From a virus (Duplodnaviria > Caudoviricetes), in IMG/VR virus record IMGVR_UViG_3300008255_000163, positions 1-52,175 of that record: 52,175 nt of DNA, one strand, 5' to 3'. The stretch's first letter is position 1, and every line of letters begins with the position of its first letter. The notes under the pieces are model-generated. The model saw only the letters and a list, made by a program, of their open reading frames with translations. It was not told the DNA's origin and did no database searches. Of this stretch, positions 1-52,175 are shown piece after piece. Position numbers and translations under genes: made by a program.

Positions 1-957
1 ATTCGATCGCGCTTCCCCTAGATCCGCGGAAAGCCCGAGAGCGTCGGCCGAGGTCGAAGACACGCACACCCGGAGCTTGCCATCGGCGACCGTGATTCGG
101 TCACCCGCGCCCGGCGTCAGCGTCGTGAGCTGGGGTGGCTTCGTGTCCGTCGAAACGAGGGCGCGCGTCGAGAACCCGACCGAACCGTCGGTGCCGATGC
201 ACTTCAGATAGACGCTGTGGTCGCCATCATCCGAGCCAATCGGCACGCCTTGAATTTGCATGCGTGTGCCGCCGGTGGGGCGCGTGGTGGTGCCGACCTT
301 CGAGCCGTCGACGTAGACTTCCACCGTGCTCCCCGCCCCCACGCCAGTGAGAAGGTCAATCCGGTACTGGTAGGGCGACCCCGCCGAACTCGTCCGGTCC
401 CCGCCCTGTGAGGTCCACACGGACTCCGGGTCGGCGTCCGCATCGGCGCCAGCGTCGTAGCCTCGAGGCGCACCGTTGAGCCCCGGGACGTCGGGCGACC
501 AGGTGGGACCCAGCATCTTGCACGTCGCATGGTCCGCGCAGGCCACGGTGACGACGGACACGGCGCGAGCTCCCGCCACCTTCGCAACGAGCACGTGCTT
601 CTGTCGGCTCCCGAGCTGCACATCGGGAAAGGTGACAGCACCGCTCGAGACGGAGGCCTCCGCGACGCGCAGACCGTCAGCGGTGAGGATCGCGTCGGTG
701 CCGTCGGCCGCGTTCGTGCGCACCACGACATCGGTGGTGAATCCATTGGAGCACCCGTCGGAATCCGTCGTCTGCGTGCTGTTGTCCGCGGGGCTCGTGA
801 TCGTGGCGCCCACCGGCCCCGAGTCCACGCTGGTCACGTAGTACAGGCCAGTCGCGGAGCCGGCAAGGAAGATGGTCGCAGCGATCAGTTTGCCAGCATT
901 CTTGCTCAGCCGCTGAAACGGAGTGCGCAGGATACCGTTGAGTCGTGAGCCAAACAT
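1..957 (-). CDS. Large Ig-like/Cys-containing protein with N-terminal hydrophobic segment (3'-partial, runs off window)
   Basis: Not in the ORF track; translated by hand. ATG at 957 overlaps the upstream TGA (TGATG) and the frame is open to base 1: MFGSRLNGILRTPFQRLSKNAGKLIAATIFLAGSATGLYYV...ATITSPADNST...VEVYVDGSKVGT...DTKPPQLTTLTPGAG; Big/Ig-like motifs. Confidence 0.75.
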   Translation of the reverse strand, partial: MFGSRLNGILRTPFQRLSKNAGKLIAATIFLAGSATGLYYVTSVDSGPVGATITSPADNSTQTTDSDGCSNGFTTDVVVRTNAADGTDAILTADGLRVAEASVSSGAVTFPDVQLGSRQKHVLVAKVAGARAVSVVTVACADHATCKMLGPTWSPDVPGLNGAPRGYDAGADADADPESVWTSQGGDRTSSAGSPYQYRIDLLTGVGAGSTVEVYVDGSKVGTTTRPTGGTRMQIQGVPIGSDDGDHSVYLKCIGTDGSVGFSTRALVSTDTKPPQLTTLTPGAGDRITVADGKLRVCVSSTSADALGLSADLGEARSN

Positions 958-1235
958 CACCAGTACACCGTGATCATTTCGGCGGTGGAGTCGGCCTTGA
1001 TCGTCTTGATGGCGATCGCGTCGATATCTCCGGACTGGTATGTGATCGTGTCCTCGGAATCATCCTCGTACACGACGTGCAGGGTGCCCCCGATCCCGAT
1101 GCGCACTCGCCCGCAGAGCAACCCTTGGTATTCGGACCGCACGTTGATGTCCGATGCAAGCGCACCGCTGGTGGCGTAGGTCTTCGACCTCACCGCGATG
1201 TGGTGCAGTGAGTCTTCGTATTGAGTGATTGCCAT
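957..1235 (-). CDS. Small virion-associated hypothetical protein
   Basis: 92 aa beta-rich ORF in tail operon, overlapped with next gene. Confidence 0.7.
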   Translation of the reverse strand: MAITQYEDSLHHIAVRSKTYATSGALASDINVRSEYQGLLCGRVRIGIGGTLHVVYEDDSEDTITYQSGDIDAIAIKTIKADSTAEMITVYW

Positions 1236-1312
1236 GGACTTGTCCTCACGCCGGCAGTGCCGGCCCGTGGAGTGACTGAGTCGGTGTCCCCGGCCTCAGA
1301 TCACGCTGTCAA

Positions 1313-2551
1313 TCAGACGGAACCGTTCGCGTACTGCGCAGACGCGTCGAGCCAGATGAAGACCTTCGCGTTCGGCGCGCCACCGATTCCAAGGATGAGT
1401 TGCCCCGCAGCGTCGACGGACAAGGTGACGCTGGATGCACCCGCCAGCCCACTCATCTTCCCGGGCTCCAGGTAGCAGGCGTACCGTCCCGCCGAGTCGA
1501 TGCTCTGACCCATCCCGTGGCAGATTGCCGTGCCCTCCACGCCATCCTCTCCCGGGACCAGAGGCGTCGCCGCACCCTCCCACGCAAACGACGGGGACGA
1601 CCCTGCGGCCACGGCGTATGCCATGTACTTGAACAGACGATACCGCCAGTCCCGCGATGCATCAACGACGTCTCCGTTGTTGTGGGACGCGGAACCGGTC
1701 GTCAGGTCCAGGGCGATGAGCAGCGACTCCTTGCCCACCATGGTGCTCGGCATGTGGGCCGGGGGACGTACGCCCGCGATGGTCCAAGGCGAGCGCGTTT
1801 CCACAGCGCCGGCCGGGTCGTTGTTGCCATCTGCAACACGACACGATGACGCGCCGGTCGCCTCTGCCATATTTGCGCAGGTCCCCCACTCCCAAATGTC
1901 GGATGGCAACACAGCCGTGGCCCCGCTCACGAAGCCTGCGGCAACTCGCACGTACGCGAGCGGGATGTAGTAGTCAGGGTCGGCGTCGGCTGGCAGAGCG
2001 GGCTTGGCGTCGGAGCCTTCCGTGCCCTTCAGTTCGAGGACCTCGACGGTGGTGTTCACGCGGGAATCAACGTTCTGCGTGCTCACCACGAGGGTCGCAG
2101 GGTCCTTGACCTTGCGGCTCACGCTCGTTGCCGCGTCCACCTCCAAATGCGCGTAGAGGAGGTCGAATCGCGCGCCACCACCCGTGTCCGAGTCCAAGTC
2201 GATGTGCGTCGAGAGCTGCCCGGTGCCCATATGGATCGCGCTTCGGATGTCGCGCCAGTTGGCCTTCGCGTCCGCCGCCACCGCGGTGCGGCTCCCGACG
2301 ATTGCGCGGAATGGCATGATGTCAACGCCGCCCGTGCCACCGAGCACAGTGGTGAACGACCCGCCCGCGATGACTCGATCCTCGCCAAACGGCAGGATGC
2401 GCTTGGTCACGTCTGCCCCGTCGTACGGCTTGATCCGGAGCAGTTCGGCCAGCACGCGGTCGTCGGCCAGTGCGGAGCCTTCTCCGAGAAGGTTCAGGTC
2501 TTCCTGGGTGACTTCTTGACCGTTGTCGTCGTGAACGTACTTGGTTTCCAT
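1313..2551 (-). CDS. Baseplate/tail-fibre-proximal structural protein
   Basis: 412 aa after wedge genes; 'KPALPADADPDYYIPLAYVRVAAG' motif typical of tail-proximal proteins. Confidence 0.65.
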   Translation of the reverse strand: METKYVHDDNGQEVTQEDLNLLGEGSALADDRVLAELLRIKPYDGADVTKRILPFGEDRVIAGGSFTTVLGGTGGVDIMPFRAIVGSRTAVAADAKANWRDIRSAIHMGTGQLSTHIDLDSDTGGGARFDLLYAHLEVDAATSVSRKVKDPATLVVSTQNVDSRVNTTVEVLELKGTEGSDAKPALPADADPDYYIPLAYVRVAAGFVSGATAVLPSDIWEWGTCANMAEATGASSCRVADGNNDPAGAVETRSPWTIAGVRPPAHMPSTMVGKESLLIALDLTTGSASHNNGDVVDASRDWRYRLFKYMAYAVAAGSSPSFAWEGAATPLVPGEDGVEGTAICHGMGQSIDSAGRYACYLEPGKMSGLAGASSVTLSVDAAGQLILGIGGAPNAKVFIWLDASAQYANGSV

Positions 2552-3360
2552 CAGAGCTTCCGATCCACCAGGAGCTTGAAGCGGATCCCGTGGCCCTTGA
2601 TCCGCTGCACAGCGTCAACGATCGCCTGGTACGTCTCGTCGGCTGTGAGATAGTCGTTGGACACGAATGCAAGCCCGTCGCCCGTGCCGTCTGTCACGTA
2701 CATGCCAGGCTCGTCGGCCGGTGTGCCATCGCTCGCGTAGACGCGGGGAGCGTCTACGTCGTTGAGCTGCGGAACGCGAACGAAGAGCATCCGGCCGAAG
2801 CCGTCAGCGAACGCCAGAGCGCCGCCAGGGCTGGACTGCGGCCTGACGTAACCGCCGTTGTCAACCTCATCGTCCTCGTAGAGCCGATCCGGATAATTCG
2901 GGCACATCTCCGTCAGCCCGTCGCCTACGAAGGAGTAGAAGGCCGGGGCGCCGCCAGAACCGTCGGTCTCGTCCGTCACGTACCACCGGTCGAGAATGGT
3001 CTCGCAAACCTGTGCCTCGATGGCGCTGACGGGCGCCAGAATCTCGTTGATGACGGCGACGATCGCGTTTGGCGTTGCGATCTCCTTCCACGACGCGGTG
3101 CGTGCGCGGTAGTCGTCATTCGCTTCCCCTGGTGCCCTGTTGCTGCCACGATCGCCTGCCAGACCGTCGAGGTACTCGGCTGTGGCGCGGGTAACGTCAC
3201 CCTGCTCGGCCGCGTACTCCGCCCGACTCTGATGCTCGACGAGCATGCCGAGCAGACCAGCCACCAGCGCGTCCAGCACAGGATGCACGTCCGTCTGGTA
3301 CTCGACCGGCAGCACAGCCAGGACATCGTCAGCTGTCGACACGACGCGATCGATCGGCAT
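2551..3360 (-). CDS. Baseplate wedge protein (P2 gpI/Mu gp48-like)
   Basis: Follows baseplate J; 'ATAEYLDGLAGDRGSNRAPGEANDDYRAR' motif. Confidence 0.75.
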   Translation of the reverse strand: MPIDRVVSTADDVLAVLPVEYQTDVHPVLDALVAGLLGMLVEHQSRAEYAAEQGDVTRATAEYLDGLAGDRGSNRAPGEANDDYRARTASWKEIATPNAIVAVINEILAPVSAIEAQVCETILDRWYVTDETDGSGGAPAFYSFVGDGLTEMCPNYPDRLYEDDEVDNGGYVRPQSSPGGALAFADGFGRMLFVRVPQLNDVDAPRVYASDGTPADEPGMYVTDGTGDGLAFVSNDYLTADETYQAIVDAVQRIKGHGIRFKLLVDRKL

Positions 3361-4509
3361 CTACAGGGGTCCTTCGATCTTGATCTTGATGGCGCCAGGT
3401 TCGGTGTAGAGCCGCGAGAGCGTCTCCGAAGCGAGGATGCTCGCAATCGTCGTGTCGGCTGGCCCGCTGTTGACGACAACGCTCTGCAGGTCTGGGACGG
3501 AGCGGGCGAGCTCGCCGCGAACACCGTCGAAGCGGTAGACGTACGGGTTCGAGTTGCCGTCGAAGTACCGCACGACCGCCTTCGTTGCTTCGATTCGGAT
3601 CGCGTCCTGGTTGTAGCGGCCCGGGTCGCCCCAAAGGTGGAGCGTCAGGTCGAAGGAGCAGAGCGTGCGGCTCATTCCGAAGATGGTCATATCGCAACCA
3701 AGGACCCGAGCCGAATCGACCGCGACGCGGCATCGTCGGAGCAAGTCCGTGGTGGACTGGAACCCCGCATCGCCCACGAAACAGCGATTGATGCCATCGT
3801 CGGGCGTGATGAAGTCGCTCTCGAACAGCGCGACCTGGTTGGCCCCAGCGGCCTTGCACGCGTCGGTGATGGCGGTCGCGTATCCCCGACGCCGATCGAT
3901 CTTGTCCTGGCGGTACCGTGCGAGGTAGGTTGAATCGCTCTCTCGGTCCGTTCCATCTGCGCACACCACCCGCTCGACCGCCCACGTCGCGTCCCACAGC
4001 GCGTCCGAGAACGTGATCCTCGGACTAGGCAAACCAGCCGTGTCAATACCTACCCCAGTCCCGTACTCGTCGGCCTCGACGGGGATTGCAGCCGCAATCA
4101 CGGCATCCACTGAGGTATCGGACGATACGATGTAAATGCGCGGTCGAATCGTCCCGATTCCGGTCACCGAGATGCGCGTTCCGGCCCACACGGTGCCCGC
4201 GCCACCCGCGGTGGACAGCCTGCGAATGATGGCGTGCCCTGCCCCTCGCGTGGACTGCACTCGAGCGGGGCCATTGAAGGCGCTTATCCTGGCGTCGAGG
4301 TCCCCGTCGGTGGCGCCATCGAAGTAGCAGACTCGGAACAGGTCGCGATCCCGCCCCGCCATCCGCGCCCACAATAGCGCCCCCATCCCGGCGGCAACGT
4401 CGTAAATGGCCCCTCGATGAACGTCGGCCTCGCCGCGCCTGGAACGCAGCTCTGCGCCGAACACGTCGAGCAGATCTGGCACGCTGGGGAGCTCGAGATC
4501 GCTGCTCAT
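3361..4509 (-). CDS. Baseplate J-like wedge protein (copy 2)
   Basis: 'ATDGDLD', 'GTVWAGTRI', 'IPVEADEYGT', 'DGTDRESDSTYLAR' baseplate-J motifs; synteny. Confidence 0.8.
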   Translation of the reverse strand: MSSDLELPSVPDLLDVFGAELRSRRGEADVHRGAIYDVAAGMGALLWARMAGRDRDLFRVCYFDGATDGDLDARISAFNGPARVQSTRGAGHAIIRRLSTAGGAGTVWAGTRISVTGIGTIRPRIYIVSSDTSVDAVIAAAIPVEADEYGTGVGIDTAGLPSPRITFSDALWDATWAVERVVCADGTDRESDSTYLARYRQDKIDRRRGYATAITDACKAAGANQVALFESDFITPDDGINRCFVGDAGFQSTTDLLRRCRVAVDSARVLGCDMTIFGMSRTLCSFDLTLHLWGDPGRYNQDAIRIEATKAVVRYFDGNSNPYVYRFDGVRGELARSVPDLQSVVVNSGPADTTIASILASETLSRLYTEPGAIKIKIEGPL

Positions 4510-5282
4510 TGGGTCCGAACTCCGCTCTGTACTGGGATCGCTGTGCCGTCGATGAGAATGACGTTCACCTCGATCGTGGTCTGCTCGGGGTTGTTTTCAT
4601 CTGCCGGAAGCACGGTCGCCGCGGCGCGCTTCACGCGGTCGTCCTCGACTGCCTGCGCGGCCAATGTGCCCCTGAGCTGGTGGGCGGTGAACGGTGAGCC
4701 GTCGACGTACTCGCGAGGCTTGCCGCCGTAGCTGTCGTCCCACGGCAGTCCATCCGACGTGAGGCGACGGGCGATGGCAGCGCGCGCATTCTCCCGGCCT
4801 CCCACCGTTGCCAGGTCGCCTTGGGCGTCCTCGACAATATCAGACCCGTCCCAGACCAGATCGACGCCGAACGTCGCATCGAGAGCGTCCTCGTTGAGCG
4901 ACGCAGCTACAGGTCGAGGACGCTGGACGCCGATGCGAAACGGCAGCACCGAGCCGGCAGGTGTAACGTCTCCGTCCGAGTCAGGGACCGCCTCCGCATA
5001 GGCAAGGTAGTTCAGTCCCTCGACCAGATCAGCATCCAGAGCGAGTTCTACGATCGACGTGTTGCTGGGGACCACGAACGCCGCGACCACGGAAGGCGCT
5101 GTGCCGGTTTCGGCGACGATCGTGTAGAACGTGAGGGTCGTGAACGCAGCGGCTCCGAGTGGCTCTGAAAACTTGAGCCACAGCCTCCGGCGGCTCCGCG
5201 GGACTACGTCGATGAAGGCAATGATGCCGGCAACCGGCGTCGGGGGAGCGGGAACAGTGAGCGGCCACGAATAGGTTGGCAT
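4506..5282 (-). CDS. Baseplate wedge/sheath initiator (gp25/Mu gp46-like) with N-terminal Ig-like domain
   Basis: 'GDLATVGGRENARAAIARRL...LPWDDSYG...EDDRV' C-terminal domain; synteny. Confidence 0.75.
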   Translation of the reverse strand: MPTYSWPLTVPAPPTPVAGIIAFIDVVPRSRRRLWLKFSEPLGAAAFTTLTFYTIVAETGTAPSVVAAFVVPSNTSIVELALDADLVEGLNYLAYAEAVPDSDGDVTPAGSVLPFRIGVQRPRPVAASLNEDALDATFGVDLVWDGSDIVEDAQGDLATVGGRENARAAIARRLTSDGLPWDDSYGGKPREYVDGSPFTAHQLRGTLAAQAVEDDRVKRAAATVLPADENNPEQTTIEVNVILIDGTAIPVQSGVRTQ

Positions 5283-6773
5283 CTACGCCTCGTTTCCCGC
5301 TGCATCGATCGCGATGACCTGGATGGAAGGGCCAGCCTTCCACCCGCCCGTGCGCTGCACATCGAGCTGCACGCCACCTCCAACCGCTGTCTGAACCGAG
5401 GACAGAAACGGTCGCTGGAAGGCGTACCCGTCCCAGATCACCTCCGGCTGGTACTGCGCATACTTCGCTAGCAGAACGAGCCGTTGAAGGGTTCCCGCGT
5501 CAGTAACGGTGATCGTTACGATGTCAGTGGCGGTGATTGGCGTGCCGGCGGCGGGAGACACCGTCACGGTTGGGGCGGTGGTGTCACCACCGCTGCCGCC
5601 TTCCACGAAGGTCGGCTCTGACACCACAATGATCCCGGAACTTGCTGCGTTGCCGGTGCCTTTCGTTGCCCCCGCGGCCAGCAAAGCCCCGTCGCAGCAG
5701 ACAGACCACCCGTACCTGATGGTGCCCAGGTAGGGGGTGAGCTGGAGCGCCCGTTCGAGGTAACCCGTTGCCCAGTCTGGGTTGGGCGCGAACGTCGCGA
5801 CCAGTCCCTGGCTCGAGTTGGCAACGTGGGCGCCAGCGTAGACGACGCCATTCGCCATTGCCATCGCGTTTCTATCGGTGACGCTACTAGACCCCGTGGA
5901 GCCCACGTGCATGCTTTGGGCGTAGTCCGGGATGACCTTGCGCACGAATGACCACGTGGCGCCGGTCCACTCGTAGATGTAGAGCGCGCCAACGTTCGAT
6001 CCACCTTCGTCATCGTTCGGGCTGGCAATGCAAGCGAGTTCTCCACCAGAGTCGATGGCGACTCCCATCCCGAAGTGGTCACCTGCGTATGGGTCTGGGT
6101 TGGGCACTTTGAGTGTCTGCGTCCATGTGCCTCCGATGGGGTCGTATTCGAAAAACCACGCAGAGCCAGATTCGGAGCCACCATCGTCGTCGTATGGTCC
6201 ACCGATCAGCGCTCGGTTCCCCCGCAGTGCGACGCAACACCCGAACGAGTCGCCACCAGCAACGTCGGTTTGGTTCAACGACTTGCCTGTCCAGACACCT
6301 CCAGAACGATGGTAAGCACGCGCAGTGTTCCAGCCGCCCGTTTTGGGGCCGACGATCATGATGTCACCATCGAGTGCGATCGAGTGACCAAATCCCTCGA
6401 ATGCCGACGGGATGTCCGCCTGCAAAACCCATGTGCCGCCAGTGCGCTCGTACACGTATACGCGACCGTAGTAGGTGCCGTAGTCGGGGTTGCCAATCGC
6501 GATCGTCGTGCCGCTTACCGCGACTGCCGCTCCTAGATACACGTAGATACCTGCGCCGCTTACCTTCAGTACCTGCGTCCACACGCCAGCAATCCGCTCG
6601 TAGATGTATGCCGCGCCGCTGTCGGTGCCCCCCCCGTTGTTCCACGGGCAGCCTACGACCATATAGTCTCCATCTATCGCGACGGACCATCCATAAGCGT
6701 CGTCGGTCGCGCCATCTGCGGCGTAGACGATGGTCGCATCGCCGGCGACTAGGAGTTCAACGTTCTTGGTCAT
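5283..6773 (-). CDS. FG-GAP repeat beta-propeller protein with C-terminal Ig-like domain
   Basis: Repeated (Y/F)GxSVA(I/L)xGxxxxxGxP...GAAYIYE units; C-terminal DTTAPTV...AIDAAGNE. Confidence 0.85.
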   Translation of the reverse strand: MTKNVELLVAGDATIVYAADGATDDAYGWSVAIDGDYMVVGCPWNNGGGTDSGAAYIYERIAGVWTQVLKVSGAGIYVYLGAAVAVSGTTIAIGNPDYGTYYGRVYVYERTGGTWVLQADIPSAFEGFGHSIALDGDIMIVGPKTGGWNTARAYHRSGGVWTGKSLNQTDVAGGDSFGCCVALRGNRALIGGPYDDDGGSESGSAWFFEYDPIGGTWTQTLKVPNPDPYAGDHFGMGVAIDSGGELACIASPNDDEGGSNVGALYIYEWTGATWSFVRKVIPDYAQSMHVGSTGSSSVTDRNAMAMANGVVYAGAHVANSSQGLVATFAPNPDWATGYLERALQLTPYLGTIRYGWSVCCDGALLAAGATKGTGNAASSGIIVVSEPTFVEGGSGGDTTAPTVTVSPAAGTPITATDIVTITVTDAGTLQRLVLLAKYAQYQPEVIWDGYAFQRPFLSSVQTAVGGGVQLDVQRTGGWKAGPSIQVIAIDAAGNEA

Positions 6774-6877
6774 CGGATCGGGATTGTCTGCTCGATGGGC
6801 GCGGGTGGGCCGATCAGTCGTTCACGGCCACTGTTGCGAGACGGTGGAGCGTGTTACGGTTGTCTTGGAGGAACGGC

Positions 6878-7882
6878 ATGCGTGGAAAACTTGGCATCGG
6901 GCTCGTTGGGCTCGCTATCGGATGTTCTGGTACCGACGACCCTGGTCTTTCTGGTGGCGCAGCGGGAGCTGACGCAGGGGGTGACGTTGCCTTTGAGGCT
7001 GCTCCCGTGTGCGAATCTGGTCAGCAGGTCGAATGCGCCTGCCCTGGGGGTTCAGCAGGAGCGCAGCGCTGTCGAGATGACGGGTCGGGTTGGGAAACCT
7101 GCATTTGCCCCGATGCGGCTGTCGATGCCACGCCAGACGCGCCGGGTGATGCCGTCCTCGATGCCGCTGCAGACACGGACTCCGCGGACTCCAACGAAAC
7201 CACTGATGTCGTATCTGACGCGCCCACCGAAGCCGAGATCGATGCGCCCAATGATGTCGCGGAGGATGTTCCTGACGACACCTCCGAAGACGCGCCAACC
7301 GACGTTGCCATCGACGTGGATTCAGAAACTGGACCATGCGACGGACTCCCGGCGTCTCCGTACTTCGACGACGAGGATCAGTCAGGGTTGGACGACTGCG
7401 CGCATGCGTGCACGGAGCCGTTCATGGCGCCGTTCTACGAAGGATCGGCGGCGAAGAGCTATTCGTTCTACCTGGTGAAGCCCGACGGGAGCGAGGACCG
7501 CGACTTTTTCTCGTTCTCGACCTTCGACACCACGGATGCGGTCTGCCCTTCGGGTTACTACGAGTGTTTCGAGCTCGAAGTCCAGCTGACCAAGGAACCG
7601 GATGGCGCGGACCTCGAGATGTGCGTCTACGACATCGGGAACCCAGGCCCGGGCACAGCGTGCACGAACTACGTGGACAAGAAGTGTTCCAACGAGGGAG
7701 GCAACCCGGCGAACGTGGTCCGCATCGGCTACGAGGGCGGCTGCGGAGTCTTCGATGACGACGCCCGACAGTACGTGCTCGAGGTTTTCTACGCGCCGGG
7801 TTCTGCGCAGAGCTGCGATTCCTACCAAGTGTCCATCGGATGGAGCGCGAACGATCCACAGCCCAACGCCTGTTCATTCTGA
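6878..7882 (+). CDS. Myxobacteria-style Cys-rich lipoprotein (moron)
   Basis: GGAGG at 6867-6871, ATG at 6878; MRGKLGIGLVGLAIG-C lipobox; CESGQQVECACPGG..QRC..WETCIC module; D/A/P-rich linker; Cys-rich C-terminal domain. Confidence 0.85.
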   Translation: MRGKLGIGLVGLAIGCSGTDDPGLSGGAAGADAGGDVAFEAAPVCESGQQVECACPGGSAGAQRCRDDGSGWETCICPDAAVDATPDAPGDAVLDAAADTDSADSNETTDVVSDAPTEAEIDAPNDVAEDVPDDTSEDAPTDVAIDVDSETGPCDGLPASPYFDDEDQSGLDDCAHACTEPFMAPFYEGSAAKSYSFYLVKPDGSEDRDFFSFSTFDTTDAVCPSGYYECFELEVQLTKEPDGADLEMCVYDIGNPGPGTACTNYVDKKCSNEGGNPANVVRIGYEGGCGVFDDDARQYVLEVFYAPGSAQSCDSYQVSIGWSANDPQPNACSF

Positions 7883-7885
7883 ACC

Positions 7886-8269
7886 ATGACCAAGAGCCTT
7901 GCGATCAAGTTGGCAGTCGCATCAGCAGTGCTCGTGGCACTCGCGGCTGTTTGGCTGTGGAGCGGCATCGGAGCGAAAGTCGTTGTCGACTGCGACTTAC
8001 GCGCCAGCGGACTGGTGAACTGCGACGTCACGAACCGCGGCTGGTCACCCGCCAGCGGAGCGGTCGTGCTCACACTGACCAACCAGACCCACCCTGCCCC
8101 GAACATGGGGCTGGTGAAGGTCGGCAGGTTGTGGCCCGGCGGCACGTTCACGATCCAGGACGCCGCCCCGTTCTTTCGTTCCCCTGCCGAGCACTGCGCG
8201 TCGAGGGGAGTGAACGACGGGATCGACGACTGGCGGAAGCGGTGTTCCTTCCGAGCAATCTTCCAGTGA
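7886..8269 (+). CDS. Membrane-anchored hypothetical protein (moron)
   Basis: N-terminal hydrophobic helix (LAVASAVLVALAAVWLW), four Cys; starts 3 nt after the lipoprotein gene. Confidence 0.7.
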   Translation: MTKSLAIKLAVASAVLVALAAVWLWSGIGAKVVVDCDLRASGLVNCDVTNRGWSPASGAVVLTLTNQTHPAPNMGLVKVGRLWPGGTFTIQDAAPFFRSPAEHCASRGVNDGIDDWRKRCSFRAIFQ

Positions 8270-8272
8270 CGA

Positions 8273-8392
8273 TCAGTCCAGCGGGCACGGGATCGTGAAA
8301 CTGAAGTTGAACGTCGGAATCGTGAGGCTCGGGAATGAGAACGTCGGCAACGAGAACGCGAAGCTGAACGTAGGGAACTTGCACAGGCTCAT
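8273..8392 (-). CDS. 39-aa Phe/Pro-rich microprotein after spike gene
   Basis: ATGA overlap with spike stop; MSLCKFPTFSFAFSLPTFSFPSLTIPTFNFSFTIPCPLD*. Confidence 0.6.
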   Translation of the reverse strand: MSLCKFPTFSFAFSLPTFSFPSLTIPTFNFSFTIPCPLD

Positions 8393-9180
8393 GGTTGGGT
8401 GCTCCAGGTTGCAGACATGGTGCCAGGAGCAGCGCTGTATTGGACGCCGGTGACAGCGGACGCGACCGCTCCAAGCACGCCACCTGCGGTGAGTGCCTTG
8501 AACACCTTCCCAAGCACCACAACCTCCTCCTCCGACAGCATGACCACGGTGGCGTTGTCGCTGGCAGCCTTCTGGAGAATCTCGATCTTGTCCTGCGACA
8601 GCACGACCAGTGACTTCGCGTCACCGTCCTTTGACACCCAGATCCGAACTTGATTCTCGTGGATCTGGATGGCGTGGCCGTCGGGATGCGACAACAGCAC
8701 TCCGACCTCTGGCCCCACAGACAAGAAGTGATTCTCGTAGCTGGAAATCGTGACACTACGGCCCTTGAATACCAGGTCCTGGTCCGCCCCAACGTCGAGC
8801 TTCGTTCGCGTCTTGCTGAACTGCACGAACGGGTTGGCACCTGGCAGCGCGGCGATGACCCCAGCCCCGGGCGCGGTCTCGAACCCTGACGGGAACATCA
8901 CGTAGCACTGCAGCCCCTTGGGCGGAATCGCCCATAGCGGCCATCCGTTCATGCGTGCCAGGATCTTGTGGCCTTGCGCCACATTTGGCTTCACGTCGCT
9001 CGTAGCGTCCTTGCCACGGAAGAGCTGGACGCGGATGAGTGTCACCCCGCCGTTTGTCTCGTCGCCCACGTCGGCGACATCGTCTTCGCCATCCCAACCG
9101 ATGATGCCGGCCTCGACCGCAGGCGGCCCCGCTTCGCCGGAGAACAGATCGGATTCGTTCAGGGGGAACTCACCTAGCAT
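8389..9180 (-). CDS. Baseplate central spike (gpV/Mu gp45-like)
   Basis: Follows hub; 'WAIPPKGLQCYVMF' OB-fold-like motif then beta-repeat C-terminus. Confidence 0.7.
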   Translation of the reverse strand: MLGEFPLNESDLFSGEAGPPAVEAGIIGWDGEDDVADVGDETNGGVTLIRVQLFRGKDATSDVKPNVAQGHKILARMNGWPLWAIPPKGLQCYVMFPSGFETAPGAGVIAALPGANPFVQFSKTRTKLDVGADQDLVFKGRSVTISSYENHFLSVGPEVGVLLSHPDGHAIQIHENQVRIWVSKDGDAKSLVVLSQDKIEILQKAASDNATVVMLSEEEVVVLGKVFKALTAGGVLGAVASAVTGVQYSAAPGTMSATWSTQP

Positions 9181-10555
9181 CGCCGGTCACCTGGATTCGG
9201 TTGCAGTATTGGATCTCGATCTCGAAGCTCCCGCCCTTCTCGTCGGTCTCCAGGGTCGTTCGGACGCCGCGGGTGTGGAAGACCGCCGAGAGCAACGAGA
9301 GCGCCTCTTGGTTCTTGGCGAGGAGCTGGGCCATCGTCCTGCGGTACCCGCGCGCCTCAAGATACGCCACGCGGTCAGCGATCGAGTCGATGCCCTTGAG
9401 CCCGTCCATCGTCTCCTGCTCGACCTCGATCCGGACGTCCTGCCCGCTGCCAAGCTTGAGCAAGTCGGCGGAGCGCCCATCGAGCCCGTCGATGAACATC
9501 TCGGAGGTGACGATGGTGCCCTCGAGCTCCTGACGGCTTCGCTCCTCGTAGACGCGTTGGCAGATGGACTGCAGCGCGGCCTCGTCGGTGATGCCGTTGT
9601 ACTCGAACACGTCGTAGTCGTCCGCCTTGCCCCCGCGCTTGCTGGCCTTGCCCTTCTTCTTCCCCTCCTCACCGCGGGGAGGGTACCAGACCTGAACAAG
9701 CTCCCCAGTGAGCGGGTCGTACGAGACGAGAGCGACCTTCTTCCCCGACAGCGAGCAGTTGCGGCGTTCGCGCAGCGACAGGATGTTCTTGCCCCAAACG
9801 AACCTCGGCGGGTTCGACCTGGTGTAGTAGTTCGTGGCGGTCGTCACGATGACGCTGTCCTGGTAGATCCACGAAATCAGGCCGAACATTCCGCAGCACT
9901 GCTGCCAGATGGCCCACGCGTCCGCCCCTTTCTTGATGGGGATTGGCGTCTTGGCCAGGGCGGTCTTGAGTCGCGGTGGGGCAACCTTGGAGAACGACGG
10001 GGGCCAGCTGTCGACACCGCGCGGAGTGAGCTTGTCGGCAAGGAACTCGGCTGACTTGAACCACTGACCGCTCGTGTCCTTGCCGCCTGCGTGCTGGCAA
10101 ATCAGCTTCCAGGCGTCCTCGAGCGTCATCCCGTAGTTCGGAACGCCTTCCTCTGGATACGGCTTGGACTCGATGAACAGCGCTGTGAAGTCGAGCGCCT
10201 GGATCCGGACCGACCGGTTCGACTCGTCGCTCTCTCGCTCAACGTCAGTTGCGATCCCGATGAATCGCCGATCCTCGCGGGGCATGTCCCACTGCCCAGA
10301 CTCGTCCGCGTTGCCGATGTAGACCTCGACGATGGCGTTCGAAAGCAGCCTGGGATCAACTCCTGCATCCAGCCAGTCAACGGTCACCTCCGAGCTGTCC
10401 GCGTGATTGTGGTCGTTGCGGCTGATTTCCGAACGACGCACGCGCACATTGAACTCGACGAGACCAGAGCCGTCCTCTTGCTCGATGCGCTCCTGCGACG
10501 AGCCCCACACGGGCACAGACAGACGGGCGGCCATCCTTGGACGGTAGTAGGCCAT
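9170..10555 (-). CDS. Baseplate hub (P2 gpD/Mu gp44-like)
   Basis: 461 aa; 'RFIGIATDV...VRIQALDFTALF', 'FVWGKNIL'; between LysM gene and spike. Confidence 0.75.
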   Translation of the reverse strand: MAYYRPRMAARLSVPVWGSSQERIEQEDGSGLVEFNVRVRRSEISRNDHNHADSSEVTVDWLDAGVDPRLLSNAIVEVYIGNADESGQWDMPREDRRFIGIATDVERESDESNRSVRIQALDFTALFIESKPYPEEGVPNYGMTLEDAWKLICQHAGGKDTSGQWFKSAEFLADKLTPRGVDSWPPSFSKVAPPRLKTALAKTPIPIKKGADAWAIWQQCCGMFGLISWIYQDSVIVTTATNYYTRSNPPRFVWGKNILSLRERRNCSLSGKKVALVSYDPLTGELVQVWYPPRGEEGKKKGKASKRGGKADDYDVFEYNGITDEAALQSICQRVYEERSRQELEGTIVTSEMFIDGLDGRSADLLKLGSGQDVRIEVEQETMDGLKGIDSIADRVAYLEARGYRRTMAQLLAKNQEALSLLSAVFHTRGVRTTLETDEKGGSFEIEIQYCNRIQVTGDAR

Positions 10556-11574
10556 CAGCGTGGAATTATGTACTCGGTCCCGGGGACGGGATTGCCCGTC
10601 GCGCCGTTGGCCTGCCTGATGTCCGCCGCCCTACCAGCGTCTCCGAGGGTCTGCTGGGCAATACCCTCCCACGTGTCGCCGTCGCCAGCCACGTAGACGC
10701 CTTTGATCTTCCCGCGCTCGGCCTCACGAGCCGCTGCGTCCATGCGCTCGATCTCGATGATGGCCTTGAGCATCGCCGTACCTGTGGTGCTCTGCGCGTT
10801 CCAGAATGCGAGTGAGTCGTCCGGGTTGCTGCTCACGACCGCGGTGCCGGCCACCAAATCGCCGTAGGCATTCTTCGCCTTGATCACCGCCGTCCGAAGC
10901 TGCCTGAGTCCAGCGCGCAGTCGCCGGAGCTCAGACACGAGCCCCTGCTGGAACGAGTTGATCTGGTCGGCGATGTTCGCCACAGACGCGACCGCGGAGT
11001 TGATCGACCCGACCAGGCTTCCGAGCGAGTCGAGCAGCCCAACCTTGAGCGTCGGTGGAATGTCGAGCGCGGTATCCCATGCCTCGTCGATGTAGTCCTT
11101 GATGTTCAGAACGTAGGTCTTCGGGTCGGCTTCCGCAGGCTGCGCATTCCGCACCACGCGAAGAAGATCTTCGTCGATCTTGATCGTCATCTTCCAGGCG
11201 ATCTCGGCCTCGGCCTCACGCCCCGGAGAAAACATCTCGATGAGGCCTGTGGCTGCGACGATGCCGTCCCACGCGATCGCGACCTGCTGCTGGTCGGCGA
11301 CGAAGCGCTTGATGTACTCCGTCAGCGTCTTCGCGTATCCAGGCCCGCCGTTGCGGTCAGAGAATCGCCCCTCGAGCTCCCACTGCTCTTCACGAGTGCC
11401 AAATAGGTGCCGCGTCGGGACGGAGTTGCCTGGATAGTAGACTTCGGTGTTTCGAACGGACAGTGCATCCGTAACAACCGCGCCTTGCCGTGGGCGCCCA
11501 TGGGGCGCAAACGCTCCTGCCAGGCTCAATTCAAGCCTGTCGCCGCCGAGTTGGGAGAAGTGGAACTCACCCAT
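10555..11574 (-). CDS. Tail tube initiator with C-terminal LysM domain
   Basis: C-terminal YVAGDGDTWEGIAQQTLGDAGRAADIRQANG..PVPGTEYIIP; directly after tape measure. Confidence 0.85.
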   Translation of the reverse strand: MGEFHFSQLGGDRLELSLAGAFAPHGRPRQGAVVTDALSVRNTEVYYPGNSVPTRHLFGTREEQWELEGRFSDRNGGPGYAKTLTEYIKRFVADQQQVAIAWDGIVAATGLIEMFSPGREAEAEIAWKMTIKIDEDLLRVVRNAQPAEADPKTYVLNIKDYIDEAWDTALDIPPTLKVGLLDSLGSLVGSINSAVASVANIADQINSFQQGLVSELRRLRAGLRQLRTAVIKAKNAYGDLVAGTAVVSSNPDDSLAFWNAQSTTGTAMLKAIIEIERMDAAAREAERGKIKGVYVAGDGDTWEGIAQQTLGDAGRAADIRQANGATGNPVPGTEYIIPR

Positions 11575-13488
11575 CTACGGCCTCGATGCGGAGTAGTTCG
11601 GAACGCCTCGGCTCATGCGGGGGTGTCGCTGGAAGTTCTGGATCTCCCCGAGCACGGCTCGAGCAATGCGGCTCGGGTCCTGGTTCGAGGTGACGACGAT
11701 CTCGACCTTCTGGACCGTCGTTCCGCCTCCTCCTCCACCGTGTTTGGGGGCGCCGCCCTTCCCCTTGCCGACAGTGCCAGCGGCCATGGCATTTGCTACA
11801 GCGGTCATGGTGCCCATGGTCATGTTACTCAGAGCGCTGGCTGCTGCATCGTTGCCCATCTGCGCAGCTCTGGCGACCGTTCCGACATCTCCGCCCCGGC
11901 CACCAATTGCCCCCAGCGCGGCCGCGGCCCCGTAGGCGGCGGACGCCACGGACGCCATGGCTTCACCGGCCAGCGCCGCAGAAGCTGACGCAGAATCCCC
12001 GCTGTCGATGTAGTTCTGCATCACACTGCCGAAATCACCATACGCCGCTTCAGCGTACGTGAGTTCGCGTCCGAACTTCTTGACGGAGTTTGTTCCGAAG
12101 TCGAACGCGGCCATGGCGTTCAGAGGTGCGTCATGGTCGATCTCAGTGAACAGCTTGGTCGCCTGGTCGTACGCCATCGCGACGCCAGCAACGGCGGCGG
12201 CAACCGCGAGCAACGGAAGGGCAGCTCCGGCGGCAGCCGATCCGAGTTTTGTAATGCTTCCTGCAGCAGCTGTTCCTGCACCGATCCAACCCATCGACTT
12301 GGCAAGCTGAGCACCTCCCCCAGCAATCCCCGCCACATCCCCAGCGACGCCCAGCGCCCCGCCCGCCGCCGCTCCACCGACCTTCAGGCCAGCGTAAAGC
12401 TTCATGACGGTGATGATCTTGTCGATGCTCCCGGGGTCTTTCAGAAAGGTCTTGAGCGACTCTCCGGCTCCCTTGAGCGTGGGACCGAGTTCCTTCCACA
12501 CCTCGACGAGCTTCGTGTAGGCGTTCTGCCCAAACGTTTCGATGGCCGGCCACCATTCCTGCAGCGCGGACTTGCCAGCGTCGAAGGCGTAGGCGAGCTT
12601 GGAGCCGATGGCATCCGCCTTGGTCTTGAGGTAGCCCTCGTTGCCGTCGAACCAGTCGTTGATGTACATCAGGCTCGACTTCACCCGATTGAACAACGGC
12701 TCAGTCACCTTGCCAAGCAGCGACTTCGCGTTGTCTGCCAGCGTGGTCGACATCCCCTCGAAGGAGGTCTTGTAGATCTCAATGGCGGGAGCAAAGCGGT
12801 CGAGCTCCGAGCTGATGCGCTTCAGTCGTTCCTCGGGCTTGAGCTTGTTGAACTCGGCAGCCTTGTCGCCACCGAGCCCTGCGACGCGCATGCCGAACAC
12901 GTTGTGAGCACCGGCGCGCCCCTCGATGAGCATTGCGAACTCGCGCGCCACTTGGTCCAGAGGCATCCCGACGGTCGCCCCGGTTGCCATCGCCTTCGCC
13001 GCGAGCCCTCGCAGCTGGTCCTTGTCGGCCCCCGCCTTGAACCCTGGCGTGGCGATCATCGTGTAGATGTTCATCAGGTCGGAGAACTCGCCGGGCAGCG
13101 AAGCAGCATCCTTGCGCATCTGCTTCATCGTCGCGCCCGCCATATCCAGGCCGGTGTAAATACTGCTTGATTGGCCGTTGGCCGTGAAGATCGCTCCGAG
13201 CTGAATCTTCGTCTTCTCGAGCTCGTTGTTGTACTTGACCACCCCGTAGGCAGCGAGACCGAAGGCCCCCGCGATTCCCACCTTCGCCGCCATCGAGCCG
13301 ACCTCGAAGATCTTGCCGGCCACCGCATCGAGCGGACGCATAACCCTCGAGCCCATGGACTGCAGCGAGCGCATGAACTGACCCGCAGCCTGGTCGGCAC
13401 CCACGAGCTTCGCCCGCGCACGATCGGCACCGGGGGCGAGATTGCCCTTGGTGCTCATGTCGATGACGACGGTGTAGGTGGTGCCCAT
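11575..13488 (-). CDS. Tape measure protein
   Basis: 637 aa, Ala/Gly-rich helical; 'SFEGMSTTLADN' motif; position in tail operon. Confidence 0.85.
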   Translation of the reverse strand: MGTTYTVVIDMSTKGNLAPGADRARAKLVGADQAAGQFMRSLQSMGSRVMRPLDAVAGKIFEVGSMAAKVGIAGAFGLAAYGVVKYNNELEKTKIQLGAIFTANGQSSSIYTGLDMAGATMKQMRKDAASLPGEFSDLMNIYTMIATPGFKAGADKDQLRGLAAKAMATGATVGMPLDQVAREFAMLIEGRAGAHNVFGMRVAGLGGDKAAEFNKLKPEERLKRISSELDRFAPAIEIYKTSFEGMSTTLADNAKSLLGKVTEPLFNRVKSSLMYINDWFDGNEGYLKTKADAIGSKLAYAFDAGKSALQEWWPAIETFGQNAYTKLVEVWKELGPTLKGAGESLKTFLKDPGSIDKIITVMKLYAGLKVGGAAAGGALGVAGDVAGIAGGGAQLAKSMGWIGAGTAAAGSITKLGSAAAGAALPLLAVAAAVAGVAMAYDQATKLFTEIDHDAPLNAMAAFDFGTNSVKKFGRELTYAEAAYGDFGSVMQNYIDSGDSASASAALAGEAMASVASAAYGAAAALGAIGGRGGDVGTVARAAQMGNDAAASALSNMTMGTMTAVANAMAAGTVGKGKGGAPKHGGGGGGTTVQKVEIVVTSNQDPSRIARAVLGEIQNFQRHPRMSRGVPNYSASRP

Positions 13489-13491
13489 GGG

Positions 13492-14730
13492 TCAGCTGGG
13501 AGACGAAAGGGTGATGGTGATGTTGGTGTTGTCGATGAATCGGTAGACGAGAGGGTTTGCCGTGGTGGTGGGCAGAGCACCATCAGGCTCGGATAGGGTG
13601 TTGCCGCTCAGGTCCTTGACCGTGACCGACGTCACCTCAAGCAGCCGGCGATCGGAGCGCATGACAGCGCCCTTGATTCCGTTCGTGCGCCAGGTGTACC
13701 AGTCCGCACGGTCCTCGAAGTACGACTTGACCGCAGCACGGATTCTCGACTGCAGTTCTGACGTTTCGGCAAAGGCGCGCTTGTCACGCAGCGTGGCGGC
13801 GATGGTGGCGGAGACCGGGACCAGGCTCGTCGTGCCGATCGACGCGGCGCACCCGAACCCGAGCCACTGGTCGTTCAGGTTCTGGGATGCAGTGTCCCGA
13901 AGTCGCTGCGACCACGCCCAGGATTCGTCAGCGATCCAGGCGAGCATCTTTCCGCTCGTGGGGTGTTCCCGCACTGCGGCATGCGCAACGCCAATCGTGG
14001 ACAGCAGTCCGGCGATGATAGCAGCCTCATTCGGGCCGTATTGACCCGAGCCAAGTGCATTTCCCAGCGCTCGGAGCTTCGCGGTCGGTGGACCATCCGA
14101 GCCGCCAGCGGCGTCGCCGTAGACGACGCTGAACGACGGATCGAACAGCGTGTCGGCGAGTTCTATGGGCGGTTCGTCATCATCGCCGGAGATGGATGAG
14201 TACGTGCGCGGAATGTTTGCGTGGGCCCCCGGGCGCGCGGCCCGGATTGGAATCACCAGCCGCTGGGTGTAGCCGGACAGTGGGAACGCGGAAGTCGAGT
14301 CCGTGCCGACGAACACCGGCTCGGTCGACTGGTATGTGGCCTCTTTGGCCTGTGGGATGGCGGTGGAGTCAGCGCGGCGGCGGAACTTCGTTCCAGGTCG
14401 AATGAGTCCGCCCGTGAACTCCGCCGTGGTGGCGTGGTTTCGGCGAATCACCACCGTTCCGATCGCGTACTGCGGCGATGCATCGATGAGCGCGTCGAAC
14501 TCGGAGGCGAGCAGGTCGAGAAGCGGGCGCCCCTCCGAGATGAGACGGGCGGCCACTGCCTCGCCCGCCAAGCGACGCAGCACGAGCTGAGCTTGCGCCT
14601 TCCACCCGTGCATGATGTCGCCGTATCGACCGAACGCGAGCTGCTTCTGAACGCTCGGGCGCTCAGCGACAATGGCATTGAACCCCGCGCCGAGAAGCTC
14701 ATTGACTCGCGGGATTTGTGGTTCAGCCAT
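13492..14730 (-). CDS. Baseplate J-like protein (copy 1)
   Basis: 'SEGRPLLDL', 'AIGTVVI', 'IRPGTKF', 'IPIRAARPGAHAN', 'AAGGSD' match baseplate-J architecture. Confidence 0.7.
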   Translation of the reverse strand: MAEPQIPRVNELLGAGFNAIVAERPSVQKQLAFGRYGDIMHGWKAQAQLVLRRLAGEAVAARLISEGRPLLDLLASEFDALIDASPQYAIGTVVIRRNHATTAEFTGGLIRPGTKFRRRADSTAIPQAKEATYQSTEPVFVGTDSTSAFPLSGYTQRLVIPIRAARPGAHANIPRTYSSISGDDDEPPIELADTLFDPSFSVVYGDAAGGSDGPPTAKLRALGNALGSGQYGPNEAAIIAGLLSTIGVAHAAVREHPTSGKMLAWIADESWAWSQRLRDTASQNLNDQWLGFGCAASIGTTSLVPVSATIAATLRDKRAFAETSELQSRIRAAVKSYFEDRADWYTWRTNGIKGAVMRSDRRLLEVTSVTVKDLSGNTLSEPDGALPTTTANPLVYRFIDNTNITITLSSPS

Positions 14731-14944
14731 TGGTCTCTTTCGGCGTGAATTCGCGTTCCATGTGCTCGCTCAGGGCAGCGACGAACATGGCTTTCTCCAG
14801 CGACGTTAGGCAGCGGCTGAGCCCTCGCAGCCGGTGGATGTCTTGCATCCCGTACCGGGCCAGGAACGCGTCGGTACGCCACCCGTTCGCGTACTGCTCC
14901 CAGTAGGCTCCGCTCAGCCCTCGGAGACCGGCAGCGCTCCCCCC
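14723..14944 (-). CDS. Tail assembly chaperone C-terminal (GT-like) extension, probably via -1 frameshift
   Basis: Open -1 frame (…YWEQYANGWRTDAFLARYGMQD…) overlapping the end of the chaperone; G GGG GGA heptamer at 14938-14944. Confidence 0.55.
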   Translation of the reverse strand, partial: GGSAAGLRGLSGAYWEQYANGWRTDAFLARYGMQDIHRLRGLSRCLTSLEKAMFVAALSEHMEREFTPKETNG

Positions 14945-15333
14945 ATGATCGCGTCCACTTCCTTCTGGGAAGCATCGTAGATCATCTCCATGATGCTGGC
15001 GAGAATCACGCTGTCCTTGGAGGTGAACAGCTCGTCCAGCTTGCCGGTCTCGAGCTCGCCGATGGTGTACTTCTTCCACCCTTCCGGCGGATAGGCGAGC
15101 AGATCGTTCACGTTCGCAATCCCGGTCTTCTCAGTCACCGAGATAATCGAGCGCTTGAGCAACTCCCGGTTCAGCAACGCACGGTACTCGCCGACAGTCG
15201 AATTCTCGCCGACGAGTTGTGCAGCGCTGATGGATGCTTCCTGCCGACCATTGGGGCCAACGTCCTTGAGTCGGACGCCGCGGCCGGAGCAGTTCTTCGC
15301 GTTCAGGTGAATCTGGAATGGGTCAGATTGCAA
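14914..15333 (-). CDS. Tail assembly chaperone
   Basis: 139 aa directly after tail tube; GAAGGAGG RBS and TTG start. Confidence 0.75.
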   Translation of the reverse strand: MQSDPFQIHLNAKNCSGRGVRLKDVGPNGRQEASISAAQLVGENSTVGEYRALLNRELLKRSIISVTEKTGIANVNDLLAYPPEGWKKYTIGELETGKLDELFTSKDSVILASIMEMIYDASQKEVDAIMGGALPVSEG

Positions 15334-15358
15334 GGTTGCCTCCTTCTACGACCAGCGG

Positions 15359-15796
15359 TCAGAGTGTGCCGATCTTCTTGAAGTACTGGGCGCGCAGCGG
15401 GATGGTGAGCTTGTTGCGCTCGGTCCTGCCGGACGTGCCGAAGTCCCAAGCTCCGATGGTCACTTCGCCCCCGGCAGCGTACGCGGCGCTCGTCCCGTCG
15501 TTGGGCTTGATCGAGAACGCCACGGATTTGTCCAGGGGAAGGACGTTTGCGTCGTTGTTGTCGATGTTGTCCAGTAGCCCGTCGAGCGCGTCGAGCTTCT
15601 GTTGCTTGGTCTCGAGGTTGATTTCGAAGAAGTTCACGTCGGTTTGCAGCCGATCGCGATCCTCCCCGCAAACACCGTCGTTGCTCTCCGTCACGTTGGG
15701 CTTGACGGTCCAACTGTCGACGTCGAGGGTGATCTGCTTGCCGTCCTGAAAGAACAGCACCTTGGCGTTCTTGCCTTTCCAGAAGGGAATGGGCAT
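15359..15796 (-). CDS. Tail tube protein
   Basis: 145 aa beta-rich, directly after sheath. Confidence 0.85.
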   Translation of the reverse strand: MPIPFWKGKNAKVLFFQDGKQITLDVDSWTVKPNVTESNDGVCGEDRDRLQTDVNFFEINLETKQQKLDALDGLLDNIDNNDANVLPLDKSVAFSIKPNDGTSAAYAAGGEVTIGAWDFGTSGRTERNKLTIPLRAQYFKKIGTL

Positions 15797-15815
15797 CGCT
15801 TATGCTCCTGCGCCC

Positions 15816-17312
15816 TCAGGACGCGTTGATGACGACGTTTTCGCCGAACTGGATCGACAGGAAGATCTTCTCCATGCCGGCCGAGGTGCGAACGTTCAGG
15901 GGGATGGTGAACTTGCCGGACGCGATGTCGTCGGCGCTGTTGACCCCAGCCAGGTCGAGGATTTGGTAGGCAATGACGTGCGGGGTGTGGTTGGGGTCAT
16001 TGCCCTTGTTGCGGACCAGCGTGTCCATGAATTTCGTCAACGCTGCGACCAGCGACACCTGGTTGACTTCGACGTTGGGCGCGTCCACGAGCTCGCGGAC
16101 GCTGTCCACGAACGAGATGGCAATGTAGTCGCCGATGCGGCGCCGCGAGATGCGCTTCAGCGCGGGATTGGACGGGGCGACGGTGAGCACGCCAGCCTCG
16201 AACGCGTACCCGGTCTTTTCCTTGACGATGGTCATCACGCCTGCGGTGGTGTTCGTCGAGGAAGCGTTGCCGCGGGGGGTCTCGAGCCTGACAATCGCCC
16301 CGAGCAGCTTCTTGACTTCGGTCGCCTTCCAGGCCGGGGAGGTTGACGGCGACATCTGCGCGCACACCGAAGCGGCGAACGGCGCCGGGGGCACGAGTTG
16401 CTCGGACGCGTCGACGTCGTCATAGATGTACGGCCATGGGTCCACGTAGACAACGCGGTCGCTGGCATACGTGGCTGCATCCGTTCCGACGCTCGCGATG
16501 GTCGTGACACCGCTGTTGCCGTTGATGTAGGCGATTCGGTCGGTCATCAAGTCGGCATGCGCCTTGAGACCCGCGTTGACGGCCGCGCGCAGGGTGTTGC
16601 CGGGATCGTCGACGCACACGTGCCGGATCTCGGAGTAGTCCTCGAACAGCGACAGGCCCTTGTCCGGACTGCCCGCCGTGCCGACGTAGTCCGAGGCCGC
16701 GACCGTGCCATCGGATCCGGCGGACATCGAGTAGGTGCCATTGTCAGGTCGGCCACTCGCGAGCTTCGTGATGGCGCTGACCAGAAGCTTGTCCGTGTAC
16801 GTCGGGGTCGAGTCGGCGCCTGTCCCCGAGTAGTTCAAGTTGAAGAAGTAGTCGGTCGTGGTGCCGCTCGCTCCGGTAACGGTCACCGTCAGGTTGAAGT
16901 GGTCCGCGTCGCCATCGGAAGCGTTGGACACAACGCAGTCGATGTTGTTGCCCTCGGCGCCCTCGTACTTGGCGGTGACAGTGGCGATGCTCGTCGGCCC
17001 CGTCTCGATCAGCGTGGCAGTTGCCTTCGCCGCTGTCGTTCCGAGTGCACGGACGATACGGAGCGACGGGAAGCCCTTGCCGATCAAGGACAGGTATCCC
17101 TTGCCCGTCAGCGTCATGCCGCGGGGGCCGAACATGTTGAGCAATTCCTTGGTACCGGTAGGCTCCACCACCTGCTGCATCGGTCCCCAAGGGAACTGGC
17201 CCACGATGCCGACGACGCCAGTCCCGGTGGCCTGGATTGTTGCTGGAGGGGTTCGCTCTTGGGCATAGACGCCATGGCGCAACGCGGCCGCCTCGGACGA
17301 CACGAAGATCAT
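15816..17312 (-). CDS. Contractile tail sheath protein
   Basis: 'HGVYAQE', 'GIVGQFPWGP', 'TAKYEGAEGNNI', 'LVPPAPFAA', 'RISRRR' sheath motifs. Confidence 0.92.
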   Translation of the reverse strand: MIFVSSEAAALRHGVYAQERTPPATIQATGTGVVGIVGQFPWGPMQQVVEPTGTKELLNMFGPRGMTLTGKGYLSLIGKGFPSLRIVRALGTTAAKATATLIETGPTSIATVTAKYEGAEGNNIDCVVSNASDGDADHFNLTVTVTGASGTTTDYFFNLNYSGTGADSTPTYTDKLLVSAITKLASGRPDNGTYSMSAGSDGTVAASDYVGTAGSPDKGLSLFEDYSEIRHVCVDDPGNTLRAAVNAGLKAHADLMTDRIAYINGNSGVTTIASVGTDAATYASDRVVYVDPWPYIYDDVDASEQLVPPAPFAASVCAQMSPSTSPAWKATEVKKLLGAIVRLETPRGNASSTNTTAGVMTIVKEKTGYAFEAGVLTVAPSNPALKRISRRRIGDYIAISFVDSVRELVDAPNVEVNQVSLVAALTKFMDTLVRNKGNDPNHTPHVIAYQILDLAGVNSADDIASGKFTIPLNVRTSAGMEKIFLSIQFGENVVINAS

Positions 17313-17328
17313 GATCTGCTCCTGTGGG

Positions 17329-18045
17329 TCAGCTGTGCGTCACACCGGACGCGGAGAGGGATGTGGTCTCGGTGTCGCCACCGTTGAGAATCTGTTGCAG
17401 GCGAATCGAGGCAAGCTTGGGGGTGAGAGCATCGACGTAGAGCACCACGCGTGCTTCCCCTGCGTACGTCGCTCGGAACTCGGAGACCTGGACAGCATTG
17501 GGGCCGTTCTCGTTGCGAGAACCGCTGAAGTCGAAAGCCGCCTTGCCGGTCCAGCCGTCGGCAAGATCGAGAACGAGTGGGTCACCAGGCACGCTGTATG
17601 GGAGGGAGCCGCTATTGAGCACCTGGTCGAGAGCGGCCACGAGGGCGTCACGCACAACGTCATAGTGCGCCCACACGTCGAGCTGCAGGGGCTGCATGCG
17701 CTCGAGCACCTGCCAACGAGCGAGCAGGTTGATCGAGTCCACATTGCGGCTCGACACCATGCGGGGCTGCAGAATCTCGTCCGTGACCTGTCCGGCCAGC
17801 AGGATCGTGATCGCCATCGCAGGAAGCTTGGCGTCAGCCTCGGGCCAGCGCGTGGACACAGTCACAACCGAATCTCCGGAGACGAACGTCTCGACGTCGT
17901 TTCCGCTCCCATCGTCGACGAACAGGCCGAACACCTCGGTCCCATCGGTTGCGAAGCCCGTGGGCAAATCCAGGTGCCGAGGCACACGATCGGCCAGCCA
18001 CCGGCCGAGAGCGTTTGCGGCGGCTTGCTGGATTGATGTGTTCAT
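17329..18045 (-). CDS. Tail terminator/completion protein
   Basis: Immediately upstream of sheath; 238 aa. Confidence 0.6.
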   Translation of the reverse strand: MNTSIQQAAANALGRWLADRVPRHLDLPTGFATDGTEVFGLFVDDGSGNDVETFVSGDSVVTVSTRWPEADAKLPAMAITILLAGQVTDEILQPRMVSSRNVDSINLLARWQVLERMQPLQLDVWAHYDVVRDALVAALDQVLNSGSLPYSVPGDPLVLDLADGWTGKAAFDFSGSRNENGPNAVQVSEFRATYAGEARVVLYVDALTPKLASIRLQQILNGGDTETTSLSASGVTHS

Positions 18046-18623
18046 GCTGGTGCAGATGCGGATGCGCTGTTGTCTTCGACGGCGAGCTTGATTTGGACGT
18101 CGAGATACGAGGTGATCTCCGGCATCGCGCTACGCATGAACCAGTGCGGCTTGGTGCCGCTCTTGGCGATGGCGCGCTGGATGCCCCGGGCGATCTGTTC
18201 GGGGGCGTCGGCGTCAATCGCCCCGCCCGACTCCATCGCCTTGAACATGCCAGCGATGCTTTTGGACTGCGCAGCACTCGTGGTGCCGCGGGGCTTGCGT
18301 TTGCCGATGCCTTGCGCCCCGCGCTTCTTCACCCACGCAACCAGCGGGGCGAGCGGGGGCCAGTGCGGGCGAGAGCCCGTCTCGACTGGCGCGGCATGCG
18401 GGGCATCGGCCACGATTTGGACCGCGCCTCCACCCTTGCCGGTCACCCTCAAACTGTTCTTCAGCTCACCAAACGCCACTGGGATGGTGGTCGAGATGAT
18501 GTACGCCCGACCATGCTTCGCGGTTCGAACAACGGCAGCTCTGATGCGCTTGTCACGGGCCCGCTGGTGCTTTGCGAAGAGCCGCGCGCACTCCTCGAAG
18601 CTTGAGCACGTAAAGGTTGCCAT
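18042..18623 (-). CDS. Neck/tail completion protein (HK97 gp10-like)
   Basis: Start at TGATG overlap (MATFTC); 'PVAFGELKNS', 'VETGSRPHWPP', 'IAKSGTKPHWFM'. Confidence 0.8.
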   Translation of the reverse strand: MATFTCSSFEECARLFAKHQRARDKRIRAAVVRTAKHGRAYIISTTIPVAFGELKNSLRVTGKGGGAVQIVADAPHAAPVETGSRPHWPPLAPLVAWVKKRGAQGIGKRKPRGTTSAAQSKSIAGMFKAMESGGAIDADAPEQIARGIQRAIAKSGTKPHWFMRSAMPEITSYLDVQIKLAVEDNSASASAPA

Positions 18624-19063
18624 CAGGGTGTCGTGCGGCGCTTTCGAAGGGTCAGATACCATGAGAAGGGCTTCGCCTTGCTCAGATCGACTCGGGCGTA
18701 CTCGCCCGCCAGGTCGCCAGTGACGACGTAGATGATCTCGGTGCCAGTTGAGCCGTCGGGGGCGAGCTGCACCTCGGTGTACCCTCCCCCGGACACGTCG
18801 GTCGGGGTGATGGGACCCACCTTGATGTCGCCCATCTCGAACAGGCCGCCGCTCGATGCCACTTCCTTCGATGACAGCTCGCGCATCTTGTAGATCTGGG
18901 CGAGCACGGTGTCGGAGTCGGTGACAGGTCCGAGTCCCCGGCGTCCGCCCGCCCATGTCCGTGTTCGGACCGTGAGCTGGGAAGTGCGCACGTCGAAGCC
19001 CGAGGGGCCCGCGAGCGCCCGGAGCTCGTCGACGACGGGAAGGAGGTCGGTGCGGAGGGTCAT
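18623..19063 (-). CDS. Head closure/stopper protein
   Basis: MTLRTDLLPVVDELR…; beta-rich 146 aa in neck region. Confidence 0.6.
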   Translation of the reverse strand: MTLRTDLLPVVDELRALAGPSGFDVRTSQLTVRTRTWAGGRRGLGPVTDSDTVLAQIYKMRELSSKEVASSGGLFEMGDIKVGPITPTDVSGGGYTEVQLAPDGSTGTEIIYVVTGDLAGEYARVDLSKAKPFSWYLTLRKRRTTP

Positions 19064-19428
19064 TCGCTCCCCGCCGCCAGCAGTGCCAGCTTCACCCGCT
19101 CGATGGCGCACACCAGATGCGCCACGTCACCATTGTCTCCCAGGCTGTATGCGCTGGATGTGCCAGTGTCTACGCCGTCGACCCGCACGTGAGCGGCGAC
19201 GGCAATCGCAATGATCTCACCACGCTTCGCACGAGCTAGCATGTCCTCGGCGAGCTGCACGATCGACCTGGCAGGGGGAGCCTTGGGGAGGGCGACGATG
19301 CGCGGATGGTCTGCCACGTTTTCGAGCTCGCGCCGGATGGCAAGCATGACCCTGTTTCGGTCCTCGTCCGATGCCACGATCTCAACCCTGACTGGCGGGA
19401 CATCAACCTTCAACGTCTCTCCCGTCAT
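19060..19428 (-). CDS. Hypothetical protein
   Basis: MTGETLKV…; ATGA overlaps at both ends. Confidence 0.6.
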   Translation of the reverse strand: MTGETLKVDVPPVRVEIVASDEDRNRVMLAIRRELENVADHPRIVALPKAPPARSIVQLAEDMLARAKRGEIIAIAVAAHVRVDGVDTGTSSAYSLGDNGDVAHLVCAIERVKLALLAAGSE

Positions 19429-19691
19429 CGGTTCACCTCGACGTTCACGGTCTCGCCAAACGTCACCGTGCAGTCGATCCGGTCGATGTTGGCTGGTATC
19501 GTTCTGGTGATCGACACGACCAGGTCTTCGACAACCTTTTTCTGTGTCGCTTCCGTGTTGGGCTTCCCGACGATGCCATCCGTCACGTTTTTGATTCCAA
19601 GGAGCTTCAGAAGTGCATATGAATGCGCCGACAGGCACTCCTCCGGCACGGTGCTGACGCCTTCGATAAAGGGCAATCTATGCCCGCTCAT
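19425..19691 (-). CDS. Hypothetical protein
   Basis: 88 aa, ATGA-coupled. Confidence 0.55.
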   Translation of the reverse strand: MSGHRLPFIEGVSTVPEECLSAHSYALLKLLGIKNVTDGIVGKPNTEATQKKVVEDLVVSITRTIPANIDRIDCTVTFGETVNVEVNR

Positions 19692-20125
19692 CGCTCACCC
19701 GCCGCCAGGTCCAGAATGTCGCGCTGGATCTGCTCGAACGTCACCGGCTTGGAGCGCCAGTCCTTCAACTCGTCCTCGGCGGGCCCGTGAATTTCCGGCC
19801 ACTCGCCGCGGTACTCGGTGGCGAACACGCGGTCACGTCGTGAGGCTGTCCCGTACTTCTCGTTCAGCTCGCGAATCGCGCGTTCGCTGGTCTCTTCGTC
19901 GCCGAATTGGACCTCGTTCAACAGGCGGTTGAAGTCCGAGAACATCTTCGCCTGGAACGCTCTCCACGCTTCAGCGAAGCGCTCTCGATCGATGTGCGTC
20001 TGTGTCTCGTTGGGATCGCGCCAACGGCCGAACTTGCCAACGGTCGCGGCCACTTCGTCGCAGACACTCGGGTAGTCGTCGACAATCATCAGCGGACTCT
20101 TCGACCCGGTGAACCTGTCCTCCAT
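19688..20125 (-). CDS. Hypothetical protein with terminase-like motif fragments
   Basis: AAGGAGGAGG RBS; MEDRFTGSKSPLMIVDD…FATEYRGEWP. Confidence 0.65.
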   Translation of the reverse strand: MEDRFTGSKSPLMIVDDYPSVCDEVAATVGKFGRWRDPNETQTHIDRERFAEAWRAFQAKMFSDFNRLLNEVQFGDEETSERAIRELNEKYGTASRRDRVFATEYRGEWPEIHGPAEDELKDWRSKPVTFEQIQRDILDLAAGER

Positions 20126-20136
20126 GTCCTCCTCCT

Positions 20137-20526
20137 TCACCCCAACGGAATCACCCCACCGCAAAGCCCGCCACTGCCGAAGATGTCTCCTGCCTTCGGA
20201 ACACCGAAGTATGCGGCAAGCTTGTCGACCAGGGCGCCTCCGACAGATCGAAAGTCTTTGACCTGTCCGCCCTGGTAGAACTCGATATCGTCGACGCGCT
20301 TCAGGCCGGCCTTGGCAACGATCCCCGAGGACGACGTGAACTGTCCCCATAGGGTATCAATCAAGGCCAAATCGGCTTCGACCAGAAGCTCTGCCTCGGC
20401 GTCAATCACGGCCATGGCCTGGTCCAAGTCGTTCCGGTTGTGCCGGTACGTATCGGACGGGCCATAGACTGCGGAGTAGCCGAGGTAGCTTCTAATCTTG
20501 GCCTTCTGCGCGTCGGTGAGAGCCAT
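20137..20526 (-). CDS. Head-tail adaptor/head completion protein
   Basis: MALTDAQKAKIRSYLGY…LKRVDDIEFY; position after capsid genes. Confidence 0.7.
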   Translation of the reverse strand: MALTDAQKAKIRSYLGYSAVYGPSDTYRHNRNDLDQAMAVIDAEAELLVEADLALIDTLWGQFTSSSGIVAKAGLKRVDDIEFYQGGQVKDFRSVGGALVDKLAAYFGVPKAGDIFGSGGLCGGVIPLG

Positions 20527-20529
20527 GAC

Positions 20530-20832
20530 CTACTTGCCGCTCTTCTTCTTCGGCGGGTCCGGCCTGGTGAGCTTGTCGAGCAGGTCTTCGTCGTCGGCCT
20601 CGATGGCCTTGGACTCTTCCTGCTCGGGCTCTGGTTCGGCTTTGGGCTCCAGCTTGATGGTCTTCGAAACGGCCTTGGGCTCGTTCTTGGCTGGTTCGAG
20701 CGGGAGCCCGTGCTTCTCGACAGCGTAGGCGATGCGATCGGGGACGTCGCACTCCCCACCAACCTCGACGTCGTAGTGCTTGCCACCGAGGTCGAAGCTC
20801 AGCGGCTTGTCGATCTTGTTGCGGAACTTCAC
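20530..20832 (-). CDS. Small head-associated hypothetical protein
   Basis: 100 aa; beta N-terminus with charged K/E/P tail. Confidence 0.65.
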   Translation of the reverse strand: MKFRNKIDKPLSFDLGGKHYDVEVGGECDVPDRIAYAVEKHGLPLEPAKNEPKAVSKTIKLEPKAEPEPEQEESKAIEADDEDLLDKLTRPDPPKKKSGK

Positions 20833-22025
20833 GGGTCGATCTCCTCGAGCGCCGCGCAGTTCAGGGCAGCGGCGACATGCACGTTGCGTTTCGCCTTGAT
20901 GTCGTTGAGTCGGGTGTAGAGCGTCGCCGAGTCCGACGCGGCAGCGGAGCTGGCGAGGTGCGCCGAAACCGTGGGATGGTTGTGGGCGTCCTGCGTGTGG
21001 TTGTGGGCGTCCTGCGTGTGGTTGTGACTCGTCTGGGTCGGAGTGACGTCGTACTGGAAGTAGAAGTCAAACACCTTCGCAGCGTCAGCGGCAGTTGTCG
21101 GGGCGATGGTTCTCGCCGTGCCGTCCACCGTCCCGACGGCTTCCTTCACTCCATCGACGTACGAGCCGAAGACAGCCACGTTGGCCGCTCCAGCCGGGAT
21201 GGGCAGAGCAATCGCTGCGCCCACGCCGATCGAAATGGTGGTACCGGCCCCACCGCCAACGAGACCGGCGACGGTGAACGACGTCACACTGGCAAAGGCG
21301 TCCGTAGTGTCCATAACCTTGGCGCCGCCAGTCAGGTCCTTCTCTTCGGACAGTGCGGTACCATCCCAGGCAACTCCGACCAGCGTGCCGGTCCCGGCGG
21401 TGATGGGAGCTCCACCCTCAACGATCGAGATCTGGAGCTTGCGGGGGACGTCGGGCTGAGCTGCGATGACCGCGGCACCGTCGGCCGAGTCGTACGCGGC
21501 GACGACCGTGACCAGTTCCGCGGCGATCGGCAGGCGAGAGACGTGACTCCCAGCCACCTTCATGGCGGCGTTGGTCGCGGTGGCAGCCTGGTTGGTCGCA
21601 GTGGCAGCCTGGTTGGTTGCCGTTGCGGGAGCCTCGGACGCGCCGTGATACGCCAGAGCCGCAACGTGAGCGTTGTGCTGGGTGTAGAGGTCGTTCGTCC
21701 GCGTGATGGCCGATGCTTCATCGGTGGCGACGGGGGCGGTGACCAGGTTGGTCACGTCTTCGGACAGGTGATGCCCTTCACCGGTGTCTGCGTCGATGAC
21801 GCTCGCCAGGTCGGCATGGTGGGCGGTCACGAGCGCGTTGACGAGAGCGACAGCGGTCGCCTCGCTCGTCGCGTTGGCGGTGGTCACCAGGGAACGCGCG
21901 TCCGCGTGGAACACCGCTCCGGAGTTGAGGCGCAAGAAGTCCGCTCGTACCTTGTTGTACTGGACGAACAAGGCATCGATCTTGTCCGGGTGCAAACGCC
22001 GGACCTGAGTGGCAGAAGTCGGCAT
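20829..22025 (-). CDS. Capsid decoration/fibre-like protein with heptad repeats
   Basis: Directly after MCP; GAAGGAG RBS; (TATNQAA)n and (HNHTQDA)n repeats. Confidence 0.7.
   Translation of the reverse strand: MPTSATQVRRLHPDKIDALFVQYNKVRADFLRLNSGAVFHADARSLVTTANATSEATAVALVNALVTAHHADLASVIDADTGEGHHLSEDVTNLVTAPVATDEASAITRTNDLYTQHNAHVAALAYHGASEAPATATNQAATATNQAATATNAAMKVAGSHVSRLPIAAELVTVVAAYDSADGAAVIAAQPDVPRKLQISIVEGGAPITAGTGTLVGVAWDGTALSEEKDLTGGAKVMDTTDAFASVTSFTVAGLVGGGAGTTISIGVGAAIALPIPAGAANVAVFGSYVDGVKEAVGTVDGTARTIAPTTAADAAKVFDFYFQYDVTPTQTSHNHTQDAHNHTQDAHNHPTVSAHLASSAAASDSATLYTRLNDIKAKRNVHVAAALNCAALEEIDP
20977..21026. repeat. 21-bp tandem coding repeat (HNHTQDA)
   Basis: TGGTTGTGGGCGTCCTGCGTG x2 plus partial copy. 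Confidence 0.9.
21570..21626. repeat. 21-bp tandem coding repeat (TATNQAA)
   Basis: GTTGGTCGCRGTGGCAGCCTG x2 plus degenerate copy. Confidence 0.9.
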
Positions 22026-22100
22026 GAGAGTCTCCTTCGACGAAGCCCGGGGCCACGCCCCAGGCCGTCGATCAGTAGGTCAGTGTTCCGGCTTCCTGGA

Positions 22101-23120
22101 TCAGGTCGCCACGTTCTTGCGGTAGCCGCAGCTGTTGGGCTTGTCGCAGACCATCTGCAGGTAGGTCTTGAGCATGGCTTTGTCCGAGTCGCCCGCCTTG
22201 GCGAGCATCTCGTAGACGAAGCCGAGGGGCAGCGCGCCATAGCCGTCGTCGGCCTGGACGAGCTGGGCCAGCATCTCGCGCACCACCGGGCTGGCGGGCG
22301 GGAGGTACTCGAGCCACAGATGGTTGGTGTTGATGTACGCGATCGTGTTGGCGACGGCGTCCTTGTCCTTGAGGAACACGGTGCTGTCGAGCATGATCCC
22401 CTCGAACCCCATGTCGAGCGTGATCATGCCGCGAGCGGTGGCGACCTGGCTGACGTAGTGACGATTCGGGTCGAACAGGCTGCCGATCTTGTTGAACACC
22501 GCACCGGAGCACACCGCGATGTCGGGCGTTTCGCCGGACGCATCGAAGATGGTCTGGATGTCGCTGCGCAGAAGCGAGAAGGTCGGAGCCGTCAGAGCCC
22601 CGGGGTCCACGACGGTCGGGAGCCAGTAGGAGTTGGCTCCCACCGTTCGGTCGATCCCTGCGTAGGTGTTCGTGGTGTCGCCGATGGCGACGCCGAGCCC
22701 GGCAATTGTGGTGCCGGTGCCAGCCCCACTGTGCAATGCGCCGTTGATGGTGCTCGCCAGCTTCGAAGAGGAGTTGACGAGGTTGTTCGCCCAAAGGCGA
22801 CGGTTGCCTTGTGGGGTGGCGCTCGTCCCGGCTGCGGCTTGCGCAAGGCCGGTGACGCGGAAGTTGGACCGGTACAGGCCCCAAGGCAGGCTCGCGCCCG
22901 CCTGAGCGTCGGACCCGAAGTTCGCAGCGTCTGCCCCGTCGGCAAAGTTCTCGGCGACGGCGCCATCGGCCTCGATGGTCCATGCGCACGTCTTGCCTTC
23001 ACCCTGCTTGATTTGCAGGGCCCGCAGAAGAGCGGAGCGCCGGTTGACCTGATGGACGAGCCGCGCGCGGTACTGCGTCGCCAGAACGATGAGTGCGAGG
23101 GTCTGCGGAGTGTCTCCCAT
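22101..23120 (-). CDS. Major capsid protein
   Basis: 339 aa after scaffold; 'YAGIDRT', 'PDIAVCSGAVF', 'LAKAGDSDKAML' typical HK97-fold MCP motifs. Confidence 0.88.
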   Translation of the reverse strand: MGDTPQTLALIVLATQYRARLVHQVNRRSALLRALQIKQGEGKTCAWTIEADGAVAENFADGADAANFGSDAQAGASLPWGLYRSNFRVTGLAQAAAGTSATPQGNRRLWANNLVNSSSKLASTINGALHSGAGTGTTIAGLGVAIGDTTNTYAGIDRTVGANSYWLPTVVDPGALTAPTFSLLRSDIQTIFDASGETPDIAVCSGAVFNKIGSLFDPNRHYVSQVATARGMITLDMGFEGIMLDSTVFLKDKDAVANTIAYINTNHLWLEYLPPASPVVREMLAQLVQADDGYGALPLGFVYEMLAKAGDSDKAMLKTYLQMVCDKPNSCGYRKNVAT

Positions 23121-23157
23121 GACAACTATTCCCTGACGGGGCCCCTACGATTGATTG

Positions 23158-24036
23158 CTATTGGTTGGACAGCGCTTCGCCCAGACCCAATTTGTCGAGC
23201 AGTTCTGCTGCCCGACGGTCGGCCTCGTCGTCGCTCAACGCGGCGGACTTGAACCGAGGATCGATCTGTTGACGCTGCTGTTCCTGGCGCTGTCCATTGC
23301 CCTGCCCGGCGGCCCCGCCTGGTGCTGGGAGAAACGGCTCAGCAGCCTTGCTCTTGGCAAACTGTTTGACGCCCTCGGAGATCGAGAACGTTTGCTCCTC
23401 CTCAGGCAAGCCCTTTCCAGGCGAGACCTTGAGGCGGAGTTGCGGGTTGCCTTCGCTATCGAAGTCCACTCGCTTGTCGGCGTGAAACCATGTCTTGGCG
23501 AGAAGGTCGACGAGCTCGGGGCGCACTTTGGCATCCACAAGCGATTGCCGAAGCTCAGCGTAGGTCCGCTCATCGCGAGCCTTGAGCTCGGTCTCGACTC
23601 TCGCCTTGCGCTCGGCTTCGAACTTAGCGTTGAGCTCGTCGTACTGCTTCTGCAGCTTGAGAGTCTCTTCGCTCTGCTCCTTGGGCTTGTCGTCGGGCTT
23701 CGGCTTGCCCTTGTCGGACTCGGGGGTCTTCGGCTTCAGCTCGTCGAAGCGCTTGCCGAATTCGTCGAACTTCGCCCCAAACTGCTCTCCAAGCGACTTG
23801 GTCACGGTCTCCGCCACCCCTTCGAGCGCCTTGGGGATCGCTCGCTTGAGGTGTGCGGTCACGACGGAGTTGATGGTATTCGTCAGCTCCTGCGGGTCGA
23901 TTCCTGCCGGCGGCGGGTTCTGCTGTCCGCCCGGATTCGGGTTCGGGTTGGTGTCGTCCTAAGCGACCTCCCGTCGGGAGACCGACTTGACAACGAGGTT
24001 GACGTTCCCGATTTGCGACTGGGTGTCGTACGGCAT
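23158..24036 (-). CDS. Capsid scaffolding protein; frame from ATG 24036 interrupted by in-frame TAG at 23959-23961 (fallback GTG start 23862)
   Basis: Coiled-coil K/E-rich body and 'PFLPAPGGAAGQG' scaffold-type tail upstream of MCP; GGAGGG RBS before ATG 24036; N/P/G/Q-rich sequence continues in frame after the TAG. Confidence 0.75.
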
Positions 24037-24273
24037 AGATCCCTCCGTTCACGTCCCGGCCGTCGGGGCGTGTCGTGGTGCGCCGCAACTGCGGCGTTTG
24101 GTGACGGTGACTCGCTACCGTCGAAGCGCGTCCCGGTTCGTCCGGAACAAGCATTCAAGCGCACGGCGTGTGCGCTCAAGCTGGCGATTCACTTCCGCCA
24201 AGGTGGCACGGTCGACCTTCGACGCATTGAGCGTCAGCCTGTCGAGCGGCCTGAAGATCCGTGTTCTCATGAG

Positions 24274-24582
24274 CTAGGCCAGCAACGCATCGGCCACACC
24301 GATCGTCACGGCGGCGTCGTCTTCAATCTCCGGGTCGACGAAGATCGTTTGAAAGCGCGTCTTCGACGGCTCCGACATTGAACCATCCTCGGGGACGTTC
24401 ATCGTCTCCTCCACGTAGTTCCCGTCCACGTCGATACCGTGGAGCGTGAACGTCTTCACGCGGCCACTGGTCGATACGCTGCACCGCTCGGCAACCGGGT
24501 TGCCAAACTGGTCCCGGCCGGTCACCTCGTACCTGCCATCTGAGACGTTGGCGAAGACTTCGCGGAGATCCTTCGTCAGCAT
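24274..24582 (-). CDS. Hypothetical virion-like protein with two 'xxGxDxxGNxVxE' motifs
   Basis: GAAAGAGGAA RBS, MLTKDL…VTGRDQFGNPVAE…LHGIDVDGNYVEE. Confidence 0.7.
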   Translation of the reverse strand: MLTKDLREVFANVSDGRYEVTGRDQFGNPVAERCSVSTSGRVKTFTLHGIDVDGNYVEETMNVPEDGSMSEPSKTRFQTIFVDPEIEDDAAVTIGVADALLA

Positions 24583-24585
24583 GGT

Positions 24586-24656
24586 TTCCTCTTTCAGCCT
24601 GCACAAACGCCAGCGCGCACCCGACCCGGAAAGAGGAACAGGTCAGACAGCGCGCT
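24586..24656 (-). promoter_or_regulatory. Hairpin whose loop is complementary to the downstream RBS
   Basis: Stem AGCGCGC..UCUGACCUG/CGGGUCGGG.GCGCGCU; loop UUCCUCUUUC pairs with GAAAGAGGAA at 24586-24595. Confidence 0.55.
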
Positions 24657-24668
24657 CGCGCATCGTGC

Positions 24669-25892
24669 CTACGGCGAAGTTGGAATCAACTCGCCGAACT
24701 CGAACCTTGCTGCCGGAGCGCCAATCGCCCGGCCGAGGTACTCTTCGTGAATGGCGCGTGGCGTTCGGCTGTCCGTCCGCCTGCCTTCGCGCATCGGATT
24801 GGTCTTGCGCAGTCGGGGCACCACCGGAGCGTGCCTGTCGACTCCATCCTTGACGGTCTCGAGGTGGCGCCGAATCTCCGGGGTCAGGAGCCTGGCTCGT
24901 ACATCCGGGTCAGACTTCGCTTTGCCCATGAGCCGGAACCACGCCTGCTTCGTCTCGGGGGGCCACTTGTCCCAGTCCTCGAACGCCTTGCGTGTCGAGG
25001 GCCCACCGATTGCTGCGCGCCCCAGTCCGGGGCCAGCAACCTCTCGCGTCACGGCGTGGGCCAGGTTCAGATCGGTGGAAGAGAGGGCGACCATCGACTG
25101 GCACCTGCAATGCGGGTGGACTTCGCCGGGGATGTCTCCGCCTCGAAACGGCTTCGACGCCTCGACCACTTCGTTGTCGTGGTTGGCGCAGACCCGGCAA
25201 ATCTTTCGATCGAGCACGCCTTCCCACCGCTTGTGGAGCAGTCGCTGCAGCGGAGCGGCCTTGACCTGCTCTGCCGCTGCGTCCATCTGTCGCCCATGTT
25301 CCTCGGCGTAGGCAACCGCGGTCTCGGTTGCAGCGGTCCTGTCAAGGCTCGGAGCGATGCGCTTGGCGCCGTCCCGGGCCGTCTGGGGGAGAGAGGTCTT
25401 GCCGCCGGCGGACTCCCATTGTCGGACCGCTGTGGTGGTGGACAGCAGCCACCGACTGGCGAGAGACCGACTCGCTGATGCTGCCCGCGCCGCGTCGATT
25501 GCCCCCTCTGCCACTGGGAGGGCGCGCAGGGGCACCGTTGGAATCTCGTAGGCCCGAAGGAGCCAATCGACCTCAGCGAACTGCGCCCCAGCGTGAGCAG
25601 CGGCTGTGGAGCGGCCTCGAGCGATTGCGGAAGCCAGCGCCAACTCAGCCCCACGCTCAATCTCTCCGTGAGCCCTGCGGGTGGCCGCATGGGCTGCGAC
25701 CGCTGCGGCTGAGACATCTGCCGTGCTGATCGACGACAGCGAGTCAATCAGAGCTGCAGTCGCTACCGCAACGACAGCATCGAGGTCCCTGCGAGCGGCC
25801 TTCTCTGCCGAGAGCATGGCGCCAGTAGAGCGCTTTGCAAGCTCGCTCCCGTCGCGGAGGGTTGGGACGACGTCACTGCTCTTCGTCGCCAT
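24669..25892 (-). CDS. Minor head protein (SPP1 gp7/MuF-like)
   Basis: 'RTAATET', 'KRWEGVLDRKICRVC', 'HPHCRC'. Confidence 0.85.
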   Translation of the reverse strand: MATKSSDVVPTLRDGSELAKRSTGAMLSAEKAARRDLDAVVAVATAALIDSLSSISTADVSAAAVAAHAATRRAHGEIERGAELALASAIARGRSTAAAHAGAQFAEVDWLLRAYEIPTVPLRALPVAEGAIDAARAASASRSLASRWLLSTTTAVRQWESAGGKTSLPQTARDGAKRIAPSLDRTAATETAVAYAEEHGRQMDAAAEQVKAAPLQRLLHKRWEGVLDRKICRVCANHDNEVVEASKPFRGGDIPGEVHPHCRCQSMVALSSTDLNLAHAVTREVAGPGLGRAAIGGPSTRKAFEDWDKWPPETKQAWFRLMGKAKSDPDVRARLLTPEIRRHLETVKDGVDRHAPVVPRLRKTNPMREGRRTDSRTPRAIHEEYLGRAIGAPAARFEFGELIPTSP

Positions 25893-27360
25893 CCTCGTCC
25901 GCTTCGTCTTCCTGCTCGGTTTCGGTCATACCCGGCTTGGGTTGCGGGAGAACGGACTCGGGAACGAAGTTCTTTTCGATCTCGTCGCGGATGACGTCCT
26001 TGACCGCCTGGTCCGCATCGGGGAGCATGCTCAGCGCCGCCCTCGCTCGAATTTCCTTGGCGAACGTGGGAGATGGGATATCCAAGAGCACCACCTGGCC
26101 AATCGCGGTGAGAAGCGCGTCCACATCCTCGACCTGGTACCCACCGAGCCCCTCGATGGACCAGTGATACTCCTCGCCTCTCCCGGCGCTGAGCATCGAG
26201 TAAACCCGGCCGACAGCCTCCCGCACGCACGACCCGAGCGCCTCGAGCATCACCCGAGTGCTCGCCGCGTCCGCTTGCTTCGACTCACCGCTGCGTCCGA
26301 CCGCAGCAGCGCTGTTGTCCACACCTTGCGCCATCTGGTGCACAGTGCGGAAGATCTCGTCCTTCTGCGAAGCAACCTCTTGCCGAATCGAATCGAACGG
26401 CGACGAGTCGGGAGCCGACCACGTGAAGTCTTCGTCGGCCCCGATCATCATGTAGTAGCCCGCGCCCATCTTCGGCGGGCTGCTCTTGTCCTTGATCTTG
26501 AACACTGGCATCGCGTAACACGTGCGGCGAATCAGCCACGTGTGGGCGTTGCTCAGGATGCAGTGCTCCTTTTGCGCGCTCGCCACCCTGTCAGCGATCC
26601 ACATGCCGCCGGGCGGCGATAGCCTCACAATCGGCACCGTCTGCAGTCCGTGCGGGCGGGAGTCGACGAGTTGGACAGACTGCTCTTCGTCGAGAAATGC
26701 GCCCTTCTCCTGGTACAGCTCGTAGGTCTCTAGGTTCTGCCTGTCGTATACGCGCCATCGGTGAAGCTTGCCGTCCCGCGTATCGAGCGGCGTGCGCCTC
26801 GGGCTCGTGCACTCGTAGACGATCGCCCACAGGAGCTCGCCGTTTTCGTCCGCTTCCCAGTCGAGCATGGCGGAGCGGTCGATCGACCTGAGTTTCGCTC
26901 CGTCGAGGCCGCGGTCCCGCCAATCGGCCACGGATGCTGGGCGAAGTCCCCCGTCGGAGGGGAAGTCGACAAGCACGTAGCTCGCGCCGTCCACCAGCGC
27001 CCGCGTGAGCCTGGTCTTGAGCAGGTCCACCAAGTCTGTCCCCTGCCCGTCGCAGTCTTCCTTGAGGCGCGAGTAGTACTCGTCGACGTCGACGGTCTTC
27101 TCGTCGACCTGCGCTCGAACAACGAGCTGCGATGTGAACAGAAACGACACGAAAAAATCGACGATTGGGCCGAGATAGGACCGGTAGTGCGCAGCCTTGA
27201 GCCGCTGGTAGTACTGGTCGTCGGCTTCCTGCGGATTGGGGTGTAGGAACCGTTTCGCGCGCTTCTGCCAAGTCTCACCACCGCTGTACAGCGCCCAGTA
27301 GTCCGCCCACGTGTCGGCGTCGTAGTCCGGGTTGGTGGCGCGCAGGAGCTTGAGGTGCAT
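25873..27360 (-). CDS. Portal protein
   Basis: After TerL; 'YYQRLKAAHY', 'DCDGQGTDL', 'GASYVLVDFP', 'RSGESKQAD'. Confidence 0.9.
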   Translation of the reverse strand: MHLKLLRATNPDYDADTWADYWALYSGGETWQKRAKRFLHPNPQEADDQYYQRLKAAHYRSYLGPIVDFFVSFLFTSQLVVRAQVDEKTVDVDEYYSRLKEDCDGQGTDLVDLLKTRLTRALVDGASYVLVDFPSDGGLRPASVADWRDRGLDGAKLRSIDRSAMLDWEADENGELLWAIVYECTSPRRTPLDTRDGKLHRWRVYDRQNLETYELYQEKGAFLDEEQSVQLVDSRPHGLQTVPIVRLSPPGGMWIADRVASAQKEHCILSNAHTWLIRRTCYAMPVFKIKDKSSPPKMGAGYYMMIGADEDFTWSAPDSSPFDSIRQEVASQKDEIFRTVHQMAQGVDNSAAAVGRSGESKQADAASTRVMLEALGSCVREAVGRVYSMLSAGRGEEYHWSIEGLGGYQVEDVDALLTAIGQVVLLDIPSPTFAKEIRARAALSMLPDADQAVKDVIRDEIEKNFVPESVLPQPKPGMTETEQEDEADEDGDEEQ

Positions 27361-28811
27361 CAGAACAGACCGATTGGCTCCTGCCCCATGCCGCGGGGAG
27401 GAAGCGGGGGCGAGTAGATGGAGAGACCGAGCGCATCCGCCTTGTCCGGGGATCGCTTGAGTCGCTTCTTCATTTCTTCCTTGGCTTCCACGACCTGCTT
27501 GCCGCGAGCGTTGAACTTGTATGTGGGAGCGATGAGTTCGCCCTTCAAACCCTTATCGTCGGGGATCGCGCCGCCGTCTTTGAACCAGTCGTCCGTCGCG
27601 AACCATATCTGCGCCCGCAGGTTGGCGTACTCGTCATCGGTCGCCGCGGATGCCACGTTGACGTCGACCACATCGATGTCGTCGTGCGTCTTGAGCTGGT
27701 CGACCACGCCAGAGCCAACGCCGATGCCGTCGACCTTGATCTTGACCCGCTCGTCCGGCTTACGGAGCTTGCGGGCGACCTTGAGTGATAGGCCGGTGAT
27801 CTGCACCGTGTCCTGCCCGTGTACCGTGACCGGGCGGAACGCCTTCTTTCCGCGGCGGGCGATGATGACCGAGTCATCGTCACCGAACCGCGCCACGTCC
27901 ACGCCGAGTTCGAGCGGACCGTCGGCCTCGGTGGCGTTCCACCTGGCGATGGCCTCCTCGACCGTTGTCAGCCCAATGACGCTGTTCGCGGCCTGTCCTG
28001 GGAAGTTGCCTCGGACTCGGACTTGGTAGCGCGGGTCGTCTTCGCCCCATGCGATCTTGCGACCCTCGACCCATTCCGACGTTGCCAGGCCAGGGATGAC
28101 AACGCGCCCTTCGATGACGTTGGGCGTGTGCTCACTTGAGACGTGGATCGTGTGCCACAGCTCGGATTGATCGTGGAACGCCTCATAGAACGTCCCGCCG
28201 AGCTGAGTCGGGTTGCCGACGAGCACCTTGTGGGCGCCGCCGGCCATGTTGCCCTCAACAGCCTCGAAGATGCCCTCGTCGATGCCGCTGGCCTCGTCGA
28301 TGATGAACAGCAGCTGGTCGCCGCTGTAGCCGCCCATCCGCTCCGGCTTGTCCGTCGACATGCCGAACATGCGCCGCCCATCGGGCCAGCGAATGCCACC
28401 TTCGGCCGACTGGTTGAGCTTGCCGCCCAGCGGGTAGCCGCGTCGGGCTGCCTCGGCGTAGAGCTTCCGGACTTCGGGCCAGAGCTGCTCGTCAACCTGC
28501 GTGTACGAGCTCGACGTGAGGATGACGAGAGCGCGGGGGCGCGTCGCGCACCACCACAAGGCGAGCGAAGCGACGCAACGGGTCTTCCCGATCTTGTGAC
28601 CCGAGCGGACAGCCACCGAAGGGTGGAGCCTCGCGGCTTCGGCAATCTCGGCCTGCTTCTGCCAGAGCGGGGAACCGAGGATGTCTCGACAGAACCCTAC
28701 GGGGTCGTCGAAGTACTCGGCGAAGTCGTCAGCGCCCGGACCCGCTTCCTGAGGGCCCCACCTTGCGATCGCCCGCTCCATTTGGTCGAGCTTGCGGAGC
28801 GAGTCGAGCAT
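27360..28811 (-). CDS. terL: Terminase large subunit
   Basis: Walker A RSGHKIGKT, Walker B FIIDEASG, VGNPT, nuclease GVDVARFGDDDS and SPDKADA. Confidence 0.96.
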   Translation of the reverse strand: MLDSLRKLDQMERAIARWGPQEAGPGADDFAEYFDDPVGFCRDILGSPLWQKQAEIAEAARLHPSVAVRSGHKIGKTRCVASLALWWCATRPRALVILTSSSYTQVDEQLWPEVRKLYAEAARRGYPLGGKLNQSAEGGIRWPDGRRMFGMSTDKPERMGGYSGDQLLFIIDEASGIDEGIFEAVEGNMAGGAHKVLVGNPTQLGGTFYEAFHDQSELWHTIHVSSEHTPNVIEGRVVIPGLATSEWVEGRKIAWGEDDPRYQVRVRGNFPGQAANSVIGLTTVEEAIARWNATEADGPLELGVDVARFGDDDSVIIARRGKKAFRPVTVHGQDTVQITGLSLKVARKLRKPDERVKIKVDGIGVGSGVVDQLKTHDDIDVVDVNVASAATDDEYANLRAQIWFATDDWFKDGGAIPDDKGLKGELIAPTYKFNARGKQVVEAKEEMKKRLKRSPDKADALGLSIYSPPLPPRGMGQEPIGLF

Positions 28812-29157
28812 CCAGTAGTTGCCTCATTGCCGCCGTCTCGGTCAGGATCTTGAGCGCTCCCGCCACTGAGTGCAGCATGTCCGGGTCGCTCACGTTCGTG
28901 GACTGCGCCGACCGCTTGATGAAGTCCACCGACGCCCGGATGGCGGCTGGCAATTCGTCGGCCCATTCCTTTTCGACGGCTGCCCTTTTCTCTTGGAAAA
29001 GTCGCGCAAACTCCGGGTCCGTATCGAGCCGTTTTCGCCAGTTCAGAATGGTCCGGCGCGACACTTCCCACTTTTCCGCCGCTGCAATGTCGGTGGTCAG
29101 CAAGGCATCGACGAGCGCCATCGCTGCCTTCTCGGCGTTGAAGTTGGGGGCTGCCAT
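28729..29157 (-). CDS. terS: Terminase small subunit
   Basis: N-terminal HTH (AAAEKWEVSRRTILNWRK) directly upstream of terL. Confidence 0.8.
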   Translation of the reverse strand: MAAPNFNAEKAAMALVDALLTTDIAAAEKWEVSRRTILNWRKRLDTDPEFARLFQEKRAAVEKEWADELPAAIRASVDFIKRSAQSTNVSDPDMLHSVAGALKILTETAAMRQLLDARLAPQARPNGAGDRKVGPSGSGSGR

Positions 29158-29249
29158 CTTACAGTTGCGCCTCGTCCACTCCCGAGCCGGGCGTTACGGG
29201 ACGTTGTCACGCGACGGACGAACCGGCGTGAGGGCTGGCGCGGAGCCCT

Positions 29250-29324
29250 TGGTAGCGCGAGGTGGACTCGAACCACCGACCGCCGGGTTATGGGCCCGGA
29301 GAGCTGCCACTGCTCCATCGCGCT
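29250..29324 (-). tRNA. tRNA with CAT anticodon, initiator-Met-like, encoded CCA
   Basis: AGCGCGA-TG-GAGC AGTGGCA GCTC-T-CCGGG CCCATAA CCCGG-CGGTC-GGTGG TTCGAGT CCACC-TCGCGCT-A-CCA. Confidence 0.92.
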
Positions 29325-29659
29325 GTAGGTGCGCTCGCCAGCCCGCCGGGGAAGGAGGGGCCCGGGCGGGTCTGGCTTGCGCGATTGGAGAGGAAGGAGG
29401 CGATGGCCCGACACGAGGTCGGGGCAGGCGTCCGACTCAAGCGCCGCACCTTCCGGTGAAGCTCGTCGTTCGTCTGCCTCGATCCCGCCTCGCGCGTCTA
29501 TCGTCTGTGGTAAAGGTTGACGCCGTTCCGCTCTCGGCTGCGCCGAGGCGCGAGTTACTCGGCTCGCTTCGCTCCCCGCCCAGACACCCTCCGTAGGTTC
29601 CCTCGGACATTCGAAGCCCTACTGTATGGGTGGACAGGTTGGGGTGGACGGAGTTTCGA

Positions 29660-29986
29660 TTACGCCCAATGAGCGCGCTCTGACGGAATGATTTCGAAGT
29701 GTTTGCATGTGCATCTGTCGATCTCGCAACACCATCCCTCGTTGTATCTGTGGTACCACTCCGGATGCCCGCACTTGCACAGCGGGCCTTGCTCGATCTG
29801 TCCATCAACGACGCGGACAAGCCTTCCGGCAAACCTCTCACCACGATCAATCTTCAGCGTCATCGATCGGCTGTCGAACTCGACAACGTGTGCCGAAACA
29901 TCCACGAAATCGTGCACCGGAATACTTGCCACGCTGTGAACCCCAGTCGAAATCTGCAGACGTTCTCGCTGATACAGCCTCGTCAT
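29660..29986 (-). CDS. Hypothetical protein with C-terminal Cys/His cluster
   Basis: MTRLYQRE…CKCGHPEWYH…CCEIDRCTCKHF. Confidence 0.6.
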   Translation of the reverse strand: MTRLYQRERLQISTGVHSVASIPVHDFVDVSAHVVEFDSRSMTLKIDRGERFAGRLVRVVDGQIEQGPLCKCGHPEWYHRYNEGWCCEIDRCTCKHFEIIPSERAHWA

Positions 29987-30477
29987 CGCTTCCTCCTCGC
30001 TCTCCAACTCCTCACCGCCGCGAGCACCCTGCACTTCACCGAACAGTACTCCTGCGGCCTGCCTGTCGCATTCAACTCCACAGGGAACACGACCCCACAC
30101 CCGTCTCGAGCGCAGACGCGCTCCACGATGCCTTCAGCCTCTCGGATGGCTGCCAGTGCCGCCGCCCTCTGCTCCGCCTTCCGCACCCGATCTCGCTCCT
30201 GCCTCGCCTTCGTCCTGCACTCGTCCGAAGCGTACTTGCCCCGCCCTCTGGCGCGCCCTCCGCATCCGCAAGCACACGGCTCGACCACGACGCTCCTGCG
30301 GAGCTCCTCGACGATCGCCAGCGTATCGCGCTCGTTCTGCTTTCGCTCCCGGTCGCGCTGGTGGCGCCTGTCCTCTCGTAGCCAACGTGGCTCGACGTCC
30401 AGGTGCTCTTGGGCCGGTTGGATACCGGCAAGACCCTGCACCTCCGCAAGGTCTTCGAGGATGTCGGGGCGGGTCAC
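29983..30477 (-). CDS. Zinc-finger protein
   Basis: CACGC…YASDECR and CARDGC…YCSVKCR; GTGA overlap start. Confidence 0.65.
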   Translation of the reverse strand: MTRPDILEDLAEVQGLAGIQPAQEHLDVEPRWLREDRRHQRDRERKQNERDTLAIVEELRRSVVVEPCACGCGGRARGRGKYASDECRTKARQERDRVRKAEQRAAALAAIREAEGIVERVCARDGCGVVFPVELNATGRPQEYCSVKCRVLAAVRSWRARRKR

Positions 30478-30824
30478 GGTACCCTCGCCTCCACATCCCA
30501 CGCGTGAAGCGCCAATAGCATCTCGTACCACCGCCTCTCGATGGCGTAGTGGTCCACGAAGAACTGGCAGTTGGGATGAGCCATCTCCACTCGCATCGTC
30601 TCCCAGTCGAACCCTACCCCATCCGCCGTCTCCACCTTGATCCGACGCGCTTCGTCTTGCCCCACCATGGAGGTGAGCATGCGGCGAATCTCATGTGCGT
30701 GCCGATGCGACGCCGCGACCACGTAGACGGCCCGCCCAAACTTGTGTGCGTTGACAGCCTCCACCAGCATCCTGGACGTCCGTCCGCTTCGCTGATTGGC
30801 TTTCTCAATCTCGTTCCACGTCAT
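30474..30824 (-). CDS. Small P-loop-like protein resembling a terminase ATPase N-terminal fragment
   Basis: QRSGRTSRML…AVYVVAASHRHA…FFVDH. Confidence 0.6.
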   Translation of the reverse strand: MTWNEIEKANQRSGRTSRMLVEAVNAHKFGRAVYVVAASHRHAHEIRRMLTSMVGQDEARRIKVETADGVGFDWETMRVEMAHPNCQFFVDHYAIERRWYEMLLALHAWDVEARVP

Positions 30825-31420
30825 CACACCCTCGCCTTCGAGTAAGCCTCCAGAGCCGCTCGCAACCACGCTGCCGCCTCGGTCACCAGTTCCTCGAGGA
30901 TCGTCCGCTCCGCGCTGCTGTCCGACGTGTGCATGCGCTGGACAGCGTCCCGTGGGCCAAGGTCGTCGGGCGGCTCTCGATCCTGCTTTTCGGCCCGGCG
31001 CCGGCGCTTCTCGTTAACCTTTGCCGTCGCCACCCGAACAGGCTTGGTCATGCACAACAGGCTCAGCGACACGCCGTGGATCCGAACAGCGTCCCCGAAG
31101 TGCAGCTCGAGCACGGCATGGTCCCGCTGTCCGAGCTGCTGGAGTCGCTGGTAGACGCGGTGGGCGTCGTCGAGCTTCTTGCGTCGGTTGTCGAGGCGCT
31201 CCATTGCGTCCCAGCTCGCGCTGCATGTCGATCGCGTCTCGTGAGCGGGATGGTCCGCTTCTCCGACCGGTAGCCATTCCCAACCGCGGGCCCTGCCGGT
31301 TTTCGCGAGCTTGTCCATGGCGGCTTCGAATCCGCCTTGCACCGAACGCACACCGCAATCGGCCTCCGCCGCGCCGGAAAAGTACCACTCCAGCTCTGCC
31401 ACTTCATCGATCGACAGCAT
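30824..31420 (-). CDS. Hypothetical protein, possible late transcription regulator
   Basis: 198 aa overlapping sigma gene; 'LQQLGQRDHAVLELHF' resembles start of sigma region 4. Confidence 0.55.
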   Translation of the reverse strand: MLSIDEVAELEWYFSGAAEADCGVRSVQGGFEAAMDKLAKTGRARGWEWLPVGEADHPAHETRSTCSASWDAMERLDNRRKKLDDAHRVYQRLQQLGQRDHAVLELHFGDAVRIHGVSLSLLCMTKPVRVATAKVNEKRRRRAEKQDREPPDDLGPRDAVQRMHTSDSSAERTILEELVTEAAAWLRAALEAYSKARV

Positions 31421-32189
31421 TCACCCCTCCAAGCCTCGCCCGGAGCTTTCCGAGCGCAAGTATCTCGATCTGCTGCACTCTCTGACGCGTCACGCCGAAC
31501 TGCTGCCCTATCTCCTCGAACGACATCGGGTGGCGGGACAGGTGACGCCATATGATGACGTTGCGCATCTTCTCAGGCAGGCTGTCCACCGCGATGCGTA
31601 CGGCCTTGTCTTGAGCCGCTTGGTTCAGCGCGGCGTCAGCGGGCGCGCTCGGGTCTGCCAGGACGTTCTCCAGCGTTCGCCCATCCTCGTCCGAAGCAGC
31701 TGCGTCCAGCGACGCAATCCTGTGGTGCATGGCGATGAATCCCTCTGCGATGTCTCGCCTCCAACCCGCTGCCACAATCGCGTCCACCGGGTCATTACCA
31801 GTTGCGTGCGCCGCATCCATGATCTTCTTGAGCGGATAGTACCGAGTGAACAGAATCGATTTGACCCCGCTGCGACCCGCGGCGAACTGGAGCTTTGACT
31901 CGCGCCTGATGTGCTGCGTCCACCAGTGTTGTGCGTACGTCGAGAACCGGACTCCGACGGCGGGATCGAACTTGTCGATCGCGTGGACGGTGCCCATGAG
32001 TGCGAGTTGCATCAGATCCTCGGCGTCCTGTTCAGTCGCCTGCCCCCGGGCCCATCGCTTCACATCGACGTTGATCAGCTTCACGAGCGAGGACAGGATC
32101 CGAACGATCGCAGCATCGTCGCCGGCCTTCGCTCTGACGATGAGGTCGCACTCCTCCTCCGGAGTCATCGGCGGCGTGGCAGCGATCAT
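31404..32189 (-). CDS. Sigma-70 family RNA polymerase sigma factor (RpoD/RpoH-like regions 2-4)
   Basis: 'EDLMQLALMG..HAIDKFDP..GVRFSTYAQHW', 'SLDA', 'MSFEEIGQQFGVTRQRVQQIE'. Confidence 0.92.
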   Translation of the reverse strand: MIAATPPMTPEEECDLIVRAKAGDDAAIVRILSSLVKLINVDVKRWARGQATEQDAEDLMQLALMGTVHAIDKFDPAVGVRFSTYAQHWWTQHIRRESKLQFAAGRSGVKSILFTRYYPLKKIMDAAHATGNDPVDAIVAAGWRRDIAEGFIAMHHRIASLDAAASDEDGRTLENVLADPSAPADAALNQAAQDKAVRIAVDSLPEKMRNVIIWRHLSRHPMSFEEIGQQFGVTRQRVQQIEILALGKLRARLGGVNAVDR

Positions 32190-32362
32190 TCTTTCGGGTC
32201 CTCCGGCATCAGCGAACCGCTTGGTATGGCGAAGGCCCGGTTCAATCGCTCCACCTCCGCCACCAGTTCCTTCGCTGCTTCCCGCGCCTGGATCATGTCA
32301 GACGGGCAAGGGAACGTCTTCGCGAGCATCATTTTGATCTCGGCCAGCCGCTCGGGAGTCAT
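32186..32362 (-). CDS. Hypothetical protein
   Basis: MTPERLAEIK…LVAEVERL, a common phage small-ORF motif. Confidence 0.6.
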   Translation of the reverse strand: MTPERLAEIKMMLAKTFPCPSDMIQAREAAKELVAEVERLNRAFAIPSGSLMPEDPKE

Positions 32363-33501
32363 GACTCCTCCAGGATGGCGGAGCGGAGTGAATCGCCCGA
32401 GCCAAGCACGGGTCCCTGGCTGGGCACCCACTCCACCGCCCTATCCGCCGCCTCGCGCATGAGACGATCGTGGTAGGCGCGGGAGAGGTACTCGGCAGTC
32501 CGCGACGGCTTGTCCGGGTCGGACGGTATTGTCCACGCTGTCCCGACTACAAATTCAGGCGTTCCAGCAAGCATGTCGACCCACACCCTATCCGGCGCGT
32601 CGTCGGTCGCTTCCTCCTCGTCGCTCGGGTTCCCGCCGCCCTCCGCAATCGCATTCAGACCTGCCACGATACGCTCTCGCAGCTCGACGTCGGGCTTCGG
32701 TGTGGCCGGCGAGGCTGCGAAGAATTGCTCGGTGGTGATGCTGTCGTGAGTTGGCGACTTTGGGGGCTTACACTCGTCAGAATCGCCAACTCCGCCGTCT
32801 GCCCAGGATGCGACCGTCTCATCTGGATCTGGCAGTTCAGCCATGTACTTCTCCCACGCCCTCGTGACATTCAGCCAGTCACCGCGCCAACCGACCGATC
32901 CATCACAGGCAGCCTCGACAGCGTTGATGACGGGGCGCTGACGCTCTACCTCCGCGCGTGCCGTGTTCCGCTCGCTGGCATACTGGATTGCGTTCGAGCG
33001 CTCGTTGTCGATCGTCTCGTTGGCCTTGTGCAGTTCGGTCTTGAGCCGCTCCACCTCAGCGCGGGCGGCGTAGCGCTCGGCTTCCGCCCTTACAGCCCGC
33101 GCTTGCTGGAATACGACCTCCCGCTCGCGTTCGAGTTCGACGATACGTTCCTTGGCCTCCGTCCACGACGAGTGGACGCCCTCGAATTGAGCTTGGTCAA
33201 GGGGGCTCGGCGTCTCCGGCCAGCTCTCCAGTCCAAAGTCCGAAGGCTGCCATCCTCGCCTTCCGCACAACCACTCGCCCAGCACCTCGCGAAATAGCCC
33301 CTGTGAGATTTGCCCATGTGCCACGAGCGACACGGGGGTCATAAGCCCGTAGGCGTCGTCCGCGTGAATGCGCGGCCTATCCCGACCGACGTCGACATGC
33401 ACCACTGGCACGCCGGAGTACGTGTTCAGCTCACGCCCCAGCAGCCGGGCTTCCGCCAGGCATTCCTTCGCCCGCCTCTTCCACTCACGCTTGCTTGCCA
33501 T
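32359..33501 (-). CDS. Hypothetical coiled-coil protein
   Basis: GGAGGAGG RBS; repeated ARAEVER coiled-coil. Confidence 0.65.
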   Translation of the reverse strand: MASKREWKRRAKECLAEARLLGRELNTYSGVPVVHVDVGRDRPRIHADDAYGLMTPVSLVAHGQISQGLFREVLGEWLCGRRGWQPSDFGLESWPETPSPLDQAQFEGVHSSWTEAKERIVELEREREVVFQQARAVRAEAERYAARAEVERLKTELHKANETIDNERSNAIQYASERNTARAEVERQRPVINAVEAACDGSVGWRGDWLNVTRAWEKYMAELPDPDETVASWADGGVGDSDECKPPKSPTHDSITTEQFFAASPATPKPDVELRERIVAGLNAIAEGGGNPSDEEEATDDAPDRVWVDMLAGTPEFVVGTAWTIPSDPDKPSRTAEYLSRAYHDRLMREAADRAVEWVPSQGPVLGSGDSLRSAILEES

Positions 33502-33718
33502 CGTTTCCTCCTCCAATCAACTCCACAATCGCCCCCGCGGCCCGCTCGAGCTTCTGGAGCCTGGCCTCCGTGAGCACGCCCTTGGGCGCCCGGACAACGA
33601 GAGTCCCGTCGGCAGCCACGCTCAGCACGCATCCGGCGTCCCGGGCTCGCTGAAAAAGAGTCCGGGTGGCCTCGGTCGGACGCTGGGCGTCGTGGACCTG
33701 GATGAACACGGTGTTCAC
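33485..33718 (-). CDS. Small protein resembling TubC N-terminal docking domain
   Basis: 'AGCVLSVAADGTLVVRAPKGVLTEARLQKL'. Confidence 0.55.
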   Translation of the reverse strand: MNTVFIQVHDAQRPTEATRTLFQRARDAGCVLSVAADGTLVVRAPKGVLTEARLQKLERAAGAIVELIGGGNDGKQA

Positions 33719-33963
33719 GCTCGCCTCCTCGTCCCATCACACTTCCGATGAGCAATCACCCACGCGTGCCAAACCTCGATCGAGCCGAAGCACCGCAGGC
33801 AGGTCGACCCGCACGTGCGGCAGATCCAGCCCCACGGAAACGAGCCAACCGACGGCAACGGGTCCTTGGTCCGGGTATCGACGGAATGGCGTTTTGCTAC
33901 GAGCCCACGGGGTCGTGGCGCCACTTTCGGCCCGGACAGGTCTCCCATGTCGTTCGTGTTCAC
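33715..33963 (-). CDS. Hypothetical Cys-containing protein
   Basis: WICRTCGSTC…H; coupled overlaps at both ends. Confidence 0.5.
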   Translation of the reverse strand: MNTNDMGDLSGPKVAPRPRGLVAKRHSVDTRTKDPLPSVGSFPWGWICRTCGSTCLRCFGSIEVWHAWVIAHRKCDGTRRRA

Positions 33964-34295
33964 GGCCGGTGCTCCTTGGGCAGGCGCTTTGCCAGGTGGA
34001 TGAGTTCGATCGAGATGTCCTGTTCGTCGGCCTGCCGGAGCTCGTCATGTGCGCGCGCCATCTCGCGAGCGGCGAAGATGATAGGCTGCCAGTGCGCCAG
34101 CCTGTCGGTCAGGTAGAGCCGTTCGGACTTGGGACGGATGCGGACGTGGACGAGGCGGCCACCAGCGCGGCGCATGTCGTGGATCGCGATTGCCTTTCGG
34201 CTGTACCGACATGCTTGGAGCTTCTCCGGCGCAAACCCGAACACTCCGAGGTATTCGTCCCCACGCTTGATCATCCAGTATTCGCTACTTGCCAT
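33960..34295 (-). CDS. Hypothetical protein
   Basis: GGAGGGAGG RBS; MASSEYW…. Confidence 0.6.
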   Translation of the reverse strand: MASSEYWMIKRGDEYLGVFGFAPEKLQACRYSRKAIAIHDMRRAGGRLVHVRIRPKSERLYLTDRLAHWQPIIFAAREMARAHDELRQADEQDISIELIHLAKRLPKEHRP

Positions 34296-34674
34296 CGGAG
34301 CCTCCCTCCGATGCCAGCAAAGCATCGCGCTCGGCTTCGAGTTCGACGATGCGGGCCATTAGGCTGTCGAGCGTCTTGCCGTATCTTCGCCCCGAAAAGA
34401 CGGTGTGCCCGCCCGACGAGTCGCGTTTCGGAGGCGCGATGCGCGTGCCCGGCATCGTCGGCAGCTCGGCGCGGGCCACACCTGCCACCGCGAGCGCCTT
34501 GCTCTCGGCGTCGAGGCAGGCTTGGCAGCGCCGCACTGGGGCGCCTTCCAAGATGGGACCGAATTGCCTGCAAGCCGGCCGAACTTGGAGGTCGTCGCAA
34601 ACGACCCGGCGGACATCGTCGCAGTTCCCACACGTTTCACCCTCGCAGTTGCGCCATATCGTCAATGCTCGCAT
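34285..34674 (-). CDS. Hypothetical Cys-rich protein with GRRYGKT motif
   Basis: TGATG overlap; CEGETCGNC…C…RRCQAC; VFSGRRYGKTL. Confidence 0.6.
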   Translation of the reverse strand: MRALTIWRNCEGETCGNCDDVRRVVCDDLQVRPACRQFGPILEGAPVRRCQACLDAESKALAVAGVARAELPTMPGTRIAPPKRDSSGGHTVFSGRRYGKTLDSLMARIVELEAERDALLASEGGSDGK

Positions 34675-35099
34675 CACGCTTCCCCTTTCTCGATTCGAAT
34701 CACCACTGCGGGATCGCCACGCGATTGTTCGTATCTCCACGCGTATCCGTCGTCCCCGTCGTCGACTCCCACCCAATCCGCGATTCCATCTCGGATGTGT
34801 TTCGCGCTCCCGGCGAGGTTGTCGGAGTCCAGGTGCCCACGGCCCACCCTCGTGATGGTCACGACGAGGGGGAGCTCGGGGGCGCGCCCGAACTTCGCAC
34901 GTAGAACCATCTCCGCAGCCGATCGGTGATTCTTCGCGCGCCGCGCTCGCGTGGCCCAGTGCTCGCGGGCGTTGTCCCCGGGAACGAGCTTGATCCCAGG
35001 AATGACCGCCACCAGCGCTTCGCCATCGCGGAGCGCCTGGACGTGCAGGTGTTCGCGCTTGGCGGAGCGGAAGCCTGGAAGGGTGCGTTGGGCTTTCAT
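34674..35099 (-). CDS. rusA: RusA-like Holliday junction resolvase
   Basis: 'VVTITR…LDSDNLAGSAKHIRDGIA…VDD'; after helicase. Confidence 0.75.
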   Translation of the reverse strand: MKAQRTLPGFRSAKREHLHVQALRDGEALVAVIPGIKLVPGDNAREHWATRARRAKNHRSAAEMVLRAKFGRAPELPLVVTITRVGRGHLDSDNLAGSAKHIRDGIADWVGVDDGDDGYAWRYEQSRGDPAVVIRIEKGEA

Positions 35100-36124
35100 G
35101 ACTCCGACTCCCCGGATGCTAGATTGTCAATCCGATAGCACTCACCGGTGAATCGGAGCTTTGCGAACGTCGGTTCTCCGCCACGGATCTTCGGCATCGA
35201 GACTTCTAGAATATTGTCGTAGTCGTCTCGCTCTTTGCGGTAGTAGTCCTCGCGATAGAGCAACATGATCGCGTCGGCCTCCTGTTCGATGCTACCCGAT
35301 TCCTGAAGCTCCGATACGCGGGGGCGCCGGTCCTTCTGCCCCCGCGTCTCCGTTCCTCGGTTGACCTGTGCCAGCCCGACGACGCAGACGTTCTCGCTCT
35401 TTGCGATGTTCTTGAGCATGTCGGTGATGTGGACCATCTCCGTCCGCCGGTCCTTGCCCTTGCTGCCACGGATCTTCTGGATGTGGTCCACCACCACCAT
35501 GAACAGCGACTGGCCTTCCTCGGCCATCTTTGCCTTGCATCGACGGATCTGCTTTTCGATCTGCTCGACGGTCACGCCTGGCTTGTCGTTCCACGCCCAC
35601 GGCCACTTGATCATGTCGTTGATCGACGTGGTCATTGCGGACCAGTGTCTGGCCTCAACCGTGTTGTTCTTCAATCGGAACGCAGGCACCTTGGACTGAC
35701 ACAGCAGCGCCCGGACAGCTTGCTCCTCGACAGGCATCTCGAGCGAAATGAAGTCGACGCCAAGGCCCTTTTCGGCGGCCCGGTTGGCGACATTGAGCCC
35801 AACGATCGACTTGCCCATACCGGTGCGACCGCCGATGACGTAGAACCGGCCCCGCTGCCACCCGTCAAGCGCGTCGTCGATGCGTGTGAGTCCGACCGCT
35901 TCTCCTGCGAGGCCACCGCCTCGAGCAAGCCGCTCCTGCATCCCCTTGAACGCTGAGTTGAGCACTGGCTTCATTGGCAGTGATCCGTCGTCGACTTCGG
36001 CGTCCGGCCGGATCGGAACCACGTTGCCAGGCTCCACAACTGTGGCGTCGTCGGCGAACCTCGGATCGAACGGGTCCGGCGTCTTGCCCGTCTCGCGCTT
36101 CACGTCGTTGATGTCGCGCGTCAT
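35096..36124 (-). CDS. dnaB: DnaB-like replicative helicase (C-terminal ATPase domain)
   Basis: GGRTGMGKS, FISLEM, VVVDHIQ, LAQVNR, LQESGSIEQEAD; ATG 36124 by ATGA overlap. Confidence 0.93.
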   Translation of the reverse strand: MTRDINDVKRETGKTPDPFDPRFADDATVVEPGNVVPIRPDAEVDDGSLPMKPVLNSAFKGMQERLARGGGLAGEAVGLTRIDDALDGWQRGRFYVIGGRTGMGKSIVGLNVANRAAEKGLGVDFISLEMPVEEQAVRALLCQSKVPAFRLKNNTVEARHWSAMTTSINDMIKWPWAWNDKPGVTVEQIEKQIRRCKAKMAEEGQSLFMVVVDHIQKIRGSKGKDRRTEMVHITDMLKNIAKSENVCVVGLAQVNRGTETRGQKDRRPRVSELQESGSIEQEADAIMLLYREDYYRKERDDYDNILEVSMPKIRGGEPTFAKLRFTGECYRIDNLASGESES

Positions 36125-37179
36125 GCCGCCACCTTCCTCCGGAGCACCGAGCACCGGGATGCGAGCGAGTCTTTGATACGCGCAGCGTACTTGTCGCCAG
36201 CTGCGTCCGCGTGCGTCCACACAGCGACATCCGAGCCGTCGGGGATTCGAGCTGCAATCGCATCGCACCATGAGCCAGCGTAGACGCCAATCACGCCGTA
36301 CGACGGCGGGCCTTGGTTTACCGGCACGTCGCTCGCCATCGTCAGAAAGTCCGGCTCGCCCTCGACGACCACGAAGCGAGGCGGGTTCGGATTCCTCACA
36401 GGCCAACCAGCCTTGACCACCATCCGACTGAGCGTGTCGAGCATCACCAGGCCGGACACGCGATGCCCGGACGGCGGCAGTCGCTTCGGTGAGTCGCCAT
36501 CGACGATGCGGCCTGCTCGCACGCTGCGCACGGCCCCCGTGTCGTCGTAGAGCGGCACGATGAGCCGGTGACCTGTATCGACCCATGACTGGCGTCGATA
36601 CCGAGCCCACGCCGGCAAGGATTCGAGCGACGGTGGCAACGCGTAGGCCAGCCCCCGAACCGACACGTCCATCGGGTCGAGACCTCGGCCAACGAGCCAG
36701 TCCCACACGCCACGATCCTCGTCCACCCGACGACACGCGGTCAGCAGATCAAGCACCTCGACCTTTGGAGGGTAGTCGCGCTCGGGTTCTGGCTCTGGAT
36801 TCTCGCGTTTCGGCATGGGCTCTGCCGCACGCCGCGTCTCCCGGCCTTCGATGGCGTCGACAACGTCCCACCGCCCCACGAGCTCCGCGGCCCGAACAAG
36901 CACCCTCGGGAAGTCACTCATCACGTCGAGTCCGGCGCACTGAGCTACAGCGGCAAACACGTCCCACGTTTGATCGCAGCTGAAGCAGTGGAACCGCAGC
37001 GTCCCCTCGCGACCGATGGTCACCGAGCACGACGGCGACTTGTCCGCGTGCCACAGGCACTGGATGAGCGCGTTGCGACCTTCGCGACGAGCTCGCACCC
37101 CGAGGCGTTCGCACGCGCTGAACGTTCCAAGCTTGGCCCAGTCATCTGCGACTTCGCGCTTGTGATCATCGCCCAACAT
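36121..37179 (-). CDS. DNA primase (CHC2 zinc finger + TOPRIM)
   Basis: CLWHADKSPS…FHCFSC; VVVEGEPDFL; HADAAG. Confidence 0.85.
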   Translation of the reverse strand: MLGDDHKREVADDWAKLGTFSACERLGVRARREGRNALIQCLWHADKSPSCSVTIGREGTLRFHCFSCDQTWDVFAAVAQCAGLDVMSDFPRVLVRAAELVGRWDVVDAIEGRETRRAAEPMPKRENPEPEPERDYPPKVEVLDLLTACRRVDEDRGVWDWLVGRGLDPMDVSVRGLAYALPPSLESLPAWARYRRQSWVDTGHRLIVPLYDDTGAVRSVRAGRIVDGDSPKRLPPSGHRVSGLVMLDTLSRMVVKAGWPVRNPNPPRFVVVEGEPDFLTMASDVPVNQGPPSYGVIGVYAGSWCDAIAARIPDGSDVAVWTHADAAGDKYAARIKDSLASRCSVLRRKVAA

Positions 37180-38219
37180 CACACCCTCTTGCCCGCAAAC
37201 GCGGCGAGCGCGGTCTTGAGTTCTTCCGGCATCGGAATGCCCGTGTCCCGTTCGGCGTGTCTCGGATCCGACGTCGGCTCGGACCACGGCTCCCAGGACT
37301 CAGACTCCGAATCGGACTCCTCGGCGAGGGCGGACAGCCGCTCAACCTGCCCAGCGTCGCGCAGCACCGTGTCGATATCCCGCCAGCCTCCTGGGCGCGA
37401 CTTCGGGTCCCGGCCCATCAGGAAGTCGTCCTTCTTCGCCCCGTCGATGGCTTTCACCAACTCCTCGACGGTGAAGCCTTCCGCGAGCCTGGCGTTGATT
37501 CGAGCAATCCGCCTATCGGTCTGCTTCGCCTTCGGCATCAGCTCGGTCTGCCAGTGGTTGAACACCGTCTGAGCGTCCGATGCCTTTTGCTCGGTCGGCT
37601 TGGTTGACGGTATCAGCGATGGCTGGATGTCGGGTTTTGCAACAGGTGTTCCCTGGGGGACTATAGGGGGATCTGTTAAGGGACGGGACGGGACGGGACG
37701 GGGCAGAATCGTGCTACGGCAATCGCCATGGTCGTTGCCACAGTCATGGTTAGTGTTTTCGCATACTTGACCGTTGTTCTCGGATTCATCCGTTCGCGGT
37801 TCGTTCCCAATCCGATACAAATCCGTTCGCAGTTCTTTCGCAGTTCTTTCGCAGTTCTCTCCTGGTTCTTTCGCAGTTCTCTCGCGATCCTTTTGAGCTT
37901 TCGCCTCGCCGCCTTTCCGTCCTGCCTCTCGTCTCGCGTTGCTCTTGTCTTCAACGGCTTTCCGACTTGGGTTGTAAACAAGGAAGTCGTGAATCTGATA
38001 CCCGCCATCCGCATGGTCCAGCAAGCCGACGTCGACAAGGCGTTTCCAAACCCGAACATCGCCGCACAGTCTGCGAGCAGCGGATTTGGACACGAATCCG
38101 TCCGTCATCTTGTTCGACGAAAACTGCCCAGCACGACACCAAACCCCGTATGCCCGGTCGCCTGCTGCAAGCACCTTGTCATGGTCATAGCCGTTGTCGT
38201 CCAGTCGAAACCAGCTCAT
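37179..38219 (-). CDS. Phage replication initiator/replisome organizer
   Basis: MSWFRLDD…TDGFV…GYQIHDFLVYNPS N-terminus, PRPVPSRP linker, C-terminal helical domain; internal iterons. Confidence 0.8.
   Translation of the reverse strand: MSWFRLDDNGYDHDKVLAAGDRAYGVWCRAGQFSSNKMTDGFVSKSAARRLCGDVRVWKRLVDVGLLDHADGGYQIHDFLVYNPSRKAVEDKSNARREAGRKGGEAKAQKDRERTAKEPGENCERTAKELRTDLYRIGNEPRTDESENNGQVCENTNHDCGNDHGDCRSTILPRPVPSRPLTDPPIVPQGTPVAKPDIQPSLIPSTKPTEQKASDAQTVFNHWQTELMPKAKQTDRRIARINARLAEGFTVEELVKAIDGAKKDDFLMGRDPKSRPGGWRDIDTVLRDAGQVERLSALAEESDSESESWEPWSEPTSDPRHAERDTGIPMPEELKTALAAFAGKRV
37680..37703. repeat. (GGGAC)n short tandem repeat in initiator linker
   Basis: GGGACGGGACGGGACGGGACGGG. Confidence 0.85.
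37826..37880. repeat. 11-bp iteron array, probable replication origin
   Basis: TTCGCAGTTCT at 37826, 37837, 37848 and 37870, plus degenerate CTCCTGGTTCT at 37859. Confidence 0.8.
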
Positions 38220-38851
38220 GGACACATACCCTCGTTGCGTAGCCACTGCGCCGGCTTGACGGCCTTCCACTGCGCCCCATTCTTCGCCTGGGCCCACACG
38301 TCATCCGCGTCGTCGAAGTCGCCTACGAAGCGCTTTCCGTCGTAGTGGTCGCACATCCTCGACGCCCACGAAAGACTGTCGTGAAAGAACGAACGCTCTC
38401 CGCATTCGCGGCATGCAAACAGCGACGCAACGTCGTAGACGTGCTCCCCATCGGGGCCGACCGGAGAGCCCAGCAGGCCGATCGCCTTGCCGTGCATTAC
38501 GGTGGAGTCGATGAGGGTGGCGCCAAGAACGAGCAGCTCGAACTCCATCCCAGCGGCGTACGCTTCGAGTTCAACCGCACGCTGCCGAAGCGCGGAAACG
38601 TCCAGCACCGGCTTTACGTCGACAAGGATCGTGGTGTGCCCGAGAAGTGCGAAGTCAGGAATGTAGCCGTCCAGGTCAAACGGCTCGTATTCCCAATTCC
38701 ACTTGCACAGGTCGAAGAATCGAGCCCAAGTGGCTTCGAGCCTGGAGCGGAAATTGATTCCGTTGTATTCGGTGGGGATGCCTCGCGTCGGATACTGACC
38801 GTGCGTTCTCTTGACGACGTGCGACGCGGGAGATACGTTACCCGTGTTCAT
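38216..38851 (-). CDS. PD-(D/E)xK-like nuclease family protein (start could extend to 38947)
   Basis: 'TEYNGINFRSRLEATWARFFD…WEYEP…YIPDF…VDVK'. Confidence 0.75.
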   Translation of the reverse strand: MNTGNVSPASHVVKRTHGQYPTRGIPTEYNGINFRSRLEATWARFFDLCKWNWEYEPFDLDGYIPDFALLGHTTILVDVKPVLDVSALRQRAVELEAYAAGMEFELLVLGATLIDSTVMHGKAIGLLGSPVGPDGEHVYDVASLFACRECGERSFFHDSLSWASRMCDHYDGKRFVGDFDDADDVWAQAKNGAQWKAVKPAQWLRNEGMCP

Positions 38852-38947
38852 GAGACCTAACCTCTCGTGAGCCATGGCCCCGGTGGTTCCAGCCACGCGG
38901 GGTCGCTTTCGTAATGTGCTGCACGTTGAGGCATAGCGCAAGCTCAT

Positions 38948-39889
38948 TTACCCAACCTCCGGCACTTCGGACCACACGCGTCCGTCCAGCTGCGGCCACT
39001 CCCGCACGCGAAGGTCCTCGGGCCATTCGTCGGGGTCGGCTCCGTGTCGGTCGCTGGTCACATACGGGGCGCCATACCTCCACTCGTCGACGGTTATCTG
39101 CTCGTCGATAATGGCGTTGGCCCCGAGCTGCTTCACGAAGTAAGCGGTCCAGGACGTGGAGCACTGGTCGCGAATCGAGCGGATCCACTCCACGTTGCAC
39201 GGCCTAGCGTTGGGGCCGGACTCGCCTCCGACGATGACCCAATCCAGTCCCCATGGCACCTTGAAAGTTTGGCAAGCCGAGCTGTGTTGGCCTGCCCCTT
39301 CCATCGCTGGCACGCCGCAGTCGCACGGGTCATCAAGCCACCGCCTGAAGTCCACCGCCTCCAGCAACGGCTCAGCACTCACGAACCTCACCGCCGCCGG
39401 GCACTTGAGTAGCAGTGGGAGCCGCTCGTTGGCGCGCTGTTGGTCCTCCGCGGTGACTCCCAACCAGACGTTGAGGAGGGGCGTGGCAGTCGGGCCTCGC
39501 TTCGACAGCCACTCGAAAAACTCCAGCATCCTACCCGGTCGTTTGGTCAGGATCTGGAACGTGTGCTGAGGGCAAGCCACCGCAACGCCGAAGATCGCGG
39601 CGATGAACTCGAAGGGGACCGTCGGGTGGAACGTGTCGCCGAGGTCATTGACGAAGATCTTTCTCGGTCGCTTCCACCGCAACGGCTGGTCCAGTCGATG
39701 CGGAAGCAGCCCGGTTTGCCCCGTCCACTTGCCCCCGCTTGTCACGTCTCCGTACACGGGAAGGTGTTTCATTCGCGTCGACAGAAGCTTTTCGGCGTAG
39801 CAATTGGCACACCCCGGCGACGCCTTTGAGCAACCAACCACGGTATTCCACGTGGCATCGGTCCACGCGATCTTGGTCTTGTCACCCAC
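38948..39889 (-). CDS. DUF5131 / phage Gp37Gp68 family protein
   Basis: 'TKIAWTDATWN..VGCSKASPGCANCYAE', 'FQILTKRP', 'WVIVGGESG'. Confidence 0.93.
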   Translation of the reverse strand: MGDKTKIAWTDATWNTVVGCSKASPGCANCYAEKLLSTRMKHLPVYGDVTSGGKWTGQTGLLPHRLDQPLRWKRPRKIFVNDLGDTFHPTVPFEFIAAIFGVAVACPQHTFQILTKRPGRMLEFFEWLSKRGPTATPLLNVWLGVTAEDQQRANERLPLLLKCPAAVRFVSAEPLLEAVDFRRWLDDPCDCGVPAMEGAGQHSSACQTFKVPWGLDWVIVGGESGPNARPCNVEWIRSIRDQCSTSWTAYFVKQLGANAIIDEQITVDEWRYGAPYVTSDRHGADPDEWPEDLRVREWPQLDGRVWSEVPEVG

Positions 39890-40451
39890 GACTCACCTCC
39901 AACCGGCTCCACCGTCCCCCGCGACCCTCCCCAAACACGAACCAGGCGTAGTCGCACGAGTCCGTGCCATTGCCAGTGAATGAAGGCCGCTTCGGCAGCA
40001 CGAAAACGTCCGCCGGGTACTCCCGCCAAAATGCGGCTCGCTTCTGCCCAGCCACAAACGCGAGACGGAGCAGCGCGGCGACCGTGTTTACCTCGGACAG
40101 GCACCGGCGCAACATCTCCTCAGCGATACCGTACGGCGGATTGGTGACGACTACGGTGCCGGGCTCCATCGACCAGCCCACGAGCGTCGAGAGCGCGTCA
40201 GCGTGGCTGCATCCATGGCCCCGTCGAACACACTCCGCCGAACGCTCGGAATCGATTTCGAATCCGACCGTCGCAATGCCTGGCCGGGTCCGCTTCGCGA
40301 CATCGAGGATTGCGCCGACTCCAGCGCAAGGGTCGAGGACGTATTGGGTGGCGTCGTCGACAACGTGCGGCAGAATCAGTTCCGTGCACCACGCCGGCGT
40401 ATCGTACTGGTCAAGCCCGTTGCGAACGAGCGAACGACCTGTTGAACTCAT
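39882..40451 (-). CDS. Small DNA amino-methyltransferase (NPPY)
   Basis: 'DQYDTP', 'VLDPCAGVG', 'VVTNPPY', 'RPSFTG'. Confidence 0.85.
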   Translation of the reverse strand: MSSTGRSLVRNGLDQYDTPAWCTELILPHVVDDATQYVLDPCAGVGAILDVAKRTRPGIATVGFEIDSERSAECVRRGHGCSHADALSTLVGWSMEPGTVVVTNPPYGIAEEMLRRCLSEVNTVAALLRLAFVAGQKRAAFWREYPADVFVLPKRPSFTGNGTDSCDYAWFVFGEGRGGRWSRLEVSRG

Positions 40452-41254
40452 GATGCCTCCTCAATTCCAATCCTGGACGTGGCAATCCGCACCGCCTCTT
40501 CGCTCGAGTCGATGCCGATCGCTGGACGTCCAAGCCGGTGAGCAACCGCGATGCTCGTCCCGCTCCCCATGTACGGATCCAGCACCAGGTCGCCCTCGTT
40601 GGTGCATGCTGTGATGAGTCGTTCGAGGAGCGCCTCGGGCTTTTGGGTCGGATACCCCGTCCGCTCAAGAGCACGCGGGGCGACGATGGGTATCTCCCAG
40701 ACGTCGCCAAGCGGGACTCCGGGGGATGGCTCCGAGGTGGTTGTGCTCCGCCGCCGACGTCCGCTCTCGTCAACTTCTGCGAGCTGCCGACCGGTTCCCC
40801 AGTGCTTGACCGTGGACGCCGCCAGCGGCTCGTAGAGCTGATTCCAACGGTGGTCACTCTCGGGGTCTCGCACCCACCGGAACAGCGTGTCGTGCACACG
40901 TTGGAAGTTCCGAGTCCTCGCGGGCCAGCGCCGATACCGCCAAACGATCTCGCTCGCGAAGCAGTCGGGGCCGAACACCTCGTCGCCGAGCACCCGGACG
41001 TACCCCGCAGCGTGCCAGTCGACGTGGACCACGCAGCACCCGTGGGGGGCGAGCAGCTCGCGAACGGCCTCGAGGCGAGGACGCAGATGAGCGATGTGGT
41101 CCTGGATGCACGCCCACCGATCGTCGAAGGCTCGCACGCCCTCTCGCGTCTCGTAGACCCGGCCAGTGTTGTACGGCGGATCGAGATACGCGAGCGTGAC
41201 CGTCTCGGCGGCGAGTCGACGCATGATGTCGAGGTTGTCGCCGTGATGAATCAT
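40448..41254 (-). CDS. DNA N6-adenine/N4-cytosine methyltransferase (beta class)
   Basis: MIHHGDNL…YLDPPY…YPTQKP…VLDPYMGSGTS. Confidence 0.93.
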   Translation of the reverse strand: MIHHGDNLDIMRRLAAETVTLAYLDPPYNTGRVYETREGVRAFDDRWACIQDHIAHLRPRLEAVRELLAPHGCCVVHVDWHAAGYVRVLGDEVFGPDCFASEIVWRYRRWPARTRNFQRVHDTLFRWVRDPESDHRWNQLYEPLAASTVKHWGTGRQLAEVDESGRRRRSTTTSEPSPGVPLGDVWEIPIVAPRALERTGYPTQKPEALLERLITACTNEGDLVLDPYMGSGTSIAVAHRLGRPAIGIDSSEEAVRIATSRIGIEEAS

Positions 41255-42804
41255 GCGCTCATCTCCCGCGCTCGTCCGAGTACGTTGGCGGCAACAACCG
41301 CCTCCGCGACCTGGGGACAAACCGAGTTTCCGGCCAGCGCGATCTGCGCTGTCTTCGTCAGCGGCTTGCCGTTGAACTCCGGCGCTACCTCGTAGTCGGT
41401 CGGGAACCCCTGCGCGGCGAACAGCTCGTGGGGCTGGAGCATCCGCATGCCGATGTCGACGATCTGGTAGGCCTCGCCAGCCACCAGCACGAGACCAAAC
41501 CGATTCGCGGTGTCCACGGTCCGCATCGGCGCATCGAGAGGAAGGACTCGCTGACGCTCCCCACCGTGGTACTTCATCAAGAACGCGCGAACCTCGCCAA
41601 GGTGCCCGCCCCCCTTCCCGCCGCCAGCGGTGATGGTGGGAACCGGCGACGAGCAGCTCGAGCCCGTGGAAGTGCCGTAGAACTTCGTGAGGAAGGCGCT
41701 CGTTAGCGCGTGGTGGTCCTTGGCCGTGACAGTGCCGAGCGTGCGGTCGACGGGGTGGCCGACCATTCCACCGTAATGCTTGGTGATGATCGGCATCACG
41801 AGGTGCTTGTCGTTGGTGGCGCACACCGTGCCGAGCGGGGCTTCGAGCGACTGACCGCGGAACGTTCCGGCGCCGCAGCCTTCTCGCAGCCCGGCCCCTG
41901 TCTTCGTCGAGTAGTGCCCATGGCGGACGAGGAACGGGGTCACGAGACCGTGGTGCCCACCTCCACGAGCCGTCACCGTGGGAAGCGGGTAGCGAACGCT
42001 GCGTCCAACGGACTGCCCGTAGTGGCTGACGATGAATGGCTCCGCGGCGTCGATGACGTACCGCCGGATGCCCGCTGCAATCCGTCGCATCGTCGCCTCA
42101 GCAAGCGGCCGCCGGCGCTCGAAGATGCTAGGACACGGCAGCGACCAGTCGATGATGTCGGACGCCGGGCGCCACGGTGTTCGTCCCTTGCCGTGCGTCG
42201 GCTCAGGCCAAATGATGTCGCCGCCGTCCCGACGTGCGACCAGGAACAACCGCCGGCGGGTCGTCGGCGTGCCGTAGTCCGCCGCCACCATCGACTTGAA
42301 TTCGACCTCGTAGCCCAGGCTCTTGAGCTTCGAGAGCCACGCCCGGAACGTCTTCCCGACCTTCCCCGGGTCCGGCCGGCCGCCAACCACCGGGCCCCAG
42401 GTCTGGAACTCCTCGACGTTCTCGAGGACGATTACGCGAGGTCGCACGGTGGACGCCCACCGAATGACGACCCAGGCCAGTCCACGGATCGACTTCTTGA
42501 CCGGCTGCGTGCCTTTCGCGCGCGAGAAGTGGGTACAGTCGGGGCTGAACCACGCGAGCCCGACCGGGCGGGATCCGCACGCCTCGCGCGGGTCGACCTC
42601 CCAGATGTTCTCGCAGTAGTGTCGCGTCTCCGGGTGGTTCGCGCGGTGCATCGCGATCGCTTCTGGGCTGTGGTTGATCGCGATGTCGACCGGACGACCG
42701 AGCGCGGCCTCGATGCCTGTGGACGCCCCGCCGCCGCCCGCGAAGTTATCGACCACCAGCTCCCCAGGAAGCGCGTGGAAGGCTCGAATGGTGGGAGCCC
42801 GCAT
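41251..42804 (-). CDS. DNA C5-cytosine methyltransferase
   Basis: DNFAGGGG, SPDCTHFS, LENVEEF, R.RLF, AGNSV; ATG 42804 overlaps integrase TGA. Confidence 0.94.
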   Translation of the reverse strand: MRAPTIRAFHALPGELVVDNFAGGGGASTGIEAALGRPVDIAINHSPEAIAMHRANHPETRHYCENIWEVDPREACGSRPVGLAWFSPDCTHFSRAKGTQPVKKSIRGLAWVVIRWASTVRPRVIVLENVEEFQTWGPVVGGRPDPGKVGKTFRAWLSKLKSLGYEVEFKSMVAADYGTPTTRRRLFLVARRDGGDIIWPEPTHGKGRTPWRPASDIIDWSLPCPSIFERRRPLAEATMRRIAAGIRRYVIDAAEPFIVSHYGQSVGRSVRYPLPTVTARGGGHHGLVTPFLVRHGHYSTKTGAGLREGCGAGTFRGQSLEAPLGTVCATNDKHLVMPIITKHYGGMVGHPVDRTLGTVTAKDHHALTSAFLTKFYGTSTGSSCSSPVPTITAGGGKGGGHLGEVRAFLMKYHGGERQRVLPLDAPMRTVDTANRFGLVLVAGEAYQIVDIGMRMLQPHELFAAQGFPTDYEVAPEFNGKPLTKTAQIALAGNSVCPQVAEAVVAANVLGRAREMSA

Positions 42805-44219
42805 CACGCCCACCCCTCCGCCACCCTGAGCTGCTCCGACATGTCCCGCGGGTCGCCGACGAGTTGTGGAACGTGATCCCATGGCGTCCACGAGGCGTGA
42901 AGTTCAAGGTCGGTGGGGTCGTTCTGTTCCGATACGACCCAAACGGGGCGTGTCTCACCGGATTCGTCTGTGATCTCAACGCAGTGGAATAGGGTTCCTA
43001 AACCGTTGGCCACAAGTTCGACTCTTGTCGGGGGCGCAGTGTTTTCGCTCAACCGTGGGACGTATGTGGGACGTACCTCGGTGTTGTGAACCCGCACAGC
43101 TCGGACGGCGAGGTCATCGACAACGTGTGCGTACATGGCCGTCACGTATGTGGTCGAGTGCCCGAGTAGTGCCGCGACCTCGGCCATGGTCCAGGCCGGT
43201 CCCCACAGTCCACACAGGAGCGACGTGGCGCAGGTGTGACGAAGGTCATGCCACCGCACGCGCCGGTCGATACCAGCGGCCTTCAGCCACTCACTCCATC
43301 GACGAGGAGGCTTTGGGACACCGGTTGGAAGCGCGGGACGACGCTTGCCGCGCACGGTCGGGAACGCCAGGCCAGTAGCGAATCCCTTGCCTCGGTACCC
43401 GGTTTCGCGCCACTGACGCATCGCCTTCTGTGCTGCGTTGATGAGCGGGACGGTGCGAGGCTTGCCACTCTTGGTTGGCATGTCTTCGTGGCCACCGAAG
43501 CGCACCACGAAACGGTCATCGAGGCAGTCGACTAGCCGCAAGGCCCACTGTTCGCCCTCACGGATGCCCGTGTACATGGCGACAGCGACAATAGGCCATT
43601 CAACCGGACTGGAGATTGCTACGGCGTCAAGGAGGCGTCGCTGCTCGTCCAGGGTCAAGTACGTCCACGCGTCGTCAATGCGGCGTTGCTTGGCCGCCTG
43701 GACGCCGTCGGCTGCGTTGATGTCGACTAGCCCGAGTTCCTTGGCGTCGGCAAGCACGAGCCGAACGAGAGTCAGCACTTGGGTGACGCTCGATCGCGAC
43801 AACTTGCGCCCGGTGGGCTTGGAGCACTTCCATCCTGGGGCCGCATCGGTGGCAGCGAGTCGGTCGCGCAGTTCTCGCACCATCCTCGGCGTCACCATGT
43901 CCACCGGGGTGTCACCGATGAGCGTGTTCTGGATGTGCACCTTCCACTTCGATCGCTCCGAATCGACGTTACGCTTCCCCTGGGACTCTCGCTTGCCAAG
44001 CATGACATCTCCGTACGAGGACAACGACACTGCCCCTGAAAGATCGGGCTGTTCGCGAATGACCTCGGAACGAATGGCCTCCCCGATTGCGTCGGCGGCC
44101 TCGGCCGTGGGGGCCGTCCCAAACCGCCTGCGCCCTTTCCCCGGGATCGTCAGACGGATCGAGTGCCTCTCTCCGCGCGCCTCGATGGTTCCAGTCCCCT
44201 TCTTTCGTCTGTTCACCAT
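42804..44219 (-). CDS. int: Tyrosine integrase
   Basis: YTGIREGE, TKSG, HDLRHT, LGH, Y (TAMYAH). Confidence 0.95.
   Translation of the reverse strand: MVNRRKKGTGTIEARGERHSIRLTIPGKGRRRFGTAPTAEAADAIGEAIRSEVIREQPDLSGAVSLSSYGDVMLGKRESQGKRNVDSERSKWKVHIQNTLIGDTPVDMVTPRMVRELRDRLAATDAAPGWKCSKPTGRKLSRSSVTQVLTLVRLVLADAKELGLVDINAADGVQAAKQRRIDDAWTYLTLDEQRRLLDAVAISSPVEWPIVAVAMYTGIREGEQWALRLVDCLDDRFVVRFGGHEDMPTKSGKPRTVPLINAAQKAMRQWRETGYRGKGFATGLAFPTVRGKRRPALPTGVPKPPRRWSEWLKAAGIDRRVRWHDLRHTCATSLLCGLWGPAWTMAEVAALLGHSTTYVTAMYAHVVDDLAVRAVRVHNTEVRPTYVPRLSENTAPPTRVELVANGLGTLFHCVEITDESGETRPVWVVSEQNDPTDLELHASWTPWDHVPQLVGDPRDMSEQLRVAEGWA
42995..43036 (+). other. attP core: 3' half of tRNA-Arg(CCT), inside the integrase ORF
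   Basis: TT CCT AA ACCGT TGGCC ACAAG TTCGACT CTTGT CGGGGGC G; the matching 5' tRNA half is absent upstream. Confidence 0.8.
43055..43075. repeat. Direct repeat, probable integrase arm-type sites
   Basis: GTGGGACGTA x2 (43055, 43066); related GTGGAACGTG at 42866 on the other side of the core. Confidence 0.6.
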
Positions 44220-44437
44220 CCGCCTGCCTTTCGAATCCTTCGCCTCGCCTCAACCCGCTCGGAATCCGAAACTGCCCGGTTGGGCTCAATGACCTTCGCA
44301 GGGCGCCTGCGCCGCTGTTCGCCTTGCATCGCGATCATGGTGCGCAGCAACCCAGTTAGCTCCCGCAGCTCTGTCACGAGCTCCTTGGCCGTCTCGTCAG
44401 TCATCGCACCCGAGCTCCTTCCTGCGATCACGGACAA
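44213..44437 (-). CDS. Small basic protein upstream of int (possible Xis/regulator)
   Basis: Arg-rich, overlaps int start; function inferred from position only. Confidence 0.5.
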   Translation of the reverse strand: MSVIAGRSSGAMTDETAKELVTELRELTGLLRTMIAMQGEQRRRRPAKVIEPNRAVSDSERVEARRRIRKAGGW

Positions 44438-44461
44438 GGTCTATGAGGCATTCGGCACCCA

Positions 44462-45097
44462 TCAGATATGTGCCTCCATCGCTTGATCAAGCCGCGGCCA
44501 ACTCGCGTCCAGCCCCAGCTCTGCCGCCCGGTGCAAGAACTCCATCTCAGCACGCTGCGGTGTCCAAGGATGGATGCGTTCAGCCAGGGGCGTTCCGTCA
44601 CGACGCCACGGCCGCGGAGGAGGCGCCATCAGATCCCGGCGCTCGGTTGCGAGCATCACCAGGTCCGCCTCGTCCACCGACGGCGGCTGCTCCTTGGGCA
44701 GCCCGAACCGCTCGCAGACAGCAGCCATGACGCGCGACTCAGCCTCACGGTACCACGCGGCCCCCGCCGAGTGCTTGATTGGCCGGATGAGGTCGATGAC
44801 GTACGCTTCGCCAGCGTCGTGCATGAGCCCCCAGAGGGCATCCTCGCGGGGCACGATCTGGCTCACGAGCACGCTGTGATGAGCCACAGAGTAAAATACC
44901 TGCGAGTGGCCCCCGTACCTGCACAGGTTGGACAACGCGTGGGCGATGTCGATGATGTCGACGTCCTCAGCACGCGGATCGAGCGGCCAGAACACGCGCC
45001 CCGTGTAGGTCTGCATCCAGTCGCCTCGGATGTTCACGTCGTGGTCCATCGGTTCCTCGTTCTCCTTGGGCGCGGTGTGCGGACTTGCGAGGTTCAT
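44462..45097 (-). CDS. HD-domain 5'-deoxynucleotidase-like protein (YfdR/YfbR-like)
   Basis: 'DIAHALSNLCRYGGH..FYSVAHHS', 'LMHDAGEAY..D'. Confidence 0.9.
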   Translation of the reverse strand: MNLASPHTAPKENEEPMDHDVNIRGDWMQTYTGRVFWPLDPRAEDVDIIDIAHALSNLCRYGGHSQVFYSVAHHSVLVSQIVPREDALWGLMHDAGEAYVIDLIRPIKHSAGAAWYREAESRVMAAVCERFGLPKEQPPSVDEADLVMLATERRDLMAPPPRPWRRDGTPLAERIHPWTPQRAEMEFLHRAAELGLDASWPRLDQAMEAHI

Positions 45098-46626
45098 TTG
45101 ACCAACCAGCCCTTGACGGTGGCCATGCTTCGGATGTCTCGCTTGGTTGGGTTGATCACTTCAAAGCTGTCGAGCGCGTCCAGCAAATGAGGAAGCGACG
45201 GCTCAGGCAGTGTGCCAAGTGAACCGCGTGTCAGATCCTTCCTCTTGTATGTGACCGTCGCGACGATGCGCATGTGGTTGTTGAGCCGATTTGTCACGTA
45301 GTCGCGAGGAGCGTCCGTGCGCATCTCCTGAATGATGCGTTCGGCCACGGAGCGCATCTTGCACAGAATGGATGAGGAGCTTCCGATCTCTTTCTCTGGC
45401 ATCATCGGAAGCGTTGGGCCGGGATCCTTGGGCAGCCTTTGCGGGCTTGGCCGCGTCGTCCACGTTGCAGCGAGCTTGCTTGTTGCCTTCTCTGCCGCCT
45501 TGTCCGCGAGCGCATCTTCGTCAATGACCTGGGCTGGTCTCGTTGCCGACTCCTGCAACTCCTCCACGCTACGTGCCAGTTCCTCTTGCTTCGCCTTGAG
45601 TGACTTGATGTCCCGCGCGTGTTGCAGCGCCGCCATGAGCACTGCTTCGGTGTCAATGCCCGCCGCTTCCGCCGCACGCGGTGTGAAGTGCGAGGCGAGG
45701 ACATCGCGAGCCTTGACCTGGTAAACTTCGAGCTTCGCCTTGATGTGCGGCGCCACCTTGTTCGGGTTGATCTCCGAGAGCCACTTGGCGATGTCCGCTG
45801 CGTTGAGCATGTCGATCTGCTGGATTCTGCCTAGTGAGTCACGCGCGGAGATGATGTCCGTGCGTGCCCAATGGGCATCCTTGAGCTTTTTTCGCTGCCC
45901 TTCGACGTCCACCCCAATGTCCTCGCACATGCGGCGGATGCCAGCCCAGATACCCCGCTCGTTCTGAACGGCGTCGATGTGCCCACCGTCGAACGGCACC
46001 TTGACCAACTCGATCGCCTCGGACCGGTGGTTGACCTCGGAGGGTTCAATCGTGGACGCAGTAGGCTGGATGGGTGTCGTTGGCTCTGCGGAGATTGTTG
46101 ACTTCTCAGCCTTCCGATTGCGGCAGAATGTCGCCGTGGCCTTGCGTGCGCCACGCGTTCTTGCCTCTCGCAAACAGGCAATTGACCCGCACGTCTTCGC
46201 CCACCCAGCGCCGTTGCGACCGCTTACCTTCCTGCGCACAGGCTTCCCACAAACGACGCAAGGCGGACCCTTCGGATCATGGGGAGTGCTAGAGGCTTCC
46301 GATTTAGGCTCAGACTTCGGCGCCTTCCTCTCCTGCCTCGCCCCCTGCCAGCGGAAAAGCTCGGCCATATCAGGCGATCCCTTGCGATACGCCGTGACGG
46401 CCACCAGCGGGAGCCCCCACGCTCGAACCCGTGCAGAGACGTCGTTGCGCTTCCCCGGGAGTCCGGCCTGGTTGTAGATGACAAGCTCCGCGACGCCGGG
46501 GTCCGCCTGATGCAGGTCTTTGAAGGACACCCACGCAACTACCTCGACTCCAGCACTCGCAAGCGGCTTCTCCAGCATGCGACGGGTCGAGTTGTGTTCA
46601 TTCGCAATCACGATCGCTTTGCACAT
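45094..46626 (-). CDS. Multidomain antirepressor (P22 AR N-terminal-like domain in the middle)
   Basis: 'VPFDGGHIDAV…WAGIRRMCEDIGVDVEGQRKKL…KWL..INPNKV…YQ'; N-terminal alpha/beta domain and CVVC…CGSIAC. Confidence 0.75.
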   Translation of the reverse strand: MCKAIVIANEHNSTRRMLEKPLASAGVEVVAWVSFKDLHQADPGVAELVIYNQAGLPGKRNDVSARVRAWGLPLVAVTAYRKGSPDMAELFRWQGARQERKAPKSEPKSEASSTPHDPKGPPCVVCGKPVRRKVSGRNGAGWAKTCGSIACLREARTRGARKATATFCRNRKAEKSTISAEPTTPIQPTASTIEPSEVNHRSEAIELVKVPFDGGHIDAVQNERGIWAGIRRMCEDIGVDVEGQRKKLKDAHWARTDIISARDSLGRIQQIDMLNAADIAKWLSEINPNKVAPHIKAKLEVYQVKARDVLASHFTPRAAEAAGIDTEAVLMAALQHARDIKSLKAKQEELARSVEELQESATRPAQVIDEDALADKAAEKATSKLAATWTTRPSPQRLPKDPGPTLPMMPEKEIGSSSSILCKMRSVAERIIQEMRTDAPRDYVTNRLNNHMRIVATVTYKRKDLTRGSLGTLPEPSLPHLLDALDSFEVINPTKRDIRSMATVKGWLVK

Positions 46627-46694
46627 GTACATCTCCTTGGGCGCGTCCCCGGTTGCCAACCGGGCGAGTGAGGCTCAGACGCGCGAGTCGCCCT

Positions 46695-47576
46695 TCAGGG
46701 CGTGCCCTCGATGACCAGCGCCTCGGGCAGCTTCTCGCGAACCGTCGTCATCATGTCGAGCACCGCGTCCCGCTTCGCCTGGTCGGCATGGACCACGTTG
46801 TACGACCAGGTGATGCGCCCCTCGCGCGCCCGGTATCGGAGGCGAACGACGTGGGTGTATGCGTCGCCGCCGAGGAACACCGGGATGGCGATGACGAAGG
46901 CGTTGTGAATCGAAAGCGGCTTGCCGTCCTCTCCATTGTGCTGCTCCGAGTACATGATCTGCGCTTCCCCGGTGTCGAGCCGCCTGACCTCCTTCACGTG
47001 CTGGGCGACCTTGATCGACAGTCCCTTGGCGAGACCCTGGAGCTCCGCTGGCATCGCCGCCTTCACGCCGAGCTGCTCGATGATGCCCTGAGTCTTCGGT
47101 CCAGCGCTCGCCGGGGTGATGACGTCGAGGCATCGGTCCTCGAGCAGTTCGGCAAAGGCGACCTGCGCGAGAGGCTTGCCATCGTTCGCTGCCCACGCCT
47201 TCCACTCCTCGCTCAGGGCGGGAAGGTAGATGACGCGGTGGTCACGCCAGCCGGGCTCCGCTCCCCCGCCGTGGTCGTTGAGCACGGCGACGAGCTTGGG
47301 CTGCGGACCGTCGTCCACGTAGACGACAGTGTCCGGAGAGCAGTGCCTGTTGGTGAGCGCGATGAAGGCCTCGAGGGTATTGACTCGCACGTCGCCCGCG
47401 GCTCGCCGGGGGGCGTCAGCCCTCTTGTCCAGATCGGCCTGGATGTCGACGACCACCATGCCCTTCGGGACCACGAGCTTCGCCACGCCTGCGTCGTCGT
47501 AGAATGGCTTCGGTGCGCTCAGCCGCTCCACGGCTTCGATGATTGCCTGTGCGTTACCGCTATTCTCTTCCATCAT
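46695..47576 (-). CDS. DUF2303 (YfdQ-like) protein
   Basis: 'LVAVLNDH..PGWRDHR', 'SEEWKAW', 'QVAFAELLED', 'IAIPVF..RLRYR'. Confidence 0.88.
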   Translation of the reverse strand: MMEENSGNAQAIIEAVERLSAPKPFYDDAGVAKLVVPKGMVVVDIQADLDKRADAPRRAAGDVRVNTLEAFIALTNRHCSPDTVVYVDDGPQPKLVAVLNDHGGGAEPGWRDHRVIYLPALSEEWKAWAANDGKPLAQVAFAELLEDRCLDVITPASAGPKTQGIIEQLGVKAAMPAELQGLAKGLSIKVAQHVKEVRRLDTGEAQIMYSEQHNGEDGKPLSIHNAFVIAIPVFLGGDAYTHVVRLRYRAREGRITWSYNVVHADQAKRDAVLDMMTTVREKLPEALVIEGTP

Positions 47577-47953
47577 TCACCACCTTCCGCCCGCGCGCCG
47601 GGCTCCTTGATAGTTCTCGTCCCGCCGACTTCCTTGACCTCCCGGAACAGCTTCTGCTGCTTCGGGTTGTCCTGAGTCAGCCCGTGTTTGCCGAGCCAGA
47701 AAGGCGTGTCCTTGCGCACCTTGCGCGGTAGCTTGCCGGTCACGTTGGGGGCAAACGTCGCCATCCCATTCGACGCCATCGACACGTCCAGCGAGATTGT
47801 CAGCGTGCCTTTGACCGTTCGTGCGCTCGCAGTCGCCCGCTCGTGCAGCTTCTCGATAAGCTCTCGAAGCTCGTCGCTCACCTCGTCGCGGAGCTCGCCG
47901 TCCGCGATGCTCGCGAGCAGAACTCCGAAGTCCCATGTTCCGTTGTCAGGCAT
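47573..47953 (-). CDS. YfdP-like partner of DUF2303
   Basis: 'KGTLTISL', 'KLP…FW…GLTQDNPKQQKL'; directly upstream of DUF2303. Confidence 0.75.
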   Translation of the reverse strand: MPDNGTWDFGVLLASIADGELRDEVSDELRELIEKLHERATASARTVKGTLTISLDVSMASNGMATFAPNVTGKLPRKVRKDTPFWLGKHGLTQDNPKQQKLFREVKEVGGTRTIKEPGARAEGGE

Positions 47954-47966
47954 CTCGATCCTCCAA

Positions 47967-48203
47967 TCACGCTTCCGTCGTGGGTTGCGCTGTAATCCTC
48001 AGCAGCGGACGCGTTCGCGCACGGCCAGCCGGCAGCGACGCCAGCGCCATGTTGAACGGGTTGTAGGTGTCGCTGGTTGCGACGAGCTTGCCGTCACGAA
48101 CGCGGATGAGCTCGGCACCGATGGGCGAGTCCTTGAGCCGATCGAATCGGTCCGCGCCGCAGATCGCCAGGCGTCGGCCTTCGTGGACGATGATGTACAT
48201 CAC
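47967..48203 (-). CDS. Hypothetical protein
   Basis: 78 aa, GTGA-coupled with upstream gene. Confidence 0.55.
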   Translation of the reverse strand: MMYIIVHEGRRLAICGADRFDRLKDSPIGAELIRVRDGKLVATSDTYNPFNMALASLPAGRARTRPLLRITAQPTTEA

Positions 48204-48739
48204 TGACCTCCTACGAGGTTGGTCGCCTCATGCTCTGGGCACCCGCTTGCTATCCACTGTTTCACCAGAAGAAGAGCGCGGTCGGATTCCTCTCTGCTTC
48301 CTGCGGGATGGACACGCAGTGGCCGTTTGCACAGCGCGTCCTCGGGTGCCCAGCCACGCTTCAGTCTGGTGCGCACGCACGTGTGAGACAGGCCAAACCG
48401 TTCCACCAGATCCATCAGTGAGAACGACTTGCCTTGGACGCAAACGATCACGTTGTCGCGTTTGTTGCGGTTCTGAAGTCGATTGTCCAGCCAACGGCAG
48501 TTGGACGGTTCGTAATTGCCGTCGTTGTCGATCCTATCGATTGAATAATCGCGACTTGGTCTTGGCCCCATATCGGCAAGGAAGTTCGGGTAGCTATGCC
48601 ACCTTTCACAAACCCGGATTCCTCTGGCTCCGTACGAGCGGAACATCGGATTTGCTGGCGTGTGGCACCTTGAAAGCATGTTGCACCACGTCTTATATTC
48701 GGGCGTCCATCCAACACGCTTTGCGCACCCATGCACCAT
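48200..48739 (-). CDS. HNH homing-endonuclease-like protein
   Basis: 'YKTWCNMLSRC…YGARGIRVCERW…SIDRIDNDGNYEPSNCRW…QNRN'; ATG 48739 by TGATG overlap. Confidence 0.88.
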   Translation of the reverse strand: MVHGCAKRVGWTPEYKTWCNMLSRCHTPANPMFRSYGARGIRVCERWHSYPNFLADMGPRPSRDYSIDRIDNDGNYEPSNCRWLDNRLQNRNKRDNVIVCVQGKSFSLMDLVERFGLSHTCVRTRLKRGWAPEDALCKRPLRVHPAGSREESDRALLLVKQWIASGCPEHEATNLVGGQ

Positions 48740-49314
48740 CAGCCTTCCTCCATGGCAAGCTCGTGGCGAAGCGACGCGAGCACCATTTCGACGTCCGCCA
48801 GCTTCTCGGATAGCGACTTGCGCTCCTCGGCGTCGATGGTGCCGTCGAACATGGCAGCGCGCCACTCGGCGGCAACATCTCCAACCTCCGCGTGCAGGTC
48901 GTCCATCAGATCGCGCAACGTCCGAGACCTGTCCGTGATGTGCGTGGCGTGCTGGACGTGGGAGAGCGCCGCTGTCAGCGTTGCCAAGGCAACGTCACGT
49001 CCCCTACGGCTGGACTCGGCCATGGCGAGCAGTCGCCCGAGCGGCACGGTGCGCGGGTGGTCGGCATCGCCCCACCAAGTGGCGAGGTTGCGCGACACGC
49101 CAGCAGCGTCAGCAGCAGCTCGCTGACTCATTCCAGCTGCGCCCAAGGCGATCGCAAACGCCCGCGACGCAACGCTCTTGCACTGGGCTACCGTGTAGTC
49201 AGCGGCCCGCCTGGGCTTGGCCACTGACGGGCCTGGCACCTGGGTCGTATCCTTCCCAGCATGGTTGGCGTTGCACTCATCCCGAATCGTTGCTACGTTC
49301 TGCATTGCAATCAA
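48739..49314 (-). CDS. CII-like phage regulatory protein with HTH
   Basis: 'MSQRAAADAAGVSRNLATWW' HTH; 'EVGDVA…AMFDGTIDAEER' CII/CP76-type C-terminus. Confidence 0.75.
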   Translation of the reverse strand: MIAMQNVATIRDECNANHAGKDTTQVPGPSVAKPRRAADYTVAQCKSVASRAFAIALGAAGMSQRAAADAAGVSRNLATWWGDADHPRTVPLGRLLAMAESSRRGRDVALATLTAALSHVQHATHITDRSRTLRDLMDDLHAEVGDVAAEWRAAMFDGTIDAEERKSLSEKLADVEMVLASLRHELAMEEG

Positions 49315-49356
49315 CCTCCGTGTGTGCCCGGGTACCAGCCGGGCACATTCGTTTTG

Positions 49357-49743
49357 TCAGGCAACCTCGGTCGGCGTGATCCAGAGCCTCGCTGGTCCGA
49401 AGTCGAAGCCTCGCTCCGATGCGAACTTGGCGAACTTCCCCCAGGTCTTGCGGGCACGCATGATGCTCGACTTGAACGGCTCCGACGATTCGAGATCATC
49501 GAGCGGCGTGGCCGTCTCGAGGAAGTCCGGACACCCGTTGCGACCGCTTGCCCCTACAGCCGCGTAGAACCCGATCAGAAAGCGGCCGGCCTCGGACGGG
49601 AACTCGACGCACTCGGCCTCGCCCCATCCTCGGTTCTTACCCGTCTCGCGCCACGCTTCAGAGAGATCCTCCATCTTCTCCCACACGGCATCATCGTCCG
49701 CGTACTCAACCCCAACCAACAACGCCAACGTCATCTGTCCCAT
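49357..49743 (-). CDS. Hypothetical protein
   Basis: AAGGAGGAG RBS; 128 aa. Confidence 0.7.
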   Translation of the reverse strand: MGQMTLALLVGVEYADDDAVWEKMEDLSEAWRETGKNRGWGEAECVEFPSEAGRFLIGFYAAVGASGRNGCPDFLETATPLDDLESSEPFKSSIMRARKTWGKFAKFASERGFDFGPARLWITPTEVA

Positions 49744-49755
49744 CGTTCTCCTCCT

Positions 49756-49947
49756 TCAGTTCTCCCGCCCCACAAGCGGCCTCGTGGCCGCGTACTCGAA
49801 GGGCGACATCCAGCAGAGCCAGCCGAACACCGTGTGGGGATACATCTCCCGCAACTCGGGCTCCCACATCTGGTCCACCCAGAACCGGACGGTCTGCCTG
49901 TAGGACAGCACTCGCATGTCCGTTGCTGGATGCCGACTGCGAAACAT
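49756..49947 (-). CDS. Hypothetical protein
   Basis: Trp-rich small ORF, zero gap after upstream stop. Confidence 0.45.
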   Translation of the reverse strand: MFRSRHPATDMRVLSYRQTVRFWVDQMWEPELREMYPHTVFGWLCWMSPFEYAATRPLVGREN

Positions 49948-50127
49948 TCAGACCTCAACCCCGGGGAGTTGAATCCCAGAGAAGTCCTGGAGTTGCACCA
50001 GCCGGAGTCGACCGTCCTCGTGGGCCTTTCGCACTTCGGCCACGAATGCCTCGTAGTCGGAGAGGCGCCCTTGCTCCTTGGCATACTCGGGCAAGGAGAG
50101 GCGTCGCTTTGGTCGATACATGGTCAT
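49948..50127 (-). CDS. Hypothetical protein
   Basis: MTMYRPKRRLSLPEY…; protein-like part of the 203-aa track ORF. Confidence 0.5.
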   Translation of the reverse strand: MTMYRPKRRLSLPEYAKEQGRLSDYEAFVAEVRKAHEDGRLRLVQLQDFSGIQLPGVEV

Positions 50128-50276
50128 TGCCCTGTTGATAGGCGCACACCGCGGCGATCCCGGGCCGCGGGTGCTTCGACGCTGAACGCCGTCAACGCCG
50201 TGTGTCTGCCTGGTCAGGCTGGCGCGTCGGTCCGCCAGCATCACCTCGCCCGTGTGGGCTTGCCCGTCTGGGCTTG

Positions 50277-50358
50277 TACCCTCCGGAGGAATCGAACCTC
50301 CACGCGACGATCCGACTCGTCGGCCACCGAGCGCACTGCGCTGTCCAGTGGGGAGGAT
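50277..50358 (-). ncRNA. tRNA-like structure (canonical acceptor + T-arm, non-canonical D/anticodon region)
   Basis: ATCCTCC/GGAGGGT acceptor, GGAGG TTCGATT CCTCC T-arm, CACTG/CAGTG hairpin; ends A-CAA rather than CCA. Confidence 0.6.
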
Positions 50359-50652
50359 GTGCGCCGTCTCTCCGGCTGTCACGCCTCGCATGCTCTCGCT
50401 CTGCCGGCGTTCGCAGTTTCGTGTCAGATGGGAGGACGGCGCCATCCGACGTCCCCGCCCGTCCGCGGGACGACTCACGACCGAACTACAGTCTACACGC
50501 GTCGCGGGCTGTGCTGTGCGACACGGGTCACCTCCGATCTGGTAGATTGTGGATGGCATCGTTGTTCCGCGGTTGATCTCATCGGCCGTGTGGCCGGCAC
50601 CTCGAAAGCCCCGGGCCTGGTGGCTGCGGGGCTGGTACGGACGCTGGGAAGG

Positions 50653-50871
50653 TCAGGGCGGGCCGAATGCGCGCCTCACGTTCTCAAGGTGCGCTTCCCT
50701 GCACGCGCCTGTGAGGTCCCGCAACAGCTTGTCCGCGGCGTCCAGCGTGATCAGATGCGCGGACCCAGGCATCGTGACCTCGATGGGATAGCGGGTCGGC
50801 TTGCCATCTTCTCGGCGGTAGACCCGAGCGGTCGGCACGCACTCGCTCACGTGGACATCCCAATCCGACAT
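50653..50871 (-). CDS. Hypothetical protein
   Basis: 72 aa; TAG-ATG zero-gap start. Confidence 0.6.
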   Translation of the reverse strand: MSDWDVHVSECVPTARVYRREDGKPTRYPIEVTMPGSAHLITLDAADKLLRDLTGACREAHLENVRRAFGPP

Positions 50872-51093
50872 CTACTTGCCCTCCGGCGGGTCGGGCAATG
50901 GCATCGTCTCCACGACGCCAACAAGTTTGCGTGCATCGGAGTCCAGCGCATCGACACCATGCATCGGGCATGCGATCGACGTTCTGCCATCTACCCACGT
51001 GATGATATGCGTTGCCGCGGCTTCGCACTGCTTCCCACGCGGCTCTTCGGTGGTCGGGTCGTGGTCGAAGTGGAATCCACATCTCTCGCGCAT
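50872..51093 (-). CDS. Small Cys/His (zinc-binding-like) hypothetical protein
   Basis: RC…QCEAAATH…ACPMH. Confidence 0.6.
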   Translation of the reverse strand: MRERCGFHFDHDPTTEEPRGKQCEAAATHIITWVDGRTSIACPMHGVDALDSDARKLVGVVETMPLPDPPEGK

Positions 51094-51207
51094 CTACGCT
51101 CTCCTCCCGAGCCAGAACAAGCGCCCCACGAGGCGGTACCAGTCGCCTCGAGCGTCGAGGTGCACCGGGTGGTGGTAGTCTCGGTCCATGAGACGGAGGC
51201 GGAGCAT
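51094..51207 (-). CDS. 37-aa hypothetical protein
   Basis: MLRLRLMDRDYHHPVHLDARGDWYRLVGRLFWLGRRA*; exactly fills the gap between neighbours. Confidence 0.5.
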   Translation of the reverse strand: MLRLRLMDRDYHHPVHLDARGDWYRLVGRLFWLGRRA

Positions 51208-51630
51208 TCAGACCCCCACCGCGTTCTGCACTTCCCACCAGCACCCGTGCTTGTCCTGCCCGTGATCGGTGACAACCACGTCCCACGCACGGAACAACGA
51301 GTCCCACCCGTCGAACTCAAACCCGAATTCACCGAACCCCTCGCTCGTCTTTCCCTCCCGTTTGTTGAGGAGGAAGACCTTGCCGTTGAGAAAGCGGACA
51401 GTGGCCGCGCCGAAGAGGCGGTTCCTGCGGGCTGGCGGGACGCGCCTGCGAAGGTCGGCCAGTTCCGCTGCCATCTCGGTAACGGCCGCCCGGTAGCCGT
51501 GGAGTTCCTCAGCGAGTCGACGGGCCGCAACGTCGTCCACGTGCGGCTCTATCATGACGGTGATGCCATCGATGGTCATGGATCGACGGCGGGAGCCTCC
51601 CGGAAGGAATGCGTACTCGACGACCGGCAT
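51208..51630 (-). CDS. Hypothetical protein
   Basis: 140 aa directly after cro-like gene. Confidence 0.6.
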   Translation of the reverse strand: MPVVEYAFLPGGSRRRSMTIDGITVMIEPHVDDVAARRLAEELHGYRAAVTEMAAELADLRRRVPPARRNRLFGAATVRFLNGKVFLLNKREGKTSEGFGEFGFEFDGWDSLFRAWDVVVTDHGQDKHGCWWEVQNAVGV

Positions 51631-51906
51631 CTACGCGGCCTCCTGCGGGTCGGAGTGCGCCACCGCGCGGGCTTGTTCACGCCGCACCTGCAAGCGGCGT
51701 CGCTGCTCGTCAGCAAGCGCTTCCCAGGCGGCACACGGTACGCCGGTAACCCTCGCAATCTTCACGGCCTGACCGACGTGCGGACACTTCTTGCCCGACT
51801 CCCAGTCGCTCCAGGTCACCTGGCTGACGCCCACGAGCTCTCCGGCAGCGGTTTGCGACAGTTCCTTCGCAAGCCGCCATTCGCTCAACATCTGTGGTCC
51901 GTTCAT
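51631..51906 (-). CDS. Cro-like XRE HTH regulator
   Basis: 'LSEWRLAKELSQTAAGELVGVSQVTWSDWESGKKCP'. Confidence 0.9.
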   Translation of the reverse strand: MNGPQMLSEWRLAKELSQTAAGELVGVSQVTWSDWESGKKCPHVGQAVKIARVTGVPCAAWEALADEQRRRLQVRREQARAVAHSDPQEAA

Positions 51907-51910
51907 CTCA

Positions 51911-51969
51911 CTATAGCGATAGCAATGAAAACGAAGGGTGTCAAGGCCCTCCTATGACTATCGCTAAAG
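51911..51969. promoter_or_regulatory. Divergent promoter/operator region
   Basis: Inverted pair CTATAGCGATAG (51911-51922) / CTATCGCTAAAG (51958-51969); minus-strand TTGACA at 51939-51944; AT-rich. Confidence 0.6.
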
Positions 51970-51990
51970 CAATATGTTGGGGGTGATAGG

Positions 51991-52175
51991 ATGCTCGTCG
52001 AGATGGCCGAAAAGACGAAAGCTCTCGCAAGCGAGCAGAACGACGCGGTGCGAGCTCTTGCACAGAAGCTCGTGAAAGACGATTTCGGCGACAACAAGTC
52101 CGCGGCTGCACGCGCGTTCAACGTGTCGCAGTCGATGCTCTACGAATTCCTCGCCACCCCACCTCGCCGAGGTGC
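51991..52175 (+). CDS. CI-like repressor N-terminal HTH (3'-partial; start 51991 or 52003)
   Basis: Translated by hand: MLVEMAEKTKALASEQNDAVRALAQKLVKDDFGDNKSAAARAFNVSQSMLYEFL…; divergent from the cro-like gene. Confidence 0.75.
   Translation, partial: MLVEMAEKTKALASEQNDAVRALAQKLVKDDFGDNKSAAARAFNVSQSMLYEFLATPPRRG

What the first reader, a model, noticed from the sequence alone, without database searches (positions are those of the whole stretch)
23950..24047. Scaffold gene interrupted by an in-frame amber stop inside a 72-nt direct-repeat-bounded segment: candidate ribosomal bypass, readthrough or excisable micro-element
Seen: GGAGGG-RBS then ATG CCG TAC GAC ACC…(25 codons)…GCT TAG GAC GAC ACC AAC CCG AAC CCG…, continuing in frame into the scaffold body. 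The 8-mer ACGACACC occurs twice, exactly 72 nt apart (plus strand GGTGTCGT at 23950 and 24022). Removing or hopping one interval gives a clean MPYDTNPNPNPGG… scaffold N-terminus. A hairpin (CTCCC-GAC-GGGAG core) sits just before the TAG, and a second SD (GGGAGG) lies 5 nt before the TAG, placing the TAG at a start-codon position. The next in-frame start (GTG 23862) lacks a well-spaced RBS. Known precedent: T4 gene 60 bypassing uses matched take-off/landing codons, a stop and a hairpin, although its stop directly follows take-off. Inference: a recoding checkpoint controlling capsid assembly.
Basis: partly seen in the sequence, partly recalled or inferred. Interest (0 to 1): 0.85.

Follow-up and report, generated by a model that had tools for sequence, protein, structure and literature searches.

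The report
Amber stop splitting a phage scaffold gene
A phage head-scaffolding gene carries a real, naturally conserved stop codon 26 codons in, inside a 72-base insertion that its relatives lack, so the rest of the gene has no start codon of its own and how it gets made is unknown.

Summary
On the minus strand a strong ribosome-binding site and ATG (24036) open 25 codons that end at TAG (23961-23959). The same frame then runs into a 266-codon head-scaffolding gene. ACGACACC occurs at 24029-24022 and 23957-23950, 72 nt apart.

The TAG is not an assembly error. A contig from an independent study is identical across it. Four protein variants on 13 contigs are all called from the downstream GTG, and no uninterrupted version was found.

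Sixteen relatives lack the 24-codon segment and start with an ordinary ATG. Family N-termini align at the TAG position.

The segment looks translated: its GC by codon position is 0.60/0.36/0.84, both changes in a 96.5%-identical strain are synonymous, and a divergent strain has a net +3 indel.

Gene-60-type bypassing is not supported. No stop follows take-off, the nascent chain is 5 residues, the gap looks coding and is 72 nt long, and the first repeat is broken in one strain. TAG recoding is excluded, since 8 of 50 predicted genes end in TAG.

The expression route is unresolved. My estimates are in-frame continuation past the TAG about 0.35, a downstream restart 0.28, and a broken gene 0.15. 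This is a real anomaly, but no mechanism has been shown.

The parts
24041..24046 (-). Shine-Dalgarno GGAGGG, 4 nt before ATG 24036. It is probably the ancestral ribosome-binding site of the scaffold gene.
   Evidence: It is among the best SD-plus-ATG contexts of the 41 starts listed.
23959..24036 (-). Leader ORF of 25 codons plus TAG. An in-frame TGA at 24051-24049 closes the frame upstream.
   Evidence: GC by codon position is 0.60/0.36/0.84, like the phage's genes. Both X3 changes are synonymous. A divergent X2 strain has a net +3 indel.
24022..24029 (-). First copy of ACGACACC (leader codons 3-5).
   Evidence: Interrupted by a 3-nt insertion in a divergent X2 contig.
23958..24021 (-). The 64 nt between the repeats. 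With one repeat copy this makes the 72-nt (24-codon) segment that relatives lack.
   Evidence: MAFFT of 18 sequences places 24 columns unique to the window here. No other copy in the window or in 11 loci. Its 19-nt hairpin core has no exact match in IMG/VR.
23953..23994 (-). Imperfect hairpin. Its 3' arm holds the second SD-like motif, the TAG and the start of the second repeat.
   Evidence: -20.1 kcal/mol, z -2.10, 5 of 200 shuffles as stable. The X3/X2 change at 23962 would break one outer pair.
23967..23972 (-). SD-like GGGAGG, 5 nt before the TAG and 8 nt before the next codon (GAC).
   Evidence: The geometry matches the phage's SD-TAG-ATG gene junctions, but with GAC where those have ATG.
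23959..23961 (-). In-frame amber codon TAG, followed by G.
   Evidence: The GTG-start gene calls in 4 protein variants on 13 contigs imply an upstream stop.
23950..23957 (-). Second copy of ACGACACC.
23863..23958 (-). 32 codons after the TAG with no ATG, GTG or TTG. They are homologous to the low-complexity N-termini of relatives.
   Evidence: GC by codon position 0.62/0.47/0.84. Aligns to the N-termini of P0004, P0012 and L002. Residues 2-3 of relatives align to read-through residues 26-33.
23884..23886 (-). In-frame CTG, 72 nt after the TAG. The 76%-identical relative P0002 has its called ATG at this position.
23860..23862 (-). GTG, the first canonical start, 96 nt after the TAG. It has no SD and lies inside the invariant INSVVT motif.
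23158..23958 (-). Scaffold body (266 codons plus its own TAG stop).
   Evidence: phrog_206; homologues.
22101..23120 (-). Major capsid protein gene immediately downstream (context).
   Evidence: phrog_9953 E 2.7e-23; PF17236.

Best explanation
A 72-nt in-frame insertion, whose last codon is TAG, sits after codon 5 of the scaffolding gene of this temperate, myovirus-like phage and is fixed in its natural lineage. The insertion leaves the gene's original ribosome-binding site and ATG in front of a 25-codon leader. The 266-codon body is left without a start codon.

Ribosomes load at the leader and translate it as ordinary coding sequence. At the TAG most of them terminate. I judge it most likely that the body is made by ribosomes that continue in the same frame past the TAG. 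That could be through leaky termination, or through an amber-suppressing tRNA from the host or from the unseen half of the phage genome. The amber codon would then set how much scaffold is made.

Shown: the insertion, the reality and conservation of the TAG, the coding-like behaviour of the leader, the absence of a nearby start, and the absence of a TAG code change.

Inferred: that the leader is translated, that the 32 codons after the TAG are still translated, and the continuation itself.
For: 1. The TAG is genuine and fixed. An X2 contig from another study is identical over 583 nt, and an X3 contig at 96.5% identity spans the site with no listed change at the TAG. Cluster members P0001, P0009, P0010 and P0011 (13 contigs) are all called from the GTG. 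No protein of 161-513 aa among 5.8 billion shares the read-through N-terminus.
2. The leader behaves as translated sequence. It has SD plus ATG. Its GC by codon position is 0.60/0.36/0.84, against about 0.65/0.45/0.80 for genes and 0.62/0.81/0.65 for the upstream spacer. Two of 2 X3 changes are synonymous. Indels in a divergent strain sum to +3.
3. The 32 post-TAG codons keep the coding signature and their homology to relatives' N-termini.
4. Ninety-one of 93 relatives with a recognisable motif have 16 or more residues before it. The other two are P0105 (9 residues) and P0002 (4 residues), the window's closest relative.
5. The alternatives are weak. The nearest canonical start is 96 nt away, has no SD and lies inside the invariant motif. 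In an E. coli reporter, re-initiation fell to under 3% at 40 nt (PMC2268962, passages read).
6. Inference: direct repeats offer an easy precise-deletion route. Persistence of the insertion across habitats therefore suggests it is not costly.
Against: - No stimulator of readthrough was identified.
- By recall, UAG followed by G is not a leaky context in E. coli.
- TAG is an ordinary terminator here. It ends 8 of 50 predicted genes, including this gene itself, so an efficient suppressor would extend or fuse many proteins.
- The 52 kb seen contains no suppressor tRNA, only tRNA-Met.
- Scaffolds are needed in high copy number, and basal readthrough is typically very low.
- The read-through product would carry 24-25 extra residues that none of the 150 listed relatives has.
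- The state of the TAG in the divergent X2 strain was not displayed.
Confidence: 0.35

Rival explanations
1. Restart downstream. The leader is a dead-end upstream ORF. The scaffold is made as an N-terminally shortened protein, from CTG 23886, ATC 23874 or GTG 23862. Initiation would be either independent or by ribosomes that have just terminated at the TAG. This resembles the classical restart proteins seen after early nonsense mutations (recalled: lacI, T4 rIIB).
For: The closest relative P0002 (76% identity) has its called ATG exactly at the window's CTG position. The stretch before the GTG is locally AT-rich for this genome. Roughly half of the phage's genes lack a clear SD. No recoding is needed.
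Against: The GTG cuts the invariant motif; N56, invariant in 18 of 18 sequences, would be lost. CTG and ATC are poor starts, and the only SD-like AGGAG abuts the CTG. These codons lie 72-96 nt from the stop, whereas re-initiation was under 3% at 40 nt in E. coli (PMC2268962). Ninety-one of 93 relatives keep 16 or more residues before the motif. The skipped 32 codons still look coding.
Confidence: 0.28
2. Broken gene. The insertion with its stop inactivates or cripples the scaffold in a temperate phage that persists mainly as a prophage (an integrase-family gene lies at 42804-44219), or that relies on another scaffold.
For: Integrase, HTH regulator and antirepressor genes are present. This is the simplest reading of a stop codon in an essential gene. 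The record is only about 48% complete.
Against: The same allele occurs in aquifer, cold-spring and soil runs from several studies and in 4 protein variants. There is no further decay: no frameshifts and no second stop in the leader or body, and the changes seen are synonymous or in-frame. The neighbouring orf110 shows 11 synonymous against 10 non-synonymous changes, which is above the neutral expectation. No relative was found in 185,579 representative bacterial genomes.
Confidence: 0.15
3. Programmed translational bypass. Peptidyl-tRNA leaves GAC-ACC at codons 4-5 and re-pairs at the identical codons 72 nt downstream, skipping the segment and its TAG.
For: The 8-nt match lies at both edges of the alignment-defined insertion. 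The product would have a family-typical N-terminus and length. A hairpin and an SD-like motif lie before the landing site. Internal SD and stem-loop signals are discussed for phiHau3 and gene 60 (PMC10732093, passages read).
Against: No stop or rare codon follows the take-off, whereas all known cases have a slow-to-decode A-site codon (PMC10732093). The nascent chain is only 5 residues, whereas gene 60 needs a nascent-peptide signal (abstracts of PMC5462505 and PMC11194080). At 72 nt the gap exceeds the roughly 56-nt high-processivity range (PMC11194080). The gap has coding composition and synonymous-only changes. The first repeat carries a 3-nt insertion in a divergent strain. Repeats of this size occur in 22% of windows.
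Confidence: 0.05
4. DNA-level excision. Recombination or slippage between the 8-bp repeats removes the 72 bp in a subpopulation and restores an intact gene, as a phase-variation-like switch.
For: Perfect 8-bp direct repeats sit exactly at the insertion edges.
Against: No joint was reported in any of 4 runs, and contigs in X2 and X3 bridge the insertion intact. Contigs hide rare variants, so this is weak evidence. No recombinase site or inverted repeats were found, and there is no second copy of the element.
Confidence: 0.03

Closest known systems
T4 gene 60 translational bypass and its homologues; proposed phiHau3 terminase bypass; Magnusiomyces mitochondrial byps (PMC10732093 and PMC11194080, passages; abstracts of PMC5462505 and bioRxiv 10.1101/2022.08.31.505936)
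   Same: An insert that relatives lack sits inside an essential phage gene. Identical codons flank it. It contains an in-frame stop, and a hairpin and an SD-like motif lie nearby.
   Different: The stop is at the 3' end of the segment, not next to the take-off. There is no usable nascent peptide. The segment is 72 nt, is in frame and looks like translated coding sequence.
Programmed stop-codon readthrough producing an extended phage structural protein (Qbeta A1 readthrough protein; recalled, no paper read)
   Same: An in-frame stop has coding sequence on both sides in a virion-assembly gene. The stop is conserved within the lineage.
   Different: Here the stop lies 26 codons from the start, so the readthrough product would be the main functional protein rather than a minor extended form. 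The stop is UAG-G. No stimulatory element has been shown.
Upstream-ORF translational coupling and termination-reinitiation (PMC2268962 and PMC9955659, passages; PMC6728339, abstract)
   Same: A short ORF with its own strong RBS ends at a stop preceded by an SD-like motif. The geometry is the same as the phage's own SD-TAG-ATG junctions.
   Different: There is no start codon at or near the stop. GAC follows the TAG, and the nearest canonical start is 96 nt away.
Stop-codon-reassigned phages (TAG read as an amino acid; recalled)
   Same: An in-frame TAG in a late structural gene.
   Different: There is only one such TAG. TAG ends 8 of 50 predicted genes. No suppressor tRNA is present in the 52 kb seen.

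Membership tests
Gene-60-type programmed bypass | Matched take-off and landing codons | tested here: met
   GAC ACC lies at both sites within an exact 8-mer. Such repeats occur in 177 of 801 windows.
Gene-60-type programmed bypass | Stop or slow-to-decode codon directly 3' of the take-off codon | tested here: not met
   The next codon is CAG. The TAG is at the far end of the segment.
Gene-60-type programmed bypass | Nascent-peptide signal in the exit tunnel at take-off | tested here: not met
   Take-off would be at codon 5.
Gene-60-type programmed bypass | Non-coding gap of about 50 nt with a take-off stem-loop at its 5' end | tested here: not met
   The gap is 72 nt with GC by codon position 0.60/0.36/0.84. 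The only notable hairpin is at the 3' end.
Gene-60-type programmed bypass | Signals conserved in relatives that carry the insert | tested here: inconclusive
   The X3 strain keeps both repeats. A divergent X2 contig has 3 nt inserted in the first repeat, and its second repeat and TAG were not displayed.
Programmed stop-codon readthrough | In-frame stop with conserved coding sequence on both sides | tested here: met
Programmed stop-codon readthrough | The stop is conserved rather than replaced by sense codons in close relatives | tested here: met
   Four protein variants on 13 contigs are all called from the GTG. X2 is identical, and X3 has no listed change at the TAG. No uninterrupted form was found.
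Programmed stop-codon readthrough | Leaky context, stimulatory structure or suppressor tRNA | tested here: inconclusive
   The context is UAG-G. The hairpin lies upstream of and around the stop. There is no suppressor tRNA in the window, but only about 48% of the genome is seen.
Programmed stop-codon readthrough | Extended protein detected | not testable with these tools
   No RNA or protein data. No RNA holder was listed.
TAG-reassigned phage code | Many in-frame TAGs, and TAG avoided as a terminator | tested here: not met
   Stops of 50 predicted genes: TGA 41, TAG 8, TAA 1. Only this gene is interrupted.
Termination-reinitiation coupling | Restart codon overlapping or within a few nt of the upstream stop | tested here: not met
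   In-frame candidates lie 57 (ATC), 72 (CTG), 84 (ATC) and 96 (GTG) nt after the TAG.
Miniature mobile element (MITE or IS footprint) | Target-site duplication | tested here: met
   An 8-bp direct repeat lies at the alignment-defined edges.
Miniature mobile element (MITE or IS footprint) | Terminal inverted repeats and multiple copies | tested here: not met
   No terminal inverted repeats. No second copy in the window or in 11 loci. No exact match to the 19-nt core in IMG/VR.
Phage head scaffolding protein (phrog_206-like family) | Profile match, position between the portal/MuF genes and the major capsid gene, and a conserved N-terminal VNSAVTxQLKR-type motif | tested here: met
   phrog_206 at E 1.2e-4. 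Gene order. Motif invariant in 18 of 18 sequences. 353 homologues.

The most novel reading that the evidence does not exclude
The junction could be a natural 'terminate-and-carry-on' site. The SD-like GGGAGG 5 nt before the TAG would tether the post-termination ribosome. Translation would then resume at the very next codon (GAC) with no start codon. This would release the 25-residue leader peptide and a separate scaffold that begins at the family-typical position. Start-codon-independent reading in frame with the stop has so far been described only when ribosome recycling factor is inactivated (PMC9955659, passages read). Alternatively, the site could be a bypass or efficient site-specific readthrough that uses signals unlike any known case.
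Probability: 0.1. Interest if true: 0.9.

Novelty: new variant of a known kind. Interest (0 to 1): 0.55.

Why it matters
A scaffolding protein is essential and is needed in many copies. In this lineage, found in aquifer, cold-spring and soil metagenomes, its gene has kept an amber codon 26 codons in, and the body has no usable start.

If the gene is functional, then one of three things is happening. This UAG may be passed efficiently by some route not predictable from known signals. The family's near-universal N-terminal segment may be dispensable. Or the scaffold dose may be deliberately throttled by a leader ORF.

Any of these can be tested with a simple reporter and N-terminal mass spectrometry. 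The case would either add to the very short list of natural prokaryotic recoding sites in structural genes, or give a clean example of a tolerated early nonsense insertion.

Tried and rejected
- **Sequencing or assembly error:** rejected.
- **Global TAG reassignment:** rejected.
- **Suppressor tRNA in the window:** none, only tRNA-Met.
- **Tandem duplication of the initiation region as the origin of the insert:** no support; 258 of 2000 shuffles score as well.
- **Insert as a repeated element:** no other copy.
- **Homology of the leader peptide to the longer N-termini of some relatives:** not supported. None of the 150 listed phmmer hits aligns to read-through residues 1-20, and MAFFT treats it as a unique insertion.
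- **+1 frameshift of the prfB type at the SD-GCU-UAG site:** rejected on reading the sequence, because the +1 frame ends at a TGA after 24 codons and is not the scaffold frame.
- **Rfam families at the site:** none.
- **Promoter scan over 23100-24700:** none found.
- **DNA of the closest relatives (P0002, P0012) was sought and not obtained:**
  - Viral contigs;
  - Metagenome contigs, which gave one distant locus only;
  - Genome contigs, which gave none;
  - phage GenBank records, which gave one 29%-identical hit and no nucleotide match.
- **Runs X7 and X8:** no contig over the TAG site.
- **RNA evidence:** no RNA holder was listed.
- **Earlier findings of this scan:** none.
- **Literature on amber or readthrough in scaffold genes:** one full-text search returned 3 papers, none with a relevant title or abstract.

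Full report
**Context.** The window is a complete IMG/VR virus record of 52,175 bp. It is linear and estimated at about 48% complete, with 63.6% GC. Almost all of its genes are on the minus strand.

The head module, read on the minus strand, runs as follows:
- large terminase, 28811-27360;
- portal, 27360-25873;
- MuF-like minor head protein, 25892-24669;
- two small ORFs, 24606-24274 and 24270-24115;
- the feature under study;
- the scaffold gene;
- major capsid protein, 23120-22101.

Further genes give a tail sheath, baseplate J, an integrase-family protein, an HTH regulator, a P22-type antirepressor, DnaB, primase, two methylases and a sigma-70-family protein. This is a temperate, myovirus-like phage of a bacterium.

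**The observation.**
- GGAGGG lies 4 nt before ATG 24036.
- Then come 25 codons and TAG 23961-23959.
- The same frame then stays open for 266 codons, to the gene's own TAG at 23160-23158.
- There is no ATG, GTG or TTG before GTG 23862.
- ACGACACC occurs at 24029-24022 and at 23957-23950.
- GGGAGG lies 5 nt before the TAG.
- A hairpin spans 23994-23953 (-20.1 kcal/mol, z -2.10, 5 of 200 shuffles as stable). The wider 131 nt is unremarkable (z 0.32).

The body matches the head-scaffolding family phrog_206 (E 1.2e-4). It has 353 homologues at E<=1e-3 among 1.84 billion representative proteins.

**Is the TAG real?** Yes.
- Twelve runs were listed for 23300-24700. Eleven of them hold the stretch or part of it, and they come from seven studies.
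- I laid four of the twelve runs (X2, X3, X7, X8).
- X2, from a different study and habitat, has a 583-nt contig identical over 23503-24085.
- X3 has a 2,013-nt contig that covers the whole stretch with 46 differences. Its only listed changes between 23863 and 24086 are at 23962 and 23995.
- Two X3 changes were not displayed, one A>G and one C>T. They probably belong to a spurious 37-nt match, but I cannot fully exclude a change at the TAG from that table alone.
- Independent support comes from the protein cluster. P0001 (IMG, 2 contigs), P0009 (9 contigs, carrying the same S-to-P change as X3), P0010 (an 85.5-kb contig) and P0011 all begin at the GTG. That is what a gene caller does only when a stop lies upstream.
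- No protein of 161-513 residues among 5.8 billion shares the first 62 residues of the read-through translation.
- X7 and X8 have no contig over the site.

**Relatives.** Seventeen homologues were aligned with the read-through translation: seven database proteins and ten IMG/VR loci.
- Sixteen begin with an ordinary ATG 20-45 residues before an invariant motif of the form VNSAVTxQLKR.
- In all ten loci that ATG follows a purine-rich SD-like motif, and no stop lies between it and the motif.
- MAFFT aligns the window's MP with their MP or MA. It aligns DDTNPNPNPGGQQNPPPAG with their low-complexity N-termini; P0004, for example, has a GQQPPPAG stretch. It leaves 24 columns, including the stop, as an insertion found only in the window.
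- In the phmmer search, none of the 150 listed hits aligns to read-through residues 1-20. Residues 2-3 of many hits align to residues 26-33, that is, at the TAG.

I then looked at motif position across the family. I examined 153 homologues, leaving out the window's own cluster of 4. My motif pattern matched 93 of them and failed on 60.
- Eighty-eight have 21 or more residues before the motif, and 3 have 11-20.
- One has 9 residues (P0105), and one has 4 residues.
- The one with 4 residues is P0002, the window's closest relative at 76% identity. Its call starts at MANTINSVV.
- Thirty-seven of the 93 start with MP.

So the ATG at 24036, with its MP-Y-D-T opening, looks like the ancestral scaffold start. 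The 72 nt looks like an insertion behind codon 5. P0002's short call suggests, but does not show, that it is interrupted too. I could not obtain its DNA.

**The repeat.** An exact direct repeat of 8 nt or more within 100 nt is common in this record. It occurs in 177 of 801 windows, and 125 of those have in-frame spacing. ACGACACC itself occurs 6 times against 2.7 expected, and 7 of 100 shuffles reach 6. The repeat alone is therefore not evidence.

Its coincidence with the alignment-defined edges of the insertion is more specific. It most simply marks how the insertion arose, either as a target duplication or through microhomology.

The insert has no terminal inverted repeats. It has no second copy in the window or in 11 loci. 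Its 19-nt core has no exact match in IMG/VR. It also does not look like a duplicated copy of the upstream initiation region (258 of 2000 shuffles score as well).

**Is the segment translated?** The evidence points that way.
- Its GC by codon position is 0.60/0.36/0.84. Eleven genes give about 0.65/0.45/0.80, and the spacer just upstream gives 0.62/0.81/0.65.
- Both X3 changes inside it are synonymous third-position changes, GCT to GCC and CTC to CTA.
- A roughly 85-90%-identical X2 contig over 23957-24085 has indels that sum to +3. One of them is a 3-nt insertion inside the first repeat.
- The 32 codons after the TAG keep the same coding signature, 0.62/0.47/0.84.
- Another X2 contig diverges after 23941 but continues in frame for the ten codons shown. 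Those codons resemble the true N-terminus of P0012.

**What this excludes.**

*A changed genetic code.* TAG ends 8 of 50 predicted genes, against TGA 41 and TAA 1. Those eight include the scaffold gene itself. TAG also ends both small upstream ORFs, though only orf110 is among the 50. No other gene is interrupted.

*A bypass of the gene-60 type.* The codon after the take-off is CAG. Only five residues have been made at that point. The 'gap' is 72 nt and looks like coding sequence. Published work places a slow-to-decode codon at the take-off (PMC10732093, passages), a nascent-peptide signal (abstracts of PMC5462505 and PMC11194080) and high processivity only up to about 56 nt (PMC11194080, passages).

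*Deletion of the segment.* No contig with the 72 nt removed was reported in the four runs. Contigs cannot show rare variants, so this is weak evidence.

**What remains.** The body has no start.
- In-frame candidates lie 57 nt (ATC), 72 nt (CTG), 84 nt (ATC) and 96 nt (GTG) after the TAG. None has a well-spaced SD, and the GTG cuts the invariant motif.
- In an E. coli reporter, re-initiation fell to under 3% once stop and start were 40 nt apart (PMC2268962, passages).

The phage's own gene junctions are of interest here. Four genes end in TAG followed directly, and in frame, by the ATG of the next gene, with an SD 5-9 nt before that ATG. Two more have TAG, three bases, then ATG. TAGATG occurs 16 times against 6.1 expected, and no shuffle out of 100 reaches 16. 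The leader-body junction has exactly this geometry: GGGAGG, five bases, TAG. The difference is that GAC stands where the others have ATG.

**Verdict on mechanism.** I rank in-frame continuation past the TAG first, at about 0.35. This covers leaky termination and suppression by a tRNA from the host or from the unseen half of the genome. It is the only reading that uses the strong ancestral initiation site, the translated-looking leader and the still-coding 32 codons.
- A downstream restart giving a shortened scaffold is close behind, at about 0.28.
- A crippled gene in a mostly lysogenic phage is at about 0.15.
- Bypass is at about 0.05.
- DNA excision is at about 0.03.
- The rest is unassigned.

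Start-codon-independent resumption at the codon after the stop is known only when ribosome recycling factor is inactivated (PMC9955659, passages). It is my most novel reading that the evidence does not exclude.

One argument is inference only. Direct repeats make a precise deletion easy. Persistence of the interrupted allele in several habitats therefore suggests that it is not costly.

**Limits.**
- The state of the TAG in the divergent X2 strain was not displayed.
- The DNA of P0002 and P0012 was not obtained.
- About half of the phage genome is unseen.
- There are no RNA or protein data.
- Supplementary files were not consulted for any of the papers cited.

Noticed in passing
window 3358-3363, 5280-5285, 11572-11577, 51628-51633 (minus strand): Four gene pairs are joined as TAG directly followed, in frame, by the next gene's ATG, with an SD 5-9 nt before that ATG. 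TAGATG occurs 16 times against 6.1 expected, and no shuffle out of 100 reaches 16. Reading through any of these TAGs would fuse neighbouring proteins.
   Followed up: partly
window 29250-29324 (minus strand): The only tRNA is a tRNA-Met (CAT). By eye it has an A1:U72 pair, three G:C pairs closing the anticodon stem, and C rather than U before the anticodon. This is an odd mix of initiator-like and elongator-like features.
   Followed up: partly
window 23158-24606 (minus strand): orf110 (24606-24274), orf51 (24270-24115), the leader ORF and the scaffold all lie in the same reading frame, separated only by TAG or TGA stops. This may be coincidence.
   Followed up: no
window about 24087: There is a sharp change in divergence between strains. 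The X3 contig differs at 4 listed sites in 23300-24086, against 36 listed sites plus indels in 24087-24700. X8 shares the changes it covers, 14 of the listed sites from 23338 to 24266. This looks like a mosaic or recombination boundary about 50 nt upstream of the leader ATG.
   Followed up: partly
window 31404-32189 and 42804-44219 (minus strand): The phage encodes a sigma-70-family protein (regions 2 and 4). Its integrase-family gene sits in the middle of the replication and modification genes rather than at an end of the record.
   Followed up: no
window 5283-6773 (minus strand): A 496-residue protein with FG-GAP repeats (E 1.9e-41) lies in the baseplate and tail-fibre region. It is possibly a receptor-binding component.
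   Followed up: no
window 24155-24179 (minus strand): A terminator-like hairpin lies inside orf51, upstream of the leader. The scan found 1 such site against 1.6 expected, so it is not significant.
   Followed up: no
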